IMG/VR virus record: IMGVR_UViG_3300045988_161096
Strand: one strand, 5' to 3'
DNA: 53,360 nucleotides
From: a virus
Within the stretch, counting starts at the first letter, position 1, and each line of letters starts with the position of its first letter. The notes beneath the pieces are model-generated. The model was not told the origin of the DNA, did no database searches, and saw only the letters and a list, made by a program, of their open reading frames with translations. Made by a program: the position numbers and the translations under genes. This document shows, piece after piece, positions 1 to 53,360 of this stretch.

Positions 1-55
1 CAGCTCCAGCAGCTCCAGCAGCTCCAGCAGCTCCAGCAGCTCCAGCAGCTCCAGC
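1..55 (+). repeat. 9-bp tandem repeat CAGCTCCAG x6, coding for Ala-Pro-Ala units; same unit and register as 53307-53360
   Basis: Read directly: six perfect 9-nt units from nt 1, decaying at nt 56 (CTCTTA). The first 53 nt of the window are identical to the last 53 nt. Confidence 0.95.
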
Positions 56-215
56 TCTTACAATTGATGATGTGCGCAAGGTAGTTGCTTCTAAGGCCGC
101 TGCTCATCGCGATGAGGTTAAGGCTAAGCTCACAGAGCTTGGTGCTAAGAATGTTACTACTCTTGACCCTAGTAAATACCAGGAGTTGGTTGATTACCTT
201 AATACTCTTGCATAA
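3..215 (+). CDS. 3' part of a gene that wraps around the window ends (5' part is 53181-53360); (Ala-Ala-Pro)n linker plus small helical C-terminal domain; function unknown
   Basis: The frame with codons starting at nt 3 is open from the window edge to TAA 213-215: (APA)n-LTIDDVRKVVASKAAAHRDEVKAKLTELGAKNVTTLDPSKYQELVDYLNTLA*. It joins in frame to 53181-53360 for any repeat-register overlap of 8+9k nt. Confidence 0.7.
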   Translation, partial: APAAPAAPAAPAAPAAPALTIDDVRKVVASKAAAHRDEVKAKLTELGAKNVTTLDPSKYQELVDYLNTLA

Positions 216-376
216 TGGGTAGGTCACATAAAAAGCGTCTATTGGCAGCCTCAGAACGCTTTAGACGAAATTACTTTTATTATTTCGGTTTACAGAAAAC
301 TGATGCAGATGGAGTAACACATATTCCTATGCATATTGAGTCACGTATTCCTAATCATAAAAGAACATGGAAGTAA
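215..376 (+). CDS. hypothetical small protein (53 aa)
   Basis: Hand-translated: MGRSHKKRLLAASERFRRNYFYYFGLQKTDADGVTHIPMHIESRIPNHKRTWK*. The ATG overlaps the upstream TAA (TAATG) and the stop overlaps the next gene's start. Below the 60-aa cut-off of the ORF track. Confidence 0.3.
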   Translation: MGRSHKKRLLAASERFRRNYFYYFGLQKTDADGVTHIPMHIESRIPNHKRTWK

Positions 377-1566
377 ATAACGGACAAGACCATCACGAGA
401 GAAGCCATGCGCTTCTCTCACCTTCAGGAGCCCATAGATGGTTGAACTGCACGCCATCTGCTCGTTTGGAGGAAAAAATGCCGCCAAAACCAACTTCTGT
501 TTACGCTGAAGAAGGTACGCTGGCGCATGAATTGGCAGAGTTATTTATCTGCCATGATACTCTAGGTACACTATCTGATGACGAATTCTCAGATAAGTAT
601 GAAGTCATAATGAGTAATAAGCTCTTCAACGAGGAGATGCTTGATATGGTTCCAATTTATACTGATTATTGTACAGAAGAATATAAAGCTGCTAAAGCTT
701 CAAATCCATCTGCAGAAATGTTTATCGAGTCTAAACTTGATATTTCAGAGTATGTACCAGAAAGCTTTGGTTCTGCAGACTGTACTATCGTTAACGATTC
801 AGTCATGGAGGTAGTTGACCTTAAGTATGGTAAGGGAATTCCAGTATCAGCTGAGTGGAATGTACAGGAGATGCTTTATGCACTAGGTATGTTAGCTAAG
901 TTTGATATGCTGTATGATATTGAAACTGTAAAGCTCACTATTGTTCAGCCTCGCTTGAATAACATATCATCTTGGAATATTTCCGTAAAAGACCTCATGG
1001 ATTGGGCCACAAATGAACTCAAGCCAAAAGCTAAAATGGCTTTTAATGGTGAAGGAGAACTTTCGTCAGGTGGATGGTGTAGATTCTGTGCAGTTAAGAA
1101 CAGATGTAAAGCTCTCTATGATAAGCAGTTAGAGTTGGCAAAGTATGATTTTGCTTCTCCTGAATTGTTGACAGATGAACAAATTGCTGATGTTCTTTCA
1201 AGAATTCCACAACTTGTAGAATGGGCAGATTCTGTAAAGGCTTATGCATTAGACCTTGCAGTAAATGAGAATAAACACTGGCCAGGCTTTAAAGTCGTAG
1301 AAGGAGTATCTAGACGTAAATGGATTGACGATGAGGATAAAATATGCAATGTTATTTACGAGAAGTTCCCAACTGCAACTGAAGATGATTTGTTTGATAT
1401 GAAGCTTAAGCCTATTACTTCTATTGAGAAGCAATTTGGCAAAAAGGCAGTTGCTGAAGCACTATCAGATGTTATCATAAAGCCAGCAGGTAAACCAACA
1501 TTAGTATCTGAAGATGACAAGAGACCAGCTCTTGGAACTGAAGATGCAATTAATGATTTTAAGTAG
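367..1566 (+). CDS. DUF2800-type PD-(D/E)XK (Cas4/RecB-like) nuclease
   Basis: 399-aa ORF. N-terminal HALLSPSGAHRWLNCTPS and C-terminal Cys cluster GGWCRFCAVKNRCKA match my memory of DUF2800. It sits upstream of a DUF2815-like gene and PolA, as in the known phage replication module. Confidence 0.7.
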   Translation: MEVNNGQDHHERSHALLSPSGAHRWLNCTPSARLEEKMPPKPTSVYAEEGTLAHELAELFICHDTLGTLSDDEFSDKYEVIMSNKLFNEEMLDMVPIYTDYCTEEYKAAKASNPSAEMFIESKLDISEYVPESFGSADCTIVNDSVMEVVDLKYGKGIPVSAEWNVQEMLYALGMLAKFDMLYDIETVKLTIVQPRLNNISSWNISVKDLMDWATNELKPKAKMAFNGEGELSSGGWCRFCAVKNRCKALYDKQLELAKYDFASPELLTDEQIADVLSRIPQLVEWADSVKAYALDLAVNENKHWPGFKVVEGVSRRKWIDDEDKICNVIYEKFPTATEDDLFDMKLKPITSIEKQFGKKAVAEALSDVIIKPAGKPTLVSEDDKRPALGTEDAINDFK

Positions 1567-1639
1567 TGAGTTTATTAATAAGTATAGCTATTTTTATAGT
1601 AGCTATCAATTTAGAATACAATAAATTTAATTCATAATT

Positions 1640-2197
1640 ATGGAAAATTCAACTAAAGTAGTAACAGGCAAAGTTCGTTTTTGTTTTTGTCATGTATTTG
1701 AGCCTTCAGCAATGGAGGGTCAGCCAGAAGAGTCAGCTAAGTACTCAGTTTGTGTAATCATTCCTAAGAGCGATACTCAGACTATTGAGAAGATTAAGAA
1801 GGCCATTGAAGCCGCTAAGACTGTTGGTAAGTCTAAGCTCGCAGATAAGAATGGCAAGATTCCTGTAAATATTAAGTTGCCACTTCGCGATGGCGATGAA
1901 GAGCGCTCAGATGATGAGGCATTTGCAGATTCTTACTTCCTCAATGCCACTTCTAATCGTAAGCCTACTATTGTAGACCGTAATCTCGACCCTATCATGG
2001 ATAAGGATGAGTTCTACTCTGGCGTGTATGGCCGTATATCTCTTAACTTGTTTGCATTCAATACATCTGGCAATAAAGGCATTGCAGCCGGTCTTCAGAA
2101 CTTGCAGAAGCTTGAAGATGGCGAGATGCTTGCAGGTGGTTCTACTGCTACTGAGGACTTCGGCGGCGACAACGCCTGGGACGATGACTTGATGTAG
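1640..2197 (+). CDS. DUF2815-type single-stranded DNA-binding protein
   Basis: 185 aa. N-terminal VVTGKVRFCFCHVFEP resembles DUF2815. Acidic SSB-like tail NAWDDDLM. Positioned between the DUF2800 gene and the polymerase. Confidence 0.65.
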   Translation: MENSTKVVTGKVRFCFCHVFEPSAMEGQPEESAKYSVCVIIPKSDTQTIEKIKKAIEAAKTVGKSKLADKNGKIPVNIKLPLRDGDEERSDDEAFADSYFLNATSNRKPTIVDRNLDPIMDKDEFYSGVYGRISLNLFAFNTSGNKGIAAGLQNLQKLEDGEMLAGGSTATEDFGGDNAWDDDLM

Positions 2198-2229
2198 TCT
2201 TTCATTTCTTATATTCTTATCAAACGGAA

Positions 2230-2304
2230 AGGTATATGGTATAGAACATAGGTCTTAGATACCTGGATGCTATGTCAGCAGAGGTTCGATTCCTCTGCTA
2301 CCTT
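2230..2304 (+). ncRNA. tRNA-like element, possibly a degenerate type-II tRNA-Leu(UAG); non-canonical core
   Basis: Perfect T-arm AGAGG-TTCGATT-CCTCT (2280-2296). Canonical anticodon arm TAGGT-CTTAGAT-ACCTG (2249-2265, anticodon TAG). Extra arm GCT-ATGTC-AGC (2269-2279). The acceptor pairs only 5 of 7 positions, and I could not fold a D-arm by hand. Confidence 0.4.
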
Positions 2305-2332
2305 CTATTATTAATTTTAAAGTTGTAAGAAT

Positions 2333-2446
2333 ATGGTACAAGAAGTTATAGACAAAAATTCTAGGCAGGTCTTATTTCAAGGAACCGCTGAGGAGTGTAG
2401 AGATTATATTATTAAGTCAAATAACGAATTTGCTACTTTGCGATGA
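2333..2446 (+). CDS. hypothetical small protein (37 aa)
   Basis: Hand-translated: MVQEVIDKNSRQVLFQGTAEECRDYIIKSNNEFATLR*. Its TGA overlaps the polymerase ATG (ATGA), suggesting translational coupling. Confidence 0.35.
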   Translation: MVQEVIDKNSRQVLFQGTAEECRDYIIKSNNEFATLR

Positions 2447-4431
2447 AAGAATTTGATAGAGAATTATTTATCGATATTGAAACATACTCATCAGTTGATA
2501 TTAAAGAGTGTGGAGCCTATAAGTATATAGCATCTCCAGACTTTGAAATATTGATTTGTGGCTATGCTTTTGGCGATGATGACGTAGTTATGGTAGACTT
2601 AGCATCAGGTGACAGGTGGCCAAGCGAATTCCTTGAAGCACTTAAAGACCCTAAATGCCTTAAGGTCGCTCATAATGCTGTATTTGAGCGTACAGCATTT
2701 AACAGAATAGGACTGCATACTGAAACAGATGAGTGGTATTGTACATTAGTTAAATCGGCTTATTGTGGCTTACCATTATCATTGGATGCTGTATCTAAGC
2801 AGCTTAATCTTCAAGATAAGAAACTTGAGACTGGTAAAGCTCTTATTAAGTACTTCAGTTGTCCATGCAAACCTACTAAGATTAATGGTGGCCGTACTCG
2901 CAATATGCCTGAAGATGCTCCGGCTAAATGGGCGGAATACAAGCTCTATAATATTTATGACGTACTTTCAGAAAGAGAGATATATCGTAAATTAGAGAAG
3001 TTTGAGATTCCAGAAATAGAGCGCCAGCTGTATGTTACGGACCAAAATATCAATGATAGAGGTATTATGATTGATAGAGAGTTAGCAAGTTCTGCTATTT
3101 ATTGTGACTTGGAATATTCTAAGTATCTCATGGAACAGGCTAAAAGCATAACTCATCTTGAAAATCCGAAATCGCCTCTTCAGATTAAAAAGTGGATAAA
3201 GGCAAGAACCGGTATTACTGTAGATTCACTTACAAAAGTAGAAATGCCTACTGTTCTTGAAAAAGTTAAAGACTATCCAGAAGTACTTGAAGCTCTTGAT
3301 ATTTATCAGAAGCTAAGTAAAACATCTGTAAAGAAGTATTACAAGATGATTTCTTGCGCTACACCAGATGACCGTGTGCGTGGCACCTTTCAGTTTTATG
3401 GAGCAAATAGAACAGGCCGTTGGGCTGGTAGACTTTTACAATTGCAAAACCTCAGTAAGAACCACTTTGATGACATTGATACACCTCGTGAACTTATTCG
3501 TAAACGCGATTGGGAAGCTTGCGATATGATGTATGGTAATGTGGCTGATGTTTTATCACAGTTGGTTCGTACAGCACTTATAGCTCCAGAAGGGTATACG
3601 TTCTCAGTAGCAGACTTTTCAGCAATAGAGGCTCGAGTAGTTTCATGGCTTGCTAATGAAAAATGGCGAATGGATGTATTCCACGGTGATGGTAAGATTT
3701 ATGAGGCTACTGGTTCTAAGATGTTCGGTGTACCAATTTCAGCTATTACTAAAGGTTCCGTTTTACGCGATAAAAGTAAAATATCTGAATTGGCATTAGG
3801 ATATGGCGGTTCACTTGGTGCTCTTGAAAGAATGGGTGGCGAAAAGATGGGACTCACTGATTCAGAAATGATGGATATGGTTAAGAAGTGGAGAGCTGCA
3901 AATCCTAAGATTGTTGCTCTCTGGAATGAACTTGAGAAATCAGCTCATGAAGCTGTTAAGTATCAAAGACCAGTTAGATGTACCTGTCGCAATATTATTT
4001 TCGATTGTGATGGAGAATATCTTACTGCAAGATTACCATCTGGCAGACAGTTGTTTTATGTTCATCCTCATTTCAAAAATAAGACTATTGGTCGTTCTAC
4101 TCGTCCAGTTCAGGTTCTTATGTATGAAGGACAGATTCAGACCATAGGCCAATGGGGTGAAATGGACACTTATGGCGGAAAGCTTTGTGAGAATATGGTA
4201 CAAGCCATAGCCCGTGATTTACTTGGATATTCTCTTATGCAAGTAGAGAAAGCTGGATTTAAAGTAGACTTCCACGTACACGATGAGATGATAGCTGAAA
4301 TCCCTAAGGATGGAAATGAGAAAGACAGATATGACCTTATGGTACGTATCATGTCAACTCCTCCAGACTGGGCTTCAGATTTACCTCTTCGTGCTGATGG
4401 ATATATTACTGACTACTATCGCAAAGATTAA
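2443..4431 (+). CDS. family A DNA polymerase with 3'-5' exonuclease domain
   Basis: 662 aa. Exo I FIDIETYS, Exo II HNAVFERTAF, Exo III YNIYDV. Pol motif A FSVADFSAIEARV, motif B RDKSKISELALGYGGS, motif C HVHDEM. Confidence 0.9.
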   Translation: MKEFDRELFIDIETYSSVDIKECGAYKYIASPDFEILICGYAFGDDDVVMVDLASGDRWPSEFLEALKDPKCLKVAHNAVFERTAFNRIGLHTETDEWYCTLVKSAYCGLPLSLDAVSKQLNLQDKKLETGKALIKYFSCPCKPTKINGGRTRNMPEDAPAKWAEYKLYNIYDVLSEREIYRKLEKFEIPEIERQLYVTDQNINDRGIMIDRELASSAIYCDLEYSKYLMEQAKSITHLENPKSPLQIKKWIKARTGITVDSLTKVEMPTVLEKVKDYPEVLEALDIYQKLSKTSVKKYYKMISCATPDDRVRGTFQFYGANRTGRWAGRLLQLQNLSKNHFDDIDTPRELIRKRDWEACDMMYGNVADVLSQLVRTALIAPEGYTFSVADFSAIEARVVSWLANEKWRMDVFHGDGKIYEATGSKMFGVPISAITKGSVLRDKSKISELALGYGGSLGALERMGGEKMGLTDSEMMDMVKKWRAANPKIVALWNELEKSAHEAVKYQRPVRCTCRNIIFDCDGEYLTARLPSGRQLFYVHPHFKNKTIGRSTRPVQVLMYEGQIQTIGQWGEMDTYGGKLCENMVQAIARDLLGYSLMQVEKAGFKVDFHVHDEMIAEIPKDGNEKDRYDLMVRIMSTPPDWASDLPLRADGYITDYYRKD

Positions 4432-4434
4432 GAT

Positions 4435-4737
4435 ATGCTTAAATTTAAATATATTATTGATAGTGGAAACTTTTCAAGTATAGAAGAGTTTCAAGCGCAT
4501 TTAAATAGAATGGGAGCTAAAGGCTATGAACTAGTTCAATGGCAGTTAGTTAATTTCGTAAATTGCTGCAGCACAATTCAGCCTACTAGTGATACACTAT
4601 CAACACTTATAACTTGGAAAATAGAGGACCATGATTCACGATGGCATAATAGATATAGCTACAGGCTTAAGTGCTTCTACAAAAAAGTGGAAGAACAAGA
4701 AAGTAAAGTGGAGCAAATTAATCGACAAACTTTCTAA
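4435..4737 (+). CDS. hypothetical protein (100 aa); the 3' 107 nt overlap the primase gene
   Basis: ATG-initiated ORF placed 4 nt after the polymerase stop. Only the first ~65 aa look protein-like. See the finding on the overlap. Confidence 0.35.
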   Translation: MLKFKYIIDSGNFSSIEEFQAHLNRMGAKGYELVQWQLVNFVNCCSTIQPTSDTLSTLITWKIEDHDSRWHNRYSYRLKCFYKKVEEQESKVEQINRQTF

Positions 4738-7123
4738 GCCTGTAGTTACTAATGAGACCCATGCTCAATTCATGGCTGCTAACAAAACTGACCAATCTAA
4801 AATCAAAGACGTTGGAGGCTTTGTCGGCGGCTATCTTGACAAGGGTATACGTAAGAAAGCGTCTGTATCATACAGGCAATTAATTTGTCTTGATGTAGAT
4901 TTTTCTTATGCTGATTTTTGGTGGGATTTTACATTGCAATATGGCTGCGCAGCTGCTATATATTCAACGCATAAATCTACACAGAGCAAACCTCGTCACA
5001 GATTGCTTATCCCTATTAATAGAGAGGTATCTGTTGACGAATATCAGGCTATATCCAGACGTATAGCCGGTAACTTAAATATAGAATTGTTCGACCAATC
5101 TACATTTGAGCCAGAAAGACTTATGTTTTGGCCAAGTGTATCATCTGATATAGAATATTATTTTGAATATCAAGATGGAGAATGGCTTGATGCTGATGCA
5201 GTTCTTGAAACGTATGATGACTGGAGGAATACATCTGAATGGCCATCTAGTAGTAAAATATCAGAAGGTTTATTATCTGATATTAAAAAGCAAGAAGACC
5301 CAGAAGAAAAGTCAGGCATAATTGGAACATTCTGTAGAACATACTCGATTCAAGATGCTATTAGCACATTTCTTAGTGATGTATATGAGGAAGCAGGCGA
5401 AGACCGATATACCTATAAATTAGGTTCTACAACTGGAGGTCTTATCGTTTATAACGATAAATTTGCTTTTTCGCATCACGGAACAGACCCAGCAAGTGGA
5501 AGGCTGTGCAACGCATTTGATTTGGTTAGAATACATAAATTTGGACATCTTGACTCTGGACCCGATTCAAAGGTTTCTCAGCAAAAGATGGAAGAATTTG
5601 CTACGACTTGTACTGAGGTCAAAAAGAAAATAGCTGAAGAGAATTTAGAGCATGCAAAATTAGATTTTGATGGGTTAGATGCTGCTAATGAGGAAAGTGC
5701 TGACGATGATGATTCTTATGATGATTCATGGCTTTCACAACTCAAAGCCAATAAGAAAGGCGAATATGACAGTGATTCTAACAATCTTAATCTCGTTTTG
5801 CAGAATGATAAATACCTCAGAGGTGCATTTAGACTGAATGAGTTTGACAGTAAAACATATATCATGAGGTCTATGCCTTGGCGTAAGATAGATTCTCCAG
5901 AACCAGTAAAAAATGTAGATTACTCAGGCATTCGTAATTACATAGAATGTGTATACAACATTGTATCTGTATCGAAAATCGATGATGCTGTGATGCTTGC
6001 CGCCCAAAAGAAGTCATTTCACCCAGTAAGAGACTATCTGAAATCTCTTTCATGGGACGGCATAAATAGAATTGATACACTTCTTATTGATTATTTCGGA
6101 GCCGAAGATACTAAATATACAAGAGCTACTATTCGCAAAGCTCTGTGTGCTGCAGTAGCTAGGATATTCAATCCTGGAATAAAATACGATATGGTTCTTG
6201 TGTTAGTTGGAGCTCAGGCTACATATAAATCTACGTTCATACGTAAACTTGGCAAGGACTGGTTTAGCGATTCGTTCAACACCTTTCAAGGTAAAGAAGC
6301 TTATGAGCAGTTACAAGGCGCATGGCTTATTGAAATGGCTGAGTTATCGGGTTTAAAGAAAGCTGAGGTTGAGACTGTAAAACAGTTCATAACTAAAACA
6401 GAAGATATGTTTAGACCTGCTTATGGTAGAACTGTAGAAACTTATAAACGTCAATGCGTGTTCTTTGGAACTACAAATGACATGGAGTTTTTGCGCGATT
6501 CTACAGGTAATCGCCGATTCAATCCTATTGAAGTTCGTCCTAAGTTTGCAACAAAGATAGTTGCCAAAGACTTAACTGATGATATTATAGACCAAATTTG
6601 GGCTGAAGCTGTTCAGATGTATCAGAATGGCGAAAAACTGTATTTCTCAGAAGAGGAGAATGAGCTTGCAAAGAAGAGCCAACAAAGCCACTCTGTAACT
6701 GATGACAGAACTGGAATAATCGAAGAATATCTAAACATGAAGTTTCCTTCTAGCTGGAGCAAGAAAGATTTATTCGAACGCCAGCAGTGGTTAAATGACC
6801 CACTAGCTGAAAAGGGAACAGAATACAAAGAGTTTGTTTGCTCTTACGAGATATGGTGTGAATGCTTAGGTGAGGAGCGTAAGAATTTTAATTCTTATAG
6901 CACTCGTGAGATAAACAACATAATGAAGACCCTTCCAGGTTGGGAATATGTTGGTTCTAAGAGAAAATCATTTGGCAAGATTTATGGTAAGCAAAAATAC
7001 TATAAACGCATAAAGCCTGTTCAAGAAGACCCTGTAGCAAAAGCTATGAGAGAACTTGAAGAGCTTTTAGGCGATAAACCTACCGATGATGAGATTAAAG
7101 CAATGTTAGGAGATTTATATTAA
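4631..7123 (+). CDS. DNA primase/helicase, VirE (VapE)-family with N-terminal primase-polymerase-like region
   Basis: 830 aa. P-loop-like GAQATYKSTFIRKLG. VirE-type block WLIEMAELSGLKKAEVETVKQFITKTEDMFRPAYGR...FFGTTND..FLRDSTGNRRF. N-terminal LICLDVDF / HRLLIPINR acidic and His motifs. Confidence 0.8.
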   Translation: MIHDGIIDIATGLSASTKKWKNKKVKWSKLIDKLSKPVVTNETHAQFMAANKTDQSKIKDVGGFVGGYLDKGIRKKASVSYRQLICLDVDFSYADFWWDFTLQYGCAAAIYSTHKSTQSKPRHRLLIPINREVSVDEYQAISRRIAGNLNIELFDQSTFEPERLMFWPSVSSDIEYYFEYQDGEWLDADAVLETYDDWRNTSEWPSSSKISEGLLSDIKKQEDPEEKSGIIGTFCRTYSIQDAISTFLSDVYEEAGEDRYTYKLGSTTGGLIVYNDKFAFSHHGTDPASGRLCNAFDLVRIHKFGHLDSGPDSKVSQQKMEEFATTCTEVKKKIAEENLEHAKLDFDGLDAANEESADDDDSYDDSWLSQLKANKKGEYDSDSNNLNLVLQNDKYLRGAFRLNEFDSKTYIMRSMPWRKIDSPEPVKNVDYSGIRNYIECVYNIVSVSKIDDAVMLAAQKKSFHPVRDYLKSLSWDGINRIDTLLIDYFGAEDTKYTRATIRKALCAAVARIFNPGIKYDMVLVLVGAQATYKSTFIRKLGKDWFSDSFNTFQGKEAYEQLQGAWLIEMAELSGLKKAEVETVKQFITKTEDMFRPAYGRTVETYKRQCVFFGTTNDMEFLRDSTGNRRFNPIEVRPKFATKIVAKDLTDDIIDQIWAEAVQMYQNGEKLYFSEEENELAKKSQQSHSVTDDRTGIIEEYLNMKFPSSWSKKDLFERQQWLNDPLAEKGTEYKEFVCSYEIWCECLGEERKNFNSYSTREINNIMKTLPGWEYVGSKRKSFGKIYGKQKYYKRIKPVQEDPVAKAMRELEELLGDKPTDDEIKAMLGDLY

Positions 7124-7127
7124 GATT

Positions 7128-7565
7128 ATGGATGAAAATACTAAAAAAGGCTTAGCAAAAAAGTTAAAAAGTGCATTCAGTGTTGCAGAAACTCGGGCTA
7201 AGCGAGTACAGGAAATAAGAAAAGCAAAAGCTGAAGCAGGTCCTGTAAAAGATGACCCAGATAAGCCAAACTATAAGAAGTACAAATTCAAAAATGACCT
7301 CAAAACGAAGACACATCGCATAATAAGAGGCATGAAGTTACGCTTCAAAAGTGGTGAATGGGTATCATACAATCTTGGCAAAATTGACACAATTGTCGGA
7401 AGAGCTGATGGAGCTTTAACTTTTGAGAAATTTAAAAAGCAGATATTTAAGTCTTTCAAGGATAGATTGTATACTCCTGATGCAGACAAGGACATTGAGT
7501 GGGATTATAAAGAAGAAGAAAAATGTTCTTCAGTAGGAGGTTTTGGATTCCATGAAAGAAAGTGA
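7128..7565 (+). CDS. hypothetical basic protein
   Basis: 145-aa Lys-rich ORF with an ATG start, tightly packed between the primase and VRR-NUC genes. Confidence 0.5.
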   Translation: MDENTKKGLAKKLKSAFSVAETRAKRVQEIRKAKAEAGPVKDDPDKPNYKKYKFKNDLKTKTHRIIRGMKLRFKSGEWVSYNLGKIDTIVGRADGALTFEKFKKQIFKSFKDRLYTPDADKDIEWDYKEEEKCSSVGGFGFHERK

Positions 7566-7839
7566 AAAAGTAGTTGAGCGAAAGCTTGTCGAACTTTGTA
7601 AACTGAATGGTGGTATGTGCATAAAGTTATTAAGTTTCCATATAAATGGATTGCCTGATAGAATGTGTTTATTTAAGCCCGCAAAAGTTATATTTGTAGA
7701 GCTTAAAACAACAAATCAAAAACCGCGACCACTTCAGTTAGCAATGCACGACAAGCTTCGCAAACTCGGCTTTAGAGTTGAAGTAATTGATACAGTAGAG
7801 CAGGTTGTCAACTTAATAGAAAATATAATGACATGTTAG
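7552..7839 (+). CDS. VRR-NUC domain nuclease
   Basis: PD...(D/E)xK-type core GLPDRMCLF...VIFVELKTTNQKPRPLQ. The track start at 7543 is TTG, so I prefer the in-frame ATG at 7552. Confidence 0.7.
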   Translation: MKESEKVVERKLVELCKLNGGMCIKLLSFHINGLPDRMCLFKPAKVIFVELKTTNQKPRPLQLAMHDKLRKLGFRVEVIDTVEQVVNLIENIMTC

Positions 7840-8282
7840 AACATATTCAATTAATCTGCGAAAATTGCGGAAAGGAATTTAGCAGATATAAAAAAGAAGT
7901 AGAATACTACGAACGGAAAAATCCAAATAAAAAGTGGTATTGTTGCAGAAAATGTGCAAAAGCTTTTACTAGTAAGCATATGCGCGATATGAATGAAGAA
8001 CTAAATCCTCATAGAATGGATAATGTTCTTACAAGAATAGCTATAAGCAATGGTCACGTGAAACACAATACTGGAACAGAAACTAGCTATACAAAAGTGT
8101 TAGGTAAACATTTACATAGAATAGTTGCTGAAGAAAAACTCGGAAGACCTCTTAGACCAGGAGAAGTTGTACACCATATAAATGGTAACAAACGAGACAA
8201 TAGACCAGAGAATTTAGAAATATTCGAATCTCAAGCAGAACATGCTAGAGTTCACATGTTAGAAAGGTATTGCAATGCTTAA
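7833..8282 (+). CDS. HNH homing endonuclease
   Basis: C-terminal HNH motif VVHHINGNKRDNRPENLEIFESQAEHARVH. N-terminal Cys pairs CENCG...CCRKC. Inserted between VRR-NUC and SNF2, which are normally adjacent. Confidence 0.85.
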   Translation: MLEHIQLICENCGKEFSRYKKEVEYYERKNPNKKWYCCRKCAKAFTSKHMRDMNEELNPHRMDNVLTRIAISNGHVKHNTGTETSYTKVLGKHLHRIVAEEKLGRPLRPGEVVHHINGNKRDNRPENLEIFESQAEHARVHMLERYCNA

Positions 8283-9663
8283 TGAGTCAAATCTTCATAA
8301 TTATCAAATAAGAAGTGTACAATTTATAATTGAGCACCCTTATTGTGGACTATTTCTTGACCTTGGAATGGGCAAAACAGTCTCAACCTTAACAGCAGTA
8401 GAGAAGTTAATGTACGACTACCTTGAAGTAAATTCAGTTTTGGTAATTGCTCCTAAGCGAGTAGCTGAAACTGTTTGGGCAGAAGAGGCACAAAATTGGG
8501 AGCACTTACAACATCTTACATTTTCTAAGATTATTGGAACAGAAAAACAGAGATTAGAAGCTTTTCATAAGAAAGCTGATATTCACATAATTTCTCGTGA
8601 CAATATAGCATGGCTCTGTGGCATATGTGCTTCAAACTTGCCATATGATATGCTCGTTATTGATGAGCTTAGTAGCTTTAAAAATCATCAGTCGCAGAGA
8701 TTTAAAGCATTAAGATTAGCCAGACCGTGGATAAAGCGAGTAGTCGGTTTAACTGGAACGCCTGCTCCAAACGGTTTAATTGATTTGTGGCCACAGATTT
8801 ACTTAATGGATAGAGGTGAACGACTTGGTAAAACTATTACTAAGTATAGAAGTATGTACTTTACTCCAGGTAGGTCTAATGGTTACGTAGTTTATAATTA
8901 TAATTTACAAGGAGGTGCAGAACAAGCAATACGAAATAAAATAGGTGATATATGCATAAGTATGCAAGCTCAGGACTATCTTCAAATGCCTATGCTTACA
9001 AACAACTATGTTAAGCTTAAAATGCCTAAAGACATATTAGATGCGTATCATAAGTTTGAAAAAGATAGTATAATGAAGCTTGTAAACACAGACAATGAAG
9101 TCGAAATCACAGCTTTAAATGCTGCTGGTTTGTCTAATAAACTTCTTCAATTTGCAAATGGCGCAATATATGATGAGGATAAGAACGTATATCCAATTCA
9201 CGATATTAAGCTAGAAGCATTAGAAGAGATAGTGGAAGAGGCATGTGGAAAGTCAGTTCTTGTTGCGTGGACTTATCAATTTGATAGAGATAGAATTATG
9301 AAGTATCTCAGTAAATATAAGCCTAGGGAGCTTAAAACAGCTAAAGATATACAAGATTGGAATGATGGAAAAGTTCAACTTATGCTAGCTCATCCTGCTT
9401 CAGCTGGTCACGGTCTTAACCTTCAAGCTGGAGGCAATATAATCGTTTGGTTCGGCTTAACCTGGTCACTTGAGTTGTATCAGCAGTTTAATGCTAGACT
9501 TTATCGTCAAGGTCAAAAGCAAGGTGTTATTATTCATCATCTGTGTATGGCTCAGACCCATGATGAGGATGTTATACTAGCATTGAGGAATAAAGACAGA
9601 GTGCAGATGAGCTTGATGAACAGTATTAAGGCTAAAATCGATAATTATCTTAAAAATATTTAA
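8275..9663 (+). CDS. SNF2-family DNA helicase/translocase
   Basis: Motif I LGMGKT, motif II VIDELSSFKN, motif III LTGTPAPNGLIDLW, motif V SAGHGLNLQ, motif VI QQFNARLYRQGQ. Confidence 0.9.
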   Translation: MLNESNLHNYQIRSVQFIIEHPYCGLFLDLGMGKTVSTLTAVEKLMYDYLEVNSVLVIAPKRVAETVWAEEAQNWEHLQHLTFSKIIGTEKQRLEAFHKKADIHIISRDNIAWLCGICASNLPYDMLVIDELSSFKNHQSQRFKALRLARPWIKRVVGLTGTPAPNGLIDLWPQIYLMDRGERLGKTITKYRSMYFTPGRSNGYVVYNYNLQGGAEQAIRNKIGDICISMQAQDYLQMPMLTNNYVKLKMPKDILDAYHKFEKDSIMKLVNTDNEVEITALNAAGLSNKLLQFANGAIYDEDKNVYPIHDIKLEALEEIVEEACGKSVLVAWTYQFDRDRIMKYLSKYKPRELKTAKDIQDWNDGKVQLMLAHPASAGHGLNLQAGGNIIVWFGLTWSLELYQQFNARLYRQGQKQGVIIHHLCMAQTHDEDVILALRNKDRVQMSLMNSIKAKIDNYLKNI

Positions 9664-9731
9664 AAATATATTTATGAATAATAAATAAGTTAATAAAATT
9701 TAAAATATTTTTTTAATTCAAATATTATTAT

Positions 9732-9739
9732 TAATTTTG
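9732..9739 (+). promoter_or_regulatory. Bacteroidota-type -7 promoter box TAATTTTG
   Basis: Exact match to TAnnTTTG, 20 nt upstream of ATG 9759, inside an AT-rich gap after the SNF2 gene. Confidence 0.55.
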
Positions 9740-9758
9740 CAATATAAAAATAAAGATT

Positions 9759-10052
9759 ATGAATATCTTGGAAAGAGCAGACAAAATCGTCAACCATCGC
9801 TCAGAAGAAAAAGAGCGCATGTATGGACCATTCTCAGAAAGTATGGAAAGAGCTGCAGCTATATATAATGCTGCCTCTCCAAAAAATGAGCAGATTTCAG
9901 TTGAAGGTATGTATAGAGCTATGATTGCTCTTAAGCTTTCAAGAGAAGCCTATTCGCACAGAGAGGATAATCTACTTGATGCAGCTGCTTATATAGGCGC
10001 TCTTAATAACTACGTTGAGACAAAAACAGATAAAGAAATAAATAACGATTAA
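9759..10052 (+). CDS. small helical protein, DUF6378 / dNTP-pyrophosphohydrolase-N-domain-like (tentative)
   Basis: 97 aa. The pattern R..E....YG.....ME..A.....A......I....MY.AMIALKLSRE.....HREDNLLDAAAY recalls the DUF6378 / dGTP_diPhyd_N family. This is from memory only. Confidence 0.35.
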   Translation: MNILERADKIVNHRSEEKERMYGPFSESMERAAAIYNAASPKNEQISVEGMYRAMIALKLSREAYSHREDNLLDAAAYIGALNNYVETKTDKEINND

Positions 10053-10063
10053 AATTAAATGTT

Positions 10064-11254
10064 ATGGTAGAAGAAGTTATTCAGCCAGTAAAACGTGGTA
10101 GAGGTCGTCCACGTAAAAATCCAGGCGACCCAACTCAGTCTTATACTCGTAAAAATTCAGCCAACCCATTAGCTGATAATCATGAGTACTTTAAGCATTT
10201 GCCAGATAGAAATCTCAGTGTAAGCGAAGAGAACTTGCAGATGTTCTTCGAGACTATGTATGAGCGCCAGATGATTTGGAAACGCAGATTCATTGACAAG
10301 ATTCAGGCTCCATGGACAGATGACCCTATTTTCCAGGAAAATAAATTCCCTAATCTGTATCGTGAGCTCGACCGCAGTTCTTGGTGGCTTATCTCTAATA
10401 TCATTATGGATGATAGCCTATCACTTAAGAATAAAGTTTGGAAGTGTATCGTTTACAGATTGTTTAATTCTCCAGACTTTTTTGAGTTCTTAGCTTCTGT
10501 TACAGATTGGAAAGGTGGAATTCCTGACTACGAAAAGTTTAAGGAACAGCAGCCTAAGTTCATAACAATCGCCAAAACACTTCAGAATATGGGTGCTAAG
10601 CCATTTACCAATGCTTACATAATTAGTTCATCTTTTGCTGCCAAGACTGGTAAAAATAGAGCAGAAGCTTACGCTGATACTGCATTATCTGAATTGTGGG
10701 GTGCTATCGATATTATCATTGATACAGTTCTTATTGCAGAGTCAACGAGAGATATTATTGATGTTTTGTCAGCTATTCCTGGAGTTCAGAAGTTTATTGC
10801 TAATGAGCTGATGCAGGATATGATTTACATTAATCGATTCTCAAAAGAGGATTTTATTCCGTTTAATGTAAATGAACTGACAAATATTGGTCCTGGTTCA
10901 CTTCTTGGTTTGCGCATCTTGTTCCCTAACAGGGTTATCAACTCTCAGCGTGTAGCAGGTATGAAGGAACTTCTTGCTATGGCTGAAGAGAAACTCAATG
11001 AAGTTGCCGAAGTTCATGGAGAACCAATGGTATATGCTAAGTTTAATGCTGAAACTGGAGGCTATGAACCATCTAGCGAATTCAACCTTACAATTAATAA
11101 TATTGAAGGTTGGTTGTGCGAATATTCCAAGTATTGGAAGTTATCAATTGAAGTAGGCAAAAAGCAACGTAAGTTTAACCCAGTTTCAGAGGCTGATACA
11201 TACGATGGTACCAATGGTGCTAAGCCTGAAACTGAAACAGAAGATTTAATGTAA
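10064..11254 (+). CDS. AT-hook protein, candidate DNA base hypermodification enzyme (aGPT-Pplase-like; tentative)
   Basis: 396 aa. N-terminal AT-hook KRGRGRPRKNPG. The block YERQMIWKRRFIDKIQAPWTDDPIFQENKFPNLYRELDRSSWW resembles, from memory, proteins annotated as putative DNA base hypermodification protein. Neighbours are a methyltransferase, a dUTPase-like gene and a ThyA-like gene. Confidence 0.35.
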   Translation: MVEEVIQPVKRGRGRPRKNPGDPTQSYTRKNSANPLADNHEYFKHLPDRNLSVSEENLQMFFETMYERQMIWKRRFIDKIQAPWTDDPIFQENKFPNLYRELDRSSWWLISNIIMDDSLSLKNKVWKCIVYRLFNSPDFFEFLASVTDWKGGIPDYEKFKEQQPKFITIAKTLQNMGAKPFTNAYIISSSFAAKTGKNRAEAYADTALSELWGAIDIIIDTVLIAESTRDIIDVLSAIPGVQKFIANELMQDMIYINRFSKEDFIPFNVNELTNIGPGSLLGLRILFPNRVINSQRVAGMKELLAMAEEKLNEVAEVHGEPMVYAKFNAETGGYEPSSEFNLTINNIEGWLCEYSKYWKLSIEVGKKQRKFNPVSEADTYDGTNGAKPETETEDLM

Positions 11255-11256
11255 TT

Positions 11257-12090
11257 ATGGCAAAGAATTATAATACAACTGATTTATCTCCAGACCAAGC
11301 TATGGAGCGTCACATTTATCACAGAGACCAGTTTGCTCATTATTTGAGGTGGACACACATCTTGAAAGACGCTAAAATTGGTGATGATGTGGTAGATTTT
11401 GGATGTGGTCAAGCTAATTTGCTTGAAGTGTTTTACAGAAATAAGTTTAAGTGTAACAGCTATGTTGGCATCGATATTCGACACAAAACTATTGCAGATG
11501 ATGCAGCTAAGTTTGCATCAGTTCCTTGGGCTAGCTTCTATGAGGCTGACCTTGTTAAAAATTATCTTGATTACAGCCAGTTTAATGGCAATAAGGTGTG
11601 TGCTTTCGAGGTTCTTGAGCATGTCGGTAAACAGAATGCCGATGTTTTCCTGGAGAACTTTAAAGCGTGTGGACGTGATGATGCAACTTATTATCTTTCT
11701 ACTCCAAATTACGACCCTCGTGTTGGTGCTGCAGGTAATCATACTTATGATTCTGGGGACGGAAGAGGTGTAGATGTTCAAGAGTTTGACCACTACGAAC
11801 TTGAGGCTATTCTCAAAAAGCACTTTGATATTGTCGATAAGTTTGGAACATTTGCTTCACAGAAAGATTATAAGCCTCTCATGAATGATTGGCAGAAGCA
11901 AATGTTTAAAGAATTGAGTCGTTATTATGATTCAAATCTTATGGCAAATATCATGGCTCCAATGTTCCCAGATGCTGCTCGTAATACTCTGTGGATTTTG
12001 AAGCGTAAACCTGGCGATATTAAAGTTCCAAAGAATTCAAAGCCGGCTTCTATAGACCCAAATCCTGGTAATATAGACGATTTACTTTAA
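11257..12090 (+). CDS. class I SAM-dependent methyltransferase (small-molecule type, not a canonical DNA MTase)
   Basis: Motif I VVDFGCGQANLL, post-I YVGIDI, FEVLEHV. I saw no DPPY/NPPY or PCQ DNA-methyltransferase motifs. Confidence 0.75.
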   Translation: MAKNYNTTDLSPDQAMERHIYHRDQFAHYLRWTHILKDAKIGDDVVDFGCGQANLLEVFYRNKFKCNSYVGIDIRHKTIADDAAKFASVPWASFYEADLVKNYLDYSQFNGNKVCAFEVLEHVGKQNADVFLENFKACGRDDATYYLSTPNYDPRVGAAGNHTYDSGDGRGVDVQEFDHYELEAILKKHFDIVDKFGTFASQKDYKPLMNDWQKQMFKELSRYYDSNLMANIMAPMFPDAARNTLWILKRKPGDIKVPKNSKPASIDPNPGNIDDLL

Positions 12091-12097
12091 AAAGAAT

Positions 12098-12133
12098 AAC
12101 AGTAGTTAAAGCTTGTTAACTTTAACTACTGTT
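12098..12133 (+). terminator. 14-bp perfect hairpin (AACAGTAGTTAAAG / CTTTAACTACTGTT) after the methyltransferase gene; possible terminator or operator
   Basis: Perfect inverted repeat with an 8-nt loop. The 3' arm runs into the conserved TTAACATAAAAAAT promoter box. There is no immediate T-tract, so terminator function is uncertain. Confidence 0.4.
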
Positions 12134-12176
12134 AACATAAAAAATTTCACTATATGAAAATTTTTATGTAATTTTG
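12131..12176 (+). promoter_or_regulatory. promoter: upstream box GTTAACATAAAAAATTT plus -7 box TAATTTTG (12169-12176)
   Basis: Exact TAnnTTTG 46 nt upstream of ATG 12222. Same two-part layout as at 16708, 17730, 29938 and 52467. Confidence 0.6.
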
Positions 12177-12221
12177 CACATATAAATAATTTAGTTATTC
12201 ACATATTAAAATTTTACAATT

Positions 12222-12743
12222 ATGAATTCAGTAATGCAGATTGCAAAAGTAAGAAAGGTTAAAACTCCAGAGCGTGGTACATCTAAGTCAGCTGGTATTG
12301 ATTTCTTTGTGCCAGAGGATTTTTCAGGTCAGATGCTTCAGCCACACGAGGATGTGCTTATCCCATCTGGTATTTCAGCTCTTATTCCAGATGGATATAT
12401 GCTTATGGCTGCTAACAAGTCTGGCGTTTGTCCATCAAGAGAGGCTAAGCTTGATTGTGAGACAGAGATGAAAATCACAGGCCAAGATACAACTATTTCA
12501 AGTTGTGTTATTATTGGTGCATCTATCGTCGATGAGGACTATCCTGGTGAGATTCACATTCATCTCATTAATGTAGGCAAAGAGCCAGTGTGGATTGAGC
12601 GTGGTCAGAAGATTGCTCAGTTTATTTTGGTTCCTGTATCTTATGCAGATATTTGCGAAGCTTCTCCTGAAGTTGTTAAGGCTGCTGTTCTTGCTAAGAA
12701 GAGTGAACGAAAAGGAGGTTTTAACTCTACTTCAGAAGAGTAA
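12222..12743 (+). CDS. dut: dUTPase-family protein (trimeric dUTPase/dCTP-deaminase fold) with an insertion
   Basis: Motifs SAGIDFF, ANKSG, GASIVDEDYPGEIHIH, GQKIAQFI and C-terminal RKGGFNSTSE. There is a ~30-aa insert between motifs 2 and 3. Confidence 0.8.
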   Translation: MNSVMQIAKVRKVKTPERGTSKSAGIDFFVPEDFSGQMLQPHEDVLIPSGISALIPDGYMLMAANKSGVCPSREAKLDCETEMKITGQDTTISSCVIIGASIVDEDYPGEIHIHLINVGKEPVWIERGQKIAQFILVPVSYADICEASPEVVKAAVLAKKSERKGGFNSTSEE

Positions 12744-12874
12744 TAAATTGTCCCAGTAACATCCTCTATAGTCCCAGAGTTAACGAAATATATTTATAAT
12801 ATAAATTATTATATTATATGTTTCAATTGCTCTGGGATAAAAAGAGGAGTTCTATCTATTAAAAATATCAGATT

Positions 12875-13306
12875 ATGAAGAAAGTACCGGAAGTAGTAAA
12901 AGAACCTATATTCTTGAAATTCGTAGAGCATTATGCTAAAAAATTCAAAGAAAGCAACGGCTTTGGCATGTGGCTACACGAATATAAGGATATGGAAAAG
13001 AAAGGCTTATTTGCTCCAAAAATTCTGAGAACTTTCTATATTCAGATATGTACAGATAAGTTTAATTTAGGCTTTATTAGAGACGATGCAATTTGGTATA
13101 TATGTTCACAAGCCGTTGACGCAGCTAACACCTACATAGACGAAAGAGTTAATTCTATGTATAGGATTGTTCTTATAACTGGAGAGCAAGCTGAAGATGA
13201 AGATGGAGACCCATACACAGAATTAACTTATGAAGAAGCTAAAGAAATATGCCAAGCATTAAATGAAGAAGCCGAAGAAGAATTGTTTAAAATGCAAAAG
13301 ATATGA
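12875..13306 (+). CDS. hypothetical protein
   Basis: 143-aa ATG ORF with an acidic C-terminus. The stop overlaps the next ATG (ATGA). Confidence 0.55.
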   Translation: MKKVPEVVKEPIFLKFVEHYAKKFKESNGFGMWLHEYKDMEKKGLFAPKILRTFYIQICTDKFNLGFIRDDAIWYICSQAVDAANTYIDERVNSMYRIVLITGEQAEDEDGDPYTELTYEEAKEICQALNEEAEEELFKMQKI

Positions 13307-13533
13307 GCAAAGCTATAGATTTACGAAAATATACAAAACTGGTGCCAACTCCAGTAGCAGAAATTACTAAAGAACAGTTTTTTGCATACGAAAGAACTAG
13401 AATGGAAGGCAAAGTGAATATGCTTGATTTGAATGCAGTTTGTCCATTAACAGGCTTAAAGCCTGAAGACATTAAAGCTATTCAGCAAAACTTTCAAGTG
13501 TTAAATCAAAAATTCAATAAATCATGGAGGTAA
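13303..13533 (+). CDS. hypothetical protein
   Basis: 76-aa ORF coupled on both sides to its neighbours. Confidence 0.5.
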   Translation: MSKAIDLRKYTKLVPTPVAEITKEQFFAYERTRMEGKVNMLDLNAVCPLTGLKPEDIKAIQQNFQVLNQKFNKSWR

Positions 13534-14276
13534 ATTTTGAAATTTCTTATCCATATATTACCCAATCTGACAATAATTGGGTATATGAAAATGCAAATCA
13601 AGCATTTAATATTTTGGCTAATCGTATATTTAAACTTGGTGAAATGCCAGGTAATAATACAGTTAGACTTGAAAATGTTGGTTTTTATATTGCGCATCCA
13701 GAGCACAATCATATTACTGAAGATTGGCGCCAATGGAATGCTAAATATGCAGAAAGAGAGTGGAATTGGTACCTATCTCATTCGAGAGATGTATCAGAGC
13801 TTCAAAAGCATGCTCCTATTTGGAAACGCATGCACTGTGGCGATTGTCAAGTCAATTCTAATTATGGCTGGCTGTGGAACCGCAACAAACAGCTACAGAA
13901 AGTAATTGAGAAACTTGAGGACAATCCAGATACTCGTCAAGCATGGCTTACACTGTATGATGGTAAGGAAATGGATGACTATGAATATGATACTCCATGT
14001 ACACTGAATATTGGTTTTAAACTTGAATATATGAGTCAGAAAACTCTTAATATGACAGTTATGATGAGAAGTAATGACTTGATATTTGGTTTTTGCAATG
14101 ACCAGTACTGTTTTTCTCAGTTACAAAAGTATGTTGCTTCTAGAATTGGTGCGGCAGTTGGAACATATTATCATTTTGCTCAGGACTTGCATATATACTT
14201 ACCAAGCACAAAAGTATATCCAAAGCACATTAATGATTATTTAGTAGACAATTTTGTAGACTATTTGAAATTATGA
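13524..14276 (+). CDS. thymidylate-synthase-family pyrimidine methylase/hydroxymethylase (dUMP or dCMP; specificity not resolvable by eye)
   Basis: Catalytic Cys context DTPCTLNIGF. MMRSNDLIFGFCNDQ corresponds to the RS.D..LG.PFN block. SNYGWLWN corresponds to the GPVYG.QWR block. DLHIY is also present. It is strongly diverged from canonical ThyA, as phage hydroxymethylases are. Confidence 0.7.
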   Translation: MEVNFEISYPYITQSDNNWVYENANQAFNILANRIFKLGEMPGNNTVRLENVGFYIAHPEHNHITEDWRQWNAKYAEREWNWYLSHSRDVSELQKHAPIWKRMHCGDCQVNSNYGWLWNRNKQLQKVIEKLEDNPDTRQAWLTLYDGKEMDDYEYDTPCTLNIGFKLEYMSQKTLNMTVMMRSNDLIFGFCNDQYCFSQLQKYVASRIGAAVGTYYHFAQDLHIYLPSTKVYPKHINDYLVDNFVDYLKL

Positions 14277-14482
14277 AAATACCAATTAAGTTTAAAGGCT
14301 GGATGCTGTTTTTAGTATGGTTCACCATTGGAGTTATTTATTTTCCAGTATATTTAGCCGCGTGGATTCTACATGTAGTTGCTAGATTATTACTTGCTAT
14401 AGCATATTTATTTATGCTCCAGCCACATGTAGCAAGAAATGTTTTTAGTTCAGTATTTGTAACTAATTTAAAGATTATGTAA
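14273..14482 (+). CDS. small membrane protein (2 predicted TM helices)
   Basis: 69 aa. Hydrophobic stretches WMLFLVWFTIGVIYFPVYLAAWIL and LLLAIAYLFML. Confidence 0.5.
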   Translation: MKIPIKFKGWMLFLVWFTIGVIYFPVYLAAWILHVVARLLLAIAYLFMLQPHVARNVFSSVFVTNLKIM

Positions 14483-14483
14483 T

Positions 14484-15530
14484 ATGGACAGTAAAGATTT
14501 AAATGCGCTCATTGACCAAGCTCTATGTGATATACATAACACAGAGGCTCCTTCAAGTGAAGAAGCCTCTATGATGGAATATTCAGAAGAAGATTTTGCT
14601 AAAATGCTAGCAGATATTCAGTCTGAAGATGAAGACTTAGCAAAAGCTGAAATAGAAGCAGCTGCAAATCCAGATGACAACGAGAATTCTGATTTTTCTA
14701 TCGCTTCTATGGATGGCGATGAGTTTTATAACAAATCAACTCTAAAATATGAAGATGGCAAAGTTAAACGCGAAGTATCTGACGATGTTATCTTTTCTAT
14801 AGGCGGTGAAAACTGCGTGGAATTTGCCGACAGTCCTAAGCACGACAAAGAGTTAGTCCCTGAACTCAATGATGTTGAGCGCAGATTAGTGATTAGTCGT
14901 CGTATTAAAGATGGTATGGCAAAACGCCAGGCTAAAAAAGAACTTGAAAAAGTTGAAATTAATAGAATGGCGTTCGACCAGAAACTTCTCCCTTTATCAG
15001 AAGAGTTAACAAGATGGGACAAAACAGCTCTTGTAGAGGAACTTACCAGCAATTTGCGTCAACTTATTAAGCGCTACGACAAATATATCAATGCTAGAAT
15101 TGCTAGACTTTTATCTCCTGCTATTCCAAAAGCTATTAAGTTAGCAAAGATTAAATGGCCGTGGGTATTTGTTGCAAATCCTGGATTTCTATACAAGACA
15201 CATCCAGAAGTAGGTGAGGTTCTTACTTATTGGGTTACACCAAATGTGCCATATTATTTCAAGCAGGGTACAGAACAACAGATTCTTGAAGAGCGTGATT
15301 CCGAGCTTAGTACGTATTTTTTGGAATGCGTGGATAGAGCTATACATAGATGGTACGAGGCTAGACGCCGATTGGCTGATAGAGAAGTAATTTATGCTTC
15401 TAGGCTTGTTGGCGTTAACAATATCAGAACTTATGGCGACTTGTTAAGATACAATCCTTTTTGGTTCAAGAAACTTTATGACCGAATTAAAAAAGACAAT
15501 CCTTATGGGAAAGCAAAAGCACAGTCTTAA
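14484..15530 (+). CDS. hypothetical protein with acidic N-terminal region
   Basis: 348-aa ATG ORF. No motif recognised. Confidence 0.6.
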   Translation: MDSKDLNALIDQALCDIHNTEAPSSEEASMMEYSEEDFAKMLADIQSEDEDLAKAEIEAAANPDDNENSDFSIASMDGDEFYNKSTLKYEDGKVKREVSDDVIFSIGGENCVEFADSPKHDKELVPELNDVERRLVISRRIKDGMAKRQAKKELEKVEINRMAFDQKLLPLSEELTRWDKTALVEELTSNLRQLIKRYDKYINARIARLLSPAIPKAIKLAKIKWPWVFVANPGFLYKTHPEVGEVLTYWVTPNVPYYFKQGTEQQILEERDSELSTYFLECVDRAIHRWYEARRRLADREVIYASRLVGVNNIRTYGDLLRYNPFWFKKLYDRIKKDNPYGKAKAQS

Positions 15531-15630
15531 AATCGGCAATAAAGTTATCAAGAATTTAACGCTTGATGATATTATTGATATAAAGTTATATTTAATTAGA
15601 CACAAATTAGAACGCAAAGAAATATCATGA
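15505..15630 (+). CDS. hypothetical small protein (41 aa)
   Basis: Hand-translated: MGKQKHSLKIGNKVIKNLTLDDIIDIKLYLIRHKLERKEIS*. It fills the gap between two genes, and its stop overlaps ATG 15627 (ATGA). Confidence 0.4.
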   Translation: MGKQKHSLKIGNKVIKNLTLDDIIDIKLYLIRHKLERKEIS

Positions 15631-15896
15631 CAACGACAGAACATGACAGAGCCAGAATGCGAGCTTATTATAGAGCTAATAGAGAAAAGCTATTAGCCTA
15701 TAATAAAGCTTACAGGAAGGCTCATCCAGAAAAATATGTCTATAAAGCTCCAACTTCTATAGAAGAAAAGCTGAAACGCTCTGAGTATGATAGAAAATAT
15801 TATGCTAAAAACAGAGAAAAAATATTAGCGTATCAAAGAGCCTGGATTGCGGCTAGACCAGGTTATCGTAAACTTCATAAATATAAAACGACATGA
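15627..15896 (+). CDS. hypothetical protein with two internal Y-x-x-N-R-E-K-x-L-A-Y repeats
   Basis: 89 aa. YYRANREKLLAYNKAYRKAHPEKY and YYAKNREKILAYQRAWIAARPGY. Confidence 0.55.
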   Translation: MTTTEHDRARMRAYYRANREKLLAYNKAYRKAHPEKYVYKAPTSIEEKLKRSEYDRKYYAKNREKILAYQRAWIAARPGYRKLHKYKTT

Positions 15897-15985
15897 TAGC
15901 AGTAATTATTATATTTTCAGCTGTGCTTGGCATATTTATATCGTGGTGCTTAATAGCAGGTGGAGGACGAAGAGATGAAGACTGA
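15893..15985 (+). CDS. small membrane peptide (30 aa)
   Basis: Hand-translated: MIAVIIIFSAVLGIFISWCLIAGGGRRDED*. ATGA overlap with the upstream stop, and it overlaps the next ATG. Confidence 0.35.
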   Translation: MIAVIIIFSAVLGIFISWCLIAGGGRRDED

Positions 15986-16403
15986 AATAATTCAACTCAC
16001 TGGCGATTCTTTCTATTATTTGAGAGATGGCGAAGAGCCTATTGACCCAGATAATCTTGAAGAAGCAGAAGAGTTTAAAACTCTGTTTGGTAATTTCAGA
16101 TTTATATCTGAACCAGAACCTATTGTGGGCACCGATATGGTAGAAGCTAAAATATCAGCAGCAGAACGAAAGAAAATAGCAGGTCAATTCATATTTGAGT
16201 TTATCATTCTTCCAAATAAAAAAGCTCATGTGCGAGTTTTTGATTTAAAAACCAATTATGAGGAAAGAAATCAAATTCAAGACTTGGAGCCAATTGGTGA
16301 CGCATATTGGGTTGAGTATAGATACCACAGTACTTCTCGTTGTAGAGATTTACTTCCAGTTTGTAAGATACACGAATATGAAAAATGGTTTGGCAAAAGT
16401 TAA
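15975..16403 (+). CDS. hypothetical protein
   Basis: The track ORF starts at GTG 15960; the in-frame ATG at 15975 (MKTEIIQLTG...) is preferred. This is the last gene of the early block and is followed by hairpin A. Confidence 0.55.
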   Translation: MKTEIIQLTGDSFYYLRDGEEPIDPDNLEEAEEFKTLFGNFRFISEPEPIVGTDMVEAKISAAERKKIAGQFIFEFIILPNKKAHVRVFDLKTNYEERNQIQDLEPIGDAYWVEYRYHSTSRCRDLLPVCKIHEYEKWFGKS

Positions 16404-16405
16404 TT

Positions 16406-16461
16406 TCCTATCTGGTGTTCTCTTGGGACTATTTCCGAGAAAATGCCAGATAGGATTTTTT
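16406..16461 (+). terminator. intrinsic terminator; copy A of the GTGTTCTCT hairpin family
   Basis: 10-bp stem TCCTATCTGG / CCAGATAGGA plus inner TTCTC / GAGAA, followed by T6. Begins 3 nt after the stop of the upstream gene. Confidence 0.75.
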
Positions 16462-16627
16462 GTAAATTTTTGTAAATTTACACACTGGTTCTGAAAATTG
16501 GTGAGATTTTAATCATTATAAACCTATAACGCACCGGTTCTAGGAACTGGCTTTTAACTAATACTGTTGCAATGCCGGGACTTATATAATGTGCTAAGCT
16601 GTTTCAGTGCCGCATTATTACCCTATA

Positions 16628-16641
16628 CGCGGGCGCCCGCG
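16628..16641. repeat. perfect 14-bp GC palindrome CGCGGGCGCCCGCG followed by a TA-rich tract
   Basis: Self-complementary when read directly. An identical copy lies at 25999-26012. It stands out in an AT-rich genome. Confidence 0.95.
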
Positions 16642-16707
16642 CGTACATATTATATATTATATATAGTAAGTGTTAACGGTAGTTAAAGATAAAGCTGTTA
16701 ACTCTTC

Positions 16708-16752
16708 TTAACATAAAAAATTTTTTTATTTGAAAAATTATTAGTACTTTTG
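16708..16752 (+). promoter_or_regulatory. promoter: TTAACATAAAAAATTTTTTT box plus -7 box TACTTTTG (16745-16752)
   Basis: Exact TAnnTTTG 50 nt upstream of ATG 16802, with the conserved upstream box. Confidence 0.65.
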
Positions 16753-16801
16753 CACTCAGATAAAACATAATAAGTTTAACAATTAAAATCACAGTAAAAT
16801 T

Positions 16802-17188
16802 ATGAAAACAGAAATTATTTTGAAAGTCGACAAACTCGAGAATTTAGTAGCATGGATTGCTCGCAATTTTGTATGTGGAAATATTCCAACAAACGTAAGA
16901 GCTCTTTACATGTTTGCCAACAGGCCAGGTACTTCAATGGAGGAAGATGGTATTGATAGATGCAGCAAGTTTGATGACGAAGACGAAGCTGAAAAATATT
17001 TTGAGGCTTTGAGCCAATCCAAGTTCATTATAGACTCTGAGCTGGTTGACCAAGATGTTATTAGAGACGATACTACAGCTGAAGTTATTCACGTTGCAGA
17101 AACTTGGAAAATTACAGTTACTCCAAGCATGAATAATACTGAAGATGCTTTCGTAGCTTATTGCCCAAGACCATACAATCCAGAGTAA
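16802..17188 (+). CDS. hypothetical protein
   Basis: 128-aa ATG ORF preceded by the conserved leader AACAATTAAAAT. Confidence 0.6.
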   Translation: MKTEIILKVDKLENLVAWIARNFVCGNIPTNVRALYMFANRPGTSMEEDGIDRCSKFDDEDEAEKYFEALSQSKFIIDSELVDQDVIRDDTTAEVIHVAETWKITVTPSMNNTEDAFVAYCPRPYNPE

Positions 17189-17223
17189 TAACGCAAATGT
17201 TTAACAATTAAAATATTAAGATT

Positions 17224-17403
17224 ATGAGAAAGCCAAAGTTCGTTCCGGTTGATTGGAACCTGAAGAAAATTGCAACTTATTTGCAAATGAGTTTAGTAAT
17301 TGCTAGTAGTACTCAGTTCTCTCCAAGAGTATTTAAATACTGGGAGAGATACTGTAAAGCAGAATGGGGATGCACGTTACACAGTTCAGTGCCTCGCAGC
17401 TAG
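17224..17403 (+). CDS. hypothetical protein (59 aa); possibly the 5' part of a frameshifted gene
   Basis: The ATG is preceded by the conserved leader TTTAACAATTAAAATATTAAGATT. The ORF ends at TAG 17401-17403 while the +1 frame stays open to 17512. Confidence 0.45.
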   Translation: MRKPKFVPVDWNLKKIATYLQMSLVIASSTQFSPRVFKYWERYCKAEWGCTLHSSVPRS

Positions 17404-17512
17404 TAACACAACAGCTATTATTAAATATGCTGGTTCAGAGATATATGTTACCATTGATTTAATCTTAGATGGTGGCAAGGTAAGAACATCAACTAAAGCA
17501 GAGTTATCGTAA
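17300..17512 (+). CDS. ORF without an ATG, in the +1 frame relative to 17224-17403; possible 3' part of the same gene
   Basis: The track ORF starts at TTG and has no in-frame ATG. Its stop lies 2 nt before the next ATG (17514), which fits the tight gene packing. Confidence 0.3.
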   Translation: MLVVLSSLQEYLNTGRDTVKQNGDARYTVQCLAASNTTAIIKYAGSEIYVTIDLILDGGKVRTSTKAELS

Positions 17513-17513
17513 T

Positions 17514-17660
17514 ATGGGAAGAGGTTGGAAATTATTTGAAGCTCTTAAGGATATTGTAAGTCCTGAGGATATTCTTGAGGAAATGGCTAGAAATATGAGC
17601 GACCAAGAGTTGCTTGACACTGTTAAAGAAATAGCAAAGAACTTTGATGTAGAACTGTAA
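17514..17660 (+). CDS. hypothetical small acidic protein (48 aa)
   Basis: Hand-translated: MGRGWKLFEALKDIVSPEDILEEMARNMSDQELLDTVKEIAKNFDVEL*. Confidence 0.4.
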   Translation: MGRGWKLFEALKDIVSPEDILEEMARNMSDQELLDTVKEIAKNFDVEL

Positions 17661-17729
17661 GCATAAAATTTCAGTGATTAAATAGCAAAAAGATGTGTTA
17701 ATGATTTTTAACATTTTCATTAACACTTC

Positions 17730-17774
17730 TTAACATAAAAAGTTTTCATATTTCAAAAATTATGAGTACTTTTG
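17730..17774 (+). promoter_or_regulatory. promoter: TTAACATAAAAAGTTTT box plus -7 box TACTTTTG (17767-17774)
   Basis: Exact TAnnTTTG 48 nt upstream of ATG 17822. Preceded by the 10-bp hairpin GTGTTAATGA / TCATTAACAC (17695-17727). Confidence 0.65.
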
Positions 17775-17821
17775 CAAATGTAATTAGAACATATAAGTTT
17801 AACAATTAAATACACAAAATT

Positions 17822-18958
17822 ATGGCAACAATGAAATTCGCCCAGATGGCAACAAAGAAGTTACAGAAGTTAGTTAACGACCCAGCAACCTCTGATGAGG
17901 ACAAGGTAGCAATTCAGGCTATTCTTGATAAGCGACAGGCAGCTGCTCAGGCTCCAGCAGATAATGGAGCAGCACTTTCTCCAGAGGAGCAGGCAGCTAT
18001 CGATGCAGCAGAGAAGGAAGCCGCTAAGCAGAATTCTGAAGCTGGTGAGAACAAGGAAGCAAAGCCTAAGGCTAAGCGTGAGGCAAAGCCAAAGCAGAGC
18101 ATGGAGGAACTTGACGCTGAGGTTGCAAAGGCAAATGAGGAGGCTCTCGGTCATCGTTGTGAGACACTCATGCCTGGTACTGCTATTAAGGTTGGTGGTT
18201 ACGTTAAGGGAGTTCTTAAGGAGAAGCGAGCTATGCGCTGCTATCTTCTCATCCAGTCCGATGTTACAGATGAGAACCCTACAGGTCGCCAGTTCTACAA
18301 GGTGTTCAAAGAGGTTACAATCTTGCCGGAGACTGTAGAGCTTCACAAGGCTAAGAAGACAGGCGCTCGTCGTAAGGCTCAGGTTGATACTGAAGAGTGG
18401 ATGGCACAGGCCGATGAGATTGTAGAGGCTGCTGGTTCTTATGTAGGTCGCCAGATTGACCTTGGCGACGATACTAAGACAGATTCTCGAATTGAGACCA
18501 TTATCAAGGACAAGCGCTCTTGCACAGTGTTCTTCCGCATTGGCTTCAAGGATGAGAATGGTGCTCACAAGTTCACTCACAAGGCAATCCATTCAACCAA
18601 GGATGAGGCTGAAGGTGGTAAGGTAGTTATCACAGAGCCAGAGGGCTTGCTCCCATTGGATGATGCTGATGAGACTTACAAGGAGTTCCAGACCAAGTGG
18701 CAGACACGTGCTGAGCGTCAGCCAAGAACTGCTCTCACTCCTGAAGAGAAGGTTATCCGCGCAGAAGAGGCTCTTAACAAGGCAAAGAAAGCCTTGGAAA
18801 AAGCTAAGGAAGCACTTCAGAACAAGCAGCTCGAGTATGACAACGCTAAGGCTGCTCTCGATGCTAAGCATGATGAGCAGGAAGCCAATGCAGAAGCTGA
18901 GGCTAAAGAGGCAGTAGACGCTGCAGCTGCTGAAGCAGAGTCAGGTGACCTTATGTAA
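17822..18958 (+). CDS. Ala/Glu/Lys-rich protein of unknown function; monocistronic, probably abundant
   Basis: 378 aa with low-complexity A/E/K termini and a globular middle. It has its own promoter and a strong terminator. Codon choice is visibly GC-richer than in neighbouring genes. Confidence 0.7.
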   Translation: MATMKFAQMATKKLQKLVNDPATSDEDKVAIQAILDKRQAAAQAPADNGAALSPEEQAAIDAAEKEAAKQNSEAGENKEAKPKAKREAKPKQSMEELDAEVAKANEEALGHRCETLMPGTAIKVGGYVKGVLKEKRAMRCYLLIQSDVTDENPTGRQFYKVFKEVTILPETVELHKAKKTGARRKAQVDTEEWMAQADEIVEAAGSYVGRQIDLGDDTKTDSRIETIIKDKRSCTVFFRIGFKDENGAHKFTHKAIHSTKDEAEGGKVVITEPEGLLPLDDADETYKEFQTKWQTRAERQPRTALTPEEKVIRAEEALNKAKKALEKAKEALQNKQLEYDNAKAALDAKHDEQEANAEAEAKEAVDAAAAEAESGDLM

Positions 18959-19016
18959 AACAATTAGTTGATTGTTTTCTTCTCATAAATGTTTTTAAGT
19001 ATACTGTTTGAAATTG

Positions 19017-19060
19017 AACTCCTAGGAAGCGACTAATGGACTGTGGTCCTAGGAGTTTTT
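19017..19060 (+). terminator. intrinsic terminator
   Basis: 11-bp perfect stem AACTCCTAGGA / TCCTAGGAGTT with a 19-nt loop, running into T5 (19056-19060). Confidence 0.7.
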
Positions 19061-19064
19061 AAAT

Positions 19065-19133
19065 GCCAAGTAAAACAAATATCTGCTGTTCTGTTTAAAG
19101 GATTTATGCAGGGTTCGATTCCCCGCCTTGGCA
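19065..19133 (+). ncRNA. tRNA-like element with a non-canonical core
   Basis: T-loop GGGTTCGATTCCCC (19111-19124). Acceptor-like 6-7 bp GCCAAG / CTTGGC. The core has an AAACA / TGTTT stem with a 14-nt loop and a TAAA-GGA-TTTA hairpin. I found no 5-bp/7-nt anticodon arm by exhaustive hand scan. Confidence 0.35.
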
Positions 19134-19196
19134 CTATTGGTTCTAACTACGGTGAGAACCCATAATTTTAATAGAATTTTAATTGTTTTTAGGCGG

Positions 19197-19234
19197 ATAG
19201 GTAATCGTTGTGAAACGGTTACCTATTATTTTTT
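19197..19234 (+). terminator. intrinsic terminator
   Basis: 13-bp stem ATAGGTAATCGTT / AACGGTTACCTAT (one G-T pair) with a GTGA loop, followed by TATTTTTT. Confidence 0.75.
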
Positions 19235-19608
19235 ACAGTAACATATAGAAACGGCTCGCTGGTGGCAAATTTTAAAATTTTCAGATATTTATATATAAAT
19301 AATATATTAAATTATATAGAATATTTGATCCACACCGCATTATTTTTATTAATTAATATAATTATAAGGCTTAATATAAAATATTGAATTCTAGGTACCA
19401 GGAAATGGTTTTAGCTAGAAAGCTGACATCTGGATATAGAAACCGGCAAGTTAAGCCTACAAACTTTAACATTTCATTTAACTACTGTTAACATAAAAAA
19501 TTCTTGTGTGAACTGTGATAACTATCTTACCTGTCCATTGGCAGTTGACGGTTCTAAAGGTAGTTGGGTGTGTGATAGTTGGTGGAGAATGGTGTGATAA
19601 AACCTCAA

Positions 19609-19665
19609 TTCCTATCCAGTGTTCTCTCGCTGGCCATTTCTAAGATTTGGCCAGCGGGAATTTTT
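19609..19665 (+). repeat. copy B of the GTGTTCTCT hairpin family (terminator-like, but no upstream ORF)
   Basis: TTCCTATCCAGTGTTCTCTC, then the 8-bp stem GCTGGCCA / TGGCCAGC, then GGGAATTTTT. Confidence 0.7.
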
Positions 19666-20032
19666 ATGAACTTTTACAGAATTTCAGCACACCGGGAGTA
19701 CGATTCGGGTACATTCCTGTTAATAATAGTGGAACGCTACAATATCGCTGTGCATTCATTACAGCTTCTCAGCTATACTGTTACAGTGCCGGGAACCATA
19801 TTTGCTGCGTACTCACCGGGTCTAATAGCCTATATATTATATATAATAATGTACGCGCATATAATAAAAATATTCGAAATAATAAAATATTTAATATTAA
19901 AAATTATTAATTTAAAAGTTAAATATTTTAATAATTATATTTTATAATAAAATCGGGAAATAATATATTAATTTATTATTATTTTTAATCATATAATAAT
20001 AGATTTATTTATTTAAAAATAAAATATGAATT

Positions 20033-20086
20033 AAAGTCAAAAAATTTTTTTATTTCAAATATTATTATTATCTTTGCGTCAGATAA
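20033..20086 (+). promoter_or_regulatory. promoter: AAAGTCAAAAAATTTTTTT box plus -7 box TATCTTTG (20079-20086)
   Basis: Exact TAnnTTTG 35 nt upstream of ATG 20121. Confidence 0.6.
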
Positions 20087-20120
20087 TTAAAATAATAAGA
20101 ACAATTAAAATATTAAGATT

Positions 20121-20423
20121 ATGACAGTAAAATTACAGAAATTAAACAAGAATCAGATGGTTAAGTTGCTGGATGCAATTAACCGTGAAGGAGTTGATAA
20201 TCAATTCTGGGCTGTAAGCAGCTATGAAAATAGTTGGAATGCAGCTGAGGTTTTCAGCGGCACAAATCAAACAGAATTTGAGCCGGGAGATTATATTACA
20301 GTAATGTACGATGAAGAAAACCAGTTTCCTACATTTGATGAGAATCTCAGCATTGTTACTAGTTTTCCACACTATGATTACTGGATTGAGGAGGGTTTAA
20401 GAGTGTTAATTTTCAAGATTTAA
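20121..20423 (+). CDS. hypothetical protein
   Basis: 100-aa ATG ORF with the conserved leader AACAATTAAAAT. Confidence 0.6.
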   Translation: MTVKLQKLNKNQMVKLLDAINREGVDNQFWAVSSYENSWNAAEVFSGTNQTEFEPGDYITVMYDEENQFPTFDENLSIVTSFPHYDYWIEEGLRVLIFKI

Positions 20424-20446
20424 AACAGTTAAAATATATTAAGATT

Positions 20447-21193
20447 ATGATGGTAAGAAGCGATGAATCAGTATTAGAGCTGAATATAGCCGAGTTTTTG
20501 GCAGAGTATTTCACTGGTTCTACCAGTGCAAAGGACCAGTTCTCATACGGTCCATTTTGGGATGCTGTAGTTGCGGATAACTATAACGGTGAAAGAATTA
20601 ATATTTTCACAGGTAATAAACAGAAGCACGATGGCAGTTTCTATTACGAATATGGCTTGCTTAAAGCCGAGGAAGAAATGGAAGCCGAGCATCTAGTTAC
20701 AGAACTGAGGCTTGACGGCATTTATGGCTATAATATTTTCTATGAAAACCCGGATGAAGAGCCGGTATCATTCTACTTCTACACCAGAACTAGAATCGCT
20801 GCATTCATCCAGCACGAGAATGAAGTTATGAACCTTGCAGCTGAAATGTTGGAAATCACCCAGCAGAAACCAATTCTGTGTCTTGAAAGTCACACGCGTT
20901 TATTCCGTAGTGCTCTTGATTCCATACTGCAGGCTTACTCGAATGGTGAATACAGCAATGAAGATTTGCGGAGAGAATACTGTCCAGATGTTACCGAGGT
21001 TTACACGGATTGGATGCGGTACAAGTTCAGATGTTCTAACGAGTATGAAGCTTATATGCTTATGGTTGGAGACGTGGAGGGAAACAACGTTTGTAACGCA
21101 ATCGACGCGGCGTGGACTTGGTTCCATACAGGCTTCGTGAATAACTTCATCAGTAAAGACCCAGAAACTAATTTACTTCACTTAAACTGGTAA
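20447..21193 (+). CDS. hypothetical protein
   Basis: 248-aa ATG ORF with the leader AACAGTTAAAAT. No motif recognised. Confidence 0.6.
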   Translation: MMVRSDESVLELNIAEFLAEYFTGSTSAKDQFSYGPFWDAVVADNYNGERINIFTGNKQKHDGSFYYEYGLLKAEEEMEAEHLVTELRLDGIYGYNIFYENPDEEPVSFYFYTRTRIAAFIQHENEVMNLAAEMLEITQQKPILCLESHTRLFRSALDSILQAYSNGEYSNEDLRREYCPDVTEVYTDWMRYKFRCSNEYEAYMLMVGDVEGNNVCNAIDAAWTWFHTGFVNNFISKDPETNLLHLNW

Positions 21194-21197
21194 TAAT

Positions 21198-21311
21198 ATG
21201 GTTTGTTTTATTTTAATATCTGTAGGTCTGGTGATTTTCACCGGACTTACTCCAGAGGAATGGAAACGGTGGTGGCACAAGAACTATACTTGGGACGACA
21301 CAGAACTGTAA
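21198..21311 (+). CDS. small membrane peptide (37 aa)
   Basis: Hand-translated: MVCFILISVGLVIFTGLTPEEWKRWWHKNYTWDDTEL*. Confidence 0.35.
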   Translation: MVCFILISVGLVIFTGLTPEEWKRWWHKNYTWDDTEL

Positions 21312-21332
21312 TTTGGTAATTTAATATCTCAA

Positions 21333-21388
21333 TTCCTATCTGGTGTTCTCTCGGACCCATTTCCGCAGAATCACTGGGTAGGAATTTT
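21333..21388 (+). terminator. intrinsic terminator; copy C of the GTGTTCTCT hairpin family
   Basis: 13-bp stem TTCCTATCTGGTG / CACTGGGTAGGAA containing three G-U pairs, followed by T4. Lies 22 nt after the stop at 21311. Confidence 0.7.
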
Positions 21389-21574
21389 AGTGAATCTTTG
21401 TAGTTTTACAGTACTGCGCCAGAATCGGACGGAAACAATTCAAGTTTAGTTACGGTTCTATGGCTGCTTTGGAGCCGAACTGTTACGGTGCCGGGATTTT
21501 GGGTAGGTGATAAGCTGAAAAACGGCACGTGAACAGCAATGGAGCCATAAAATGGCTCGGGTTAAAAGCCGGAG

Positions 21575-21626
21575 AAATCCAGTGTTCTCTCGGAGCCATT
21601 TCCTGGAAAATCACGGCTGGGAATTT
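21575..21626 (+). repeat. copy D of the GTGTTCTCT hairpin family
   Basis: AAATCCAGTGTTCTCTCGGAGCCATTTCCTGGAAAATCACGGCTGGGAATTT. No ORF lies upstream. Confidence 0.65.
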
Positions 21627-21687
21627 GCATGAAGCCTTGTAGAATTGCGGCTTTATACCTGATAAGTATCTGACCTATATTTATATA

Positions 21688-21733
21688 TTTTTAGACTAAA
21701 TAAAGTCAAAAAATTTTTTTATTTAAAATATTT
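21688..21733 (+). repeat. 46-bp perfect direct repeat, copy 1 (contains the promoter-type box AAAGTCAAAAAATTTTTTTATTT)
   Basis: TTTTTAGACTAAATAAAGTCAAAAAATTTTTTTATTTAAAATATTT is identical at 21915-21960. Confidence 0.9.
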
Positions 21734-21914
21734 CGCCCGAAGCTCATATTTGGCCTATATGGGCTTTAAATTATAAAATAATATATTTATATATAAAATA
21801 AAAAATAAGGCCTTATAGGCCCATTAAATGGCCTTAAAATCGATTTTTTAATATAATATATAAACTAGATTTTTATATATTATTTATAAAAATTTTTTAC
21901 TTTATTATTAATAA

Positions 21915-21960
21915 TTTTTAGACTAAATAAAGTCAAAAAATTTTTTTATTTAAAATATTT
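21915..21960 (+). repeat. 46-bp perfect direct repeat, copy 2
   Basis: Identical to 21688-21733. Confidence 0.9.
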
Positions 21961-22123
21961 TTATATATGCGTGTACTTATATATTTATATAAAAAATTTT
22001 TTATAATAATTTTTTACTTAGACTATAATTTATAATTAAAATAATATATCGATTTATTATTATTTTTGACTATATAATAATAAATTTTTTTATTTAAAAA
22101 TAAAATATTAATAAAAGTCAAAA

Positions 22124-22157
22124 AATTTTTTTATTTAAAATATTATTATTATCTTTG
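22124..22157 (+). promoter_or_regulatory. promoter: AAAGTCAAAAAATTTTTTT box plus -7 box TATCTTTG (22150-22157)
   Basis: About 130 bp here are paralogous to 19960-20090. The first ATG with the conserved leader is 232 nt downstream (22389). Confidence 0.5.
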
Positions 22158-22388
22158 CACTATAAATAATAAATATATAGCCTATATAATTATATTAGTT
22201 ATAATTAGATTTTTTTATATTATTTATTAATTATTTTTAGAGTTCTTTGACTTATTGGACAACGTTAGCAATAATTAAGGATTATTAGCAACGGTTAAAT
22301 AATATTAATTTTATAATATTTAATTATATTTTAATATTTTTAGTGTTAGTTAAAAAATTATAAAAACAATTAAATTATATTAAAAATT

Positions 22389-22730
22389 ATGAAAAAAATT
22401 AAAATTTCGCGTTCTTTCACTTTTAAGGCTTATAAAGTTGAAGTAGACCAAAAAATATTAAATGATTCTAAAAAATATTTAGAATTCATAAATAATATTA
22501 AAAGTGCAAATATTAGCAAACATTATGGTTCTTTCACTTTTAAAAGCGATTGTGAATATTATGTAGAAAAAAATATTTTAGATATTTTTAATAATATTTC
22601 ACAAGGTCCAAAAAATGCTAATTTTTATTTAATTTATAAAATTTCAACATTAGAGGACTCAAATATTAGTGATTCTTTGCTCATGTCAATTTATTATAAT
22701 ATTGACGAAGAAAAAATAATTTTAGATTAA
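22389..22730 (+). CDS. hypothetical Asn/Lys/Ile/Tyr-rich protein encoded in the AT-rich island
   Basis: 113-aa ATG ORF with the leader AACAATTAAAT. Followed by a palindromic hairpin. Confidence 0.5.
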   Translation: MKKIKISRSFTFKAYKVEVDQKILNDSKKYLEFINNIKSANISKHYGSFTFKSDCEYYVEKNILDIFNNISQGPKNANFYLIYKISTLEDSNISDSLLMSIYYNIDEEKIILD

Positions 22731-22740
22731 TTTAATAAAT

Positions 22741-22766
22741 ACTAGGCTATATTAATATAGCCTAGT
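22741..22766 (+). terminator. palindromic hairpin ACTAGGCTATAT-TA-ATATAGCCTAGT (possible terminator)
   Basis: 12-nt perfect arms, followed only by ATTT, so it would be a weak terminator. Confidence 0.4.
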
Positions 22767-22787
22767 ATTTCTAAAAATATATTAAAT

Positions 22788-23183
22788 ATGGACAATAAAG
22801 ACGAATTTTATTTAAAAATAGTGGTTTTTAGTCATTTTTTCGATTATTTAGCACTTGGGCTAAATTATACTAATGACTATAAATTTAGTGATTATTATAA
22901 ATTATTTGAACTTATTAATAAAGATGAAAATATTAAAAAGTTTAATAATATTATTAATAATTATGATTTATTAGATTTCGTTAACGATATTTATAATAAT
23001 AATATAAATATTAAATTATTTTATGATACGCAAAAATTATTAGTAAATATTAGCGATGGTGAAAAATATTATATTTTTGGCATAGATATTAGGCATAAAA
23101 TATTTAAAAATTATAAAAATATGCAACATTTTGTTAGCGAACTCGAAGATTATATAGATTTTACTTTTAATAATAAAAATTAG
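22788..23183 (+). CDS. hypothetical Asn/Lys/Ile/Tyr-rich protein encoded in the AT-rich island
   Basis: 131-aa ATG ORF. Its stop lies inside the following terminator stem. Confidence 0.5.
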   Translation: MDNKDEFYLKIVVFSHFFDYLALGLNYTNDYKFSDYYKLFELINKDENIKKFNNIINNYDLLDFVNDIYNNNINIKLFYDTQKLLVNISDGEKYYIFGIDIRHKIFKNYKNMQHFVSELEDYIDFTFNNKN

Positions 23184-23210
23184 GCTAATTATTATTAGCC
23201 TAATTTTTTT
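23180..23210 (+). terminator. intrinsic terminator
   Basis: 10-bp stem TTAGGCTAAT / ATTAGCCTAA with a TATT loop, followed by T7. Confidence 0.75.
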
Positions 23211-23972
23211 ATTTAATTATTTTAACGTTTGTTTATTTTAGTTTAATGGTTAAATAATTTAAAAATTTAATTAATTTTAAGCTAAAAATCGGTATTTTTT
23301 TGACACTTATTAGCATTTAATTGCTAAAAAATATTAAATTATTCTAATTTTAGCTAATAGGTTGTTAAATTATTCTAAATTATTCTAAATTTAATTAATT
23401 TTAGGCTAAAAAATTAATAGCCTATTAGGCTAAAAAATATTAATTTTAATAAAAATTAGGCCCCCTTAACAATTATTAGCCTGGCAGCCCCTTATTATTT
23501 AAAGACTTGTCCAAATGCTGAGCCAAAAATTTCTGCTGTACACATCTTATGACTTGTGAATAGGTTGATAGAGATATGCTTCATCAATTCATAAAATACT
23601 GACAAGGAGGGGCCCTTAGGCTCAATTCTATATTGCGCATTTTGTTCAGAAAAATTTTTGCGCAAAATAGGTTCGCTGGACGACACGCTATAGTAGTATA
23701 AATGTATATTGGTATGCGCCTACGCGCGTATATAGAGGGTTCAAAAATATTAAAAACATGCCCAGGGATGAAAGTAGTGTACCTCTGGGCCATTATAATA
23801 TAAAAATAATAAAGATATATAGTTTAATATATAAAAATGGTTCTGAGGCTCATTATTTTAATTCTTACTAGAAATATATAACAACTAATCACGGTTCCGC
23901 CTTTTGCGCTTACAAGTCTATATTATAAGTAGCGATTTTCACGGGATTTAAGACAATTACTACGGAATAATG

Positions 23973-24243
23973 GTTCACCAAAGTAAAAATCTTTTACGGT
24001 TCCTCATAACCTATTGAAAACCAATCACTTATATAAACGTTCCTGGAGGCCGGACCTTTTCTATAACCCTAAACCAATTTTTTAAAATTCACATTATATG
24101 TTTCTGGTAATACATTTTTAAAAAGTTCATTTTCCTTATATAGAGTATAGGGTAACTTGGGTAACTTTTTATATAAGTGTTTGATTTCCAATAATTTAGA
24201 AGTGCCCCGACCTCATTCACCTATAGTTCACCTATGGTTCACG
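23973..24243 (-). repeat. iteron/inverted-repeat module L1; inverted paralogue of 52069-52329
   Basis: On the - strand there are three 11-bp-spaced GTGAAY repeats (24215-24243), GGGTAAC x2, ~32-bp imperfect inverted arms (24008-24040 and 24165-24197) and a distal GGTGAAC (23973-23979). Its reverse complement aligns by eye along the full length of the 52-kb module. Confidence 0.8.
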
Positions 24244-24340
24244 GACTGCCATTTCATCAATATATTTTACAAAATATGTGATTTCCTCAGTAAAATTTAA
24301 CTGAAATGTAATAATTTTTTAATTTTTCAAGTAAAAAGCT

Positions 24341-24363
24341 TTAACACCTACGGTTTCAGTAAT
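24341..24363 (+). repeat. 23-nt perfect direct repeat TTAACACCTACGGTTTCAGTAAT, copy 1
   Basis: Identical at 24459-24481. Both copies are preceded by GTGATTT(C/TT)CTCAGTAAAA. Confidence 0.9.
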
Positions 24364-24458
24364 TAATTCTTTTCACACAAACATTACTAAGAACTGAAGC
24401 ATTAAATTACCACGTTTTTACAAAAGTGATTTTTCTCAGTAAAAATGAGTAAAAAGTT

Positions 24459-24481
24459 TTAACACCTACGGTTTCAGTAAT
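24459..24481 (+). repeat. 23-nt perfect direct repeat, copy 2
   Basis: Identical to 24341-24363. Confidence 0.9.
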
Positions 24482-24539
24482 CAAATGTTAAAAAATATTA
24501 AAATTTATATAAAAATTTCCTAGATTCAATAATTTTTAG

Positions 24540-24547
24540 TATATTTG
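24540..24547 (+). promoter_or_regulatory. -7 promoter box TATATTTG
   Basis: Exact TAnnTTTG 39 nt upstream of ATG 24586, the start of the packaging block. Confidence 0.55.
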
Positions 24548-24585
24548 CAGTGAAAATATAAAGTATTATAAATCAAAGTGAGATT

Positions 24586-25191
24586 ATGTCAAGAATTCAG
24601 AATTTTGAAACGCCAGTTCCAGTTGAGACACTTTCAACTGCTGAACTTATAGTTACGATGGCTCTTATCTTAAGAGGCAATTATTACAGTAACAAGTCTT
24701 ATGTGAGTTTCAAGCACTCAAGAGACGCAAATGCTGCCATAAAGTCCTTGGAGGAAGCATGTTCAGAATTAAATATTCCGTTTAAAACGCTTCCAAGCAT
24801 AAAAGATAAGAACTACTATTACATGTGGGGAACAAACTTAGATTTGGTTCTTGCTAAACAGCAGATGATACCACATCTTCTTAAGTGGAGAACACTGCTC
24901 CATATTCCTGAAACATGGATTGGAAATTTGAGTGAGACTAAACTAAAAGCTTTAGAGGCTATCACAACTCAGATAACAAGAGCAAAAATGACAAGAAGAG
25001 GTACTTGTTACTTAGTGCCAGATGCTTTGCACTTGGATATTGCTATTTCTAACTTGTTTAGGCCTATAGCTCCGAATATAGAAACTGAATATAAATATAA
25101 TAGACAGTGCGTATATGGGCTCACTTACACATCTGAAACTTATGTTAATGAACTAGAGGATTTGGATGATGACATTTCAGATTTACTTTAA
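24586..25191 (+). CDS. hypothetical protein
   Basis: 201-aa ATG ORF. No motif recognised. Confidence 0.6.
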   Translation: MSRIQNFETPVPVETLSTAELIVTMALILRGNYYSNKSYVSFKHSRDANAAIKSLEEACSELNIPFKTLPSIKDKNYYYMWGTNLDLVLAKQQMIPHLLKWRTLLHIPETWIGNLSETKLKALEAITTQITRAKMTRRGTCYLVPDALHLDIAISNLFRPIAPNIETEYKYNRQCVYGLTYTSETYVNELEDLDDDISDLL

Positions 25192-25202
25192 AAGATTAGA
25201 TA

Positions 25203-25949
25203 ATGAAAAGTATAGATAGAATTAATGATGATATTTCTGATATATTACCAGATTCATCAGACTTATTAGGTACAGATGGTCTCGAGCAACGAGCTTCCAT
25301 GGTCCAGGATAAGTCCAAGTCGATACATGACAGGAAAACAGCCCAAGAGCTTGCAAAAGCTAAATTAAAACTTGCTAGAGCTGCTGAAGGCCAAGCTGCA
25401 AGACAAGCTGTTAAGGCGTTTAGACAGAAAAAGCAAGAAGCTCAAGAGGCTGTATATCAGCAACTCGAAGATGAAGACAAGCACATGCCAGCCAAAGAAG
25501 TTATAGATTTGGCCAACAGGGTAGCTGCTAGTAATGGTCAGCCTGCAATGGCAGAAAACGTTGCAAAGCAGATTATGCTTTCTCAAGGCACAACTCGACC
25601 AGAAGTCGTAAAGCTTCTCAGTTCACTCAACATAAATCTTGATTTGCAGTTATCGAAGACTGATACAGCTAATCTGTTAGCTTGCCTTCTTACTGCTAAT
25701 GAGAAGCAGCTTCAAGCCATATACGATAATGATAAGACGCCTCTCGCTATTAAAATAGTGGTTAAACGTCTCATGAATGACTCTAGAATTGGAGAAATCC
25801 AGACAGTAGAGAAACTCTGGGACCGTATTTTCGGAAAAACTGGAATGATGCTTGATTTGCCACAAGAATCTAAGGCTGCAGGTATCATACCTAATACTCC
25901 AGTTTCTAGAGAGGCTTATATTCTGATTAGAGAGTCACTTCTCAAATAA
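25203..25949 (+). CDS. possible terminase small subunit
   Basis: 248 aa, located upstream of TerL. The C-terminal ...EKLWDRIFGKTG resembles the DR.(L/F)GK ending seen in many TerS proteins. This is positional and weak-motif evidence only. Confidence 0.4.
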   Translation: MKSIDRINDDISDILPDSSDLLGTDGLEQRASMVQDKSKSIHDRKTAQELAKAKLKLARAAEGQAARQAVKAFRQKKQEAQEAVYQQLEDEDKHMPAKEVIDLANRVAASNGQPAMAENVAKQIMLSQGTTRPEVVKLLSSLNINLDLQLSKTDTANLLACLLTANEKQLQAIYDNDKTPLAIKIVVKRLMNDSRIGEIQTVEKLWDRIFGKTGMMLDLPQESKAAGIIPNTPVSREAYILIRESLLK

Positions 25950-25998
25950 TTGCACACACTTAATTCTCTCATTTTTCAAGTATGAAACCATTTAGTTA

Positions 25999-26012
25999 CG
26001 CGGGCGCCCGCG
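25999..26012. repeat. second copy of the 14-bp GC palindrome CGCGGGCGCCCGCG
   Basis: Identical to 16628-16641. Followed by CACGCCCACCCCCATACATTATTATATATT. Confidence 0.95.
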
Positions 26013-26065
26013 CACGCCCACCCCCATACATTATTATATATTAATTACGTAATATTATTCAGTCA

Positions 26066-26135
26066 AGGCTGAGCTCACATAGTTTTTATTAAACACATTT
26101 GATATTCATTTATTTTGCCATTGTGAGCTCAGCCT
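26066..26135. repeat. 14-bp perfect inverted repeat AGGCTGAGCTCACA ... TGTGAGCTCAGCCT with a 42-nt AT-rich spacer
   Basis: Arms at 26066-26079 and 26122-26135, read directly. Lies in the 211-bp gap between the TerS-like gene and the next gene. Confidence 0.9.
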
Positions 26136-26160
26136 ATTATAACACTAAATATTTAATAAT

Positions 26161-26574
26161 ATGAAGAAGAAAGGATATTATAAATACGACCCTGTTATCT
26201 ATCCAAGAATGCTATGTGTCGCTATTGGTATGAACCAAGAGGATGCCAACAAGTGTTTCGAAGGTAGAAATGGCGGGGTTTTGAAGGTTGATTTCTCTAG
26301 TTATACCGCAATAACCTACGATATAGTTATAGAAAAGGAGAACAAGAAGCTTTGCTCATTTATTAATTTTGCAAGCAAGGATTCTATGAGAATGGGAGTT
26401 TGTTGCCACGAAGCTTTTCATGCCTGCGAAAGTATCGAGAATGATATTGGTATGGAACACACCGGCGAGCCTTCTGCCTATCTGATAGGTTGGATTGCGT
26501 CTTGTATCAACAAGGCTCGTTTAGGTATTGGAGACTTTGTTGAAATTAAAGATAAGGAAATAAATTCTATATAA
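26161..26574 (+). CDS. hypothetical protein with an HExxH motif (possible small metallopeptidase-like protein)
   Basis: 137 aa, with the motif CCHEAFHACE. Lies immediately upstream of TerL. Confidence 0.5.
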   Translation: MKKKGYYKYDPVIYPRMLCVAIGMNQEDANKCFEGRNGGVLKVDFSSYTAITYDIVIEKENKKLCSFINFASKDSMRMGVCCHEAFHACESIENDIGMEHTGEPSAYLIGWIASCINKARLGIGDFVEIKDKEINSI

Positions 26575-26576
26575 GT

Positions 26577-29318
26577 ATGAACACTCCAAAAAGAACACTC
26601 TCCGAAATGCAGCAGAGAGTTATAAATGCAGATACTCTTAAGCATGATATGGTAAATGCTAAAGACTTATTGCGTCTTGAGATGCTTTCATCATTCAAGG
26701 CTTATACTAAAGCTATGTTTAAAGCTCAGTATAACCGAAACTTTATTGTAGCTGAGCATCATGAAGCTATATTCAAGGCTTTACAGGACGTAGTTGATGG
26801 TAAGTGCAGAAGACTTATCATCAATATGCCTCCTAGATATGGCAAATGCTGTGCTATTGGCACACAGATAACACTCGCCGATGGAACTAGAAAGTCTATA
26901 GAAAGTATAAAACCTGGAGAATACGTCTTATCATTTCACAATGGAAAAGCTGTAAGGAATAAAGTTATTGCAACTGAACCGGCTTTCAAAAATAGTAGCA
27001 TGATTACAATGAAGTCAGGCAGAAAAGTTATATGTAGCTTAGACCACCCATGGTTAACTCCTTTTGGTTATAAGAAAACACAAGAACTTAAAGCTGGTGA
27101 GAGAATTTATGCCTTGAAATCTGATATAGAGCAGCCCGACTGTTTGTCTGATTCAGAGGTTATACTTATTTCAGCCATGTTATTTGATGGCTGTTGTACC
27201 AAGCCAGGTAAGTTGGGATTTACAAATGTAGATAACTTGGCAGTAGACGCAGTTTCTAGAGCTGTGTATAATCTTGGAGGCATTATGAAAAAAGGAGCAA
27301 CAACAGACTGTCAATATTATATATTAGGGGGTAAAAATGGCGTAATAAATAATGTATTAACTGAATATGGCTTAGTAGGTCATAGCTCATATAACAAAAG
27401 AATTCCAGATAAAATCTTTAAGACTTCTAGCCGACAAAAGTATTTATTTTTAGGAATGATGATAGCTACCGATGGAACGATTAAACAAAGTGGTCAAATT
27501 TCCATAGGCTTAGCTAACGAGGGCCTAGCTAATGATATTCAGTATTTACTGTCAACTATAGGTATTCCAGCCACTTTAAACTGGTACCCTAATGCTAAAG
27601 CGGGAATATGGAATGTAGCTATATCCAGAAGATATGCTCAGAGAATGTTCAATAGACTTGATTTTTATGGAAAGGCTAATACTGCGGCTGAATATATTTT
27701 AAAGCCTTCTAAGATAGAACGCACGTGTACATATCCATATAGTATAATTCAGAAAGAAGGTCTCTATAAAAAGGTGCATATTGATTTAGGCTATAAATCT
27801 GTTGGTCCTGGCAGAAATATGTCTGAAGACACATTTAAAGAACTAGTTGATTTGCTACCTGATAAGTTGGGAAAATACTGGGCTTACGACTTTTATCCAG
27901 ATGAGATAAAAGATGTAGTTTCAGTAGGAGCACAAGAACTTATACATCTTGAAGTCGAGAATGACCACAATTTCATAGCAAACGGATTGGTTTCACATAA
28001 TACGGAATTGGCAATTAAATCATTTATTAGCTGGTGCATGGCCCTCAACCCACGCTGTAGATTCTTGCACCTATCATATTCCGACGTGCTTGTAGCAGAT
28101 AACTCAGACACTGTAAGGTCTATCATGCAAGAAAGTCTATATAAAGAGCTGTTTCCGCAATCTAAGCTTGAAAAAGAGAAAGCTTCTAATAAACGTTGGC
28201 GAACAGCTGCAGGCGGAGAGATGTATGCGGTTTCAACACAAGGTCAGGTAACCGGTTTTGGTGCTGGTAATGTGGATGAAGAGGAACCAATCAAAGGTTC
28301 TGAAACTGCCGACAACCTTACATTCGATGAAGATATGAATGGAATGCTTGAGCAGATAGGTGCTAAGACTAATGTGTTCCAAGGTGCAATCATGATTGAC
28401 GACCCTATTAAGCCTGAGGATGCTGATTCAGATATAGTTCGTGAGCGAATTAATTTGCGATTCGAAAATACAATTCGTAACCGTACTAATAGCCGCAACA
28501 CTCCTATTATCATAATCATGCAGAGACTACATGAGCACGACTTGTGTGGATATTTGCAGGAGATAGAGCCAGATGAGTGGACAGTTCTATCGTTGCCGGC
28601 TATACAGGAAGACCCTATTACTCATGAACGCCATGCCCTGTGGCCTATGAAGCATACACTCGAAGAGCTTGACCACATGCGAGAGATTAACCCACTCGTA
28701 TTCGATACTCAGTACATGCAGGACCCTACACCAAAAGAAGGTCTTATGTATTCTGAAGGTTTTAAGACTTATAACAAAGACCAATTACCACAAGGCCGAG
28801 AAGCTGCTCACAAGTGGAACTACACAGATACAGCTGATACAGGAGCTGATAATCTGTGCTCCATCTGTTTTATAGATACACCTGAGTATGTATATGTTAC
28901 AGATGTGTTGTTCACAGATGCGCCAATGGAGAAAACAGAGCCAAAGACAGCAGAGATGTTAACACGAAATCAGACCGTATCAGCTCTTATAGAATCGAAT
29001 AACGGTGGTAGAGGCTTTTCTAGAAATGTTAAAAAGATACTTCGTGTAACGCATAGAAACTTTAGAACTGCTGTTAGAACGTTTACTCAGTCTGAGAAAA
29101 AAGCAACACGTATATTTACTAATTCTGGAATGTGCCAAAGCGATATTCTGTTCCCAGAAGGCTGGGAAAAGAAGTGGCCTAAGTTCTATGCGGCTCTTAT
29201 GTCGTATCGTAAAGATAATAAGAAACAGCAGCACGATGATGCACCAGATGCTCTTACAGGCATAATTGAGATGCATAGTAGAAAATATAATACTAATAGA
29301 ATAAGACTGAGAAATTAA
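26577..29318 (+). CDS. terL: terminase large subunit, interrupted by an intein (extein about 528 aa)
   Basis: The Walker A motif PPRYGK|TELAIK is restored after removing residues 91-475. Walker B is AIMIDDPIKPED, followed by IIIMQRLHEHDL. The nuclease half has YTDTADTGADNLC, ALIESNNGG and HDDAPDAL. Confidence 0.9.
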   Translation: MNTPKRTLSEMQQRVINADTLKHDMVNAKDLLRLEMLSSFKAYTKAMFKAQYNRNFIVAEHHEAIFKALQDVVDGKCRRLIINMPPRYGKCCAIGTQITLADGTRKSIESIKPGEYVLSFHNGKAVRNKVIATEPAFKNSSMITMKSGRKVICSLDHPWLTPFGYKKTQELKAGERIYALKSDIEQPDCLSDSEVILISAMLFDGCCTKPGKLGFTNVDNLAVDAVSRAVYNLGGIMKKGATTDCQYYILGGKNGVINNVLTEYGLVGHSSYNKRIPDKIFKTSSRQKYLFLGMMIATDGTIKQSGQISIGLANEGLANDIQYLLSTIGIPATLNWYPNAKAGIWNVAISRRYAQRMFNRLDFYGKANTAAEYILKPSKIERTCTYPYSIIQKEGLYKKVHIDLGYKSVGPGRNMSEDTFKELVDLLPDKLGKYWAYDFYPDEIKDVVSVGAQELIHLEVENDHNFIANGLVSHNTELAIKSFISWCMALNPRCRFLHLSYSDVLVADNSDTVRSIMQESLYKELFPQSKLEKEKASNKRWRTAAGGEMYAVSTQGQVTGFGAGNVDEEEPIKGSETADNLTFDEDMNGMLEQIGAKTNVFQGAIMIDDPIKPEDADSDIVRERINLRFENTIRNRTNSRNTPIIIIMQRLHEHDLCGYLQEIEPDEWTVLSLPAIQEDPITHERHALWPMKHTLEELDHMREINPLVFDTQYMQDPTPKEGLMYSEGFKTYNKDQLPQGREAAHKWNYTDTADTGADNLCSICFIDTPEYVYVTDVLFTDAPMEKTEPKTAEMLTRNQTVSALIESNNGGRGFSRNVKKILRVTHRNFRTAVRTFTQSEKKATRIFTNSGMCQSDILFPEGWEKKWPKFYAALMSYRKDNKKQQHDDAPDALTGIIEMHSRKYNTNRIRLRN
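26847..28001 (+). mobile_element. 385-aa intein with a LAGLIDADG homing-endonuclease domain, inserted in the TerL P-loop
   Basis: Starts with Cys (CCAIGTQITLADG). Block B is CSLDHPWLT. Two LAGLIDADG motifs: LISAMLFDGCC and LFLGMMIATDGT. Ends ...HNFIANGLVSHN, followed by the +1 Thr. Confidence 0.9.
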
Positions 29319-29324
29319 AATATT

Positions 29325-29924
29325 ATGGGTAGAGGAAATTTTAAGAAAAAGTTGATAGCTGGAGTTGGTATCAACGATTGTGATGAACCTGTGCACGATG
29401 AGAATGGTAAGTTAAATAAGGCTTACACTGTTTAGAAGAGTATGATTCACAGGTGCTATAGTGATAATTACCATACGAGAAATCCAGCTTATAAAGGATG
29501 TACAGTGTGTGAAGATTGGCGCAGATTATCAAATTTTAAAGCGTGGTTCTATGATAATTATGTTGATGGCTATCAGCTTGATAAAGATGTATTAGTAGAA
29601 GGTAATACTGTGTATTCACCTGAAACATGCTGCTTTATTCCAGGCGAAATAAACAAGTTGTTTGAATCTAAGAAGAAAACAGCTGAGCTTCCTATAGGTA
29701 TACAGTTAGATACTTACAGAAATAAATACATGGTTGCTGTCGGTATAAATGGCAAATTAAAGCACATAGGAAGATTTGACACTTTAAAAGAAGCTATAAT
29801 AGCAAGAAATAAGGCTAAATACGAAAGTATTAAAGAACTTATTGATAGGTATAAAAGCAGTGGAAATCTCCCAGATAAAGTTTACAATGCTATACTCAGA
29901 AAGATAAAGATTTATAAATTTTGA
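29325..29924 (+). pseudogene. AP2-domain homing-endonuclease-like gene interrupted by an in-frame TAG (29433-29435); the 3' ORF 29442-29924 may still be expressed
   Basis: Same frame on both sides: MGRGNFKKKLIAGVGINDCDEPVHDENGKLNKAYTV*KSMIHRCYSDNYHTRNPAYKGCTVCEDW... The TAG sits where related proteins, as I recall them, have Trp (TGG). AP2-like block: IGIQLDTYRNKYMVAVGINGKLKHIGRFDTLKEAIIARNKA. Confidence 0.55.
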
Positions 29925-29937
29925 TTTGTTAACATAC

Positions 29938-29983
29938 TTTAACATAAAAAATTTTATTATCTCAAATATTTTTAGTATATTTG
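29938..29983 (+). promoter_or_regulatory. promoter: TTTAACATAAAAAATTTT box plus -7 box TATATTTG (29976-29983), driving the tRNA cluster and late genes
   Basis: Exact TAnnTTTG. The tRNA cluster starts about 125 nt downstream. Confidence 0.6.
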
Positions 29984-30106
29984 CATTGTAAATGTTAGTT
30001 TAGGGTTATGGTTGTTTTTTAAGGAAAAGGTTTTCTTGATAACAGTTCTTGATTATTAAAGTTGTTAATTATTTTAGTTCAATCAGCTCTCAGCGGAGAG
30101 CTACAT

Positions 30107-30176
30107 CCTCGTCCTGGTGAGCCAATCACGCTACGTCCGTCCAGTGATTGGAGAGGTTCGATTCCTCTAACGAGGG
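30107..30176 (+). ncRNA. tRNA-like element with a non-canonical core
   Basis: T-arm AGAGG-TTCGATT-CCTCT, whose 17 nt are identical to 2280-2296. Acceptor CCTCGT / ACGAGG (6 bp). The core is dominated by the 8-bp stem CCAATCAC / GTGATTGG with a 14-nt loop. The cloverleaf alternative is poor. Preceded by the 7-bp hairpin AGCTCTC-AGCG-GAGAGCT. Confidence 0.4.
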
Positions 30177-30193
30177 CAAATGGCGGCATCAGG

Positions 30194-30267
30194 GGTGGCA
30201 TAGCTCAGAGGGCTAGAGCACAGGTCTTGTAAACCTGAGGTCGGAGGTTCGAATCCTTCTGCTATCG
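30194..30267 (+). tRNA. tRNA-Thr (anticodon TGT)
   Basis: Hand-folded cloverleaf. Acceptor GGTGGCA / TGCTATC (two G-U pairs). D arm GCTC-AGAGGGCTA-GAGC. Anticodon arm CAGGT-CTTGTAA-ACCTG. T arm GGAGG-TTCGAAT-CCTTC. Confidence 0.85.
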
Positions 30268-30284
30268 CGGCCGCCTTCGCTTAT

Positions 30285-30357
30285 CGCAGATTAGAGCAGT
30301 TGGAAGCTCGCTAGGTTCATATCCTAGAGGTCACAGGTTCGAGTCCTGTATCTGCAA
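30285..30357 (+). tRNA. tRNA-Met (anticodon CAT) with initiator-like features
   Basis: Acceptor CGCAGAT / ATCTGCA with a C1xA72 mismatch and A73. D arm GAGC-AGTTGGAA-GCTC, giving A11:U24. Anticodon arm CTAGG-TTCATAT-CCTAG. T arm ACAGG-TTCGAGT-CCTGT. Confidence 0.85.
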
Positions 30358-30426
30358 CTAACGCATAGCTTTTGCACTCACTGCTTAGCTTTGCATATTT
30401 ATTAACTAATTAATGTTTAGACTATT

Positions 30427-31074
30427 ATGGGATTGAATTGCGGATGTCCAGCAGGTAAGCATCTCAATGACCTTGAGATTGCTGAGTGCAAAGAGAGCTT
30501 TGGACAGATTCAGAAAGTAATTTTTGCCCGTATCTTCAGCCTTACAGGTGTTAAGAACAAGATTCCTAAGGAAACGATTGCTAAGAAAGCTACGATGACA
30601 CCTCTTTTTGCTGCAGGAGACGGTACTAAGTTGATTGTATCACCATACATTCAGAACCCAACTACTGAACCTGGCGAAGCTCGTACGTTTGGTGGCGGTA
30701 ACCAGACACTTGGTGGTATTGAGATTGTTATTGGCCGTGAGCCAACTACATTCACAGGCGTTATTTATCAGGAAGCTCAGTCAGTTATTAAGACACTCAA
30801 GACTTATTCATGTGAAAAGATTGGCGTGTTCTTGATTGACGAGAATGGTAATATTGGAGCTATCGACGAGGCCGGCAATGGTGCAAACTATGAGCCTATT
30901 CCAGTTGATAAGTTCTTCGTAGGTGACAAGAACCTTGGCGGTTATGAGGAGCCAGACTCTAACACTATTAGTTGGAGCTTCTATCCTAATTGGTCAGACA
31001 ATCTCGTCTTGATTAAGGCTGATACACTTGACTACAATCCACTTACAGAGCTCACAAACGCGGCTTCAACTTAA
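30427..31074 (+). CDS. hypothetical protein; first ORF of the late block
   Basis: 215-aa ATG ORF. No motif recognised. Confidence 0.6.
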   Translation: MGLNCGCPAGKHLNDLEIAECKESFGQIQKVIFARIFSLTGVKNKIPKETIAKKATMTPLFAAGDGTKLIVSPYIQNPTTEPGEARTFGGGNQTLGGIEIVIGREPTTFTGVIYQEAQSVIKTLKTYSCEKIGVFLIDENGNIGAIDEAGNGANYEPIPVDKFFVGDKNLGGYEEPDSNTISWSFYPNWSDNLVLIKADTLDYNPLTELTNAAST

Positions 31075-31086
31075 AAAGATTTGAGT

Positions 31087-31320
31087 ATGGTACGACAAGT
31101 TAGAAAACCAGTAAAAAAGGTACGTCTCGAAGCAGGTGGTATCTCACAGGAATTTGAGGTATCACATGCCGAGAGAATTCTCGATATGGGACCAGCTTTA
31201 AATGGTGGTTGGCGCGTACCTGAAGATAGTGAATACGAATATACAGAAGAATATGGGCTTAAGCTTAAATCAGATAAAGGAAATTCTGCTAAGACCACAG
31301 AAAAGGCAGCTGATAAATAA
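31087..31320 (+). CDS. hypothetical small protein
   Basis: The track ORF starts at TTG 31081; ATG 31087 is preferred (MVRQVRKPVKKV...). Its 3' end overlaps the start of the portal ORF. Confidence 0.45.
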   Translation: MVRQVRKPVKKVRLEAGGISQEFEVSHAERILDMGPALNGGWRVPEDSEYEYTEEYGLKLKSDKGNSAKTTEKAADK

Positions 31321-33049
31321 AGCGTCTTCTCTCCAGCAGCGTGTTAGGTTCCACACGGAAACTAACATATCTTTGTTTGACTATAATAGCTCAGCTCAGT
31401 TGTTTCTTGATTGGGTGTCACACTTACTCCCAAAAGACAAGTACAACATATTCGTTCATCTGTTCCAGTATCCGCTTCCAACTTCAGCAGTTATAGATGA
31501 TGTATATCGAGAGCTCGAACGAGTATTCTACAGTAGAAACTCAAGTTCAGCATATCAGTTTACATCTTCTGAACTGCTTGAAGATTGGCTGAATTACAAA
31601 AAGAATGTACTTCATGAGCCGGATATATGGAAAACTGAAGGATGGAAACAGCTACAGGTATCGCCTAACAGCATACTTGTAGTTGACCTTCCAACTCAAC
31701 AGACAAGCTTTAGACCAGAGCCATATTTCTATTGGCTCAATATCGATAATGTTATCGATTACAAGTTTGTAGATAAGAGTATCACTAATTTTGAATGGCT
31801 TGTTTTCAAACAGCCAGAACACAGAATAGCGGTCTTTGACAGTACTTCAATAAGAGTTTATCAGCTTAACGAGAAGAATGAGATAGAGTCTCTGTTAACA
31901 GAGGCTACTCATAACTTAGGATTTTGCCCAGCACGGTTCTTTTGGACAACTCCTATCAATGAGAAATATCCAGATATTAAGAAAAATCCAATCACGAAGG
32001 AGTTATCTCGATTGGACTGGTATTTGTTCTTCTCTATCTCTAAACAGCATCTCGATTTGTATGCTCCATATCCTATTTATTCAGCTTATGAGGCAGACTG
32101 TAATTTCGAGAACAACGAAACAGGTGAATACTGTGACGGTGGTTTCTTAAGAAATGCTGACGGTGAATATGAGATTAATGCTGATGGAACAGTTAAAAAA
32201 TGCCCTTGCTGCGGTGAAAAGCGAATAGCTGGTCCTGGTTCCTTCTTAGAGGTACCAGTTCCTAATCAGACAGAAGGCATTGCTGATATGCGTAACCCTG
32301 TTCAGATTACAACTATTGATAAAAACAGTCTCGAGTACAACGTTGAAGAGGTCCGCAGACTTCACGACGAGATTGTGGTCTCTGTAGTAGGAGCGGGTGG
32401 CAATGCAGCTGTGTCTGAAAAGGAAGCTATAAATGAAACGCAGGTAGCTGCAAATTTCGAAAGCAAAACAGCTGTTCTTAATACTCTGAAGACGGACTTC
32501 GAGCAGGCCCAGAAGTTCGTAGAAGACACGATATGTAAACTTCGTTATGGAGATAATTTTATATCATCATCTATAAGTTGGGGCACAGAGTTTTATGTCT
32601 TCACTGTTGAAGAACTCTATTCTAAGTATAAATCTGCTAAAGAAAGTGGAGCCACTGAAACAGAACTTGATGCCATAATGCAGCAGATTCTTGAAGTGGA
32701 ATATCGTAATAACCCACTAGTGTTGCAGAGGATGCTTATATTGAAGCAGTTAGAGCCATATCCTCATAAAACACTCGACGAGATAATGAAGCTTTACAAT
32801 GCTAGTTTGCTTAACGTAAACTATGTGAAACTTAAAGTTAATTTCTCAGAGTTTATATCAAAGTTTGAACGCGAAAACATTGATATTGTGGAATTTGGTT
32901 CTTCTCTTCCACTGCGCGAAAAGATTAAAATTATTAGAGATAAATTATTAGAATATGTCAAACAAAACGATGAACAAGGCGGAGCTCCAAGAATTGATTC
33001 AGGACTTGAAGGACCGTCAGGAGGAGCTTCAGCAGCTTCAGCTGAGTAA
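31202..33049 (+). CDS. probable portal protein
   Basis: 615 aa. Its size and position (after TerL, before scaffold and capsid) fit a portal. The start is uncertain: ATG 31202 or in-frame ATG 31253. No portal motif was recognised by eye. Confidence 0.55.
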   Translation: MVVGAYLKIVNTNIQKNMGLSLNQIKEILLRPQKRQLINKASSLQQRVRFHTETNISLFDYNSSAQLFLDWVSHLLPKDKYNIFVHLFQYPLPTSAVIDDVYRELERVFYSRNSSSAYQFTSSELLEDWLNYKKNVLHEPDIWKTEGWKQLQVSPNSILVVDLPTQQTSFRPEPYFYWLNIDNVIDYKFVDKSITNFEWLVFKQPEHRIAVFDSTSIRVYQLNEKNEIESLLTEATHNLGFCPARFFWTTPINEKYPDIKKNPITKELSRLDWYLFFSISKQHLDLYAPYPIYSAYEADCNFENNETGEYCDGGFLRNADGEYEINADGTVKKCPCCGEKRIAGPGSFLEVPVPNQTEGIADMRNPVQITTIDKNSLEYNVEEVRRLHDEIVVSVVGAGGNAAVSEKEAINETQVAANFESKTAVLNTLKTDFEQAQKFVEDTICKLRYGDNFISSSISWGTEFYVFTVEELYSKYKSAKESGATETELDAIMQQILEVEYRNNPLVLQRMLILKQLEPYPHKTLDEIMKLYNASLLNVNYVKLKVNFSEFISKFERENIDIVEFGSSLPLREKIKIIRDKLLEYVKQNDEQGGAPRIDSGLEGPSGGASAASAE

Positions 33050-33395
33050 TCCTGATGCTTTCACAGTTGAACAGAAAACGGAGTTTGACAATAACGCCGA
33101 AGAACTTAAGAAAGCTGAGGCTCGCCTCGCTGTCGTAGAAGAGGCTTTGAAGCAGAATGCTTCAAATGCTTCTACTGACAACACATCTGGTAAAGTTGTT
33201 GTAATGGTTGCTTTTGGTGACCGTTTTAGCAAGCGAACAGGTAAAGAGGTAAATCCACCTCAGAAACGCTACTTCTCATTCGGTGAGTGGCAGGTATTTA
33301 AGCAGAACTACAAGCTGCTCGGTTATTCAATTACAAGTGTCATCAATGACCCATTTGGTGATGCTGCAGGTCTCATTGAGGAACCTAAAGATTAA
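32955..33395 (+). CDS. hypothetical coiled-coil protein (head module)
   Basis: 146-aa ATG ORF. Overlaps the portal 3' end by 95 nt. Confidence 0.45.
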   Translation: MSNKTMNKAELQELIQDLKDRQEELQQLQLSNPDAFTVEQKTEFDNNAEELKKAEARLAVVEEALKQNASNASTDNTSGKVVVMVAFGDRFSKRTGKEVNPPQKRYFSFGEWQVFKQNYKLLGYSITSVINDPFGDAAGLIEEPKD

Positions 33396-33406
33396 AAGAC
33401 AAAGCT

Positions 33407-34351
33407 ATGATAACAATTGAAATGCTTAATCAGAGCGAGTCACTTAAGGGTTTGACTGACGCTCAAAAACTAGCCATTACTACGCTCTCTAGCAATGATG
33501 AGGCAACAGTAATTGGTACAAAGATTGGTGCTTTGCACGGCCAGTATGATGCTGATATTCTCAGCATTTCAGGCATAAGTAAAGCAGATGGTGAAAAAAC
33601 TTATGACTATCTTAAGCGAGTTCTTGGTGACTACAAGACTAAGCTTGATGGTACTAAGACACTTTCTGCTCAGCTCGAGGCTCAGAAGAAGAAAGTAACT
33701 GAACTTGAAACTAAACTTGCAGCAGGTGGGTCTGACGAAGCTGTAAAGCAGCAGCTTAAAGACGCTCGCCATCAGGTTACTCAGCTTCAGACACAGCTTA
33801 CAACTAAGACTGAAGAGCTTGATAAAGCTAAGAAGGACTACGAAAAGAAGGAGAAAGACCTTCAGGTAGGCTTTGCATTTACTAACGCTACAGCTGGTAT
33901 CAAGTTTAAAGCTGATGTTTCAGAGCCAGTTAAGAAGATTCTCCTTGCAGCTGCTAAAGATGAGATTCTTGCTAAGGGTACTCCTGATTTCGTTGACGAT
34001 GGTAACGGCGGAAAGAAGCTGGTACTCCGCGATGCTGCTGGTAATACTCTCAACAATCCTAAGAACAACCTCAATCCATATACTATCGAGGAGTTAGTAA
34101 TGGAGACAAGTTTGAAGGATGTTATTGATACAGGTAGGCAGCAGCCAGGTGGAGGTACTAAGCCTAACCCATCACCTGACCATCGAACAGTTAATCTTGA
34201 TTTGTCAACAGCTAAAACTCAGCAGGAAGCTGATGTTCAGATTGAGAACTATCTGTTGTCAACCGGTTTAACTCGCGACAATGTTGAGTTTGGTAACAAA
34301 GCACTTGAGATTAGAAATGAAAACAATGTTTCTAGCCTTCCAATTCGATAA
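33407..34351 (+). CDS. probable scaffolding protein
   Basis: 314 aa with a long coiled-coil segment (LSAQLEAQKKKVTELETKL...QLQTQLTTKTEELDKAKKDYEKKEKDL). Lies directly upstream of the capsid gene. Confidence 0.5.
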   Translation: MITIEMLNQSESLKGLTDAQKLAITTLSSNDEATVIGTKIGALHGQYDADILSISGISKADGEKTYDYLKRVLGDYKTKLDGTKTLSAQLEAQKKKVTELETKLAAGGSDEAVKQQLKDARHQVTQLQTQLTTKTEELDKAKKDYEKKEKDLQVGFAFTNATAGIKFKADVSEPVKKILLAAAKDEILAKGTPDFVDDGNGGKKLVLRDAAGNTLNNPKNNLNPYTIEELVMETSLKDVIDTGRQQPGGGTKPNPSPDHRTVNLDLSTAKTQQEADVQIENYLLSTGLTRDNVEFGNKALEIRNENNVSSLPIR

Positions 34352-34430
34352 TAGACTGTATGATGTAAAAGGGTAATGCAGCATGTCAGTTATGATATAT
34401 TTATGTTAAACTTTTAAAAATTAAAAGACT

Positions 34431-35519
34431 ATGAGTTTAGTACTTACTAGAATTCAGCACATTCGTTCTAGTTCAAATTTGGACAAGTACGAGTATCGTC
34501 CTAGCCGATATGGTGCTCTTGACGTTTTTATCCAGCAGTCTAATGACCCAGCCGGTATTCTTACTGAGGAGCTCAAGCAGAAGGCCCGTACTTCTATTGG
34601 TAACGTCCTTGAAACTCCTGTAATCGACTATGATGCAGACATCACAATCGGCAATACTCGTACGCTTACGATTGATGATAGTGAAAATACTTCTCACATG
34701 GTGCAGATTAATTTTGCTACTTATGCGTTTGGCTTCACTATCGCTCCTGCTATGTACATGAACAACGAAATCGGCATCCAGAAGGATTTCGAGACTAAGT
34801 TGATGAAGTACATCTACAAGTTTGCTCAGAAACTTGATGAAGCAGCTCTTGCTAAGCTTGCAACTGAGAAGACAAAGGTTATTAAGAACCCACTGCTCTA
34901 TAAAAACACAACAGGTACAATCAACGCAAAGTGGACTGAGCGTGAGAACATCTTTGGTGACCTTGACCCAATTATGGCAGCCAATGACTTCTTCGGCCAG
35001 TTGCACATCGTAGGTGATGCCGGTGTTGAGTCAATTATGCGTAAGCTTGCTCAGCATGGTTTGTACAACGACGTTAACAAACAGAACGAGTTTGGTAACA
35101 AGATTGTACACTTGACCAACAACATGGCACTCGATAGCGAGAAGTATGCTCAGGGTTATGCTATCAATTCAGGTTCTCTTGGCTTCATGACACGTTTCGA
35201 ACGTGACTGCTTGCTTGGTACAGTATCTGGTGATGGCCATGAGTGGGGTATCGCAACTTTGCCACTGTTGAATATTCCTTGTGGTACTTACTTCTACGAT
35301 TCTGTTGGTGATTACCACGATATCGCAGATACAGCTACAGCTGATATGGTTCGCACCCGTAAGGAGCACTATGGCTTTGCAGTTGACGTTGCATTCCTTA
35401 CTTCTTACAACAGCAAATCTGCGACTTTGGCTAGTCCAATTATTGCTTTTGATATTTCAAGCGAGAATGCTAATTATGCAGTGCCTGTACAGCAGGTTGT
35501 TGCTCCTCAAACAGCGTAA
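34431..35519 (+). CDS. probable major capsid protein
   Basis: 362 aa. Follows the scaffold-like gene and is itself followed by a strong terminator, as is typical for highly expressed capsid genes. This is a positional inference. Confidence 0.6.
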   Translation: MSLVLTRIQHIRSSSNLDKYEYRPSRYGALDVFIQQSNDPAGILTEELKQKARTSIGNVLETPVIDYDADITIGNTRTLTIDDSENTSHMVQINFATYAFGFTIAPAMYMNNEIGIQKDFETKLMKYIYKFAQKLDEAALAKLATEKTKVIKNPLLYKNTTGTINAKWTERENIFGDLDPIMAANDFFGQLHIVGDAGVESIMRKLAQHGLYNDVNKQNEFGNKIVHLTNNMALDSEKYAQGYAINSGSLGFMTRFERDCLLGTVSGDGHEWGIATLPLLNIPCGTYFYDSVGDYHDIADTATADMVRTRKEHYGFAVDVAFLTSYNSKSATLASPIIAFDISSENANYAVPVQQVVAPQTA

Positions 35520-35603
35520 TCTTTCTTTGGGTGAATATCTAAATATAAATCTAGAAGAAACTAGTAATAGCTTTTAGTTGTTATTAGCTTTGGATGGGTC
35601 CAG

Positions 35604-35642
35604 CGGGAGGACAGACTTAAAAAGTCTCGTTCTCCCGTTTTT
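35604..35642 (+). terminator. intrinsic terminator after the capsid gene
   Basis: 15-bp stem CGGGAGGACAGACTT / AAGTCTCGTTCTCCCG (one bulge, one G-U pair) with an AAA loop, followed by T5. Confidence 0.8.
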
Positions 35643-35663
35643 ACTTTAAACTGAAATGTAATC

Positions 35664-36947
35664 ATGATAAGAATTGCAGATATACAAGATAAAATGCTCC
35701 ATCTAGTAGGATGGAAACAGAGTTATGATTTGTCAGATATTATGTTATCTAGCAATCTAACTCAGACTGAATCAGGTATGTATTTTCAGCAGATTCATCC
35801 TCTTCTTACATTGGATAATTTACGAAGTATAGCTCCTGATTTTCAGAACTATAATTGGCAGGTACACGATGTGAATAAAGCTTATAAATCTGGAGAGGTA
35901 GTTAGAGTAGATGATTCTCTGTACAAGGCTATTCAAGACGTTCCAGCAGAAACAGATATTCTAGATTCTGAATATTGGTCAGAAACAAATCCATTTTCAG
36001 AATGGCTTGAAGAGAAAACTAAGGCTAGTATTGTGAAACTTGTTAATAAGTTTATCAATATGAAGCTAGCTGACAAAGCTACAAAATCTCTTATCGAGAA
36101 CAAGATTCTGTTTGATGGTACTGGTAGACTTACCAACAAGATTGAAAATCGTAACAAGTTAGTAGGTTTTGAGATTGATACAGTTCGCTCTAAAGGCGTT
36201 ACAGTTAAAATTGATAAGATTGGTCTTCAGATGACGGAACCAGGTTCTTATACTCTCTATATTTTCCACTCTAGTAACCCAGAGCCAATTTACACTCTCA
36301 CTTTTGAGAAAACCAAGGCTAATAGTCTTGAATGGTTTAAGCCAAAAGATGATATTTTGCTGCCTTATGAGAGCGCTAATACAGATGCTGGAGGCAGTTG
36401 GTATTTAGTATACAAGCAGTCAGAACTTCCTGAAAATGCTCAGGCCATTTATAAAGACAGAGACTGGTCCACTGGACCATGCAAGGCATGCTCTAGAAGT
36501 GAGTTTTTAGCTTACCAAGCTTGGTCTAGGTACATAGAGATACACCCATTCTACATATCAGAGGATGAAGAATTTGACCCAGAGATAATGAATTTTACGT
36601 ACGATAAGAACTATGGCATTAATCTCGAAGTCTCAGCATATTGTGACTTGACAGATTTTATTATTAAACAGAGAGCTATGTTCCAGGATGTACTCTCAAA
36701 GCAAGTAGCTATAGATTTCTTACGAGAATTTGCCTACAATCCAAATGTTAGAACTAACAGGCATTCTATCAATGCATCTAAGTTGGATATTTTGGTAGAA
36801 CTGGATGGCGATTCTAATAGCATGAGACAATCTGGACTTTCGTATGAATTGGATATTGCTTTAAAAGCTTTAAGTATTAGTACACAAGGGCTAGACAGAG
36901 TATGTCTGCCATGCGTGAATAACGGAATTAAATACAGGTCTATATAA
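35664..36947 (+). CDS. structural-module protein of unknown role
   Basis: 427-aa ATG ORF. Confidence 0.6.
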   Translation: MIRIADIQDKMLHLVGWKQSYDLSDIMLSSNLTQTESGMYFQQIHPLLTLDNLRSIAPDFQNYNWQVHDVNKAYKSGEVVRVDDSLYKAIQDVPAETDILDSEYWSETNPFSEWLEEKTKASIVKLVNKFINMKLADKATKSLIENKILFDGTGRLTNKIENRNKLVGFEIDTVRSKGVTVKIDKIGLQMTEPGSYTLYIFHSSNPEPIYTLTFEKTKANSLEWFKPKDDILLPYESANTDAGGSWYLVYKQSELPENAQAIYKDRDWSTGPCKACSRSEFLAYQAWSRYIEIHPFYISEDEEFDPEIMNFTYDKNYGINLEVSAYCDLTDFIIKQRAMFQDVLSKQVAIDFLREFAYNPNVRTNRHSINASKLDILVELDGDSNSMRQSGLSYELDIALKALSISTQGLDRVCLPCVNNGIKYRSI

Positions 36948-37432
36948 TGGCTGCATCTAAGTATTATGGCTTATCTATTAGAAACTTAGCTTACAGATTA
37001 AGAAAGTTTGATGAGGTCCTTGGTAGGGAACTCGTTAAAACTGTACTGGCTCACGAGCAAGAAATCATAGAGGCTATTACTGAAGACCAGCTTTACGAAA
37101 GAGGAGTAAACGGAGATGATGTTGAAATTATGTCTTACGCTCCGTATGCTCCAAGTACTGTAAAACGAAAAATCAGAAAAGGACAGCCTTATAATAGAGT
37201 AACACTTAAAGATACTGGTGAATGGTATAAGTCTTTAAGGCTCGTGTATGATATTGATGGTTTTTATCTAACGAGTACTGATGACAAGAATAAGTATTTA
37301 AAAGATAAATATGGACCAAAAATTCTCAAGCTTACAAAAGAGAACTTAAAAAATATCATATATAAATACATAAGGCCAGAATTATCAGTCAAACTTAAAG
37401 AATATTTACAGAATGGCACAGAAGAAGAATAA
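36947..37432 (+). CDS. structural-module protein (possible head-tail connector)
   Basis: 161 aa. Its ATG overlaps the upstream TAA. Confidence 0.5.
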   Translation: MAASKYYGLSIRNLAYRLRKFDEVLGRELVKTVLAHEQEIIEAITEDQLYERGVNGDDVEIMSYAPYAPSTVKRKIRKGQPYNRVTLKDTGEWYKSLRLVYDIDGFYLTSTDDKNKYLKDKYGPKILKLTKENLKNIIYKYIRPELSVKLKEYLQNGTEEE

Positions 37433-38066
37433 TGTAGAGCGAAGCATAATTATTCCAATGAAAGAAAATCCAGTATTGTTAGATAAAGTTATACAGGATA
37501 TTCAGAAAACATTAGGAGAAAAGCTTAAATGGCTTGATTATGCTTTTGGCCGTTCTTATAAGTTGGTTGAGCACCAAGAAGGCGGCGGAAAATTTATATA
37601 TCCAGCAGCATACATTGGAAAATCTGAATATGCTTCTTTACTTCCAAATGACCAATATGGTAATTTCTGCTGGTTTGATATTTATGATGCTCAGAATATT
37701 ACTCAAGTAGTTCAATCTACACCTCAGTTTACATTCTCAGGAGCTATAGTTTTCTGGTTTAATCTAGATACTATTTTTGCTGATAATGACGCTATGTACT
37801 CAGAAGAGGTGAAAGACGAAATTATTAGAGTTCTTACCACTCCAGGTCTCATTAAACAGACAGGTAGACTTACAGTCGACAAAGTTTATGAGAGATTCGA
37901 GAATATCTATAAAGGATATTCGCTTGAAAAGATTTATAACAGCTATGTTTACTCTGGTCAAGATATTCAGTCTATGGATAAGCTATTCTTTATGCATCCA
38001 TATTCTGGACTGAGATTTGAGTTTACAATAACAACAAGAGAATTATGCCAACGTTATATCAAATAA
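37413..38066 (+). CDS. structural-module protein of unknown role
   Basis: 217-aa ATG ORF. Confidence 0.55.
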   Translation: MAQKKNNVERSIIIPMKENPVLLDKVIQDIQKTLGEKLKWLDYAFGRSYKLVEHQEGGGKFIYPAAYIGKSEYASLLPNDQYGNFCWFDIYDAQNITQVVQSTPQFTFSGAIVFWFNLDTIFADNDAMYSEEVKDEIIRVLTTPGLIKQTGRLTVDKVYERFENIYKGYSLEKIYNSYVYSGQDIQSMDKLFFMHPYSGLRFEFTITTRELCQRYIK

Positions 38067-38311
38067 TTTTAATTGCTCTATTTTCTGCTTTTGTGGAGCT
38101 GTTTATGAGCAAATCAGGTTTTAGATATTGGCTTAGAGACCAGTGCGATGATATAGGTTTTACAATTGTAGCTAAAATGCTTGATTGTGACTTTTGTCTA
38201 GGTTTCTGGCTTAGTGTTATAATATCGATTGCAATGGTACTGATTACGCTTGACCCATCGTATATCTATGTGCCAGTATTTGCAACTCCTATAATAAGAT
38301 TTTTAGTATGA
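38045..38311 (+). CDS. small membrane protein (DUF1360-like; tentative)
   Basis: 88 aa with hydrophobic helices and a CDFCLGFW motif that recalls DUF1360. An unusual location, inside the tail gene block. Confidence 0.4.
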   Translation: MPTLYQIILIALFSAFVELFMSKSGFRYWLRDQCDDIGFTIVAKMLDCDFCLGFWLSVIISIAMVLITLDPSYIYVPVFATPIIRFLV

Positions 38312-39081
38312 AAACAATATCCTTAGCTAATAGAACTATAAAGCTGTATGATTCAATTGATGAAATGCCAATTGAAAATTTTCAGCGATATAATAAGTAT
38401 ATTATCATAGATGCTGGACTTGGCTCCGACATAGATTCAGTTGATGAACACATAGTACAAATTGCAAAGCTTATTAATTCTGGAGACAAGAAAAAAGCCA
38501 TGCAAGAATTGCAAAATATGAGACAAAACATGCACATGATTGTGAGTGGAATATCTCCAAGGTATATGGCATTTGCAGCTCTCGTATACAGTATTGATGG
38601 AAAGAAAGTAGAAAGTCAGTCAGATACTAGTTTACAAGAATTATTATCTGATTTAAATAAGGCAAAGCATAGCTCTATTATAGAAACGCTATTTCAGTTG
38701 AAAAAAAAACTTTCGACAGAGCTAGAAACTTATTTTCCAGATAACTTTGATTCAGCAAAAGAAAAAATGATATATGAAAAGATTAAGCAGAGAACAATCT
38801 TGCAGCTAAAAGGTATTATAGAAGACAAAGAATATACCGAAGAGATAGCTGATATAGACTTGTCTCTGCTTAAATCTTATAAGCCAGGAATATTTACTGG
38901 TAAAAATTCATTCGAATTAAAATACGATAAGCAGTTTGAAAGTTTATGTATGTTAGTTGGCCAAAAAGCTAATTTAAATGCTAAGCAGATGACTGTTCTT
39001 CAATTTTACACAACTGTTAATAATATAAAAGCTCAGCTCGATGCTGAAGCTAAAGCTTATAAACGAATTAAACATAGATAA
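38308..39081 (+). CDS. hypothetical protein; possible tail assembly chaperone by position
   Basis: 257 aa, immediately upstream of the tape measure gene. Confidence 0.45.
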   Translation: MKTISLANRTIKLYDSIDEMPIENFQRYNKYIIIDAGLGSDIDSVDEHIVQIAKLINSGDKKKAMQELQNMRQNMHMIVSGISPRYMAFAALVYSIDGKKVESQSDTSLQELLSDLNKAKHSSIIETLFQLKKKLSTELETYFPDNFDSAKEKMIYEKIKQRTILQLKGIIEDKEYTEEIADIDLSLLKSYKPGIFTGKNSFELKYDKQFESLCMLVGQKANLNAKQMTVLQFYTTVNNIKAQLDAEAKAYKRIKHR

Positions 39082-39083
39082 TT

Positions 39084-42000
39084 ATGGCAGATGACGTAAT
39101 AAAGGAAAGTGACCTCATACAGTCCGATGGTTCCATAGATAAAATCACTCAATCTTTGGAACTGCTTATAGATAGTTATGGAGAGATGGTTGCTGCTATA
39201 AAGAAAGGTTCTTCTGAGATGGTAGAGGCTATAAAGAATATGAGTACTTCTACCAAAGAAGGTCGTGCAGCTTTAGATGATGCAGTTAGAGCAGCCCAAA
39301 GATTAGAAAGAGCACAGAAAGAATATGAGTTTGCTCAGTCTGATATAGGTAAGGAAGTGGCCGATTTAAAATCTAAAACAGCTGCTTTAAATAGAACTAC
39401 AGCTGAGAGCAAGAAGGCACTTGAGTTGCAAGCTGGTTCCTATGAAAGAATTAGAATACATCTCAAGCATCTCATTGATTTATATAAAAATATGTCCGCC
39501 GAGCAGAGAGCTTCTAGAGGTGATGACATAATTCGTCAAATTAATGAGCAGAGGTCTAGGCTTGCAGCTATGGATGAGCAACTTAAAGCTCACGTTGTGC
39601 AGATTTCTAAAGTGCAGAAAGCCGAAGAGAAATTAGCATATTTGCAGTCAGAAGAAGGTCAGCGCTATCTTGAGTTGAAAGCTAAGATTCGTGAAGTTAT
39701 GGCAGCTCACACAGCTAATAGAACTCAGGTTGATGCACTTACGCAAGCTCAGAATAGATATAACCAAGCAGCAGACGCTACAAATATTCAGATTAGAGAA
39801 TTAGATTTACAAACAAAAACTCTTAATCAGACTGCTAAGTATCAGGCTCAGATTAATCAGTCTGCTGAAGGCTCTTATAATAGATTAGCGGCCCAGTATG
39901 CACTTAACAAGATTAAGTTAAATGCTATGTCGGCTGCTGAACGTTCAGCTACTGACGCCGGTAAAAAACTCGAGCAAGAAACTGCAGCTATATATAAAGA
40001 AATGATACGACTCCAGGAAGCCACTGGAAATCACAGACTTAGCGTAGGTAATTATGCTAAGTCATGGGATGGCCTTGGAGTATCTGTATCTCAGGTAGTT
40101 CGAGAACTTCCTGCTGCAGCAGTGTCTCTTAACACATTCTTTCTTGGTATCTCTAACAACATACCTATTGTAATTGATGAAATTAAGAAAGTAAGAGCCG
40201 AGAATGCTAAGCTTAGAGCTGAAGGTAAACCAACTGTATCTGTTACTAAACAAATCGTATCAGCTTTACTCAGCTGGCAAACAGCTCTTATAGTAGTGCT
40301 GTATGCTTTATCAGCACATGGCAAAGAGATTCTGCAGTGGATAAGTTTAGTTATTAAAGGTGGTCAAGCATGTATAACTCAAAAAGAGGCAATACAAAAT
40401 GTTACAGACGAAATAAAAAATGCAAATGATAACTATGCTGAGAATATAGTCACGCTTAGGAGATTATCAACTGAGTGGAAGAAGCTCGGCAATAACATGA
40501 AGGAAAAGCAACAGTTTATCAAAGATAATAAGGCTGAATTTGATAAACTTGATGTATCTATAAGAAATGTAGATGATGCAGAAAATCTTCTTGTTAAAAA
40601 TACTACAGCTTTTGAAAACGCTATGTTTGCTAGAGCTAAGGCTGCAGCAGCAGCTTCATTAGCTCAAAAGGAAATGCAGAAAGCTCTTGAAGAAAGAGTA
40701 GAAGCTGAAAAGCGTGAAAAGGCAGGTCCTAGTTGGTGGGATAAATTTCAAGCTTATCTTATTTCAGGCTCAGGATATGGTGCAGGAGCAGGAGCTACAG
40801 CATCATGGGATAAAACTAAAAAAAGCATAACGGATGCCAAGTCTATTCAGAAAAAAGCTATTGCCATTTCTAAAGCTGAACAAAAACGCCATGAAGAAGA
40901 CGCTAACACTTATATAAAAATACAAAAAGACGCTCTTGAAGAAGTCGATAAAATTTATAAAAAATATGGTTTTGACACAGCTCACAAGAAAGGCAGCACA
41001 CGTACGCGCACACCTCGTGAGCGTGATTTAACTGATACAATATGGAGAAATGATTTAACAATTCAGAAGAAATATGAAGCTAGTATTACAGCTTTGCAGA
41101 GAGATGAGTTTAAAAAACGTAAACAAGAAGCTGTAGATTCTGCTGAAGCTACAATCAGAGAGATGCAGGAGAAGTTCCGTAAAAATGAAGTTTTCTTAGC
41201 AGGCAAAAAGGGAAATAAGCCACTTACTGACGAGCAAAAGCAACAGGTTAAAAAACAGCAAGAAGAGCTCACAGCTATCATCGAGAATACTCAAAGAAAA
41301 CTCAATCTTGATTTGCAAGATATTGAGGATGAGCGCCAAATAGATAGTATGACTAAACTTCGTCAAACTATGAAGTTTAGATACGATACTATTTCAGCTG
41401 AGATTGAAAAGGAGAAAAAGCTTAGATTACAGCAGCTCGATGACCGTGAAGCAGCTTATACAACAAAGGCTGCTACTGTTTCAGAAGATGGTCAGACAGA
41501 AGCTGAAGTTACAGGTCAGGCTACTCCTGAACAATTGGCAGCATGGCACAAAGAAAGAGCACAAATCGAAGCAAAATATGACCAAATTATTCTTGACTTG
41601 CGCGCTAAGGAGATACAAGAGCAGTTGTATCTTGTAAAGAAAGGCACTCAAGAAGAAAGACGATTACTTCTTGAACAAGTTGAGAATGCTAGAAAATTAG
41701 CTTTAGCCCAAAATAGAGCTAAGCCTGTTGAACAGCAAGAATCTGAGACCAGTATTAATGCTAAGTTTAATAAACAGAAATTATCCATATCAGGTTCTAA
41801 TAGACTGCAAAATTTCCAGCAGCAGCAAGCCTTGGCAAAATCTGAATTTGATTTAGCTGTGCACACGGCCGACGAAATTAAAGATTACGAGCTGACTCAG
41901 GAAATCGCTCTGTGGAAAGAAAAGATAAGATTAGCTAAATCCGGAGCTCTTGACTGGTCACAAGCTCAGATTGACGAAGCCCACAACGTAGTTAAAAAAC

Positions 42001-42962
42001 TTGAAGATGAACAGAAAAAGCTACGTAAAAAGGGTTTGAGTTTGATGGGCCGCATAGGTAAATATGGCGTTACTGGATTCTTGCTTTCCTATATGGGTTT
42101 TGATGATGATGGCATTAAAGCTTGGAATGCTGCATGTAGTCAGGTTATTAGCAATCTTCAAGAAATAGCTCAAGCTGAAGTTGACGTCGCACAAGCAGCA
42201 GTCGATGCAGCCGAAAAGCGAGTAGAAGCAGCTCAATCAGCTTATGACGCTGAAGTTGAAGGCCGTAATAACGGCTATGCCAACCAAGTTGCAACTAAGA
42301 AGAAAGAACTACAGCAGGAGAAGAAGAATATGCAGCAAAAGCAAAAACTTCTCGAACAAGCCCAAAAGCGCCAAGAAGCTATTAATACTGTTGTACAAGC
42401 TTCTTCTCTTATTACTGCTTCTGCTAATATCTGGTCATCTATGTCAGGCATACCTATTATTGGTCCTGCTTTGGCATTAGCAGCTATCGCGACGATGTGG
42501 ACAAGCTTTGCAGTTGCTAAAGTGAAAGCTAAACAAGCTACAGCCGCGGCAAATCAAGAGTATGGAGAAGGTGGTCTTGAGTTCCTAGAAGGCGGTTCAC
42601 ATGCATCTGGTAATGATATAGATTTGCATCAGAAAAATTCTGAGGGCAAAAATATGCGAGCAGAAGGCGGTGAAGCTATGGCTATTATAAATAAACGCAA
42701 TACTCGTAAATATAGACGAGTACTTCCTGATATTGTCGATAGCTTAAATAAGGGCACATTTGAGAATAAATTCTCACAAGCTTTTAATAAAGCAGATAGT
42801 CTACAGGCACAGATGATAACAGTAGAAACAACTACTGATTTGTCAAATATTGAAAGAGGCGTAGAGGCTATTAAGAAACAAAATTCTGAACGCGTTTATC
42901 CTTTAGGGGATGGCAGAACTCTTGTTATTAAAGGTAACGTAAGAAGATATATCAATAGTTAA
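39084..42962 (+). CDS. tail tape measure protein
   Basis: 1292 aa, largely coiled-coil. Hydrophobic segments ALLSWQTALIVVLYAL and GIPIIGPALALAAIATMWTSFAVA. Typical size and position. Confidence 0.8.
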   Translation: MADDVIKESDLIQSDGSIDKITQSLELLIDSYGEMVAAIKKGSSEMVEAIKNMSTSTKEGRAALDDAVRAAQRLERAQKEYEFAQSDIGKEVADLKSKTAALNRTTAESKKALELQAGSYERIRIHLKHLIDLYKNMSAEQRASRGDDIIRQINEQRSRLAAMDEQLKAHVVQISKVQKAEEKLAYLQSEEGQRYLELKAKIREVMAAHTANRTQVDALTQAQNRYNQAADATNIQIRELDLQTKTLNQTAKYQAQINQSAEGSYNRLAAQYALNKIKLNAMSAAERSATDAGKKLEQETAAIYKEMIRLQEATGNHRLSVGNYAKSWDGLGVSVSQVVRELPAAAVSLNTFFLGISNNIPIVIDEIKKVRAENAKLRAEGKPTVSVTKQIVSALLSWQTALIVVLYALSAHGKEILQWISLVIKGGQACITQKEAIQNVTDEIKNANDNYAENIVTLRRLSTEWKKLGNNMKEKQQFIKDNKAEFDKLDVSIRNVDDAENLLVKNTTAFENAMFARAKAAAAASLAQKEMQKALEERVEAEKREKAGPSWWDKFQAYLISGSGYGAGAGATASWDKTKKSITDAKSIQKKAIAISKAEQKRHEEDANTYIKIQKDALEEVDKIYKKYGFDTAHKKGSTRTRTPRERDLTDTIWRNDLTIQKKYEASITALQRDEFKKRKQEAVDSAEATIREMQEKFRKNEVFLAGKKGNKPLTDEQKQQVKKQQEELTAIIENTQRKLNLDLQDIEDERQIDSMTKLRQTMKFRYDTISAEIEKEKKLRLQQLDDREAAYTTKAATVSEDGQTEAEVTGQATPEQLAAWHKERAQIEAKYDQIILDLRAKEIQEQLYLVKKGTQEERRLLLEQVENARKLALAQNRAKPVEQQESETSINAKFNKQKLSISGSNRLQNFQQQQALAKSEFDLAVHTADEIKDYELTQEIALWKEKIRLAKSGALDWSQAQIDEAHNVVKKLEDEQKKLRKKGLSLMGRIGKYGVTGFLLSYMGFDDDGIKAWNAACSQVISNLQEIAQAEVDVAQAAVDAAEKRVEAAQSAYDAEVEGRNNGYANQVATKKKELQQEKKNMQQKQKLLEQAQKRQEAINTVVQASSLITASANIWSSMSGIPIIGPALALAAIATMWTSFAVAKVKAKQATAAANQEYGEGGLEFLEGGSHASGNDIDLHQKNSEGKNMRAEGGEAMAIINKRNTRKYRRVLPDIVDSLNKGTFENKFSQAFNKADSLQAQMITVETTTDLSNIERGVEAIKKQNSERVYPLGDGRTLVIKGNVRRYINS

Positions 42963-43083
42963 CCCAGTACTTCACTCTATAATCTCTGGGACTTTAAATT
43001 ATATTGAATTATAAATTATAAGGATATATAAATTTTAAAGTTCTAGAGATTAAAATTTAAAGTTTATCTAGATTTATAGCTTT

Positions 43084-45816
43084 ATGAATAACAATATATT
43101 TTATTTGCTTAAAGGAGAACAGCAAACAGCCACAAATGGCCAGTTTAACACAAATACTGGCGAGTTTGAAAGCGCCACTTCAGTAGGTCAATACTGTGTT
43201 ACGTCTTGGTTAACTGGCTTAAGACCTGTTGGCAGAAAACAACTTCCAGTAGCCGAGTTGTTTCCACCGGATATAAATATGAAACAGCTACGAGTATTTT
43301 TCTATGACAAGGATATTAATTACTTAAGTTATACTGTATACAGCAATAGAAGCTTAACTTATTATAACATAGTATCTGATAGCGTAAGACTAAAAGCAGA
43401 ATATATAAGATGCGATTTTGTACTAGATATTTCAAGCACTGAGTTATCACAGATGACCCAGGCTGAAATTAATAGCATGCTTACCCATGTTTGGGTTTAC
43501 GCAGGTTTTAGATTACAAGGTCCACATTACAGTAAACTTGAAAATAAATATAAAAAAGAAACTGGTCAAGTATTTTTTAGAAGCTCACTAGAAGGTTCTA
43601 TTAAAATATTTGGTACAGACTTTGATTTCATAAAGTCACAGTCTTTAGAAACCAAGTATTTACTGGTAGTAACAGATAATAGTGGAAAAGTATTAGCTTT
43701 AAATTCATTTGTTGAAACAGACTGTAAATTAGATGATACGAGACATTCAATAGAATTGAAATTATCACCTATAGATAGATATTCAAAAATAATGAATGAC
43801 TATGATAATACTTATGATTTGATTAAGCTTTCACCAGCTATAACTCCGCTTACTTTAACAAAGCGCTTACTATATCAATTCTATATACAAGGCGCTAATT
43901 CTGTATCATGTTATGCTAATGGAACATACTGGGAACAAGATACAAATGAAGCTATAGATGATGCTGATGCTCTTGAAAAGAAATATTATTTTGCCAAGAA
44001 TTTCACAAAGCAAGAAATAGTTGTAGAAAAAGAACAATCAGAACGTTTTGCAGGAACTTATATAAGAGATGACAGTTATAATGGCTATAGATGGATTCAT
44101 ACATCTAAAAGCAATCTTGTATTTTTGTTAGAACCATTGTCTGATTCTCAAAAAGCTAATTATGGTACACCATCTTGGGCTTATGGTACTATATTAAGTG
44201 CAGCTTCAGGTACTCATCCTACAAACACTACTGGAGAAAGTAAAAACAGCCTATATTGGCTAAAATTTATTGATAAAAGTGTGTTTGGAAATTTAAATAG
44301 ACCAGATTTAGTTTCTAAATCAGTTTATTGTACCACATATTATGTAGATGCTTTTATTGGATTGTTCTCTCAATCTGGTAATTATAATCTCAGAAAAGTA
44401 TCAGATGGTAGTGGCGCTTTTAACGTTGCAAACTGCATAATTAATTATACAATATGGGGCCGCATACTAGCAGATGTTGACACAGCTGTAGAGCCATCAT
44501 CCGGACAAACGAAAACACTATATGACTTGCCAAAAGACGATTTCGTATCTGAAAGGGTTAATTATAGAAAATGCATAGGCTTAATAGGACTGCAAGTAAA
44601 GCAGACAGGCTATACTGTTACTCATCCTACTAAATATGGCAGAAATGACTATGGAAAGTATTTTACTAATAATTTTGTAAATGCTATGACCAAAACTGCA
44701 CACATGCCAGTTCCTATAAGTAGAAGTTCATGGGCTAATACGTCTATATGGGCAATTATACCAGATGAATGGTCTTCATTTGAAAGTCAATTTAGAACGC
44801 AATTTACTTTAAAAGATGCATTTTCTTTGGCTGATACGATAAAAGCATTATTACATAAAATAGACCCGCTGGTAAAATTTGAAGCAACAGCTGAGTACAG
44901 TAGATTCTTCTATGAAGGTGACACATCAACTCCTATTATACCTTTCGACGGTTCTAGAATTGGTTATGTTCCATTTATAGCTCCAAAGTCTAATGTATTA
45001 AAAGGCAATTATGACCAAGCTGCACAGAAAGCAGAAATAACATTTGAACAACTCATGAATATGTTGAGAGACTGTTTTAGATGTTATTGGTACATAGATG
45101 ATAGCAATAGATTAAGAATTGAGCATGTATCATATTTCATGAAAGGTTTATCATATACCAGTCCTGATTTACAGTTTGACTTAACTAAAAAATACGATAA
45201 GTTTAATAAGAAAACAGTTCTATATGCTCAAGAGGCAACTAGCTATAATAAAGATGATTTAAATTCTAGGTATGAATTTAGTTGGATGGATGATTCTACT
45301 GACACGTTTGAAGACATGGAAATAGGCGTTAAGTCACTGTATATACAGTCAGATAAAACAGAAGAAGTAAATTCTGAAGCGTTTTCTACTGATATTGATT
45401 TGATGTTGTATGCTCCTGATAAATTTTCTGAAGATGGCTTTGCTCTTATGATGGCGGATAAAAATACAGGAAGAGTTCCTATTGCAGCTGTTTCCGGTTT
45501 AAGAGATGACGAATACATCTATACATATAGTGTTACACCACAAAACTATTTATGCTCATGGCTATACCTTGCGAGATATTATATGCTAGATATGCCTGCG
45601 TATCGTATAGAATATACAAGGGCTCCATCGGCTGACGCGTATAGAGTAACTGGAATAAAGCAGTGTATGCAGCAAGATATAGAATTTCAAACTGATGAAA
45701 AAATAGACTTAAATAAAGCTATTAAAACATCAGTTGGAACTGGAATTATCGATTCACTATCAGTGAATATAGACACACACCTTATAAGTGTCACGCTCGT
45801 GTATAGTCCAAAATAA
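43084..45816 (+). CDS. large tail tip / baseplate protein
   Basis: 910-aa ORF directly after the tape measure gene. This is a positional inference. Confidence 0.45.
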   Translation: MNNNIFYLLKGEQQTATNGQFNTNTGEFESATSVGQYCVTSWLTGLRPVGRKQLPVAELFPPDINMKQLRVFFYDKDINYLSYTVYSNRSLTYYNIVSDSVRLKAEYIRCDFVLDISSTELSQMTQAEINSMLTHVWVYAGFRLQGPHYSKLENKYKKETGQVFFRSSLEGSIKIFGTDFDFIKSQSLETKYLLVVTDNSGKVLALNSFVETDCKLDDTRHSIELKLSPIDRYSKIMNDYDNTYDLIKLSPAITPLTLTKRLLYQFYIQGANSVSCYANGTYWEQDTNEAIDDADALEKKYYFAKNFTKQEIVVEKEQSERFAGTYIRDDSYNGYRWIHTSKSNLVFLLEPLSDSQKANYGTPSWAYGTILSAASGTHPTNTTGESKNSLYWLKFIDKSVFGNLNRPDLVSKSVYCTTYYVDAFIGLFSQSGNYNLRKVSDGSGAFNVANCIINYTIWGRILADVDTAVEPSSGQTKTLYDLPKDDFVSERVNYRKCIGLIGLQVKQTGYTVTHPTKYGRNDYGKYFTNNFVNAMTKTAHMPVPISRSSWANTSIWAIIPDEWSSFESQFRTQFTLKDAFSLADTIKALLHKIDPLVKFEATAEYSRFFYEGDTSTPIIPFDGSRIGYVPFIAPKSNVLKGNYDQAAQKAEITFEQLMNMLRDCFRCYWYIDDSNRLRIEHVSYFMKGLSYTSPDLQFDLTKKYDKFNKKTVLYAQEATSYNKDDLNSRYEFSWMDDSTDTFEDMEIGVKSLYIQSDKTEEVNSEAFSTDIDLMLYAPDKFSEDGFALMMADKNTGRVPIAAVSGLRDDEYIYTYSVTPQNYLCSWLYLARYYMLDMPAYRIEYTRAPSADAYRVTGIKQCMQQDIEFQTDEKIDLNKAIKTSVGTGIIDSLSVNIDTHLISVTLVYSPK

Positions 45817-45873
45817 AGAGCTAAACAATTTTAAAAATTTATATATTTTTATATAATATTGAATAATTTTTAT

Positions 45874-45881
45874 TATATTTG
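45874..45881 (+). promoter_or_regulatory. -7 promoter box TATATTTG
   Basis: Exact TAnnTTTG in the AT-rich gap, 60 nt upstream of ATG 45941. Confidence 0.5.
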
Positions 45882-45940
45882 CAATATGAATTTATTTGTT
45901 CAGGCAATTTCAAAAGACAAATCCAATAGTAAAAAGTAAT

Positions 45941-46795
45941 ATGGCAAATCCGATATGCATATCACCGTTGAAGTTCTATGATGACTTCCATAAGCAAAAC
46001 CGCTATCGCAGTTTTGCTTATGGCCATGTTGCTCCACTTATCACAAATCCGAATGTAGTTTCACCATTTCAGTTAATAGTATCTGGAAATGTTTCAGAAG
46101 TATACGTAAGAAGTGCCGATACTAATAAAAGAGTAACTGGTAACGTAGTTGAAAGATTTAAAGATGCTGGACTGAGAAACGTATCAAAGAATGGTTATAA
46201 TATATTACTATTTTTAGGTATATTTCCGCTTTCAGGTGTTATCGATTATGAAGGCCAATATTGGCTAGAGATACATTCTGGTGGATGGTACTATTCAGAA
46301 GTATTTTGTTTTGATAATAACATAGATGATTGTCTTAAGGTAGAATACTGGAACCCAGAAGGTGATTTTGCTCTTAAAAATGGCATAATAGTATTAGGCA
46401 GTGAGAAATTTCATTTTATTCTATTGCTAAAATCAGAATTAGGCAAACCAGAATATTCGTTTGAAGAAGAGGCTACAAAGAGATTAGGCTATTCATTTAT
46501 TGAAAGCCAAGTTTCTAAGAAAACATATAAGTTCAACACTGTTATTCCTGAATATCTCTGTGACGCTATGAGGATAATTCGTCTATGCAGTCAGAAGAAA
46601 ATAACTTGTAAAGGTGAAACTTATGATGCTATAACTTTCAATATGGAAGTTGATTGGCAGGAACAAGGAGATTTAGCTTCAGTAACTTGTGAATTTGATG
46701 TGGATAATATAATCACTAATCTTGGTGGCTTCAAGCATGAAGCCGTAGGAGGTGATTTCAACAACGATTATAGCAATGATTACGATATTGAATAA
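45941..46795 (+). CDS. hypothetical tail-associated protein
   Basis: The track ORF begins at TTG 45896; the in-frame ATG 45941 (MANPICISP...) is preferred. Confidence 0.5.
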   Translation: MANPICISPLKFYDDFHKQNRYRSFAYGHVAPLITNPNVVSPFQLIVSGNVSEVYVRSADTNKRVTGNVVERFKDAGLRNVSKNGYNILLFLGIFPLSGVIDYEGQYWLEIHSGGWYYSEVFCFDNNIDDCLKVEYWNPEGDFALKNGIIVLGSEKFHFILLLKSELGKPEYSFEEEATKRLGYSFIESQVSKKTYKFNTVIPEYLCDAMRIIRLCSQKKITCKGETYDAITFNMEVDWQEQGDLASVTCEFDVDNIITNLGGFKHEAVGGDFNNDYSNDYDIE

Positions 46796-46851
46796 AATGT
46801 TGCAACATAGAGAGTTAAAAACTTAATTGTTTAATTTAAAATTTGTAGATT

Positions 46852-47121
46852 ATGGCTGATACAATCGAAAAGATTTATTGCACAGATGGTCGCGATAATG
46901 ATTTAGCAGCGATTTTGGCCGCTACTAAGAACAATGACCCAGCAACCATGATGGCTGCTATGGGAGGTGGTATGAACAACTGGATGAACAATCCTTTCGT
47001 TTACCTAGTTTGGATGATGTTTGCTAATCGTATGTGGGGAGGCGAGCAGAATTGTAATCCTGCTATTCAAGCTCAGATTGATTCTCTTCGCAATCAGATT
47101 GCCGACAATCAGAACAGTTAA
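46852..47121 (+). CDS. hypothetical Gly/Met/Asn-rich small protein
   Basis: 89-aa ATG ORF, including MMAAMGGGMNNWMNNPFVYLVWMMFANRMWGG. Confidence 0.5.
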   Translation: MADTIEKIYCTDGRDNDLAAILAATKNNDPATMMAAMGGGMNNWMNNPFVYLVWMMFANRMWGGEQNCNPAIQAQIDSLRNQIADNQNS

Positions 47122-47126
47122 GAAGT

Positions 47127-47360
47127 GTGCTTGGTCCATTTACTCCAACTCATAATGAGACCAGTGGAGATATAGCATATACTGCTAATATGGCTTATGC
47201 TGATTTCTATCCAACAGTTCTTGATACTGTAGACAAGTGCGTAACTTATGCTAAGTTAGTAGCCTCAGACCCTGACGGCTATGAAGGCATGGAATTTATG
47301 AGATGGACCAGCGATGCTATTGGTAAATTATTAACATTAAACTGGGAGGACTTTATTTAA
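47127..47360 (+). CDS. hypothetical protein (GTG start)
   Basis: 77-aa ORF with no ATG near its 5' end. Its stop overlaps the next ATG. Confidence 0.35.
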   Translation: MLGPFTPTHNETSGDIAYTANMAYADFYPTVLDTVDKCVTYAKLVASDPDGYEGMEFMRWTSDAIGKLLTLNWEDFI

Positions 47361-47881
47361 TGGCAAGAACATTTGAATTTGAACAGATTAGGCTGATTAT
47401 TATTTCTGCTTTTAGCTCTCTGTTGGCTATACTAACACCAACAGAGGGCTTTGTGGTAGCTCTTATTATCGGCTTTGGATTTAACATCTTCTGTGGAATG
47501 AGAGCAGATGGCATATCTATAACAAGATGCAAAAATTTCTCATGGAATAAAGCCCAGAAAGCTATATTAGAATTGGCATTATATTTCACAATCATATATG
47601 TTATCTATAGTATTGTGTATGCTTGTGGAGACAAAAAAGAAGCGATATTTGCTGCTAAGATTTTAACATATATATTTGATTATGCTTATGTTTGTAACGG
47701 TTTTAAAAACCTTATCATAGCATATCCAAAGAATGTTATTTTTAGAGTAATTTATCACTTAATAAGATTTGAAATTATGAAAGCTTTGCCAGGTTACTGG
47801 AAGCCTATTATAGATAGATTAAACAACGAGTTTGATAAACAAGACAATAAATCATTTGGAAACATGAAACGAGAAGAATGA
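47360..47881 (+). CDS. multi-pass membrane protein; holin candidate
   Basis: 173 aa with about four hydrophobic helices. Lies near the lysis genes. Confidence 0.4.
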   Translation: MARTFEFEQIRLIIISAFSSLLAILTPTEGFVVALIIGFGFNIFCGMRADGISITRCKNFSWNKAQKAILELALYFTIIYVIYSIVYACGDKKEAIFAAKILTYIFDYAYVCNGFKNLIIAYPKNVIFRVIYHLIRFEIMKALPGYWKPIIDRLNNEFDKQDNKSFGNMKREE

Positions 47882-47997
47882 TTTTAAATAAAATATAAAG
47901 TTATGGACAAAATTCTCATGTTGTTGCTCAGTTTATGGAGCAAAGGCTATACTCTTAATAGCCAAACTATATGGGATAGTATTAAATTAATGAAATT

Positions 47998-50235
47998 ATG
48001 GCTTACGAAAATTTAAAAAATGCAATAAAGCAAGTTATAAAACAAAATGGCAATCAGGAGATTACTGGCCCTACTATGCAAAGTACTCTACTCAGCATGG
48101 TTGATAATATACCTGAAGTTGTCCAGGAATCAGGCAAGGCTGAGGATAAGGTTATGTCTCAGAAGGCGACTAGTGATAAACTCAGTTACTTATCGGGAAC
48201 TTTGTTGGAAAAAGTAAACTCTTTAAAATCTAAACCTTTTGTTTTAACTGATTTAGAAAGAATAGAAAATAAATGCGTTATTAACAATGCACAGCTTATT
48301 AATAATAATTTTGTATTTTCTAGTATAGTTGACTTATCAAAAATTGATGGTCAATATAAAACTTTATCTGTTAAGGCTTTAGAAACTGAGTCATTACCAA
48401 TATCTTATATCTTTAAAGATAGTAATGATAAAATACTTTCAGTACATGCCAATTGTCATGCAGTCAATAATAGAATGATATGTGCTAGTGGAGCAGATTT
48501 ATATATTCCAATTCCAGAGAATGCTAAAACTTTTATGTTTTCATATTTTAAAGACGATGAAGCTGAGAAGCAAGGTCTGCCATTATTTGATGGAGTAAAA
48601 TTTTATGACCACAACTATTATGGAAGAAAGAATTTTACTAGCAATGTGGTTTTAGAAAAATTGATTTCTGAATTATATATAAGTTCTGATTTTAAATATA
48701 GTCTGGACGAAATTTTCTCAATTACAGTATGTAAGGCTTATAAAGTTTATGCAAGTAGAGATGAATATCATAATGGCTTTTTTATGCAAATAGGAAAGCC
48801 TGGAGCATTTAAGGGATTTGTAGTAGTTACAAAAGTTTATAGTACTAAAGAAGAAGCTATAAAAAATATTAGCAATGATACTTATTTTCATAAAGATGGA
48901 GCCTATGCAATTATTGACTTGAACGCTGTTAATGATTTTAACAGCGGAGTTCAATATTTTGTAACTATGACAGATTCTGTAAGAAATTTAGAATTTAGTC
49001 CAGTTATTAAATCTAAATTTACCAGTCCTACAATAGTATATGATATTTTTACAACAAAGACAACTATTCCAGATTACCCCAACATACCATTAGGTGTTAA
49101 TGGTATGTATATATCATGGAAACCTATAGATGCATCAGTTATCATTAATCGTGTTAGATTTTCAAAACCAGTGACACTGGCTGATAGTTATAATATTAAG
49201 TTAATAACTGTCGACCCTGATACTCTTAAAATTAAAAGTGAAACCGTATTGAAATTGCAGAATGATGTAGATTTTGTAGATGTATCTGTTAGACTAAAGC
49301 CGAAAGATTTGTTAGGTTTTACATTTGAAGGCGGCAAAGCAGATTTTATTCATTGGAGAAAATTCACAGAAGAAGATAAATGGGCTGAAGACTATGTTAA
49401 TTTAAGTTCTGAGTTAACTAAACAAAATTTTACTGCTGTTAATTTCTTATTTGATATAAGTTATGAATTTTCTAAAATGTATGATAAAGTTTGGTCAGGA
49501 TTGAAAGGGCTATTCATAGGAGATTCCATTACGTGGTATGAATGGTATCCTGATGCAATAGGACAATTAACTGGATGTGAAGTTTATAATAGAGGTGGTA
49601 ACGGAACTACAGTTGCATCGTATCAAAGTAGTCTATTATCATTTGCTTATAGAAGTGAATTACCAACAGATGATGATAAAAATGCAAAATCTAGTGGATT
49701 TCCATCAAAAGCTGATAAAGTATTTATTCTTGGCGGCATAAATGACTGGGGATATGCTAGAAGAAATGGAGCTAATTTCAATCTTGGGAATATAAATGAA
49801 AGTGCTACTAAGTCAACATTTGCAGGAGCTTTTAAAACTCTGCTATCTAACGTCAGAAAAAAATATCTAAATGCAGATATATATGTACTTCTTATGTATG
49901 ATGTATATACTTTATCTACATCAACCCTTAAACATGGAGAAATAACTTTGAACGATGTAGATGGTGATATATCAAGCGGACATGATGTAATCAAATTAGA
50001 AAAAGATAATGTGACTTTTACATTAGATGATATGCGTAATATAGAATATAAAATTGCCAAAATGTATGGGTGTAAAGTTATTGACTTACGTGAGGTTGGA
50101 TTCAGTGCGTTTGTGAAAAGCGATAGAAACCATTATTTTGTAACTGACGATGGAGGTGTGAATGGAGATGGAGTGCACATGAACAAAGTTGGAAGTGTAA
50201 AAATGGCAAAATATGTTTTATCGCAAATTTTATAA
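47998..50235 (+). CDS. tail fibre / receptor-binding protein with a C-terminal SGNH (GDSL) esterase domain
   Basis: 745 aa. The N-terminus KQVIKQNGNQEITGPTMQSTLLSM resembles N-termini of Bacteroidota phage fibres (from memory). SGNH blocks: FIGDSITW (I), NRGGNGTT (II), LGGINDW (III), GDGVHMN (V). Confidence 0.7.
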   Translation: MAYENLKNAIKQVIKQNGNQEITGPTMQSTLLSMVDNIPEVVQESGKAEDKVMSQKATSDKLSYLSGTLLEKVNSLKSKPFVLTDLERIENKCVINNAQLINNNFVFSSIVDLSKIDGQYKTLSVKALETESLPISYIFKDSNDKILSVHANCHAVNNRMICASGADLYIPIPENAKTFMFSYFKDDEAEKQGLPLFDGVKFYDHNYYGRKNFTSNVVLEKLISELYISSDFKYSLDEIFSITVCKAYKVYASRDEYHNGFFMQIGKPGAFKGFVVVTKVYSTKEEAIKNISNDTYFHKDGAYAIIDLNAVNDFNSGVQYFVTMTDSVRNLEFSPVIKSKFTSPTIVYDIFTTKTTIPDYPNIPLGVNGMYISWKPIDASVIINRVRFSKPVTLADSYNIKLITVDPDTLKIKSETVLKLQNDVDFVDVSVRLKPKDLLGFTFEGGKADFIHWRKFTEEDKWAEDYVNLSSELTKQNFTAVNFLFDISYEFSKMYDKVWSGLKGLFIGDSITWYEWYPDAIGQLTGCEVYNRGGNGTTVASYQSSLLSFAYRSELPTDDDKNAKSSGFPSKADKVFILGGINDWGYARRNGANFNLGNINESATKSTFAGAFKTLLSNVRKKYLNADIYVLLMYDVYTLSTSTLKHGEITLNDVDGDISSGHDVIKLEKDNVTFTLDDMRNIEYKIAKMYGCKVIDLREVGFSAFVKSDRNHYFVTDDGGVNGDGVHMNKVGSVKMAKYVLSQIL

Positions 50236-50258
50236 AACATTTGATACACTAGTAAAAA

Positions 50259-50525
50259 ATGGATAATATATTTTTAGTTTTAGTTAAAGAGAATGATTTA
50301 AGGTTGTTTACATCTTACCCAATCAAGATTAAGGAACCAATAATGATAGAATCTGAAGAAGAGGAAGAAGACTATCATGGACACTTTTATCATGGTTATG
50401 TTGATTCTGGCAAATATGAAGAAGTTTGGAAGTCGGGTAACGACGAAGGTATTCGTGTATCTCCTTCTATATTCTCTGAAAAAATTCAAAGTCGTATCCA
50501 AGTAGATAAAATTATAGAGTTATGA
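50259..50525 (+). CDS. hypothetical acidic protein
   Basis: 88-aa ATG ORF. Its stop overlaps the amidase ATG. Confidence 0.5.
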   Translation: MDNIFLVLVKENDLRLFTSYPIKIKEPIMIESEEEEEDYHGHFYHGYVDSGKYEEVWKSGNDEGIRVSPSIFSEKIQSRIQVDKIIEL

Positions 50526-50935
50526 GACAGATAAATTATATTATTATTCACTGCTCAGCCACTAAGGCTGGGCGTGATTTTCATGCCAAAGATATAGACA
50601 AATGGCATAGAGAGCGTGGTTTTGATGAAATCGGCTATAATGTAGTAGTCGATTTGGATGGTACAATAGAGCCTGGTCGCTCAGAGGCAAAACCAGGTGC
50701 CCATTGTAAGGGTCACAATTCGGATTCTATTGGTATCTGTTATATTGGCGGACTCGATGAAAATGGAAAGCCAGCAGACACAAGAACTGAGTTGCAGAAA
50801 GCAGCACTAGCTGGACTTGTTGCTGGTTATAAGCAAAGATTTCCAAATGCTAAAGTAGTAGGCCATCGTGATATGCCTAATGTGCATAAAGCCTGTCCTT
50901 GCTTTAATGCCAAAGAGGAATATAAAAACATATAA
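50522..50935 (+). CDS. N-acetylmuramoyl-L-alanine amidase (Amidase_2 / PGRP, T7-lysozyme-like endolysin)
   Basis: IIIHCSAT, GYNVVV, GAHCKGHNSDSIGICYIGG and VVGHRDM...KACPCF, which gives a His/His/Cys zinc triad pattern. Confidence 0.9.
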   Translation: MRQINYIIIHCSATKAGRDFHAKDIDKWHRERGFDEIGYNVVVDLDGTIEPGRSEAKPGAHCKGHNSDSIGICYIGGLDENGKPADTRTELQKAALAGLVAGYKQRFPNAKVVGHRDMPNVHKACPCFNAKEEYKNI

Positions 50936-50940
50936 AAAGT

Positions 50941-51282
50941 ATGATACAGAAACAAACTTGGAAAGATGAAATCAGAATTTTAATAACTGATGAACAGAAC
51001 CACGGCTCTGTTCAAATATCCATTCCACTATATGTTAGTGATATTTTCGGTAAAGCTGACGCTTTAATATATGCACTCTTTGTTGATGATACTCATAGAA
51101 GATGTGGTGTTGCAAAACGTTTATTACAGCTTGCTGAGCACCAGGCTAAGTTAAATGGAGTAAAAACAATTGGATTAGAATTCAATAAAGATGAGTCTGA
51201 AGATTTTGTTTTAAGCTGGTATATAAAAAATGGTTATAAGCTATTTAGTAAAGAAGGTAGTTTACTAATTAAAATATTGTAA
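50941..51282 (+). CDS. GNAT-family N-acetyltransferase
   Basis: 113 aa. Acetyl-CoA motif A-like FVDDTHRRCGVAKRLLQLAE. Confidence 0.6.
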   Translation: MIQKQTWKDEIRILITDEQNHGSVQISIPLYVSDIFGKADALIYALFVDDTHRRCGVAKRLLQLAEHQAKLNGVKTIGLEFNKDESEDFVLSWYIKNGYKLFSKEGSLLIKIL

Positions 51283-51442
51283 TCAATTTAGTAAGTACTA
51301 TATTTTATTTATAAACTCATATAAAATTATCCCAGGTACTCCCTATTTTTAACAGAAGTTATCCACTATATTTAGGTTATAAAGTTATCACCTTTATATA
51401 GTGGATTTCACTCTATTCATTTATTTAATTATAGCTAGAATT

Positions 51443-52045
51443 ATGAAGCAACTGAATTTTTATAGTATACTTTCACAATTTTTAATCGTGATTCTCTTGG
51501 GGGCTTTTTTGTATATTTGGCACCAAGGAAAACAGCATAAAGCTTGTGAAATTGCATACCAGAATAGTATATCAGTGAGTATGGATTCACTGCATAAATA
51601 CAAAGTGGCCGACAGCCTAAACGCAATTCATATTTCAAATATAGAATTGTCTTTAAAGCAATATAAGCAGCTAAGAGCTGATGATGCTAAATTAATTAAG
51701 CAGCTTAAAGCTGATAAACTTACTGCTGTAGTAAATCCTGAAACTATTATTAAGTACAAAATAAAGACACAGTTAAAAGATTCTATAATATACACAGATA
51801 CAGTAAAGGCCATTAATTATCATGATTCCTGGAATTCAGTATCAGGATATTTTACAAAAGATTCGGCAAATCTAAATATACAGTCTAAAGATGAGCTTTT
51901 AATTACAAAGTCTATAGAACGAAAAAGATTTTTAGGCATTAAACTTAGTCCTAAATGGTTTGGTTATCGCAATTTGCAACTCAACATTGTTAGCAAAAAT
52001 CCAAAATGTGCTATCAGCAACGTAGAGTATATAGAGCTAAAGTAA
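51443..52045 (+). CDS. N-terminally anchored coiled-coil protein; spanin-like lysis candidate
   Basis: The track start at 51401 is GTG and lies inside a 9-bp hairpin (CCACTATAT / ATATAGTGG); the in-frame ATG 51443 is preferred. TM segment: ILSQFLIVILLGAFLYIW. Confidence 0.45.
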   Translation: MKQLNFYSILSQFLIVILLGAFLYIWHQGKQHKACEIAYQNSISVSMDSLHKYKVADSLNAIHISNIELSLKQYKQLRADDAKLIKQLKADKLTAVVNPETIIKYKIKTQLKDSIIYTDTVKAINYHDSWNSVSGYFTKDSANLNIQSKDELLITKSIERKRFLGIKLSPKWFGYRNLQLNIVSKNPKCAISNVEYIELK

Positions 52046-52068
52046 AAATATTTAACAAGGTAACAATT

Positions 52069-52329
52069 CGTGAACTATTCGTGAACGTTATAGGGTAACA
52101 CCTAACCTATTGAAAGTCAATCACTTATATAAAAAGTTACCCAAGTTACCCTATAATCTATATAGTCCAAATGATATTTTTTAAAAACATATACTATAGC
52201 CGTAGTATATGTTTTTTAAAAAATATCCCTATAAGTTATAGAAAAGGTCCGTGCTCCGGACACTTTTTATATAAGTAATTGATTTTCAATAGGTTATATG
52301 GTTCCGTAAATATTTTTTATTTGGTGAAC
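52069..52329 (+). repeat. iteron/inverted-repeat module L2
   Basis: CGTGAAC at 52069 and 52080 (11-bp spacing), and GGTGAAC at 52323. GGGTAAC at 52093 opposes GTTACCC at 52136 and 52145. 34-nt inverted arms at 52104-52137 and 52262-52295 (2 mismatches). Nested ~22-bp-arm palindrome at 52174-52226. GC hairpin GTCCG-TGCTC-CGGAC. Confidence 0.85.
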
Positions 52330-52466
52330 TTCGCCCATCTGATAAATTTATAAGATTTATGTAATATAGAATTGTGTTACGCGTACGTGCGTATATACGC
52401 ATACATTATATAAGATTTATAAGTTCAAGTGTTAACAGTAGTTAAAAAATTTTTTGTTAACTTCTT

Positions 52467-52511
52467 TTAACACAAAAAATTTTTTTATATGAAGAATTTT
52501 TGTTACTTTTG
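52467..52511 (+). promoter_or_regulatory. promoter: TTAACACAAAAAATTTTTTT box plus -7 box TACTTTTG (52504-52511)
   Basis: Exact TAnnTTTG 39 nt upstream of ATG 52550. Confidence 0.65.
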
Positions 52512-52549
52512 CAAATGAAAATAATAAAGAACATAACTTCATATTTTAC

Positions 52550-52975
52550 ATGGAAAAATTTAACATAAATAAAATTATGAGCCAATATGGCTTACAGGAG
52601 CAAGAGATTGCAAATCTCTTATGGCCAATGGTCAAATATCCTGAACTTGGCTTTAAGCGAGTATTAAGAGGTGAAACTTACCTCGATTCTGCTCAGATAT
52701 GCGCACTGGCAAATTATTTGCAAGTACCAGTTTCAGAACTCTTTACAGTAGAAGATACTGATTGGCATGCTATCTCTAAAGATATGCGAACAATTTTCAC
52801 AAAAGGTGATTATAAGGTTATAATAGGAAAAGACTTATCCTCAATATCATTTTGGCATAAGAACGATAATTTTCGTAATTTTGTAACACCAGTAAATGCA
52901 ATGAAAGTCAAAGATTTTTTAATTTGGATTGACACAATTGTAAAAGAACATAAACAAGAATTGTTAAACAGATAA
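52550..52975 (+). CDS. XRE-like helix-turn-helix regulator (tentative)
   Basis: 141 aa. The N-terminal YGLQEQEIANLLW...LRGETYLDSAQICALANYLQVPVSELF has the pattern of an HTH_XRE domain. It is the first gene after the regulatory region. Confidence 0.5.
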   Translation: MEKFNINKIMSQYGLQEQEIANLLWPMVKYPELGFKRVLRGETYLDSAQICALANYLQVPVSELFTVEDTDWHAISKDMRTIFTKGDYKVIIGKDLSSISFWHKNDNFRNFVTPVNAMKVKDFLIWIDTIVKEHKQELLNR

Positions 52976-52979
52976 TTTT

Positions 52980-53162
52980 ATGATTATATCTGAAAAGGTT
53001 GCAGAATATAAAATAGAAAAATCAGAAAGTGGATATTTTATCATAATGTATAAAATACCGAGATATGGATTTTGGTGTAAAGTTGAAAACGCAGAATTTA
53101 AAACTGCACTAAAAGCTGAAAATTGGTTTAAAAGACAACTTAAAAAACGTGTTAAATATTAA
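52980..53162 (+). CDS. hypothetical small basic protein
   Basis: 60-aa ATG ORF. Confidence 0.45.
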   Translation: MIISEKVAEYKIEKSESGYFIIMYKIPRYGFWCKVENAEFKTALKAENWFKRQLKKRVKY

Positions 53163-53180
53163 TTTATAAATTTTTAAATT

Positions 53181-53360
53181 ATGGACAATATTAAGATTTC
53201 AGTAGATGTTAATGTACATCTCTCAGAGAAGACAGAGAATTTTATTTCTAGTTTGGTAAGTAAGCTGATTTCAGCTCCGACAGTCCCAGCTCCTGTTATT
53301 TTAGGAGCAGCTCCAGCAGCTCCAGCAGCTCCAGCAGCTCCAGCAGCTCCAGCAGCTCCA
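53181..53360 (+). CDS. 5' part of the wrap-around gene (continues at nt 3-215)
   Basis: ATG 53181. MDNIKISVDVNVHLSEKTENFISSLVSKLISAPTVPAPVILG(AAP)6 runs off the window end on a codon boundary. Confidence 0.7.
   Translation, partial: MDNIKISVDVNVHLSEKTENFISSLVSKLISAPTVPAPVILGAAPAAPAAPAAPAAPAAP
53307..53360 (+). repeat. 9-bp tandem repeat GCAGCTCCA x6 at the window end
   Basis: Read directly. Same unit as nt 1-55. Confidence 0.95.

Follow-up and report, generated by a model that had tools for sequence, protein, structure and literature searches.

Paralogous hairpins carrying a conserved sequence box, putative tagged terminators, head repeated cassettes in a Bacteroidota phage

The window, a 53,360-nt stretch of DNA representing a ~53-kb gut Bacteroidota phage with nearly all of its genes on the + strand, contains four paralogous elements, here called copies A to D, that form the upstream ends of repeated cassettes in a hyperplastic region of early ORFan genes. 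The box shared by these elements, GTGTTCTCT, has exact matches in the window at only four + strand positions (16415, 19619, 21343, and 21582), where chance would yield about 0.4 copies of this exact 9-mer in 53 kb. An HMM of the element returned the same four places and none elsewhere, confirming that the four copies named in the original prediction are real. Against Rfam at gathering thresholds, the window matched two tRNAs and nothing else, and a search of 16300–22500 with E up to 5 gave one spurious miRNA match (22 bits against a 180-bit cut-off). The repeated unit is larger than the ~55-nt element initially described: it begins ~35 nt upstream, which for copy A falls within the 3′ end of an ORF, and runs on for at least 250 nt to the next promoter, with further shared boxes in this downstream part.

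Each cassette is a ~300–400-nt intergenic repeat in which a putative terminator is followed by a conserved spacer and a Bacteroidota-type promoter, an organization that, like the linker behavior described below, was absent from the original prediction. The cassettes bound variable ORFan genes, and these intervening genes and small early ORFs had no family match. In cassette A, a second shared box, TTTTTGTAAATTTACACACTGG, lies on the + strand at 16467–16488, 10–13 nt after the T run; its equivalents, also on the + strand, are at 19671–19690 (B), 21396–21413 (C), and 21635–21651 (D), and it takes the form TTTGTAGATTTAC, TTTGTGGGTTTTAC, or AATTGCGG in distant clades. Conserved spacer blocks follow at 16534–16663 (+ strand; repeat family D12), with homologous blocks in B and C. 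Within the cassette A spacer are a hairpin, CCGGTTCTAGGAACTGG, at 16534–16550, two direct copies of CTGTTnCArTGCCG at about 16572–16613, and a GC palindrome, TACGCGGGCGCCCGCGCGTA, at 16626–16645—all on the + strand—as well as a TATATATTATATATA run. The promoter end of the same cassette (16698–16801, + strand) comprises TTAAC repeats, a run of seven Ts, and a Bacteroidota −7 box, TACTTTTG, along with a common 5′ UTR, AAGTTTAACAATTAAAA (repeat families D1, D3, and D10). Paralogous promoters lie on the + strand at 17720–17821, 20022–20120, and 22103–22160, with promoter copies at 16716, 20040, 21936, and 22121, and the distance from hairpin to promoter is about 250–300 nt. Repeat families D1, D3, D7, D8, and D12 are composite terminator/promoter repeats of the hyperplastic region. 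Two unrelated, ordinary terminator-like hairpins on the + strand (19017–19062 and 19196–19240), which flank a tRNA-like element, lack the box, and the box is therefore not general to the terminators of this phage.

A hairpin followed by a U tract had been assigned to all four copies, and this stands for A, B, and C, which fold strongly on the + strand (−30.9, −25.0, and −26.9 kcal/mol; z = −7.3, −4.6, and −4.4), are weaker by 4–7 kcal/mol on the − strand, and end in T6, T5, and T4 runs, respectively. It fails for D, which folds no better than shuffled sequence (z = −0.1) and has AATTTGCA in place of a T run. Copy A (16406–16461, + strand) begins 2–3 nt past the stop codon (16401–16403) of the ORF at 15960–16403; its hairpin, at 16406–16455, has an outer stem of 14 bp and an inner stem of 8 bp and is followed by the T6 run at 16456–16461, and its box, ATCTGGTGTTCTCTTG, lies within the 5′ arm at 16410–16425. 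Copy C (21331–21388, + strand) begins ~20 nt past the stop of the ORF at 21198–21311, so that both copies do sit shortly after a last ORF, as proposed; its long hairpin (21331–21386), with the T4 run at 21385–21388, joins the same 5′ arm as that of A to a 3′ arm with three G-U pairs. Copy B (19614–19665, + strand) carries its box, ATCCAGTGTTCTCTCG, at 19614–19629 and a 12-bp hairpin at 19625–19659, followed by an A and the T5 run at 19660–19665, with only TCTCG, the end of the box, paired as the base of the 5′ arm. The box of copy D (21570–21626, + strand), again ATCCAGTGTTCTCTCG, is at 21577–21592 and has two weak alternative pairings—one of an upstream arm, CCGGAGAA (21570–21577), with TTCTC-T-CGG, the other with a downstream arm reaching to 21614. 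The core had been placed in a loop and a common structure assumed; instead, GTGTTCTCT is inside the stem in A and C, and the partially paired box of B uses a different partner from that in A and C, so that no single structure is common to the four copies.

Across ~40 related contigs, the 5′ box was identical in 107 of 110 copies found with the HMM and the 3′ arms were variable, changing by transitions only and retaining + strand pairing. For the outer stem of A and C, pairing was retained in 100% of 252 cells (21 distinct sequences), against 33–48% of cells in slid controls, and seven of its 12 pairs varied, on one side only and always by exchange between G-U and Watson–Crick pairs; the B stem was 97.7% paired, with six of 11 pairs varying by the same exchange. 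In the window itself, the G-U pairs originally assigned to copy C (T21339–G21378, T21341–G21376, and G21342–T21375) are correct, but five paired positions rather than three distinguish the 3′ arm of C from that of A, all through transitions that retain pairing. Reading the G-U pattern as a sign of + strand structure thus holds and extends to the related contigs; judging from these alignments, the + strand structure is under selection. It is likely, rather than proven, that the conserved structure acts at the RNA level, since folded single-stranded DNA tolerates G-T wobble too.

The box occupies the 5′ arm or 5′ shoulder of the terminator hairpin and has the clade form AUC-YR-GUGUUCUCUYG, with UUCUCUCGG as its deep core. 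Relatives with a marker protein 45–65% identical retain it as GTGTTCTCTCG, and deeper clades as GA[AG]TTCTCTCGG; in these same distant relatives, the hairpin adjoining the box is replaced by unrelated sequence. Related contigs L108 (at 5579), L318, L322 (at 14500), and L321 (at 14521) have the box beside an unrelated stem and a U4–6 run, and in L319, L320, L324, and L325 the core reads TTCTCTCGG(nnn)GGTGCA. There are seven copies in L319 and L320, several beginning 34–51 nt past the final ORF of a small operon. In other clades, an upstream arm, CCGGGAGAA, forms with the box a separate hairpin just ahead of the terminator (hairpin 1), and pairing of this arm with the core TTCTCTCGG is found in some distant copies. 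Hairpin 1 is 16 bp long in L319 and slightly shorter (14 bp) in L322 at 12660, each of its non-Watson–Crick pairs is G-U on the + strand, and its arm follows the box variant present locally, CUC accompanying GAG and UGC accompanying GUG. Mutated boxes occur as GTGTTCTTTTGG in L044 and GTGTTCTCGTGG in L042 and L165. Among 72 distinct copies, 57 show a hairpin at −8 kcal/mol or lower followed directly by at least five U in 8 nt, and 15 do not; the box is retained with a hairpin and without a T run in the D copies and in copies 1 and 2 of L108. Because U-less copies still hold the box, the mechanics of termination alone are insufficient to explain it. Two blocks had been described as nearly invariant, which is true of the 5′ box, kept in the relatives at 45–65% identity, and not of the second: CCATTTCC is not kept in those relatives, and CCATTTCY is confined to the close clade. 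The comparison with distant homologues, set beforehand as a check on whether these are more than generic terminators, therefore leaves that claim standing for the 5′ box only.

We infer that copies A to D are paralogues that act as intrinsic terminators, forming + strand RNA hairpins usually with a U run. Since the tag is kept in distant relatives while the surrounding hairpins are replaced, it probably marks the terminators for a factor. Our preferred reading, which we hold tentatively and at rather less than an even chance, is that each intrinsic terminator bears a recognition box through which a factor would control termination or read-through; among the candidate functions originally put forward, control of termination or antitermination by a factor appears to fit best. 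A trans-acting factor, of either phage or host origin, would read the box and determine if RNA polymerase halts there or continues, and read-through would let transcription pass at the right time from the replication operon and early cassettes into downstream units; here we infer termination, the existence of the factor, and the direction of control alike. Beyond the strong putative terminator C come the conserved copy D and a hairpin with G-U support, which suggests that transcription passes C at least sometimes. Against this reading, the box is buried in a 14–22-bp stem in A, C, and L319-type copies, so that any protein binding single-stranded RNA would need to act co-transcriptionally, before the partner arm emerges; the elements lie at operon ends, unlike nut and put sites just after promoters; and protein family searches for a candidate factor found no antiterminator, sigma factor, or RNA polymerase. 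Constancy of the box could also stem in part from gene conversion among copies, given that chimeras exist, and in part from a need to pair with two alternative partners. A more specific version, possible if somewhat doubtful, is that the box would serve as a cis-acting RNA signal specific to this phage family, bringing in a dedicated factor of phage or host and turning terminators on or off at the cassette boundaries, its ancestral form perhaps being the hairpin CCGGGAGAA-loop-UUCUCUCGG. We know of no lambda-type N and Q systems in Bacteroidota phages, and, if true, this would be to our knowledge the first termination/antitermination control system described for them. BglG/SacY RAT, HutP sites, and ANTAR targets are similar in that, in several paralogous copies (here A, B, C, L318, and L321), the 5′ arm of the intrinsic terminator coincides in part with a conserved sequence; however, those are 5′ leaders, whereas the present sites are at 3′ ends or between operons, and A–C have no conserved alternative antiterminator hairpin. 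CAT/PRD, HutP, and ANTAR proteins were not detected in the protein family searches.

In a strong alternative, in our view somewhat less likely, the elements may be plain intrinsic terminators without recognition, alike through cassette duplication and frequent gene conversion, with the box fixed by multiple partners and the cassettes serving mainly as recombination linkers that shuffle ORFans. The promoter-early stem-loops (PeSLs) of T4-type phages are a documented precedent (Arbiol et al. 2010, PMC2839356; Comeau et al. 2014, PMC4122927). The cassettes do behave as recombination linkers, with the hairpins as parts of terminator–spacer–promoter units: the repeat covers the entire intergenic cassette plus ~35 nt of ORF 3′ end, and indels among relatives end inside cassettes (L168 lacks 16807–19498 and L169 lacks 19502–20764). 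A truncated promoter repeat, TTAACTACTGTTAACATAAAAAATT (19465–19500, + strand; repeat family D9), forms the left edge of a ~830-nt deletion relative to L163. It had been noted that B follows no ORF, which is so in this genome and is accounted for by the loss of these ~830 nt, carried by relatives, at the junction 19496–19500. Chimeric copies—a D-type 5′ part joined to a C-type 3′ arm in L299, an A/C chimera in L306, and mixed copies in L040 and L307—point to exchange inside the element, and neither the A-to-B nor the B-to-C distance is constant among relatives. Gene conversion, however, homogenizes within a genome only, and the same 9–11 nt are fixed across clades (marker protein 45% identical) in which all surroundings have been replaced. 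Moreover, the invariant island is shorter than a typical recombination tract, with immediate flanks that differ among paralogues, the box stays in copies that are no longer terminator-like, and we found no second pairing partner in A, B, or C to account for its constraint.

It is improbable that the elements are nut-like sites, in which the box would be a phage boxA binding host NusB–NusE and the hairpin would act as boxB, with polymerase then resisting later terminators. As in lambda nut and rrn boxA, the phage has several paralogous copies of a short conserved box with a hairpin behind it, and the U run, which a nut site does not need, is missing in some of them. In 102 Bacteroidales genomes, the rrn leaders have nGTTCTTTGA in common (GTTCTTTGA in 77 of 102; GAGTTCTTTGAAA is commonest), which the phage nGTTCTCTCG matches at seven of eight core positions, and lambda boxA likewise deviates from its host consensus, at positions 1, 8, and 9. 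The phage boxes GUGUUCUCU and GAGUUCUCU match seven of the eight nucleotides read by NusB–NusE (PMC3177189), yet a match of this quality could arise by chance (1–3%, by our rough estimate). The best-kept part of the host boxA, UUUGA (TTTGA in DNA), is missing from the phage box, and CUCGG, the best-kept part of the phage box, has no boxA equivalent; hairpin sequences and loops differ between copies and clades, with no conserved boxB hairpin or loop; the box is mostly paired, whereas boxA is single-stranded in action; and the sites do not follow promoters but lie where operons end, fused to a terminator. Nor did we find an N-like protein.

There is likewise a slim chance that the elements are RNA processing sites, long duplexes cut by RNase III or a phage endoribonuclease that would separate or stabilize cassette mRNAs. 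T7 has paralogous conserved processing hairpins, and its early RNA RNase III hairpins, as well as lambda sib, share with the elements their position between co-oriented genes or transcription units and the long irregular duplexes of A and C, which at more than 20 bp qualify as T7-type duplexes of about two helical turns with an internal loop; the L319-type hairpin 1, at 16 bp, also counts in favor. The explanation fits A and C alone, however, as the B stem is limited to 12 bp, stems are short in D and in several distant copies, and the box is outside the duplex in L108 (5579) and L322 (14500). RNase III has little sequence specificity, which leaves the fixed box unexplained.

Very unlikely is a DNA-level element, a + strand single-stranded DNA hairpin and box recognized for priming, nicking, or site-specific recombination, comparable to ssi sites, REP elements bound by RAYT transposases, or integron attC: the one-stranded design with a conserved box next to a variable hairpin, the single orientation of all copies, their coincidence with cassette boundaries, and spacers with alternating purine–pyrimidine GC palindromes and TA runs, possibly easily melted, would suit it, but the U run and the location right behind stop codons suit terminators, the up to three G-U pairs per stem would be weak as G-T in DNA, the chimeras resemble ordinary homologous exchange, and protein family searches revealed neither a recombinase nor an HUH nuclease or integrase. 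A small-RNA seed is also unlikely, as a long stem usually hides the box.

The cassettes and PeSLs have in common repeated composite terminator/promoter motifs concentrated in a hyperplastic region, small flanked ORFans each with its own promoter, and indels or replacements between close relatives that end in the motifs; the phage copies here are chimeric too. They differ in promoter (TAnnTTTG of Bacteroidota here, sigma-70 in PeSLs, the hosts being unrelated), in length (300–400 nt with a conserved spacer against about 100 bp), and in the fixed box kept across clades here, whereas PeSL stems are poly-G/poly-C runs for which we know of no reported tag of this kind. Length, promoter type, and a phage unrelated to T4-like myoviruses place the cassettes outside the PeSL family, as an analogue only. 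PeSLs have been shown to form mini-circles.

The elements form a family of + strand hairpins, most of them resembling terminators, and carry a short tag—the box—that is constrained independently of its pairing partner. The four copies in the window, A (16406-16461), B (19614-19665), C (21331-21388), and D (21570-21626), are real: GTGTTCTCT occurs exactly only at 16415, 19619, 21343, and 21582, on the + strand each time, and a profile of the element run against the window recovered the same four sites with no further match. The original prediction described each copy as a hairpin with a U-tract, which holds for A, B, and C—whose folds are stable (-30.9, -25.0, and -26.9 kcal/mol, well beyond what shuffled sequence gives, with a loss of 4-7 kcal/mol on the other strand) and are followed by T runs of 6, 5, and 4, respectively—but not for D, which lacks a T run and folds no better than shuffles. 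The boxes had also been placed, wrongly, in loops: the core lies within the stem in A and C, and in B only its TCTCG is paired, with a partner that differs from that in A and C.

Pattern and protein-anchored searches of human-gut data sets yielded about 40 contigs from the same phage group and, in addition, more distant clades with marker-protein identities of ~72% (L100, L108, and L318), 65% (L322), 56% (L321), and 45% (L319 and L320); L324-L326, further distant clade members, were recovered by the same searches. Among 21 distinct A and C sequences, the outer stem shared by these two copies was paired in 252/252 cells, against 33-48% of cells in slid controls, and the seven of its 12 pairs that vary do so on one side only, always between G-U and Watson-Crick. 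Pairing in the B stem reached 97.7%, and six of its pairs show this kind of variation. Within the window, five paired positions distinguish A from C, with pairing kept at all five, and the three G-U pairs previously read in C are correct. The structure is under selection on the + strand; its G-U pairs would become A-C mismatches on the - strand. In L321, a B-type stem is kept through two-sided changes (CUGCCA/UGGCAG vs CUGGCC/GGCCAG).

Variation among the copies falls nearly all in the 3' arm. Of 110 copies recovered with the profile, 107 have an unaltered box, G[TA][GA]TTCTCTYG, and two C-type variants account for the exceptions. The box is retained even in copies that have no U run (D-type copies and copies 1 and 2 of L108). 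In the distant clades, the hairpin around it is replaced: at L108 5579, L318, L322 14500, and L321 14521, the box adjoins unrelated stems followed by U4-6, and L319 and L320 carry seven copies of CTCTGGARTTCTCTCGGGAGGGTGCA, several of which begin 34-51 nt past the last ORF of a small operon. In three of the L319/L320 copies and at L322 12660, the box instead forms the 3' arm of a separate 14-16 bp hairpin (hairpin 1, of the form CCGGGAGAA-loop-UUCUCUCGG), with an independent terminator hairpin downstream. Its upstream arm, (C/G)CGGGAGAA..., fits the local box variant, with G-U the sole non-Watson-Crick pairs; a short form of this arm, CCGGAGAA, occurs in window copy D and at L324 8495. The expectation that the conserved sequence would extend to distant relatives is borne out for TTCTCTCGG, the deep core of the box across clades, but not for CCATTTCC, which is restricted to the close clade.

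Judging from these sequence patterns, the elements are most likely intrinsic terminators tagged for a termination or read-through factor; the box would serve as the recognition site through which such a factor controls termination or read-through. Some transcription past the sites is supported by the co-orientation of the genes, by copy D, which is kept in relatives downstream of the strong terminator C, and by a G-U-supported hairpin in the C-D spacer. No trans-acting factor for the box was found. To our knowledge, little is known about the timing of gene expression in gut Bacteroidota phages, and a tag of 9-11 nt, present on several terminators per genome and kept across several clades of gut phages with ~50-kb genomes as hairpins are rebuilt around it, offers a concrete, mutable target for the question of regulated termination in this group.

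The main rival reading takes the elements as plain terminators that resemble one another through duplication and gene conversion, and paralogue chimeras do occur: in L299 a D-type 5' part is joined to a 3' arm of C type, the L306 copy is chimeric between A and C, and mixed copies also occur in L040 and L307. Close relatives differ in the genes they carry between the elements, with breakpoints within the repeated intergenic units (cassettes) that the elements open. In the window, ~830 nt are missing at 19496-19500 within a promoter repeat, and with them the gene that precedes B in L163, L100, and L108; L168 lacks 16807-19498 and L169 lacks 19502-20764. The same behavior is on record for the promoter-early stem-loops (PeSLs) of T4-type phages (PMC2839356, PMC4122927). 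Such modular shuffling of early ORFan genes therefore also operates outside T4-like phages and bears on the turnover of accessory and anti-defence genes in gut phages; if the tag were functionless, the elements would be ordinary terminators acting as recombination linkers. Still, the core is kept across clades where all else has changed, which speaks against the plain-terminator reading as a full account. The original claim that the elements are more than generic terminators stands, given this persistence and the ordinary terminators nearby (19017-19062 and 19196-19240) that have no box.

A nut-like variant, in which the box would be the counterpart of the host rrn boxA, is a lead only. Bacteroidales rrn leaders share nGTTCTTTGA, and the phage box matches 7/8 of the positions read by NusB-NusE (PMC3177189); on the other hand, it lacks the UUUGA tail of the host motif and is usually paired. 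A small-RNA seed is disfavored as the main reading by burial of the box in 14-22 bp stems in most architectures, and reverse-complement matches elsewhere in the window, sought as an antisense partner, were at chance level only. The frame ATC-YRG-TGT-TCT-CTY-GG is open to a TAG or TAA in the second box (a shared block after the T run) in A, C, and D, but a short peptide is contradicted by third codon positions that are equally fixed, a different frame in L100, and an early stop in B. A promoter at the second box is unsupported, as TAGATTTA, TAGTTTTA, and TAGAATTG fit the -7 consensus TAnnTTTG at just 7/8 positions. No known RNA family matched. A Cas12a repeat, to which TTGTAGAT bears a likeness, would presumably have a UCUAC partner upstream, and there is none; the elemental pause motif G-10/Y-1/G+1 fits the box but is too loose to be meaningful, and a long-range helix around the terminator (CCAGUG/CACUGG) is present in several copies but inconsistent.

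Similarity between copies is not confined to the hairpin. It begins ~35 nt upstream, which in A is the 3' end of ORF 15960-16403, and continues through the second box YTTTGTAGAWTTACA, which follows the T run at a fixed distance of 10-13 nt. Next come a small hairpin CCGGTTCTAGGAACTGG, a further box CTGTTRCAGTGCCG, and a GC palindrome adjoining a TA run, and the similarity ends in TTAAC repeats and a promoter. As similarity runs from the upstream stretch through to the promoter, the unit is a terminator-spacer-promoter cassette of 300-400 nt. The elements are best filed as composite terminator-promoter cassettes, a new variant with a conserved tag and a putative regulatory role. RNAalifold gave no clean consensus for the A spacer. 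The GC palindrome, TACGCGGGCGCCCGCGCGTAC, is alternating purine-pyrimidine and abuts TATATATTATATATA (16626-16663; homologous blocks lie after B at ~19840-19870); both are kept in cassette spacers of L100 and L108, possibly as an easily melted or Z-DNA-prone region. CTGTTnCArTGCCG forms a direct repeat after A (16572-16613), an inverted pair after C (21481-21537; CTGTTACGGTGCCG ... CGGCACGTGAACAG) whose variants in relatives keep pairing via G-U, and a tandem repeat in L322 (CAACAGTGCCGCGATATATACCTGC twice).

The window covers most of a ~53 kb phage genome in which the + strand carries nearly all genes. Genes for an exonuclease, DNA polymerase, primase-helicase, second helicase, single-strand DNA-binding protein, and nucleotide-metabolism enzymes occupy 0.3-16.4 kb, and terminase, portal, and structural proteins follow from 24.5 kb onward. 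Between these replication and structural blocks, at 16.4-24.5 kb, lie small genes without any family match, each group preceded by a near-identical promoter with the Bacteroidota -7 box TAnnTTTG (consensus from PMC7366714). The stretch at 21700-24500 is extremely A+T-rich, with small GC hairpins and promoter-like units AAAGTCAAAAAATTTTTTTATTTAAAATATT repeated at 21706, 21933, and 22118; ORF 22389-22730 within it is nonetheless kept in L319 (46% identity). Many relatives' contigs end within this stretch, and many break just after B or D, but genome ends at the elements were rejected: assembly breaks are more likely because the window reads through this region, at 15% G+C at 22-23 kb.

The sole early-region protein kept across nearly all box-carrying clades has 378 aa (17822-18958), its own strong promoter, and ~48% G+C against a 35% background. 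It was considered as a candidate trans-acting factor for the box. Its model (pLDDT 73.5) comprises two small beta-barrels and a long C-terminal helix; it has no sequence relative in the PDB, and Foldseek returned weak matches (best E 1.2e-3) of WYL, Tudor, CAP-Gly, and SH3-like types. After this gene, between two ordinary terminators, lies a tRNA-like element (19062-19138). It has an acceptor-like stem of 7 bp (UGCCAAG/CUUGGCA) and a sequence resembling a T arm (AGGGUUCGAUUCCCC), whereas D and anticodon arms are missing; neither ARAGORN nor Rfam called it, and L100 and L108 each carry two copies.

Among cultured phages, the closest relatives are those of Bacteroides fragilis, BF503P1 and kin (portal 68.7% identical); megablast and blastn found no DNA similarity to cultured phages. 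A profile search found the element absent from BF503P1, the closest of these, which encodes a homologue of the 378-aa protein (25% identical) on the opposite strand. The phage DNA probably contains modified thymidines, as predicted from a hypermodification gene set at 10064-14276—5-hmdU DNA kinase (10064-11254; HMUDK_hel, E 2.9e-42), methyltransferase (11257-12090), dUTPase (12222-12743), and a thymidylate-synthase-like enzyme (13524-14276)—also found in L319, L321, and L322. The large terminase subunit gene (26577-29318) is split by an intein that carries a LAGLIDADG homing-endonuclease domain (Intein_splicing E 3.8e-10, LAGLIDADG_3 E 4.2e-7), and the last stretch of the window (53300-53360) is a tandem repeat of GCAGCTCCA within a coding region, probably an assembly break. 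The early-type promoter motif recurs, with 2-3 mismatches, at two places beyond the cassette region (9703-9730 and 29947-29974), one preceding the hypermodification genes and the other preceding tRNA-Thr and tRNA-Met genes.

Follow-up and report, generated by a model that had tools for sequence, protein, structure and literature searches.

Two copies of a repeat module at the gene-block borders of a siphovirus genome as candidate paired replication origins

Described systems and the anatomy of the two modules

The Rep proteins of SaPIs read iterons of 5-6 nt by means of a C-terminal winged helix, and these iterons are opposed on either side of an AT-rich centre (PMC9371898). Phage SPP1, whose genes all lie on one strand, has two origins with a common repeat and AT-rich layout that are both served by one initiator, the second origin being intergenic and situated beside moron genes (PMC6316719, PMC3485210). 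In the model put forward for this phage, initiator bound to the second site blocks replication forks and thereby leads to the switch from theta to sigma replication (PMC3485210).

The window analysed here, i.e. the whole stretch of 53,360 nt of IMG/VR virus record IMGVR_UViG_3300045988_161096, belongs to a Bacteroides-type gut phage. Its ends overlap by 53 nt, which closes it to a circle of 53,307 bp, and it contains two inverted copies of one module. The reverse complement of 23973-24243 and positions 52062-52329 are 76.3% identical over 270 nt (BLAST, E 5e-48) and align over their full length with MAFFT, which bears out an earlier note made from the letters of this DNA; a BLAST self-comparison showed the module pair to be the only long inverted self-match of module size in the window. 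The same note had placed the copies roughly opposite each other on a circle of about 53.3 kb, and their centres are indeed 28,086 and 25,221 bp apart (fraction 0.527 of the circle). Both modules are intergenic and lie in the sole two large gaps between transcription blocks, the 52-kb copy at the late-to-early and the 24-kb copy at the early-to-late gene border. GC skew gives no information on the window because all genes are on one strand. The repeat and its anatomy, which are directly established, comprise the following features.

52059-52329, plus strand: 52-kb module at the late-to-early border (sequence, alignment, BLAST)
52059-52099, plus strand: phased hexamer array GGTAAC, GTGAAC, GTGAAC, GGTAAC, with starts at 52059, 52070, 52081 and 52094 (spacing 11, 11 and 13 bp)
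52091-52137, no strand: left inverted arm, 85% complementary to the right arm, with palindrome ATTGAAAGTCAAT at 52109-52121
52134-52151, plus strand: AAGTTACCCAAGTTACCC, two 9-mers in the sense opposite to the hexamers
52152-52246, no strand: AT-rich centre (~95 bp), candidate unwinding element, with the palindrome CTATAATCTATATAG and a TACTA..TAGTA hairpin
52247-52261, no strand: GC hairpin GTCCGTGCTCCGGAC between A and T runs, scored as a bidirectional terminator-like site
52262-52308, no strand: right inverted arm, with ATTGATTTTCAAT at 52278-52290
52379-52405, plus strand: ACGCG box ACGCGTACGTGCGTATATACGCATAC on the early-gene side
23973-24243, minus strand: 24-kb module, in the order hexamers, arm, two GTTACCC, AT-rich centre, GC element, arm, distal hexamer
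24202-24242, minus strand: phased hexamer array GTGAAC, GTGAAC, GTGAAT, GGGCAC (spacing 11, 11 and 13 bp)
24168-24198, no strand: second inverted arm, palindrome degenerate
24150-24167, minus strand: AAGTTACCCAAGTTACCC of the 24-kb copy
24058-24149, no strand: AT-rich centre of the 24-kb copy, 79% AT
24007-24037, no strand: inverted arm, 84% complementary to 24168-24198, with ATTGAAAACCAAT at 24013-24025

Common to both copies are about four phased G-K-K-M-A-C hexamers, an arm, two GTTACCC repeats in the opposite sense, an AT-rich centre (80% AT in the 52-kb copy versus 64% for the genome), a GC element and an inverted second arm; the inverted arms within the modules had been recognized in the earlier note. 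In the 52-kb copy the hexamers and the two GTTACCC repeats oppose each other across the left arm, the arms flank the AT-rich centre, and a single hexamer lies past the right arm. The hexamers form a degenerate family (GGTAAC, GTGAAC, GTGAAT, GGGCAC), and in the distant relatives L047 and L221 GGTAAC, GGTAAC and GGGCAC are found at the positions of the 52-kb array. The phasing described in the earlier note stands, but its three GTGAAY iterons spaced by 11 bp are better described as four members of this degenerate family with a spacing of 11, 11 and 13 bp. GTGAAC pairs phased at 11 bp are confined to the two modules, save one match with a single mismatch elsewhere (0.07 expected), and GTTACCCnnGTTACCC occurs in the window only at 24150-24165 (minus strand) and 52136-52151 (plus strand; 0.05 expected). 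The GC hairpin, listed in the earlier note as shared by both copies, is terminator-like at 52247-52261, whereas its 24-kb counterpart is degenerate; variants of the 52247-52261 hairpin in relatives retain the GC palindrome. We found no support for the arms as IHF sites, as a forward-strand scan with the E. coli consensus yielded two sites, both outside the modules, with 3.6 expected.

The probable initiator for the modules is encoded by the following gene.

4631-7123, plus strand: 830-aa VapE/Rep-type primase-helicase (Pfam, PHROGs and PDB matches)

The identity of this helicase is established by a VapE-like domain (PF05272, 2e-84), a match to phrog_256 over the full length, and a match of residues 366-724 to the SaPI1 Rep1-DNA complex (PDB 7PDS, E 1.8e-80). 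Searches of Pfam and/or PHROGs with each of the 56 major ORFs revealed no other initiator candidate, and no gp38-type origin-binding protein, separate loader or DnaB-type helicase among the ORFs annotated with these databases. The genes beside the helicase encode PolA, a Gp2.5-type annealing/SSB protein and nucleases. An exonuclease is present in the window, and a VRR-NUC match is weak (22.4 bits, under the Pfam cutoff of 23.8). The C-terminal domain is the fastest-diverging part of the helicase (28-48% identity versus 50-67% elsewhere), which is expected if this domain co-evolves with the repeats. A single-sequence AlphaFold model of this domain is poor (pLDDT 49).

The likeness to SaPIs lies in the homologous helicase core, in the C-terminal domain as the variable part of the helicase, and in sites of ~300 bp that combine opposed short repeats with an AT-rich centre. 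In contrast, the SaPI origin is single and immediately 3' of rep, whereas the window has two copies, one 5.6 kb upstream and the other 17 kb downstream of the helicase gene; directly 3' of this gene there is no such site, the next gene beginning 5 nt past the helicase stop codon. Furthermore, the hexamers of the window flank an arm and not the AT-rich centre, the ATTGA-N3-TCAAT arms, the GC hairpin and the ACGCG box are extra, and the window modules are candidate binding sites.

With SPP1 the window shares the characteristics of a lytic siphovirus with its genes on one strand and with two distant sites of common repeat and AT-rich organisation, the second of which is intergenic, between transcription signals and by moron genes. 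A set of exonuclease, annealing/SSB protein and junction nuclease would be available for the restart of stalled forks, and a viable large-inversion variant is a further likeness. The initiator systems, however, are unrelated, with gp38, the gp39 loader and the DnaB-type gp40 in SPP1 as opposed to a fused primase-helicase in the window. In addition, SPP1 oriL is located inside the initiator gene whereas both window modules are intergenic, and the SPP1 origins are spaced by ~13 kb of 44 kb whereas the modules are near-antipodal.

In satellite phage P4, the alpha protein also combines primase and helicase in one chain, and its C-terminal domain recognizes short repeats in two cis-acting regions, ori and crr; the window resembles P4 in its fused primase-helicase and in the two sites at which such binding is predicted. 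The P4 sites are 4.5 kb apart, and crr is not known to be an origin itself. The P4 octamer TGTTCACC, the reverse complement of GGTGAACA, resembles GGTGAAC of the window, maybe by coincidence. Nothing usable on P4 crr was found in the literature.

Equivalent pairs and helicase-adjacent repeats in other phages

Conservation of the pair is family-wide and directly established. About 25 human-gut relatives keep both copies at both gene borders, and in five lineages the spacing is near-antipodal (0.44-0.53 of the circle). Position and orientation of the 24-kb copy are conserved in L030/L034, L042, L033/L043, L046, L047 and L130; the 52-kb copy is conserved at 13 of the 14 loci for which the first early gene served as anchor, at each of the 15 for which the last late gene did, and also in additional metagenome contigs. 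Beyond the window's own relatives, 169 core-fetched loci yielded one weak partial match to the module (L003), the other core matches being helicase-adjacent arrays or bare chance matches, and a DNA search of cultivated phages gave no match to 22.5-25.5 kb.

At the same two borders, pairs with lineage-specific repeats are present in the Bacteroides fragilis phages BF486P2 and BF503P1, in Croceibacter phage P2559Y and in Elizabethkingia phage TCUEAP1. BF486P2 (6772-6857 and 30384-30471), BF503P1 and P2559Y (23615-23813 and 43001-43199) carry direct copies, so that the inverted orientation is specific to the clade of the window. The modules of BF486P2 and BF503P1 likewise contain ATTGR-N3-YCAAT. 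In P2559Y, 17 of the 26 TAAACAAY sites are packed into 2.4% of the genome, and each of the two modules has a single TACGCGTA box, with no further one in the remaining genome. TCUEAP1 has two palindromic modules, each with two TGAGACA, ~100 bp of AT-rich sequence and two TGTCTCA, a clean case of the rule of at least two opposed repeats on each side of an AT-rich region. BF486P2 and BF503P1 are the closest cultivated genomes and are annotated almost entirely with hypothetical proteins; nothing usable on BF486P2 was found in the literature.

The exact 18-mer AAGTTACCCAAGTTACCC is located 2-310 bp from the end of VapE-type helicase genes at 29 unrelated loci of many lineages. The helicases beside AAGTTACCC arrays have one common C-terminal domain family, which is not detectably related to that of the window helicase (hhalign probability 0.8-0.9%) and is present on no other window ORF; homology between the C-terminal domains of the window helicase and the AAGTTACCC-associated helicases was rejected after clean runs had been negative. 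The ACGCG box is not a general trait of VapE-adjacent repeat regions (5 of 22 loci, 4.1 expected).

A gene-adjacent equivalent that is directly established is found in Enterococcus phage phiFL4A, whose gp26 is 43% identical to the window helicase over 96% of its length and shares the family of its C-terminal domain. Immediately past the 3' end of the gp26 gene, a 333-bp gap (14716-15049) contains 12 GGATAC/GTATCC hexamers that point either way, together with a TTCGCGTGCGCGAG box and a TATATA-rich stretch, and is the densest repeat cluster of the phiFL4A genome. Hexamers, AT-rich sequence and a CGCG motif cluster beside a full-length homologue of the window helicase. The differences are that phiFL4A is a temperate Firmicutes phage and that its cluster is single, directly 3' of the helicase gene and inside the replication operon, not at a block border. 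We found no description of this gap in the literature searched.

The minus-strand flank of the 24-kb copy

On the minus strand, the 24-kb module is followed by three features.

23742-23819, minus strand: conserved non-coding block with an invariant AT-rich 26-mer (23794-23819), a hairpin (23761-23791) and a TAnnTTTG box (23742-23749)
23712-23736, minus strand: ACGCG box TATACGCGCGTAGGCGCATAC, kept in the relatives L046 and L047
23495-23686, minus strand: 63-aa ORF with a GTG start, not a conserved gene

All parts named in the earlier note are present, i.e. the hairpin at 23761-23791, the CAAAAATA box at 23742-23749, the TACGCGCGTATATAG box and the 63-aa ORF, but they do not mirror the order at 52 kb. 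There, the module is followed by the ACGCG box (52379-52405), a promoter (-7 box 52504-52511) and a gene, whereas the order on the minus strand at 24 kb is module, hairpin, TAnnTTTG, ACGCG box and ORF. TAnnTTTG has no value as promoter evidence, since its count over the whole genome (75) is at the level of chance, for which 69 would be expected. In the alignment, the columns of the block 23742-23819 are invariant with distant relatives included. The 24-kb copy borders on a two-ORF island whose GC content is ~20%.

The 63-aa ORF had been proposed as a possible overlooked gene. This is not supported, since the closest relative shows a frameshift or lacks the start codon, insertions bring in-frame stops into the ORF of two others, and distant relatives do not have it at all; neither Pfam nor PHROGs gave a match. 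At the equivalent border BF486P2 has nine real minus-strand genes, and comparison led us to reject the ORF as a remnant of these. A short minus-strand transcript near the 24-kb copy is nevertheless possible, because the position of a -7 box on this strand is conserved in relatives, a terminator-like hairpin is located on it at 23418-23432, and BF486P2 has its nine minus-strand genes. The case for a structured minus-strand RNA is weak (z-score about -2 on both strands, unfavourable covariation term). Rfam at gathering thresholds detected two known tRNAs only, and relaxed thresholds at 15.9-24.7 kb added one weak match to a microRNA family (22 bits versus a threshold of 180, E 0.25).

Paired origins, rival explanations and meaning for Bacteroidota phages

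Sequence comparison leads us to consider it somewhat probable that the two modules are paired origin-type cis-acting replication elements for the phage's own primase-helicase. The earlier note had offered a duplicated origin, a duplicated terminus or a regulatory switch; the duplicated origin is the best supported of these because of the architecture of iterons and AT-rich sequence, the SaPI-Rep1-type helicase, the gene-adjacent cluster of phiFL4A and the family-wide pairs at the borders. Terminus and regulatory switch are possible as secondary or rival roles. We infer binding, melting and firing, as well as the choice of the true recognition repeat, along the following lines. Each module is an almost symmetrical site, with opposed short repeats and the two inverted arms around the AT-rich stretch. 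The 830-aa primase-helicase, which is related to the self-loading Rep initiators of SaPIs, would bind the repeats via its fast-evolving C-terminal domain, melt the AT-rich centre and load itself there, after which PolA, the Gp2.5-type SSB and the adjoining nucleases would take over. Either both modules might fire, or, as proposed for SPP1 oriL/oriR, one module might fire and initiator bound at the other might stall the fork, which would result in recombination-dependent synthesis of concatemers.

Several observations speak against the origin reading. The modules do not adjoin the helicase gene, unlike the sites of SaPIs and phiFL4A, and the C-terminal domain of the AAGTTACCC-array helicases is unrelated to that of the window helicase. 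The hexamers flank an arm instead of the AT-rich centre, with one hexamer on the far side. Moreover, the copies are situated 175-300 bp upstream of the first early or first late promoter, a position that fits a transcriptional role equally well.

Such a role would be that of a transcriptional switch hub, in which the modules serve as operator or enhancer platforms for a phage regulator, for example the product of the conserved first early gene (52550-52975), that times the early/late switch. The copies just upstream of the first early (-7 box 52504) and first late (-7 box 24540) promoters, with a similar arrangement in BF486P2 and P2559Y, would suit this explanation, as would the arm palindrome ATTGA-N3-TCAAT, which resembles a dimer site, the three tandem repeats upstream of the late promoter in contig L057, and the terminator-like GC hairpin. 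We nevertheless regard it as rather unlikely: the phiFL4A equivalent lies within a replication operon after the helicase gene and not at a block border, a flip of the module relative to the promoter is tolerated (window clade versus BF486P2 and P2559Y), five other promoters of the same early family (D2) have no module, and the first early protein is without Pfam or PHROG match. Origin and switch-hub roles are not mutually exclusive.

A more elaborate version of the paired-origin reading, which we think doubtful, would couple the two copies. One would fire, and the other, bound by the same helicase, would act as fork barrier and recombination hotspot from which concatemers arise; crossing-over between the inverted copies would sometimes flip the late block, as perhaps in ORPF01000756, and the isomers would be a by-product or a 2-micron-like amplification device. 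Cross-talk of AAGTTACCC with the helicases of co-resident elements could also occur.

That the modules are recombination sites in the first place, with inversion flipping the 28-kb late block in the manner of the 2-micron/FLP flip-flop or a Gin/Hin-like switch, appears improbable. One contig (IMG/VR 3300045988_101614 = ENA ORPF01000756; L009/L057/L096) has a candidate reversed late block joined to a mosaic module, which consists of a 52-type flank, a 24-type arm, the shared core and a 52-type right half. Copies do exchange sequence, since the outer halves of the two copies of a distant genome are 90.8% identical to each other and only 70% to the window orthologue, and blocks by this border have been flipped in evolution, as is seen in BF486P2, where the minus strand carries the homologue of 17822-18958. 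SPP1invmir is an example of a viable inversion of this kind (PMC6316719). However, the window encodes no integrase, invertase or transposase (ORFs versus Pfam and PHROGs), and crossing-over between direct copies as in BF486P2, BF503P1 and P2559Y would split the genome, which makes a dedicated recombination role unlikely. Only one of ~25 relatives is flipped, the reciprocal junction was not found among 15 loci, and the ORPF01000756 junction holds unique sequence and a remnant of the 3' end of the last late gene, which indicates a breakpoint outside the module.

We see very little likelihood in a packaging signal (pac or cos) or terminal-repeat boundary. Although the large terminase gene is only 2.3 kb downstream of the 24-kb copy, and many terminal-repeat phages have their ends at the place of the 52-kb copy, two copies in opposite orientation half a genome apart would provide two packaging start points, and in phiFL4A the equivalent cluster adjoins the gene of the helicase and not that of the terminase. 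A small non-autonomous MITE-like element inserted twice, as suggested by two copies whose arms (31-47 nt) look like terminal inverted repeats and enclose a ~125-bp core, is scarcely credible given that both copies are at fixed syntenic positions in all relatives, distant ones included, that homology does not stop at the arms but takes in the hexamer array, the distal hexamer and also the ACGCG box, that the collections scanned contain no further copies save the weak partial L003 match, and that no transposase is encoded.

To our knowledge, hardly any replication origin has been mapped in phages of Bacteroides or of other Bacteroidota. If the modules are origins, a two-origin, near-antipodal architecture (0.44-0.53 of the circle in five lineages) would be conserved among widespread gut and marine siphoviruses, and the idea derived from SPP1, in which the change of replication mode is timed by a second origin, could be examined in a second, unrelated system. 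Experiments and the engineering of Bacteroides phage vectors would then have defined DNA sites to work with, along with a candidate for the protein that binds them. Finally, block inversions and moron insertion have a hotspot at the border by the 24-kb copy, and this helps to explain the genome plasticity of the family.

The inverted module pair and its anatomy

An inverted duplication described in the earlier note is borne out by our analysis: the reverse complement of 23973-24243 matches 52062-52329 along its whole length (BLAST, 76.3% identity over 270 nt, E 5e-48), and this pair is the sole long inverted self-match within the window. The two window ends share 53 identical nucleotides and the genome is thus circular, with 53,307 bp, on which 28,086 bp separate the module centres one way round and 25,221 bp the other. 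The plus strand carries every sizeable ORF of the window, and the two modules lie at the borders between two gene blocks:

52.5 kb through the circle junction to about 21 kb, plus strand: first gene block, with DUF2800 nuclease, Gp2.5/Enc34-type SSB, PolA, an 830-aa VapE-type primase-helicase, SNF2 helicase and thymidine-hypermodification enzymes
24.6-52.0 kb, plus strand: other gene block, with terminase (with intein), portal, scaffold, capsid, tape measure, fibres and amidase
23973-24243, minus strand: 24-kb module copy
52059-52329, plus strand: 52-kb module copy

The promoter-like repeat families of the window end in TAnnTTTGCA, in the style of Bacteroidota; its relatives come from many human-gut assemblies, and the closest cultivated phages infect Bacteroides fragilis. 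A VRR-NUC match in the first block is weak (22.4 bits, just below the Pfam cutoff of 23.8). The genes at 10064-14276 encode a 5-hmdU DNA kinase domain, a methyltransferase, a dUTPase/dCTP-deaminase-like and a thymidylate-synthase-like protein, a set with which the phage DNA is probably modified. The large terminase gene (26577-29318) is interrupted by an intein that includes a LAGLIDADG homing-endonuclease domain (Pfam Intein_splicing, LAGLIDADG_3); roughly 26847-28013 is missing from several relatives (L009/L057, L033/L043), which makes the intein a polymorphic feature of the population. A (CAGCTCCAG)n tandem repeat spans the circular junction (1-80, 53272-53360), apparently inside coding sequence that lies upstream of the ORF for the DUF2800 nuclease; its length differs among relatives, and several of their contigs end there. 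An element of ~100 nt with an invariant GTGTTCTCTCG core and locally complementary flanks is present in four copies (16394-16436, 19598-19640, 21322-21364, 21577-21603), mostly at gene-cluster ends, with neither an Rfam match nor a convincing consensus fold.

Module anatomy was refined by aligning 16 module copies and then more distant ones. The GTGAAY iterons of the earlier note are real repeats but do not form a simple triplet; they are four members of a degenerate hexamer family, G-K-K-M-A-C, spaced by 11, 11 and 13 bp. The hexamers of a distant genome read GGTAAC, GGTAAC and GGGCAC, and GTTACC is the reverse complement of GGTAAC. Pairs of GTTACCC and 11-bp-phased pairs of GTGAAC are essentially restricted to the two modules, far above chance, and the internal inverted arms, GC hairpin and distal GGTGAAC were all recovered. 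From the hexamer side, a module consists of:

about four hexamers in one sense
an arm with the palindrome ATTGR-N3-YCAAT
two GTTACCC 9-mers, opposite in sense to the hexamers
a CTATA..TATAG palindrome
an 80% AT centre, in most copies with a TACTA..TAGTA hairpin inside
a GC hairpin, which resembles a bidirectional terminator in the 52-kb copy
the second arm
AACCGTAAA
a single further hexamer

Beyond the distal hexamer both copies have an ACGCG-type box, preceded at 24 kb by an extra ~190 nt with an invariant AT-rich 26-mer and a hairpin (23761-23791). The order of elements is not, as had been claimed, the same on the minus strand: at 52 kb the promoter comes after the ACGCG box, whereas at 24 kb TAnnTTTG, which by itself occurs at chance frequency, comes before it.

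Conservation of the pair and its probable link to replication

Relatives keep both copies and their near-antipodal spacing. The 24-kb copy has the same position and minus orientation in all relatives spanning the region, including two distant ones. Of 14 loci with the first early gene as anchor, 13 have the 52-kb copy, as do all 15 for which the last late gene served as anchor and some additional metagenome contigs; three contigs (133502, ERZ1034701 NODE-42, 3300001528_000413) carry both. In phages BF486P2 and BF503P1 a homologous module is common to both border gaps, with ATTGA-N3-TCAAT arms and a central palindrome as in the window, but without GTTACCC and in direct copies. Both gaps of Croceibacter phage P2559Y contain a 200-bp module, again as direct copies; the repeats are TAAACAAY, with 17 of 26 genome sites concentrated in 2.4% of the sequence, and a TACGCGTA box is present once in each gap. 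Elizabethkingia phage TCUEAP1 has two palindromic modules, each with 2x TGAGACA, ~100 bp of AT-rich DNA and 2x TGTCTCA. In each of the five lineages the modules are separated by 0.44-0.53 of the circle. Separate from its module, BF486P2 has in its 1.66-kb gap another dense cluster of sites that look like targets of a DNA-binding protein (29600-29900 and 30580-30760); it lies upstream of the late promoter, with many TGCCA-N3-TGGCA / TGTCA-N3-TGGCA palindromes and TTTTGNCA repeats.

A duplicated origin was one option raised earlier, and on sequence grounds we lean towards it, reading the pair as origin-type modules that would act as replication origins. The 830-aa protein (4631-7123, plus strand) is homologous to SaPI1 Rep1 (PDB 7PDS, E 1.8e-80). 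Rep proteins are initiator-helicases that recognise 5-6-nt iterons, set in opposite directions on the two sides of an AT-rich centre, through a C-terminal winged helix (PMC9371898). A screen of the window's 56 major ORFs (Pfam and/or PHROGs) gave no other initiator candidate. The homologue in Enterococcus phage phiFL4A is full-length, and its C-terminal domain belongs to the same family; immediately 3' of its gene come 12 GGATAC/GTATCC hexamers together with TATATA-rich DNA and a CGCG box, that is, the ingredients of the window modules in the position of a SaPI-type origin. Sequence change in these helicases is fastest in the C-terminal domain, which fits the lineage-specific module repeats.

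Independently of this, the exact 18-mer formed by the window's two GTTACCC 9-mers retrieved 133 unrelated loci, 30 of them with a VapE-type helicase gene; 29 of these 30 genes end 2-310 bp from 18-mer repeats, and the helicases belong to many lineages with a mutual identity of only 22-35%. The AAGTTACCC-associated helicases have one C-terminal domain family in common, for which no relation to that of the window helicase was detectable (hhalign, probability 0.8-0.9%) and which was not found in other window ORFs. The hexamers and the arm palindromes are candidate sites of the window helicase. Immediately 3' of the genes for a widespread family of VapE-type helicases of ~700 aa (L002, L005, L010 and about 25 more loci), which share the conserved C-terminal motif ..LG.AL..LGY.R.K.NGVYGY.., an AT-rich stretch is bordered by AAGTTACCC/GGGTAACTT 9-mer arrays; such sites are probably SaPI-like origins, carried by a variety of uncultivated phages or satellites.

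The main alternative, in which the modules are a platform for transcriptional switching, seems to us less likely, and such a role could coexist with that of an origin.

Orientation and surroundings of the 24-kb copy

Inverted orientation is confined to the window clade. A dedicated flip-flop between the copies is unlikely, since some relatives beyond that clade have direct copies, where crossing-over would split the genome, and a Pfam/PHROGs screen found no recombinase gene in the window. In one contig, ORPF01000756 (IMG/VR 101614), the late block appears reversed, beside a mosaic module, but (TTTTATTGAAACTCAATAT)x3.5 repeats unique to the junction are present there along with a leftover of the 3' end of the last late gene, which places the breakpoint outside the module, and a search for the reciprocal junction found none. 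The two copies exchange sequence or co-evolve, as judged from the outer halves in the distant genome (90.8% identity between its own copies vs only 70% to the window's orthologue). BF486P2 has nine minus-strand genes at the border, one homologous to the window's plus-strand gene 17822-18958, which marks the 24-kb border as an inversion hotspot.

Next to the 24-kb copy, an extremely AT-rich island (21660-23490, about 20% GC vs 36% for the genome) contains two plus-strand ORFs without family match (22389-22730, 22788-23183), bracketed by hairpin terminators and repeated promoter-like elements; its 113-aa ORF is kept in distant relatives L046 and L047, and contigs of many relatives break within it. 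It looks like a moron insertion zone. Two direct repeats of 42 nt (AGTAAAAAGCTTTAACACCTACGGTTTCAGTAAT.., 24330-24371 and 24448-24489) in the interval from module to late promoter (-7 box 24540-24547) are possible activator sites; in contig L057 their place is taken by ATTGAAACTCAAT repeats.

The proposed minus-strand gene, a GTG-initiated 63-aa ORF (23495-23686), did not hold up: the closest relative has a frameshift or no start codon, two others have insertions with stops, and distant ones a different ORF. The nearby -7 box, hairpin and ACGCG box are conserved as DNA, and a terminator-like hairpin lies on the minus strand at 23418-23432; folding of this region gave no strand-specific or covariation signal. 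A short minus-strand transcript is possible; a conserved protein gene is not supported.

Relation to known origins

In SPP1, one strand holds all genes, and oriL and oriR have common repeats and an AT-rich unwinding element and are bound by the same initiator; oriR is intergenic, beside moron genes, and initiator bound there has been proposed to stall forks and so cause a theta-to-sigma switch, the restart of replication being the task of the phage's recombination proteins (PMC6316719; PMC3485210). The window has analogues of the recombination set in its nuclease, annealing/SSB protein and sub-threshold VRR-NUC match, and its 24-kb copy, like oriR, adjoins a possible moron zone, the ~20% GC island with two ORFs. 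The repeat is real and generalises to a conserved module pair at the two block borders in a family of Bacteroidota siphoviruses; SaPI-type iteron origins and SPP1-type dual origins are already known, and the pair would be a variant of both.

Follow-up and report, generated by a model that had tools for sequence, protein, structure and literature searches.

An extended repeat structure lying between the late and early genes of a human-gut phage, which we term module B, is tentatively interpreted here as a replication origin. On the strength of the sequence comparisons set out below, we give slightly less than half of our belief to the reading that module B would be the origin and that a second structure, module A, is a partial inverted paralogue that would bind the same factors. 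Among the observations in its favour are that the genome encodes a Rep-type initiator and that the two modules contain its only clusters of a short heptamer repeat. The repeats of module B are themselves real and far beyond chance.

The window, that is, the whole 53,360 nt stretch of DNA that was analysed, carries the same GCAGCTCCA repeat at its start and at its end, and so we take it to be a circular or circularly permuted complete genome of about 53 kb. Its real-looking ORFs of at least 80 aa are all on the + strand. PHROG scans identified a T7-like replication set (exonuclease, gp2.5-like SSB, DNA polymerase A, primase-helicase and SF2 helicase), and PHROG and Pfam scans also identified nucleotide-modification genes; the SSB, encoded along with the exonuclease, is of the annealing type. 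The late block begins near 24.6 kb, its first gene being at 24586, and closes with the lysis genes, the last of which ends at 52045. The portal protein shares 69% identity with the portals of the Bacteroides fragilis phages BF486P2 and BF503P4, and close relatives come from human-gut metagenomes, in many independent assemblies. A promoter-like direct-repeat family, in which paired GTTAAC motifs are concentrated, has six copies, each ending just 5′ of a gene. The Rfam search at gathering score returned two tRNAs elsewhere in the window and no other match, and in E-value mode gave spurious miRNA-hairpin matches alone, far below threshold.

Module B falls within the 504 bp that separate the last gene of the late block from the first early gene, and is a quasi-palindrome of approximately 285 bp (52039-52329). 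Its elements, with the promoter and gene downstream of it and the proposed initiator, are as follows.

52039-52056, + strand: outer left symmetry element AAGTAAAAATATTTAAC, adjoining the stop codon (52045) of the last lysis gene
52059-52099, + strand: four direct heptamer iterons of the form G(G/T)(T/G)AAC (GGTAAC at 52059, GTGAAC at 52070, GTGAAC at 52081 and GGGTAAC at 52093)
52104-52137, + strand: left arm, AT-rich, 34 bp, with the palindromic core ATTGAAAGTCAAT at 52109-52121 and ACTTATATAAAAAGT at 52123-52137
52136-52151, - strand: two inverted GTTACCC heptamers, at 52136 and 52145 (9-bp spacing), directed at the left arm
52173-52227, no strand assigned: AT-rich centre, with T6A5 and T6A6 tracts around a small hairpin-capable core
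52247-52268, no strand assigned: GC hairpin GTCCG-TGCTC-CGGAC (stem-loop 52247-52261), flanked by an A-run and a T-run
52262-52295, - strand: right arm, with the core ATTGATTTTCAAT at 52278-52290
52304-52329, + strand: outer right symmetry element CGTAAATATTTTTTATTT, followed by the direct heptamer GGTGAAC (52323-52329)
52427-52513, + strand: copy of the early promoter family (paired GTTAAC, A6T6 tract and a TACTTTTG box, which we take to be the Bacteroidota -7 element), 37 bp upstream of the HTH gene
52550-52975, + strand: first early gene; its small HTH-like product is another candidate for binding the arms or heptamers
4631-7123, + strand: primase-helicase, 830 aa, Pfam VapE-like, the proposed trans-acting initiator

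All of the elements that the sequence-only reading had listed in this region (iterons, GGGTAAC, arms complementary at 32 of 34 nt, GTTACCC pair, palindrome, GC hairpin and GGTGAAC) are found on direct reading where it had placed them, and the module does precede the first early promoter and the HTH gene, as it had stated. The module is larger than the feature first described; the fourth direct heptamer (GGTAAC at 52059), the outer symmetry and the inverted copy at 23972-24243 had been missed.

The four direct heptamers are phased at 11, 11 and 13 bp, and the CGTGAAC copies at 52069 and 52080 sit in a longer repeat, ATTCGTGAAC, present twice at a distance of 11 bp. The arm inverted repeat can be extended to 47 nt at 85% (52091-52137 with 52262-52308), the repeat finder also returned an outer pair of 16 nt at 88% (52039-52054 with 52307-52322), and the central palindrome at 52173-52227 combines 20-nt arms that are 95% complementary with 15-nt arms that are 100% complementary. 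The gapless inverted-repeat score of module B is 29, against a mean of 10.9 for dinucleotide shuffles (sd 2.2, max 18), and its 218-nt core, folded as single-stranded DNA, gives z = -11.9. GTTACCC occurs six times in the window, with 2.1 copies expected; six of the 20 GTGAAC copies in the genome are inside the 0.55 kb of the two modules, as are six of the 21 GGTAAC copies. Across the genome, only modules A and B yield 300-bp windows with at least four heptamers. The AT-rich centre is the least stable stretch of module B, its nearest-neighbour value being about -42 kcal per 40 bp where the genome averages -49.8 (sd 4.4), and is only moderately AT-rich relative to the neighbouring promoters. A terminator scan was positive on both strands for the GC hairpin (52247-52261) plus ACTTTTTAT, and with its GC-rich stem, T-run and position at the end of a transcription unit the hairpin looks like a bidirectional intrinsic terminator. 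A small ORF at 52171-52278 was considered and discarded, its frame being broken by indels in the T- and A-runs among relatives.

Module A lies where the early operon meets the late one, in the interval that follows the early region and precedes the first late gene. Its elements are as follows.

23972-24243, - strand: module A, an inverted diverged paralogue of the whole of module B (alignments of 163 nt at 74% and 57 nt at 82%)
23973: heptamer GTTCACC
24007-24039 (core 24013-24025) and 24164-24198: arms
24039-24064: GC-rich hairpin and T-run
24077-24135: AT-rich centre
24150 and 24159: two GGGTAAC heptamers
24215, 24226 and 24237: iterons ATTCACC, GTTCACC and GTTCACG

On the circular map the two modules are separated by 28.1 and 25.3 kb. 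They share the same order of motifs: phased heptamers, an arm, two inverted heptamers, a T/A-rich centre, a GC-rich hairpin, a second arm and one further heptamer. In both, the heptamers converge on a 30-35-bp AT-rich arm containing ATTG-N5-CAAT, a motif confined almost wholly to the two modules. The inverted repeat of module A is weaker (score 17 against 10.1, sd 2.1) and its fold gives z = -1.6, so that the strong self-complementarity of B is not common to A. In the majority of related A copies the hairpin is GTCCGG-CCT-CCGGAC, accompanied by a T-run on the transcribed strand, whereas the corresponding stem in the window is weaker. Module A was inverted relative to B at all nine of the related A junctions examined. 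The modules are about 72% identical and thus some 28% diverged, yet their motif cores are kept, which argues that both are under selection. Identity between A and B is the same within genomes (0.72) as between genomes (0.717), which argues against ongoing homogenization; ongoing gene conversion between A and B was accordingly not seen by this comparison, which revealed only occasional A/B mosaics.

We compared 19 modules from related contigs, comprising ten B and nine A copies, whose two junctions are the same in every relative. The GTGAAC cores do not vary among the 19 modules, and neither do ACTTATATAAAAAGTTACCCAAGTTACCC, TTTATATAAGT, CGTAAA, TTGGTGAAC and the T5-6A5-6 tracts; the spacers between the cores are variable. 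The right outer element (CGTAAA, TTTTTA and TTGGTGAAC) is kept in A and B copies alike. The GTTACCC pair is invariant in all B copies and in most A copies; a number of A copies have GTTCACC, another iteron variant, in place of one GTTACCC, and in one lineage (L100) GTTAAC takes the place of GTGAAC at the same module position. The heptamer variants are interchangeable, giving the iteron G(G/T)(T/G)AAC. In the same lineage the 285-bp quasi-palindrome of module B is cleaner than in the window: its 78-nt arms match at 87%, it has an outer symmetry pair of 17 nt at 82%, and both arms are bracketed by heptamers directed at the arm. Two heptamers, GGTTAACttcGGTAAC, stand there at the position of the GC hairpin of the window, which indicates that the hairpin is derived from the inner iteron pair. 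Compared with the window, this lineage shows 55% identity in the HTH protein and 86% in the primase-helicase, whose winged-helix segment is unchanged. In another lineage (L103), module A retains only the GGGTAAC pair and one arm.

The pattern of change within the arms points to a site for a protein rather than to a stem. Arms are 94.6% paired across relatives, with just four or five double-change pairs, and their inner parts are more conserved than their outer tips. The A/T tract in the arm core is flipped in several A copies (ATTGGTTTTCAAT against ATTGGAAATCAAT) with ATTG and CAAT kept, as would be expected of a palindromic site for a dimeric protein; sequence comparison thus points to the ATTG-N5-CAAT core as a candidate dimeric protein-binding site. 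The inner stem of the central palindrome shows one-sided, uncompensated changes among relatives, and the GC hairpin one-sided changes of the G-U type only. A conserved RNA or DNA stem between the arms was rejected on the basis of the few double changes, the flips that destroy complementarity, the uncompensated inner palindrome and the poor fold of module A.

Beyond these close relatives, a DNA similarity search against isolate phages left the module unmatched. Phage BF486P2 has, at both junctions and in direct orientation, a segment of about 89 nt that contains a hairpin as well as ATTG-N5-CAAT sites, and its spacing from the downstream genes is similar to that in the window. Its site AATTGATTTTCAAT lies approximately 280 bp upstream of the HTH gene, a distance similar to that of the right arm of the window. 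BF486P2 is without G(G/T)(T/G)AAC heptamers, and has another iteron cluster, TGCCAT..TGGCA in eight copies, 500 bp upstream of its equivalent of module A. The arm pattern was found as five single matches in 185,579 bacterial genomes, all in Bacteroidota and in unrelated contexts, and in one unrelated phage group; in a metagenome scan it was nearly confined to the present phage group. The arm as a pan-Bacteroidota host motif was dismissed on the basis of these five scattered matches, and the stray matches in bacterial genomes are probably chance occurrences in AT-rich intergenic DNA.

The 830 aa primase-helicase is the proposed initiator. It contains a Pfam PF05272 VapE-like domain (E = 2e-84), and residues 366-724 match the SaPI1 protein Rep1 (PDB 7PDS chain A) with E = 1.8e-80. 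The last 191 aa were modelled with AlphaFold at a pLDDT of 87, with a helix-helix-hairpin at residues 99-154 of the model, and Foldseek aligned this model to 7PDS over approximately 165 columns (E ~1e-6). The next Foldseek matches were weak, and many of them were winged-helix proteins (such as forkhead, IRF, MecI and RTP). According to the model, the C-terminus is a predicted winged-helix domain that could be the reader of the iterons. SaPI Reps are self-loading initiator-helicases whose C-terminal winged helix recognizes penta- or hexanucleotide iterons; the SaPI origin has six to 12 iterons and an AT-rich centre, with at least two iterons per side in opposite directions, and the Reps probably load as two hexamers, one per side (PMC9371898).

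Module B has the iteron layout of a SaPI origin: four direct heptamers stand on one side of the AT-rich left arm and two inverted heptamers on the other, with one more at 52323. Module A has this layout too, and in lineage L100 it is found on both arms. Three further observations favour the origin reading. Lineage L100, with its identical Rep winged-helix segment, keeps the iterons; in BF486P2 the C-terminal domain of the primase-helicase has diverged (about 42% identical, against 60% overall), the heptamers are missing and a different iteron cluster is present; and the AT-rich centre is a local minimum of stability. Against the reading stands the position of the module, since SaPI origins adjoin rep, just downstream of it, whereas the nearest module here, B, lies about 5.7 kb upstream of the primase-helicase gene on the circular map. 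The rep-like gene ends at 7123, with ORFs directly 3′ of it and no heptamer cluster there. Also against it, GTTAAC is both the variant in the L100 module and the paired motif of the early promoters, so that the binder of the heptamers could be a transcription factor; in L103 module A has a single arm, and the strong self-complementarity of B is not matched in A. GC and AT skews at four-fold sites revealed no difference between the two halves of the genome, so that strand composition gave no signal of an origin and terminus. Of the three kinds of element that the sequence-only reading had proposed, the origin has thus gained indirectly, from the Rep-like initiator, the sole iteron clusters and the SaPI-like layout, the operator complex retains some probability, and the invertible or MITE-like segment is not supported.

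Our data are consistent with a model in which the winged-helix domain of the primase-helicase would read the G(G/T)(T/G)AAC heptamers. These converge on the left arm, four from one side and two from the other, an arrangement mirrored by the right arm in L100, and the two arm units, inverted about 170 bp apart, surround a T/A-rich centre that would melt easily. We infer from this geometry that two hexamers may load in opposite directions and begin bidirectional synthesis, which would be carried out by the fused primase, the T7-like polymerase, the SSB and the exonuclease. An accessory dimer would probably bind the ATTG-N5-CAAT core, whether this is the HTH protein of the early region or a DNA-bending protein of the host. 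Flanked by an A-run and a T-run, the hairpin is predicted to terminate + strand transcription in either orientation, that of the late operon at B and that of the early operon at A. More speculatively, and by analogy, module A may serve as a second start site for replication or, with Rep bound, as a barrier to forks, as has been proposed for oriR of the Bacillus phage SPP1. A bolder version, which we consider rather unlikely, treats A and B as a functional pair, in which Rep at A would stall or trap forks from B and recombination would switch replication from theta to a concatemer mode, with an occasional inversion of the late genome half, as in the single contig described below. Recombination at or between the modules would be aided by the exonuclease and annealing protein of the phage, and the whole would resemble the replication-mode switch of SPP1 or of the 2-micron plasmid, built from a palindromic origin.

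The most serious competitor of the origin is a role in transcription, which we regard as possible, at something over half the weight of the origin itself. The modules would then mark operon boundaries, each combining a bidirectional terminator with operators for a regulator, which together time the early-to-late switch or insulate the transcription units, and replication would start elsewhere. A candidate regulator would be the first early HTH protein, binding at both junctions of a circular genome transcribed from one strand; this protein has no Pfam or PHROG match, gives a weak match to the XRE-type structure 3op9 (E = 0.1) and has a homologue in BF486P2, 38% identical, at the same place in the genome. 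Both copies stand exactly at the two operon junctions, each with a terminator-like hairpin and a downstream + strand T-run, and the two junctions of BF486P2 likewise have a hairpin and ATTG-N5-CAAT at similar distances from the downstream genes. The motif behaves as a dimeric HTH site, and GTTAAC, which swaps with GTGAAC in L100, is the paired motif of the early promoters. However, 200-400 bp separate the arms and heptamers from the nearest promoter boxes, a long distance for operators, and the phased four-plus-two heptamers, the AT-rich DNA and the 285-bp two-fold symmetry exceed what a terminator or operator needs. Moreover, an initiator-helicase that depends on iterons is encoded in the genome, whose only iteron clusters are the modules. 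A packaging site of the pac or cos type, in which repeats for the terminase small subunit and a site for a bending protein flank a cleavage region, is an improbable reading. P1 pac and lambda cosB are precedents for such an arrangement around a cleavage region. Short motif repeats do stand on both sides of the centre, and the arm sequence AATCAATTACTTA resembles what we take to be the IHF consensus. Module B lies between the lysis and early genes, where T7-like layouts have their termini, module A is about 2 kb upstream of the terminase genes, and several contigs terminate within the modules. These contig ends are, however, scattered over more than 100 bp (52150, 52247/8, 52259/60 and 52403-52440; 24109-24178), and are more likely to be breaks of the assembly graph at inverted repeats than physical genome ends; relatives in GenBank start at arbitrary points, oppositely oriented copies would package in opposite directions, and no link to the terminase was found.

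Rearrangement at the modules, by homologous or site-specific exchange between A and B that flips the late half of the genome, or by flipping of the 124-bp centre between the arms, seems to us likewise improbable. The isomers of the 2-micron plasmid and of herpesviruses are precedents for the flipping of genome halves. One contig (IMG/VR 3300045988_101614 = ENA ORPF01000756) does join inverted late genes to the HTH gene via a mosaic A/B module, exactly the junction that an A x B crossover predicts, and one of its late proteins is 98% identical to that encoded at 25203-25949 of the window; the occasional A/B mosaics, and the exonuclease and annealing-type SSB, would also fit. Yet there is only one such contig, covered at 5.8x, and an assembly misjoined across inverted repeats would give the same picture. 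The other fetched loci, about 60 in number, and the further contigs (at least 14 informative) all have parental junctions, and none of five contigs examined for an inverted late region had one, three being parental and two ending too near the gene. No recombinase was found among the ORFs scanned with PHROG and Pfam, and the equal A-B identity within and between genomes (0.72 and 0.717) shows no homogenization. The suggestion that the segment between the arms (52138-52261) is invertible did not survive comparison with related phages, in which the centre is never inverted: in all related B copies the segment lies one way round with respect to its flanks, and A copies, judged against their own flanks, are included in the approximately 60 fetched loci with one orientation, which come from several human-gut metagenome samples and collections and, many contigs having been fetched twice, represent about 30 distinct contigs. 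Hardly credible, finally, is a MITE-like mobile element bounded by terminal inverted repeats, which the sequence-only reading had also raised. Long inverted arms around some 124 bp, and two oppositely oriented copies per genome, are what such an element would present; but the junctions are fixed, with the copies at the same two places in all relatives, the homology between A and B continues past the arms, and conservation is highest at the inner ends of the arms and lower at the tips. Reading of the flanks revealed no target-site duplication, and the rarity of the arm pattern in bacterial genomes and its near confinement in metagenomes to this phage group, as given above, also speak against mobility.

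To our knowledge, the replication origins of phages of Bacteroides and other gut Bacteroidota are essentially uncharacterized. If module B is a replication origin, it would belong to a familiar class, that of iteron origins served by a Rep-type initiator-helicase, here with a terminator built in, and the new aspects would be the host group, the two-fold symmetric layout with composite arms, the place away from rep and the conserved inverted partial copy. The likeness to the SaPI Rep and PriRep systems includes the homologous helicase domain (7PDS), the match of the C-terminal model and the fused primase, as in PriRep5, and extends to oppositely oriented penta- to heptanucleotide iterons flanking AT-rich DNA. 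SaPIs differ in being Gram-positive satellites with an origin adjoining rep, whereas the origin proposed here is that of a Bacteroides-type phage and lies apart from rep. The phage module is also distinguished from the SaPI origin by its 285-bp quasi-palindrome, two arm units, additional ATTG-N5-CAAT motif and other iteron sequences, and by its duplication as an inverted partial copy 28 kb away.

Other viruses offer partial parallels. The alpha protein of satellite phage P4 is a primase-helicase with a C-terminal winged-helix origin-binding domain, and ori and crr of P4, 4.5 kb apart, carry the same short iterons; the P4 iteron, TGTTCACC, resembles GTTCACC of the present phage, and, unlike module B, neither site has a large palindromic layout. 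The origins of HSV (oriS and oriL), SV40 and papillomaviruses have an AT-rich centre and inverted initiator sites within a palindrome, and are located between transcription units; such two-fold symmetric viral origins occur in more than one copy per genome. Their proteins and hosts are unrelated to those considered here, and the likeness is one of layout only. Phage SPP1, the genome of which is transcribed from one strand, has two regions far apart, oriL and oriR, with similar repeats and an AT-rich unwinding element, and the second copy has been proposed to stall forks and to trigger the theta-to-sigma switch with an exonuclease, an annealing protein and SSB (PMC6316719, PMC3485210). As in the present phage, one region is near the early and replication genes and the other is intergenic among other genes, and an exonuclease and an annealing-type SSB are encoded here as well. 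The differences are that the SPP1 initiator gp38 is unrelated and requires a separate loader and a DnaB-type helicase, that oriL is inside gene 38, and that the SPP1 regions consist of direct-box repeats with no two-fold symmetric palindrome.

If our reading is correct, it would provide a concrete origin for a widespread group of human-gut phages, and the defined module of origin and terminator would be useful for engineering them. It would also mean that the self-loading mechanism of the SaPI type reaches a virulent-type phage of Bacteroidota whose replisome is T7-like. The two-fold symmetry of the layout points to the loading of two helicase hexamers in opposite directions, a point described as open for the SaPI Reps (PMC9371898). 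The inverted second copy would offer a natural test of the idea, put forward for SPP1, that a second origin-like site controls the mode of phage replication.

In positions 1-4600 of contig L002 (IMG/VR 3300045988_101614; ENA ORPF01000756), inverted late genes adjoin a mosaic of modules A and B, the two inverted, diverged copies of the iteron and palindrome module, together with the HTH gene, the first early gene. One of the inverted genes encodes a protein 98% identical to the product of window 25203-25949. Recombination of module A with its inverted counterpart B would be expected to give this junction. An assembly misjoin is also possible, because the junction comes from a single low-coverage assembly.

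Each of five unrelated Bacteroidota genomes (loci L048-L052) carries one intergenic match to TATTGRAARYCAAWYACTTATATAA, the 25-nt pattern of the AT-rich inverted-repeat arms of the module, and all of its bacterial matches fall in that one phylum. An unrelated group of phages (loci L033, L037, L038, L043 and L046) also has the pattern, there upstream of a promoter. The arm additionally fits the IHF consensus of Escherichia coli, WATCAANNNNTTR.

Several further sequence elements were found near the modules and early promoters:
52378-52406, perfectly alternating purine-pyrimidine tract of 29 nt (TACGCGTACGTGCGTATATACGCATACAT)
16638, 19849, 21962 and 23721, shorter related TATATRCGYGTAC motifs, which precede other early promoters and lie close to module A
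23440-23700, GC-rich patch (…TTAGGCCCCCTTAAC…GCCTGGCAGCCCC…CAAATGCT…) upstream of module A
22389-22730 and 22788-23183, small ORFs in an AT-rich island
24330-24489, two direct repeats of ~118 bp each (AGTAAAAAGCTTTAACACCTACGGTTTCAGTAAT…)

The alternating tract, flanked by two TATAAGATTTAT repeats, is the longest such run in the genome, at 29 nt versus a mean longest run of 15.9 nt and a maximum of no more than 21 nt in 200 shuffled controls. The tract and the TATATRCGYGTAC motifs may be Z-DNA-prone or regulator sites. The GC-rich patch has a recognisable counterpart in the related Bacteroides fragilis phage BF486P2 (29880-29990) and had no match in Rfam; it may represent a conserved non-coding element. 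Immediately upstream of module A, the island at 21650-23500 is extremely AT-rich (GC 15-26%, versus ~36% overall), and also holds repeated promoter-like units and GGCC-containing hairpins. The ~118-bp repeats are situated between module A and a late promoter-like box at ~24540.

Other features lie in the early intergenic regions, at the window ends and within genes:
16394-16436, 19598-19640, 21322-21364 and 21577-21603, conserved element of ~45 nt (…TTCCTATCTGGTGTTCTCTCGG…), present four times in early intergenic regions
19000-19160, intergenic, CCTAGGA repeated four times, plus a tRNA-like T-arm (GGTTCGATTCC)
53272-53360 and 1-60, GCAGCTCCA tandem repeat inside the gene that runs from 53183 across the window ends to 215
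26577-29318, + strand, large terminase (913 aa), with terminase profile matches in two stretches
29442-29924, + strand, freestanding HNH gene after the large terminase
13524-14276, + strand, thymidylate-synthase-like gene

The ~45-nt element forms the start of a long hairpin, and its copies could be terminators or a family of small structured RNAs. ARAGORN and Rfam both gave no tRNA call in 19000-19160; a tRNA-Leu at 2230-2305 was called by ARAGORN and not by Rfam. The GCAGCTCCA repeat site is also the break point of many related contigs. The large terminase of the window probably contains an intein; at the equivalent relative position, related contig L099 encodes a 908-aa product with intein and LAGLIDADG Pfam matches.

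The product of 10064-11254 carries a 5-hmdU DNA kinase helical domain (PF18723, E = 3e-42), and the BF486P2 homologues of this gene and of the thymidylate-synthase-like gene are annotated as deoxycytidylate 5-hydroxymethyltransferases. Taken together, the domain, the thymidylate-synthase-like gene and these annotations suggest that the phage DNA contains hypermodified pyrimidines.
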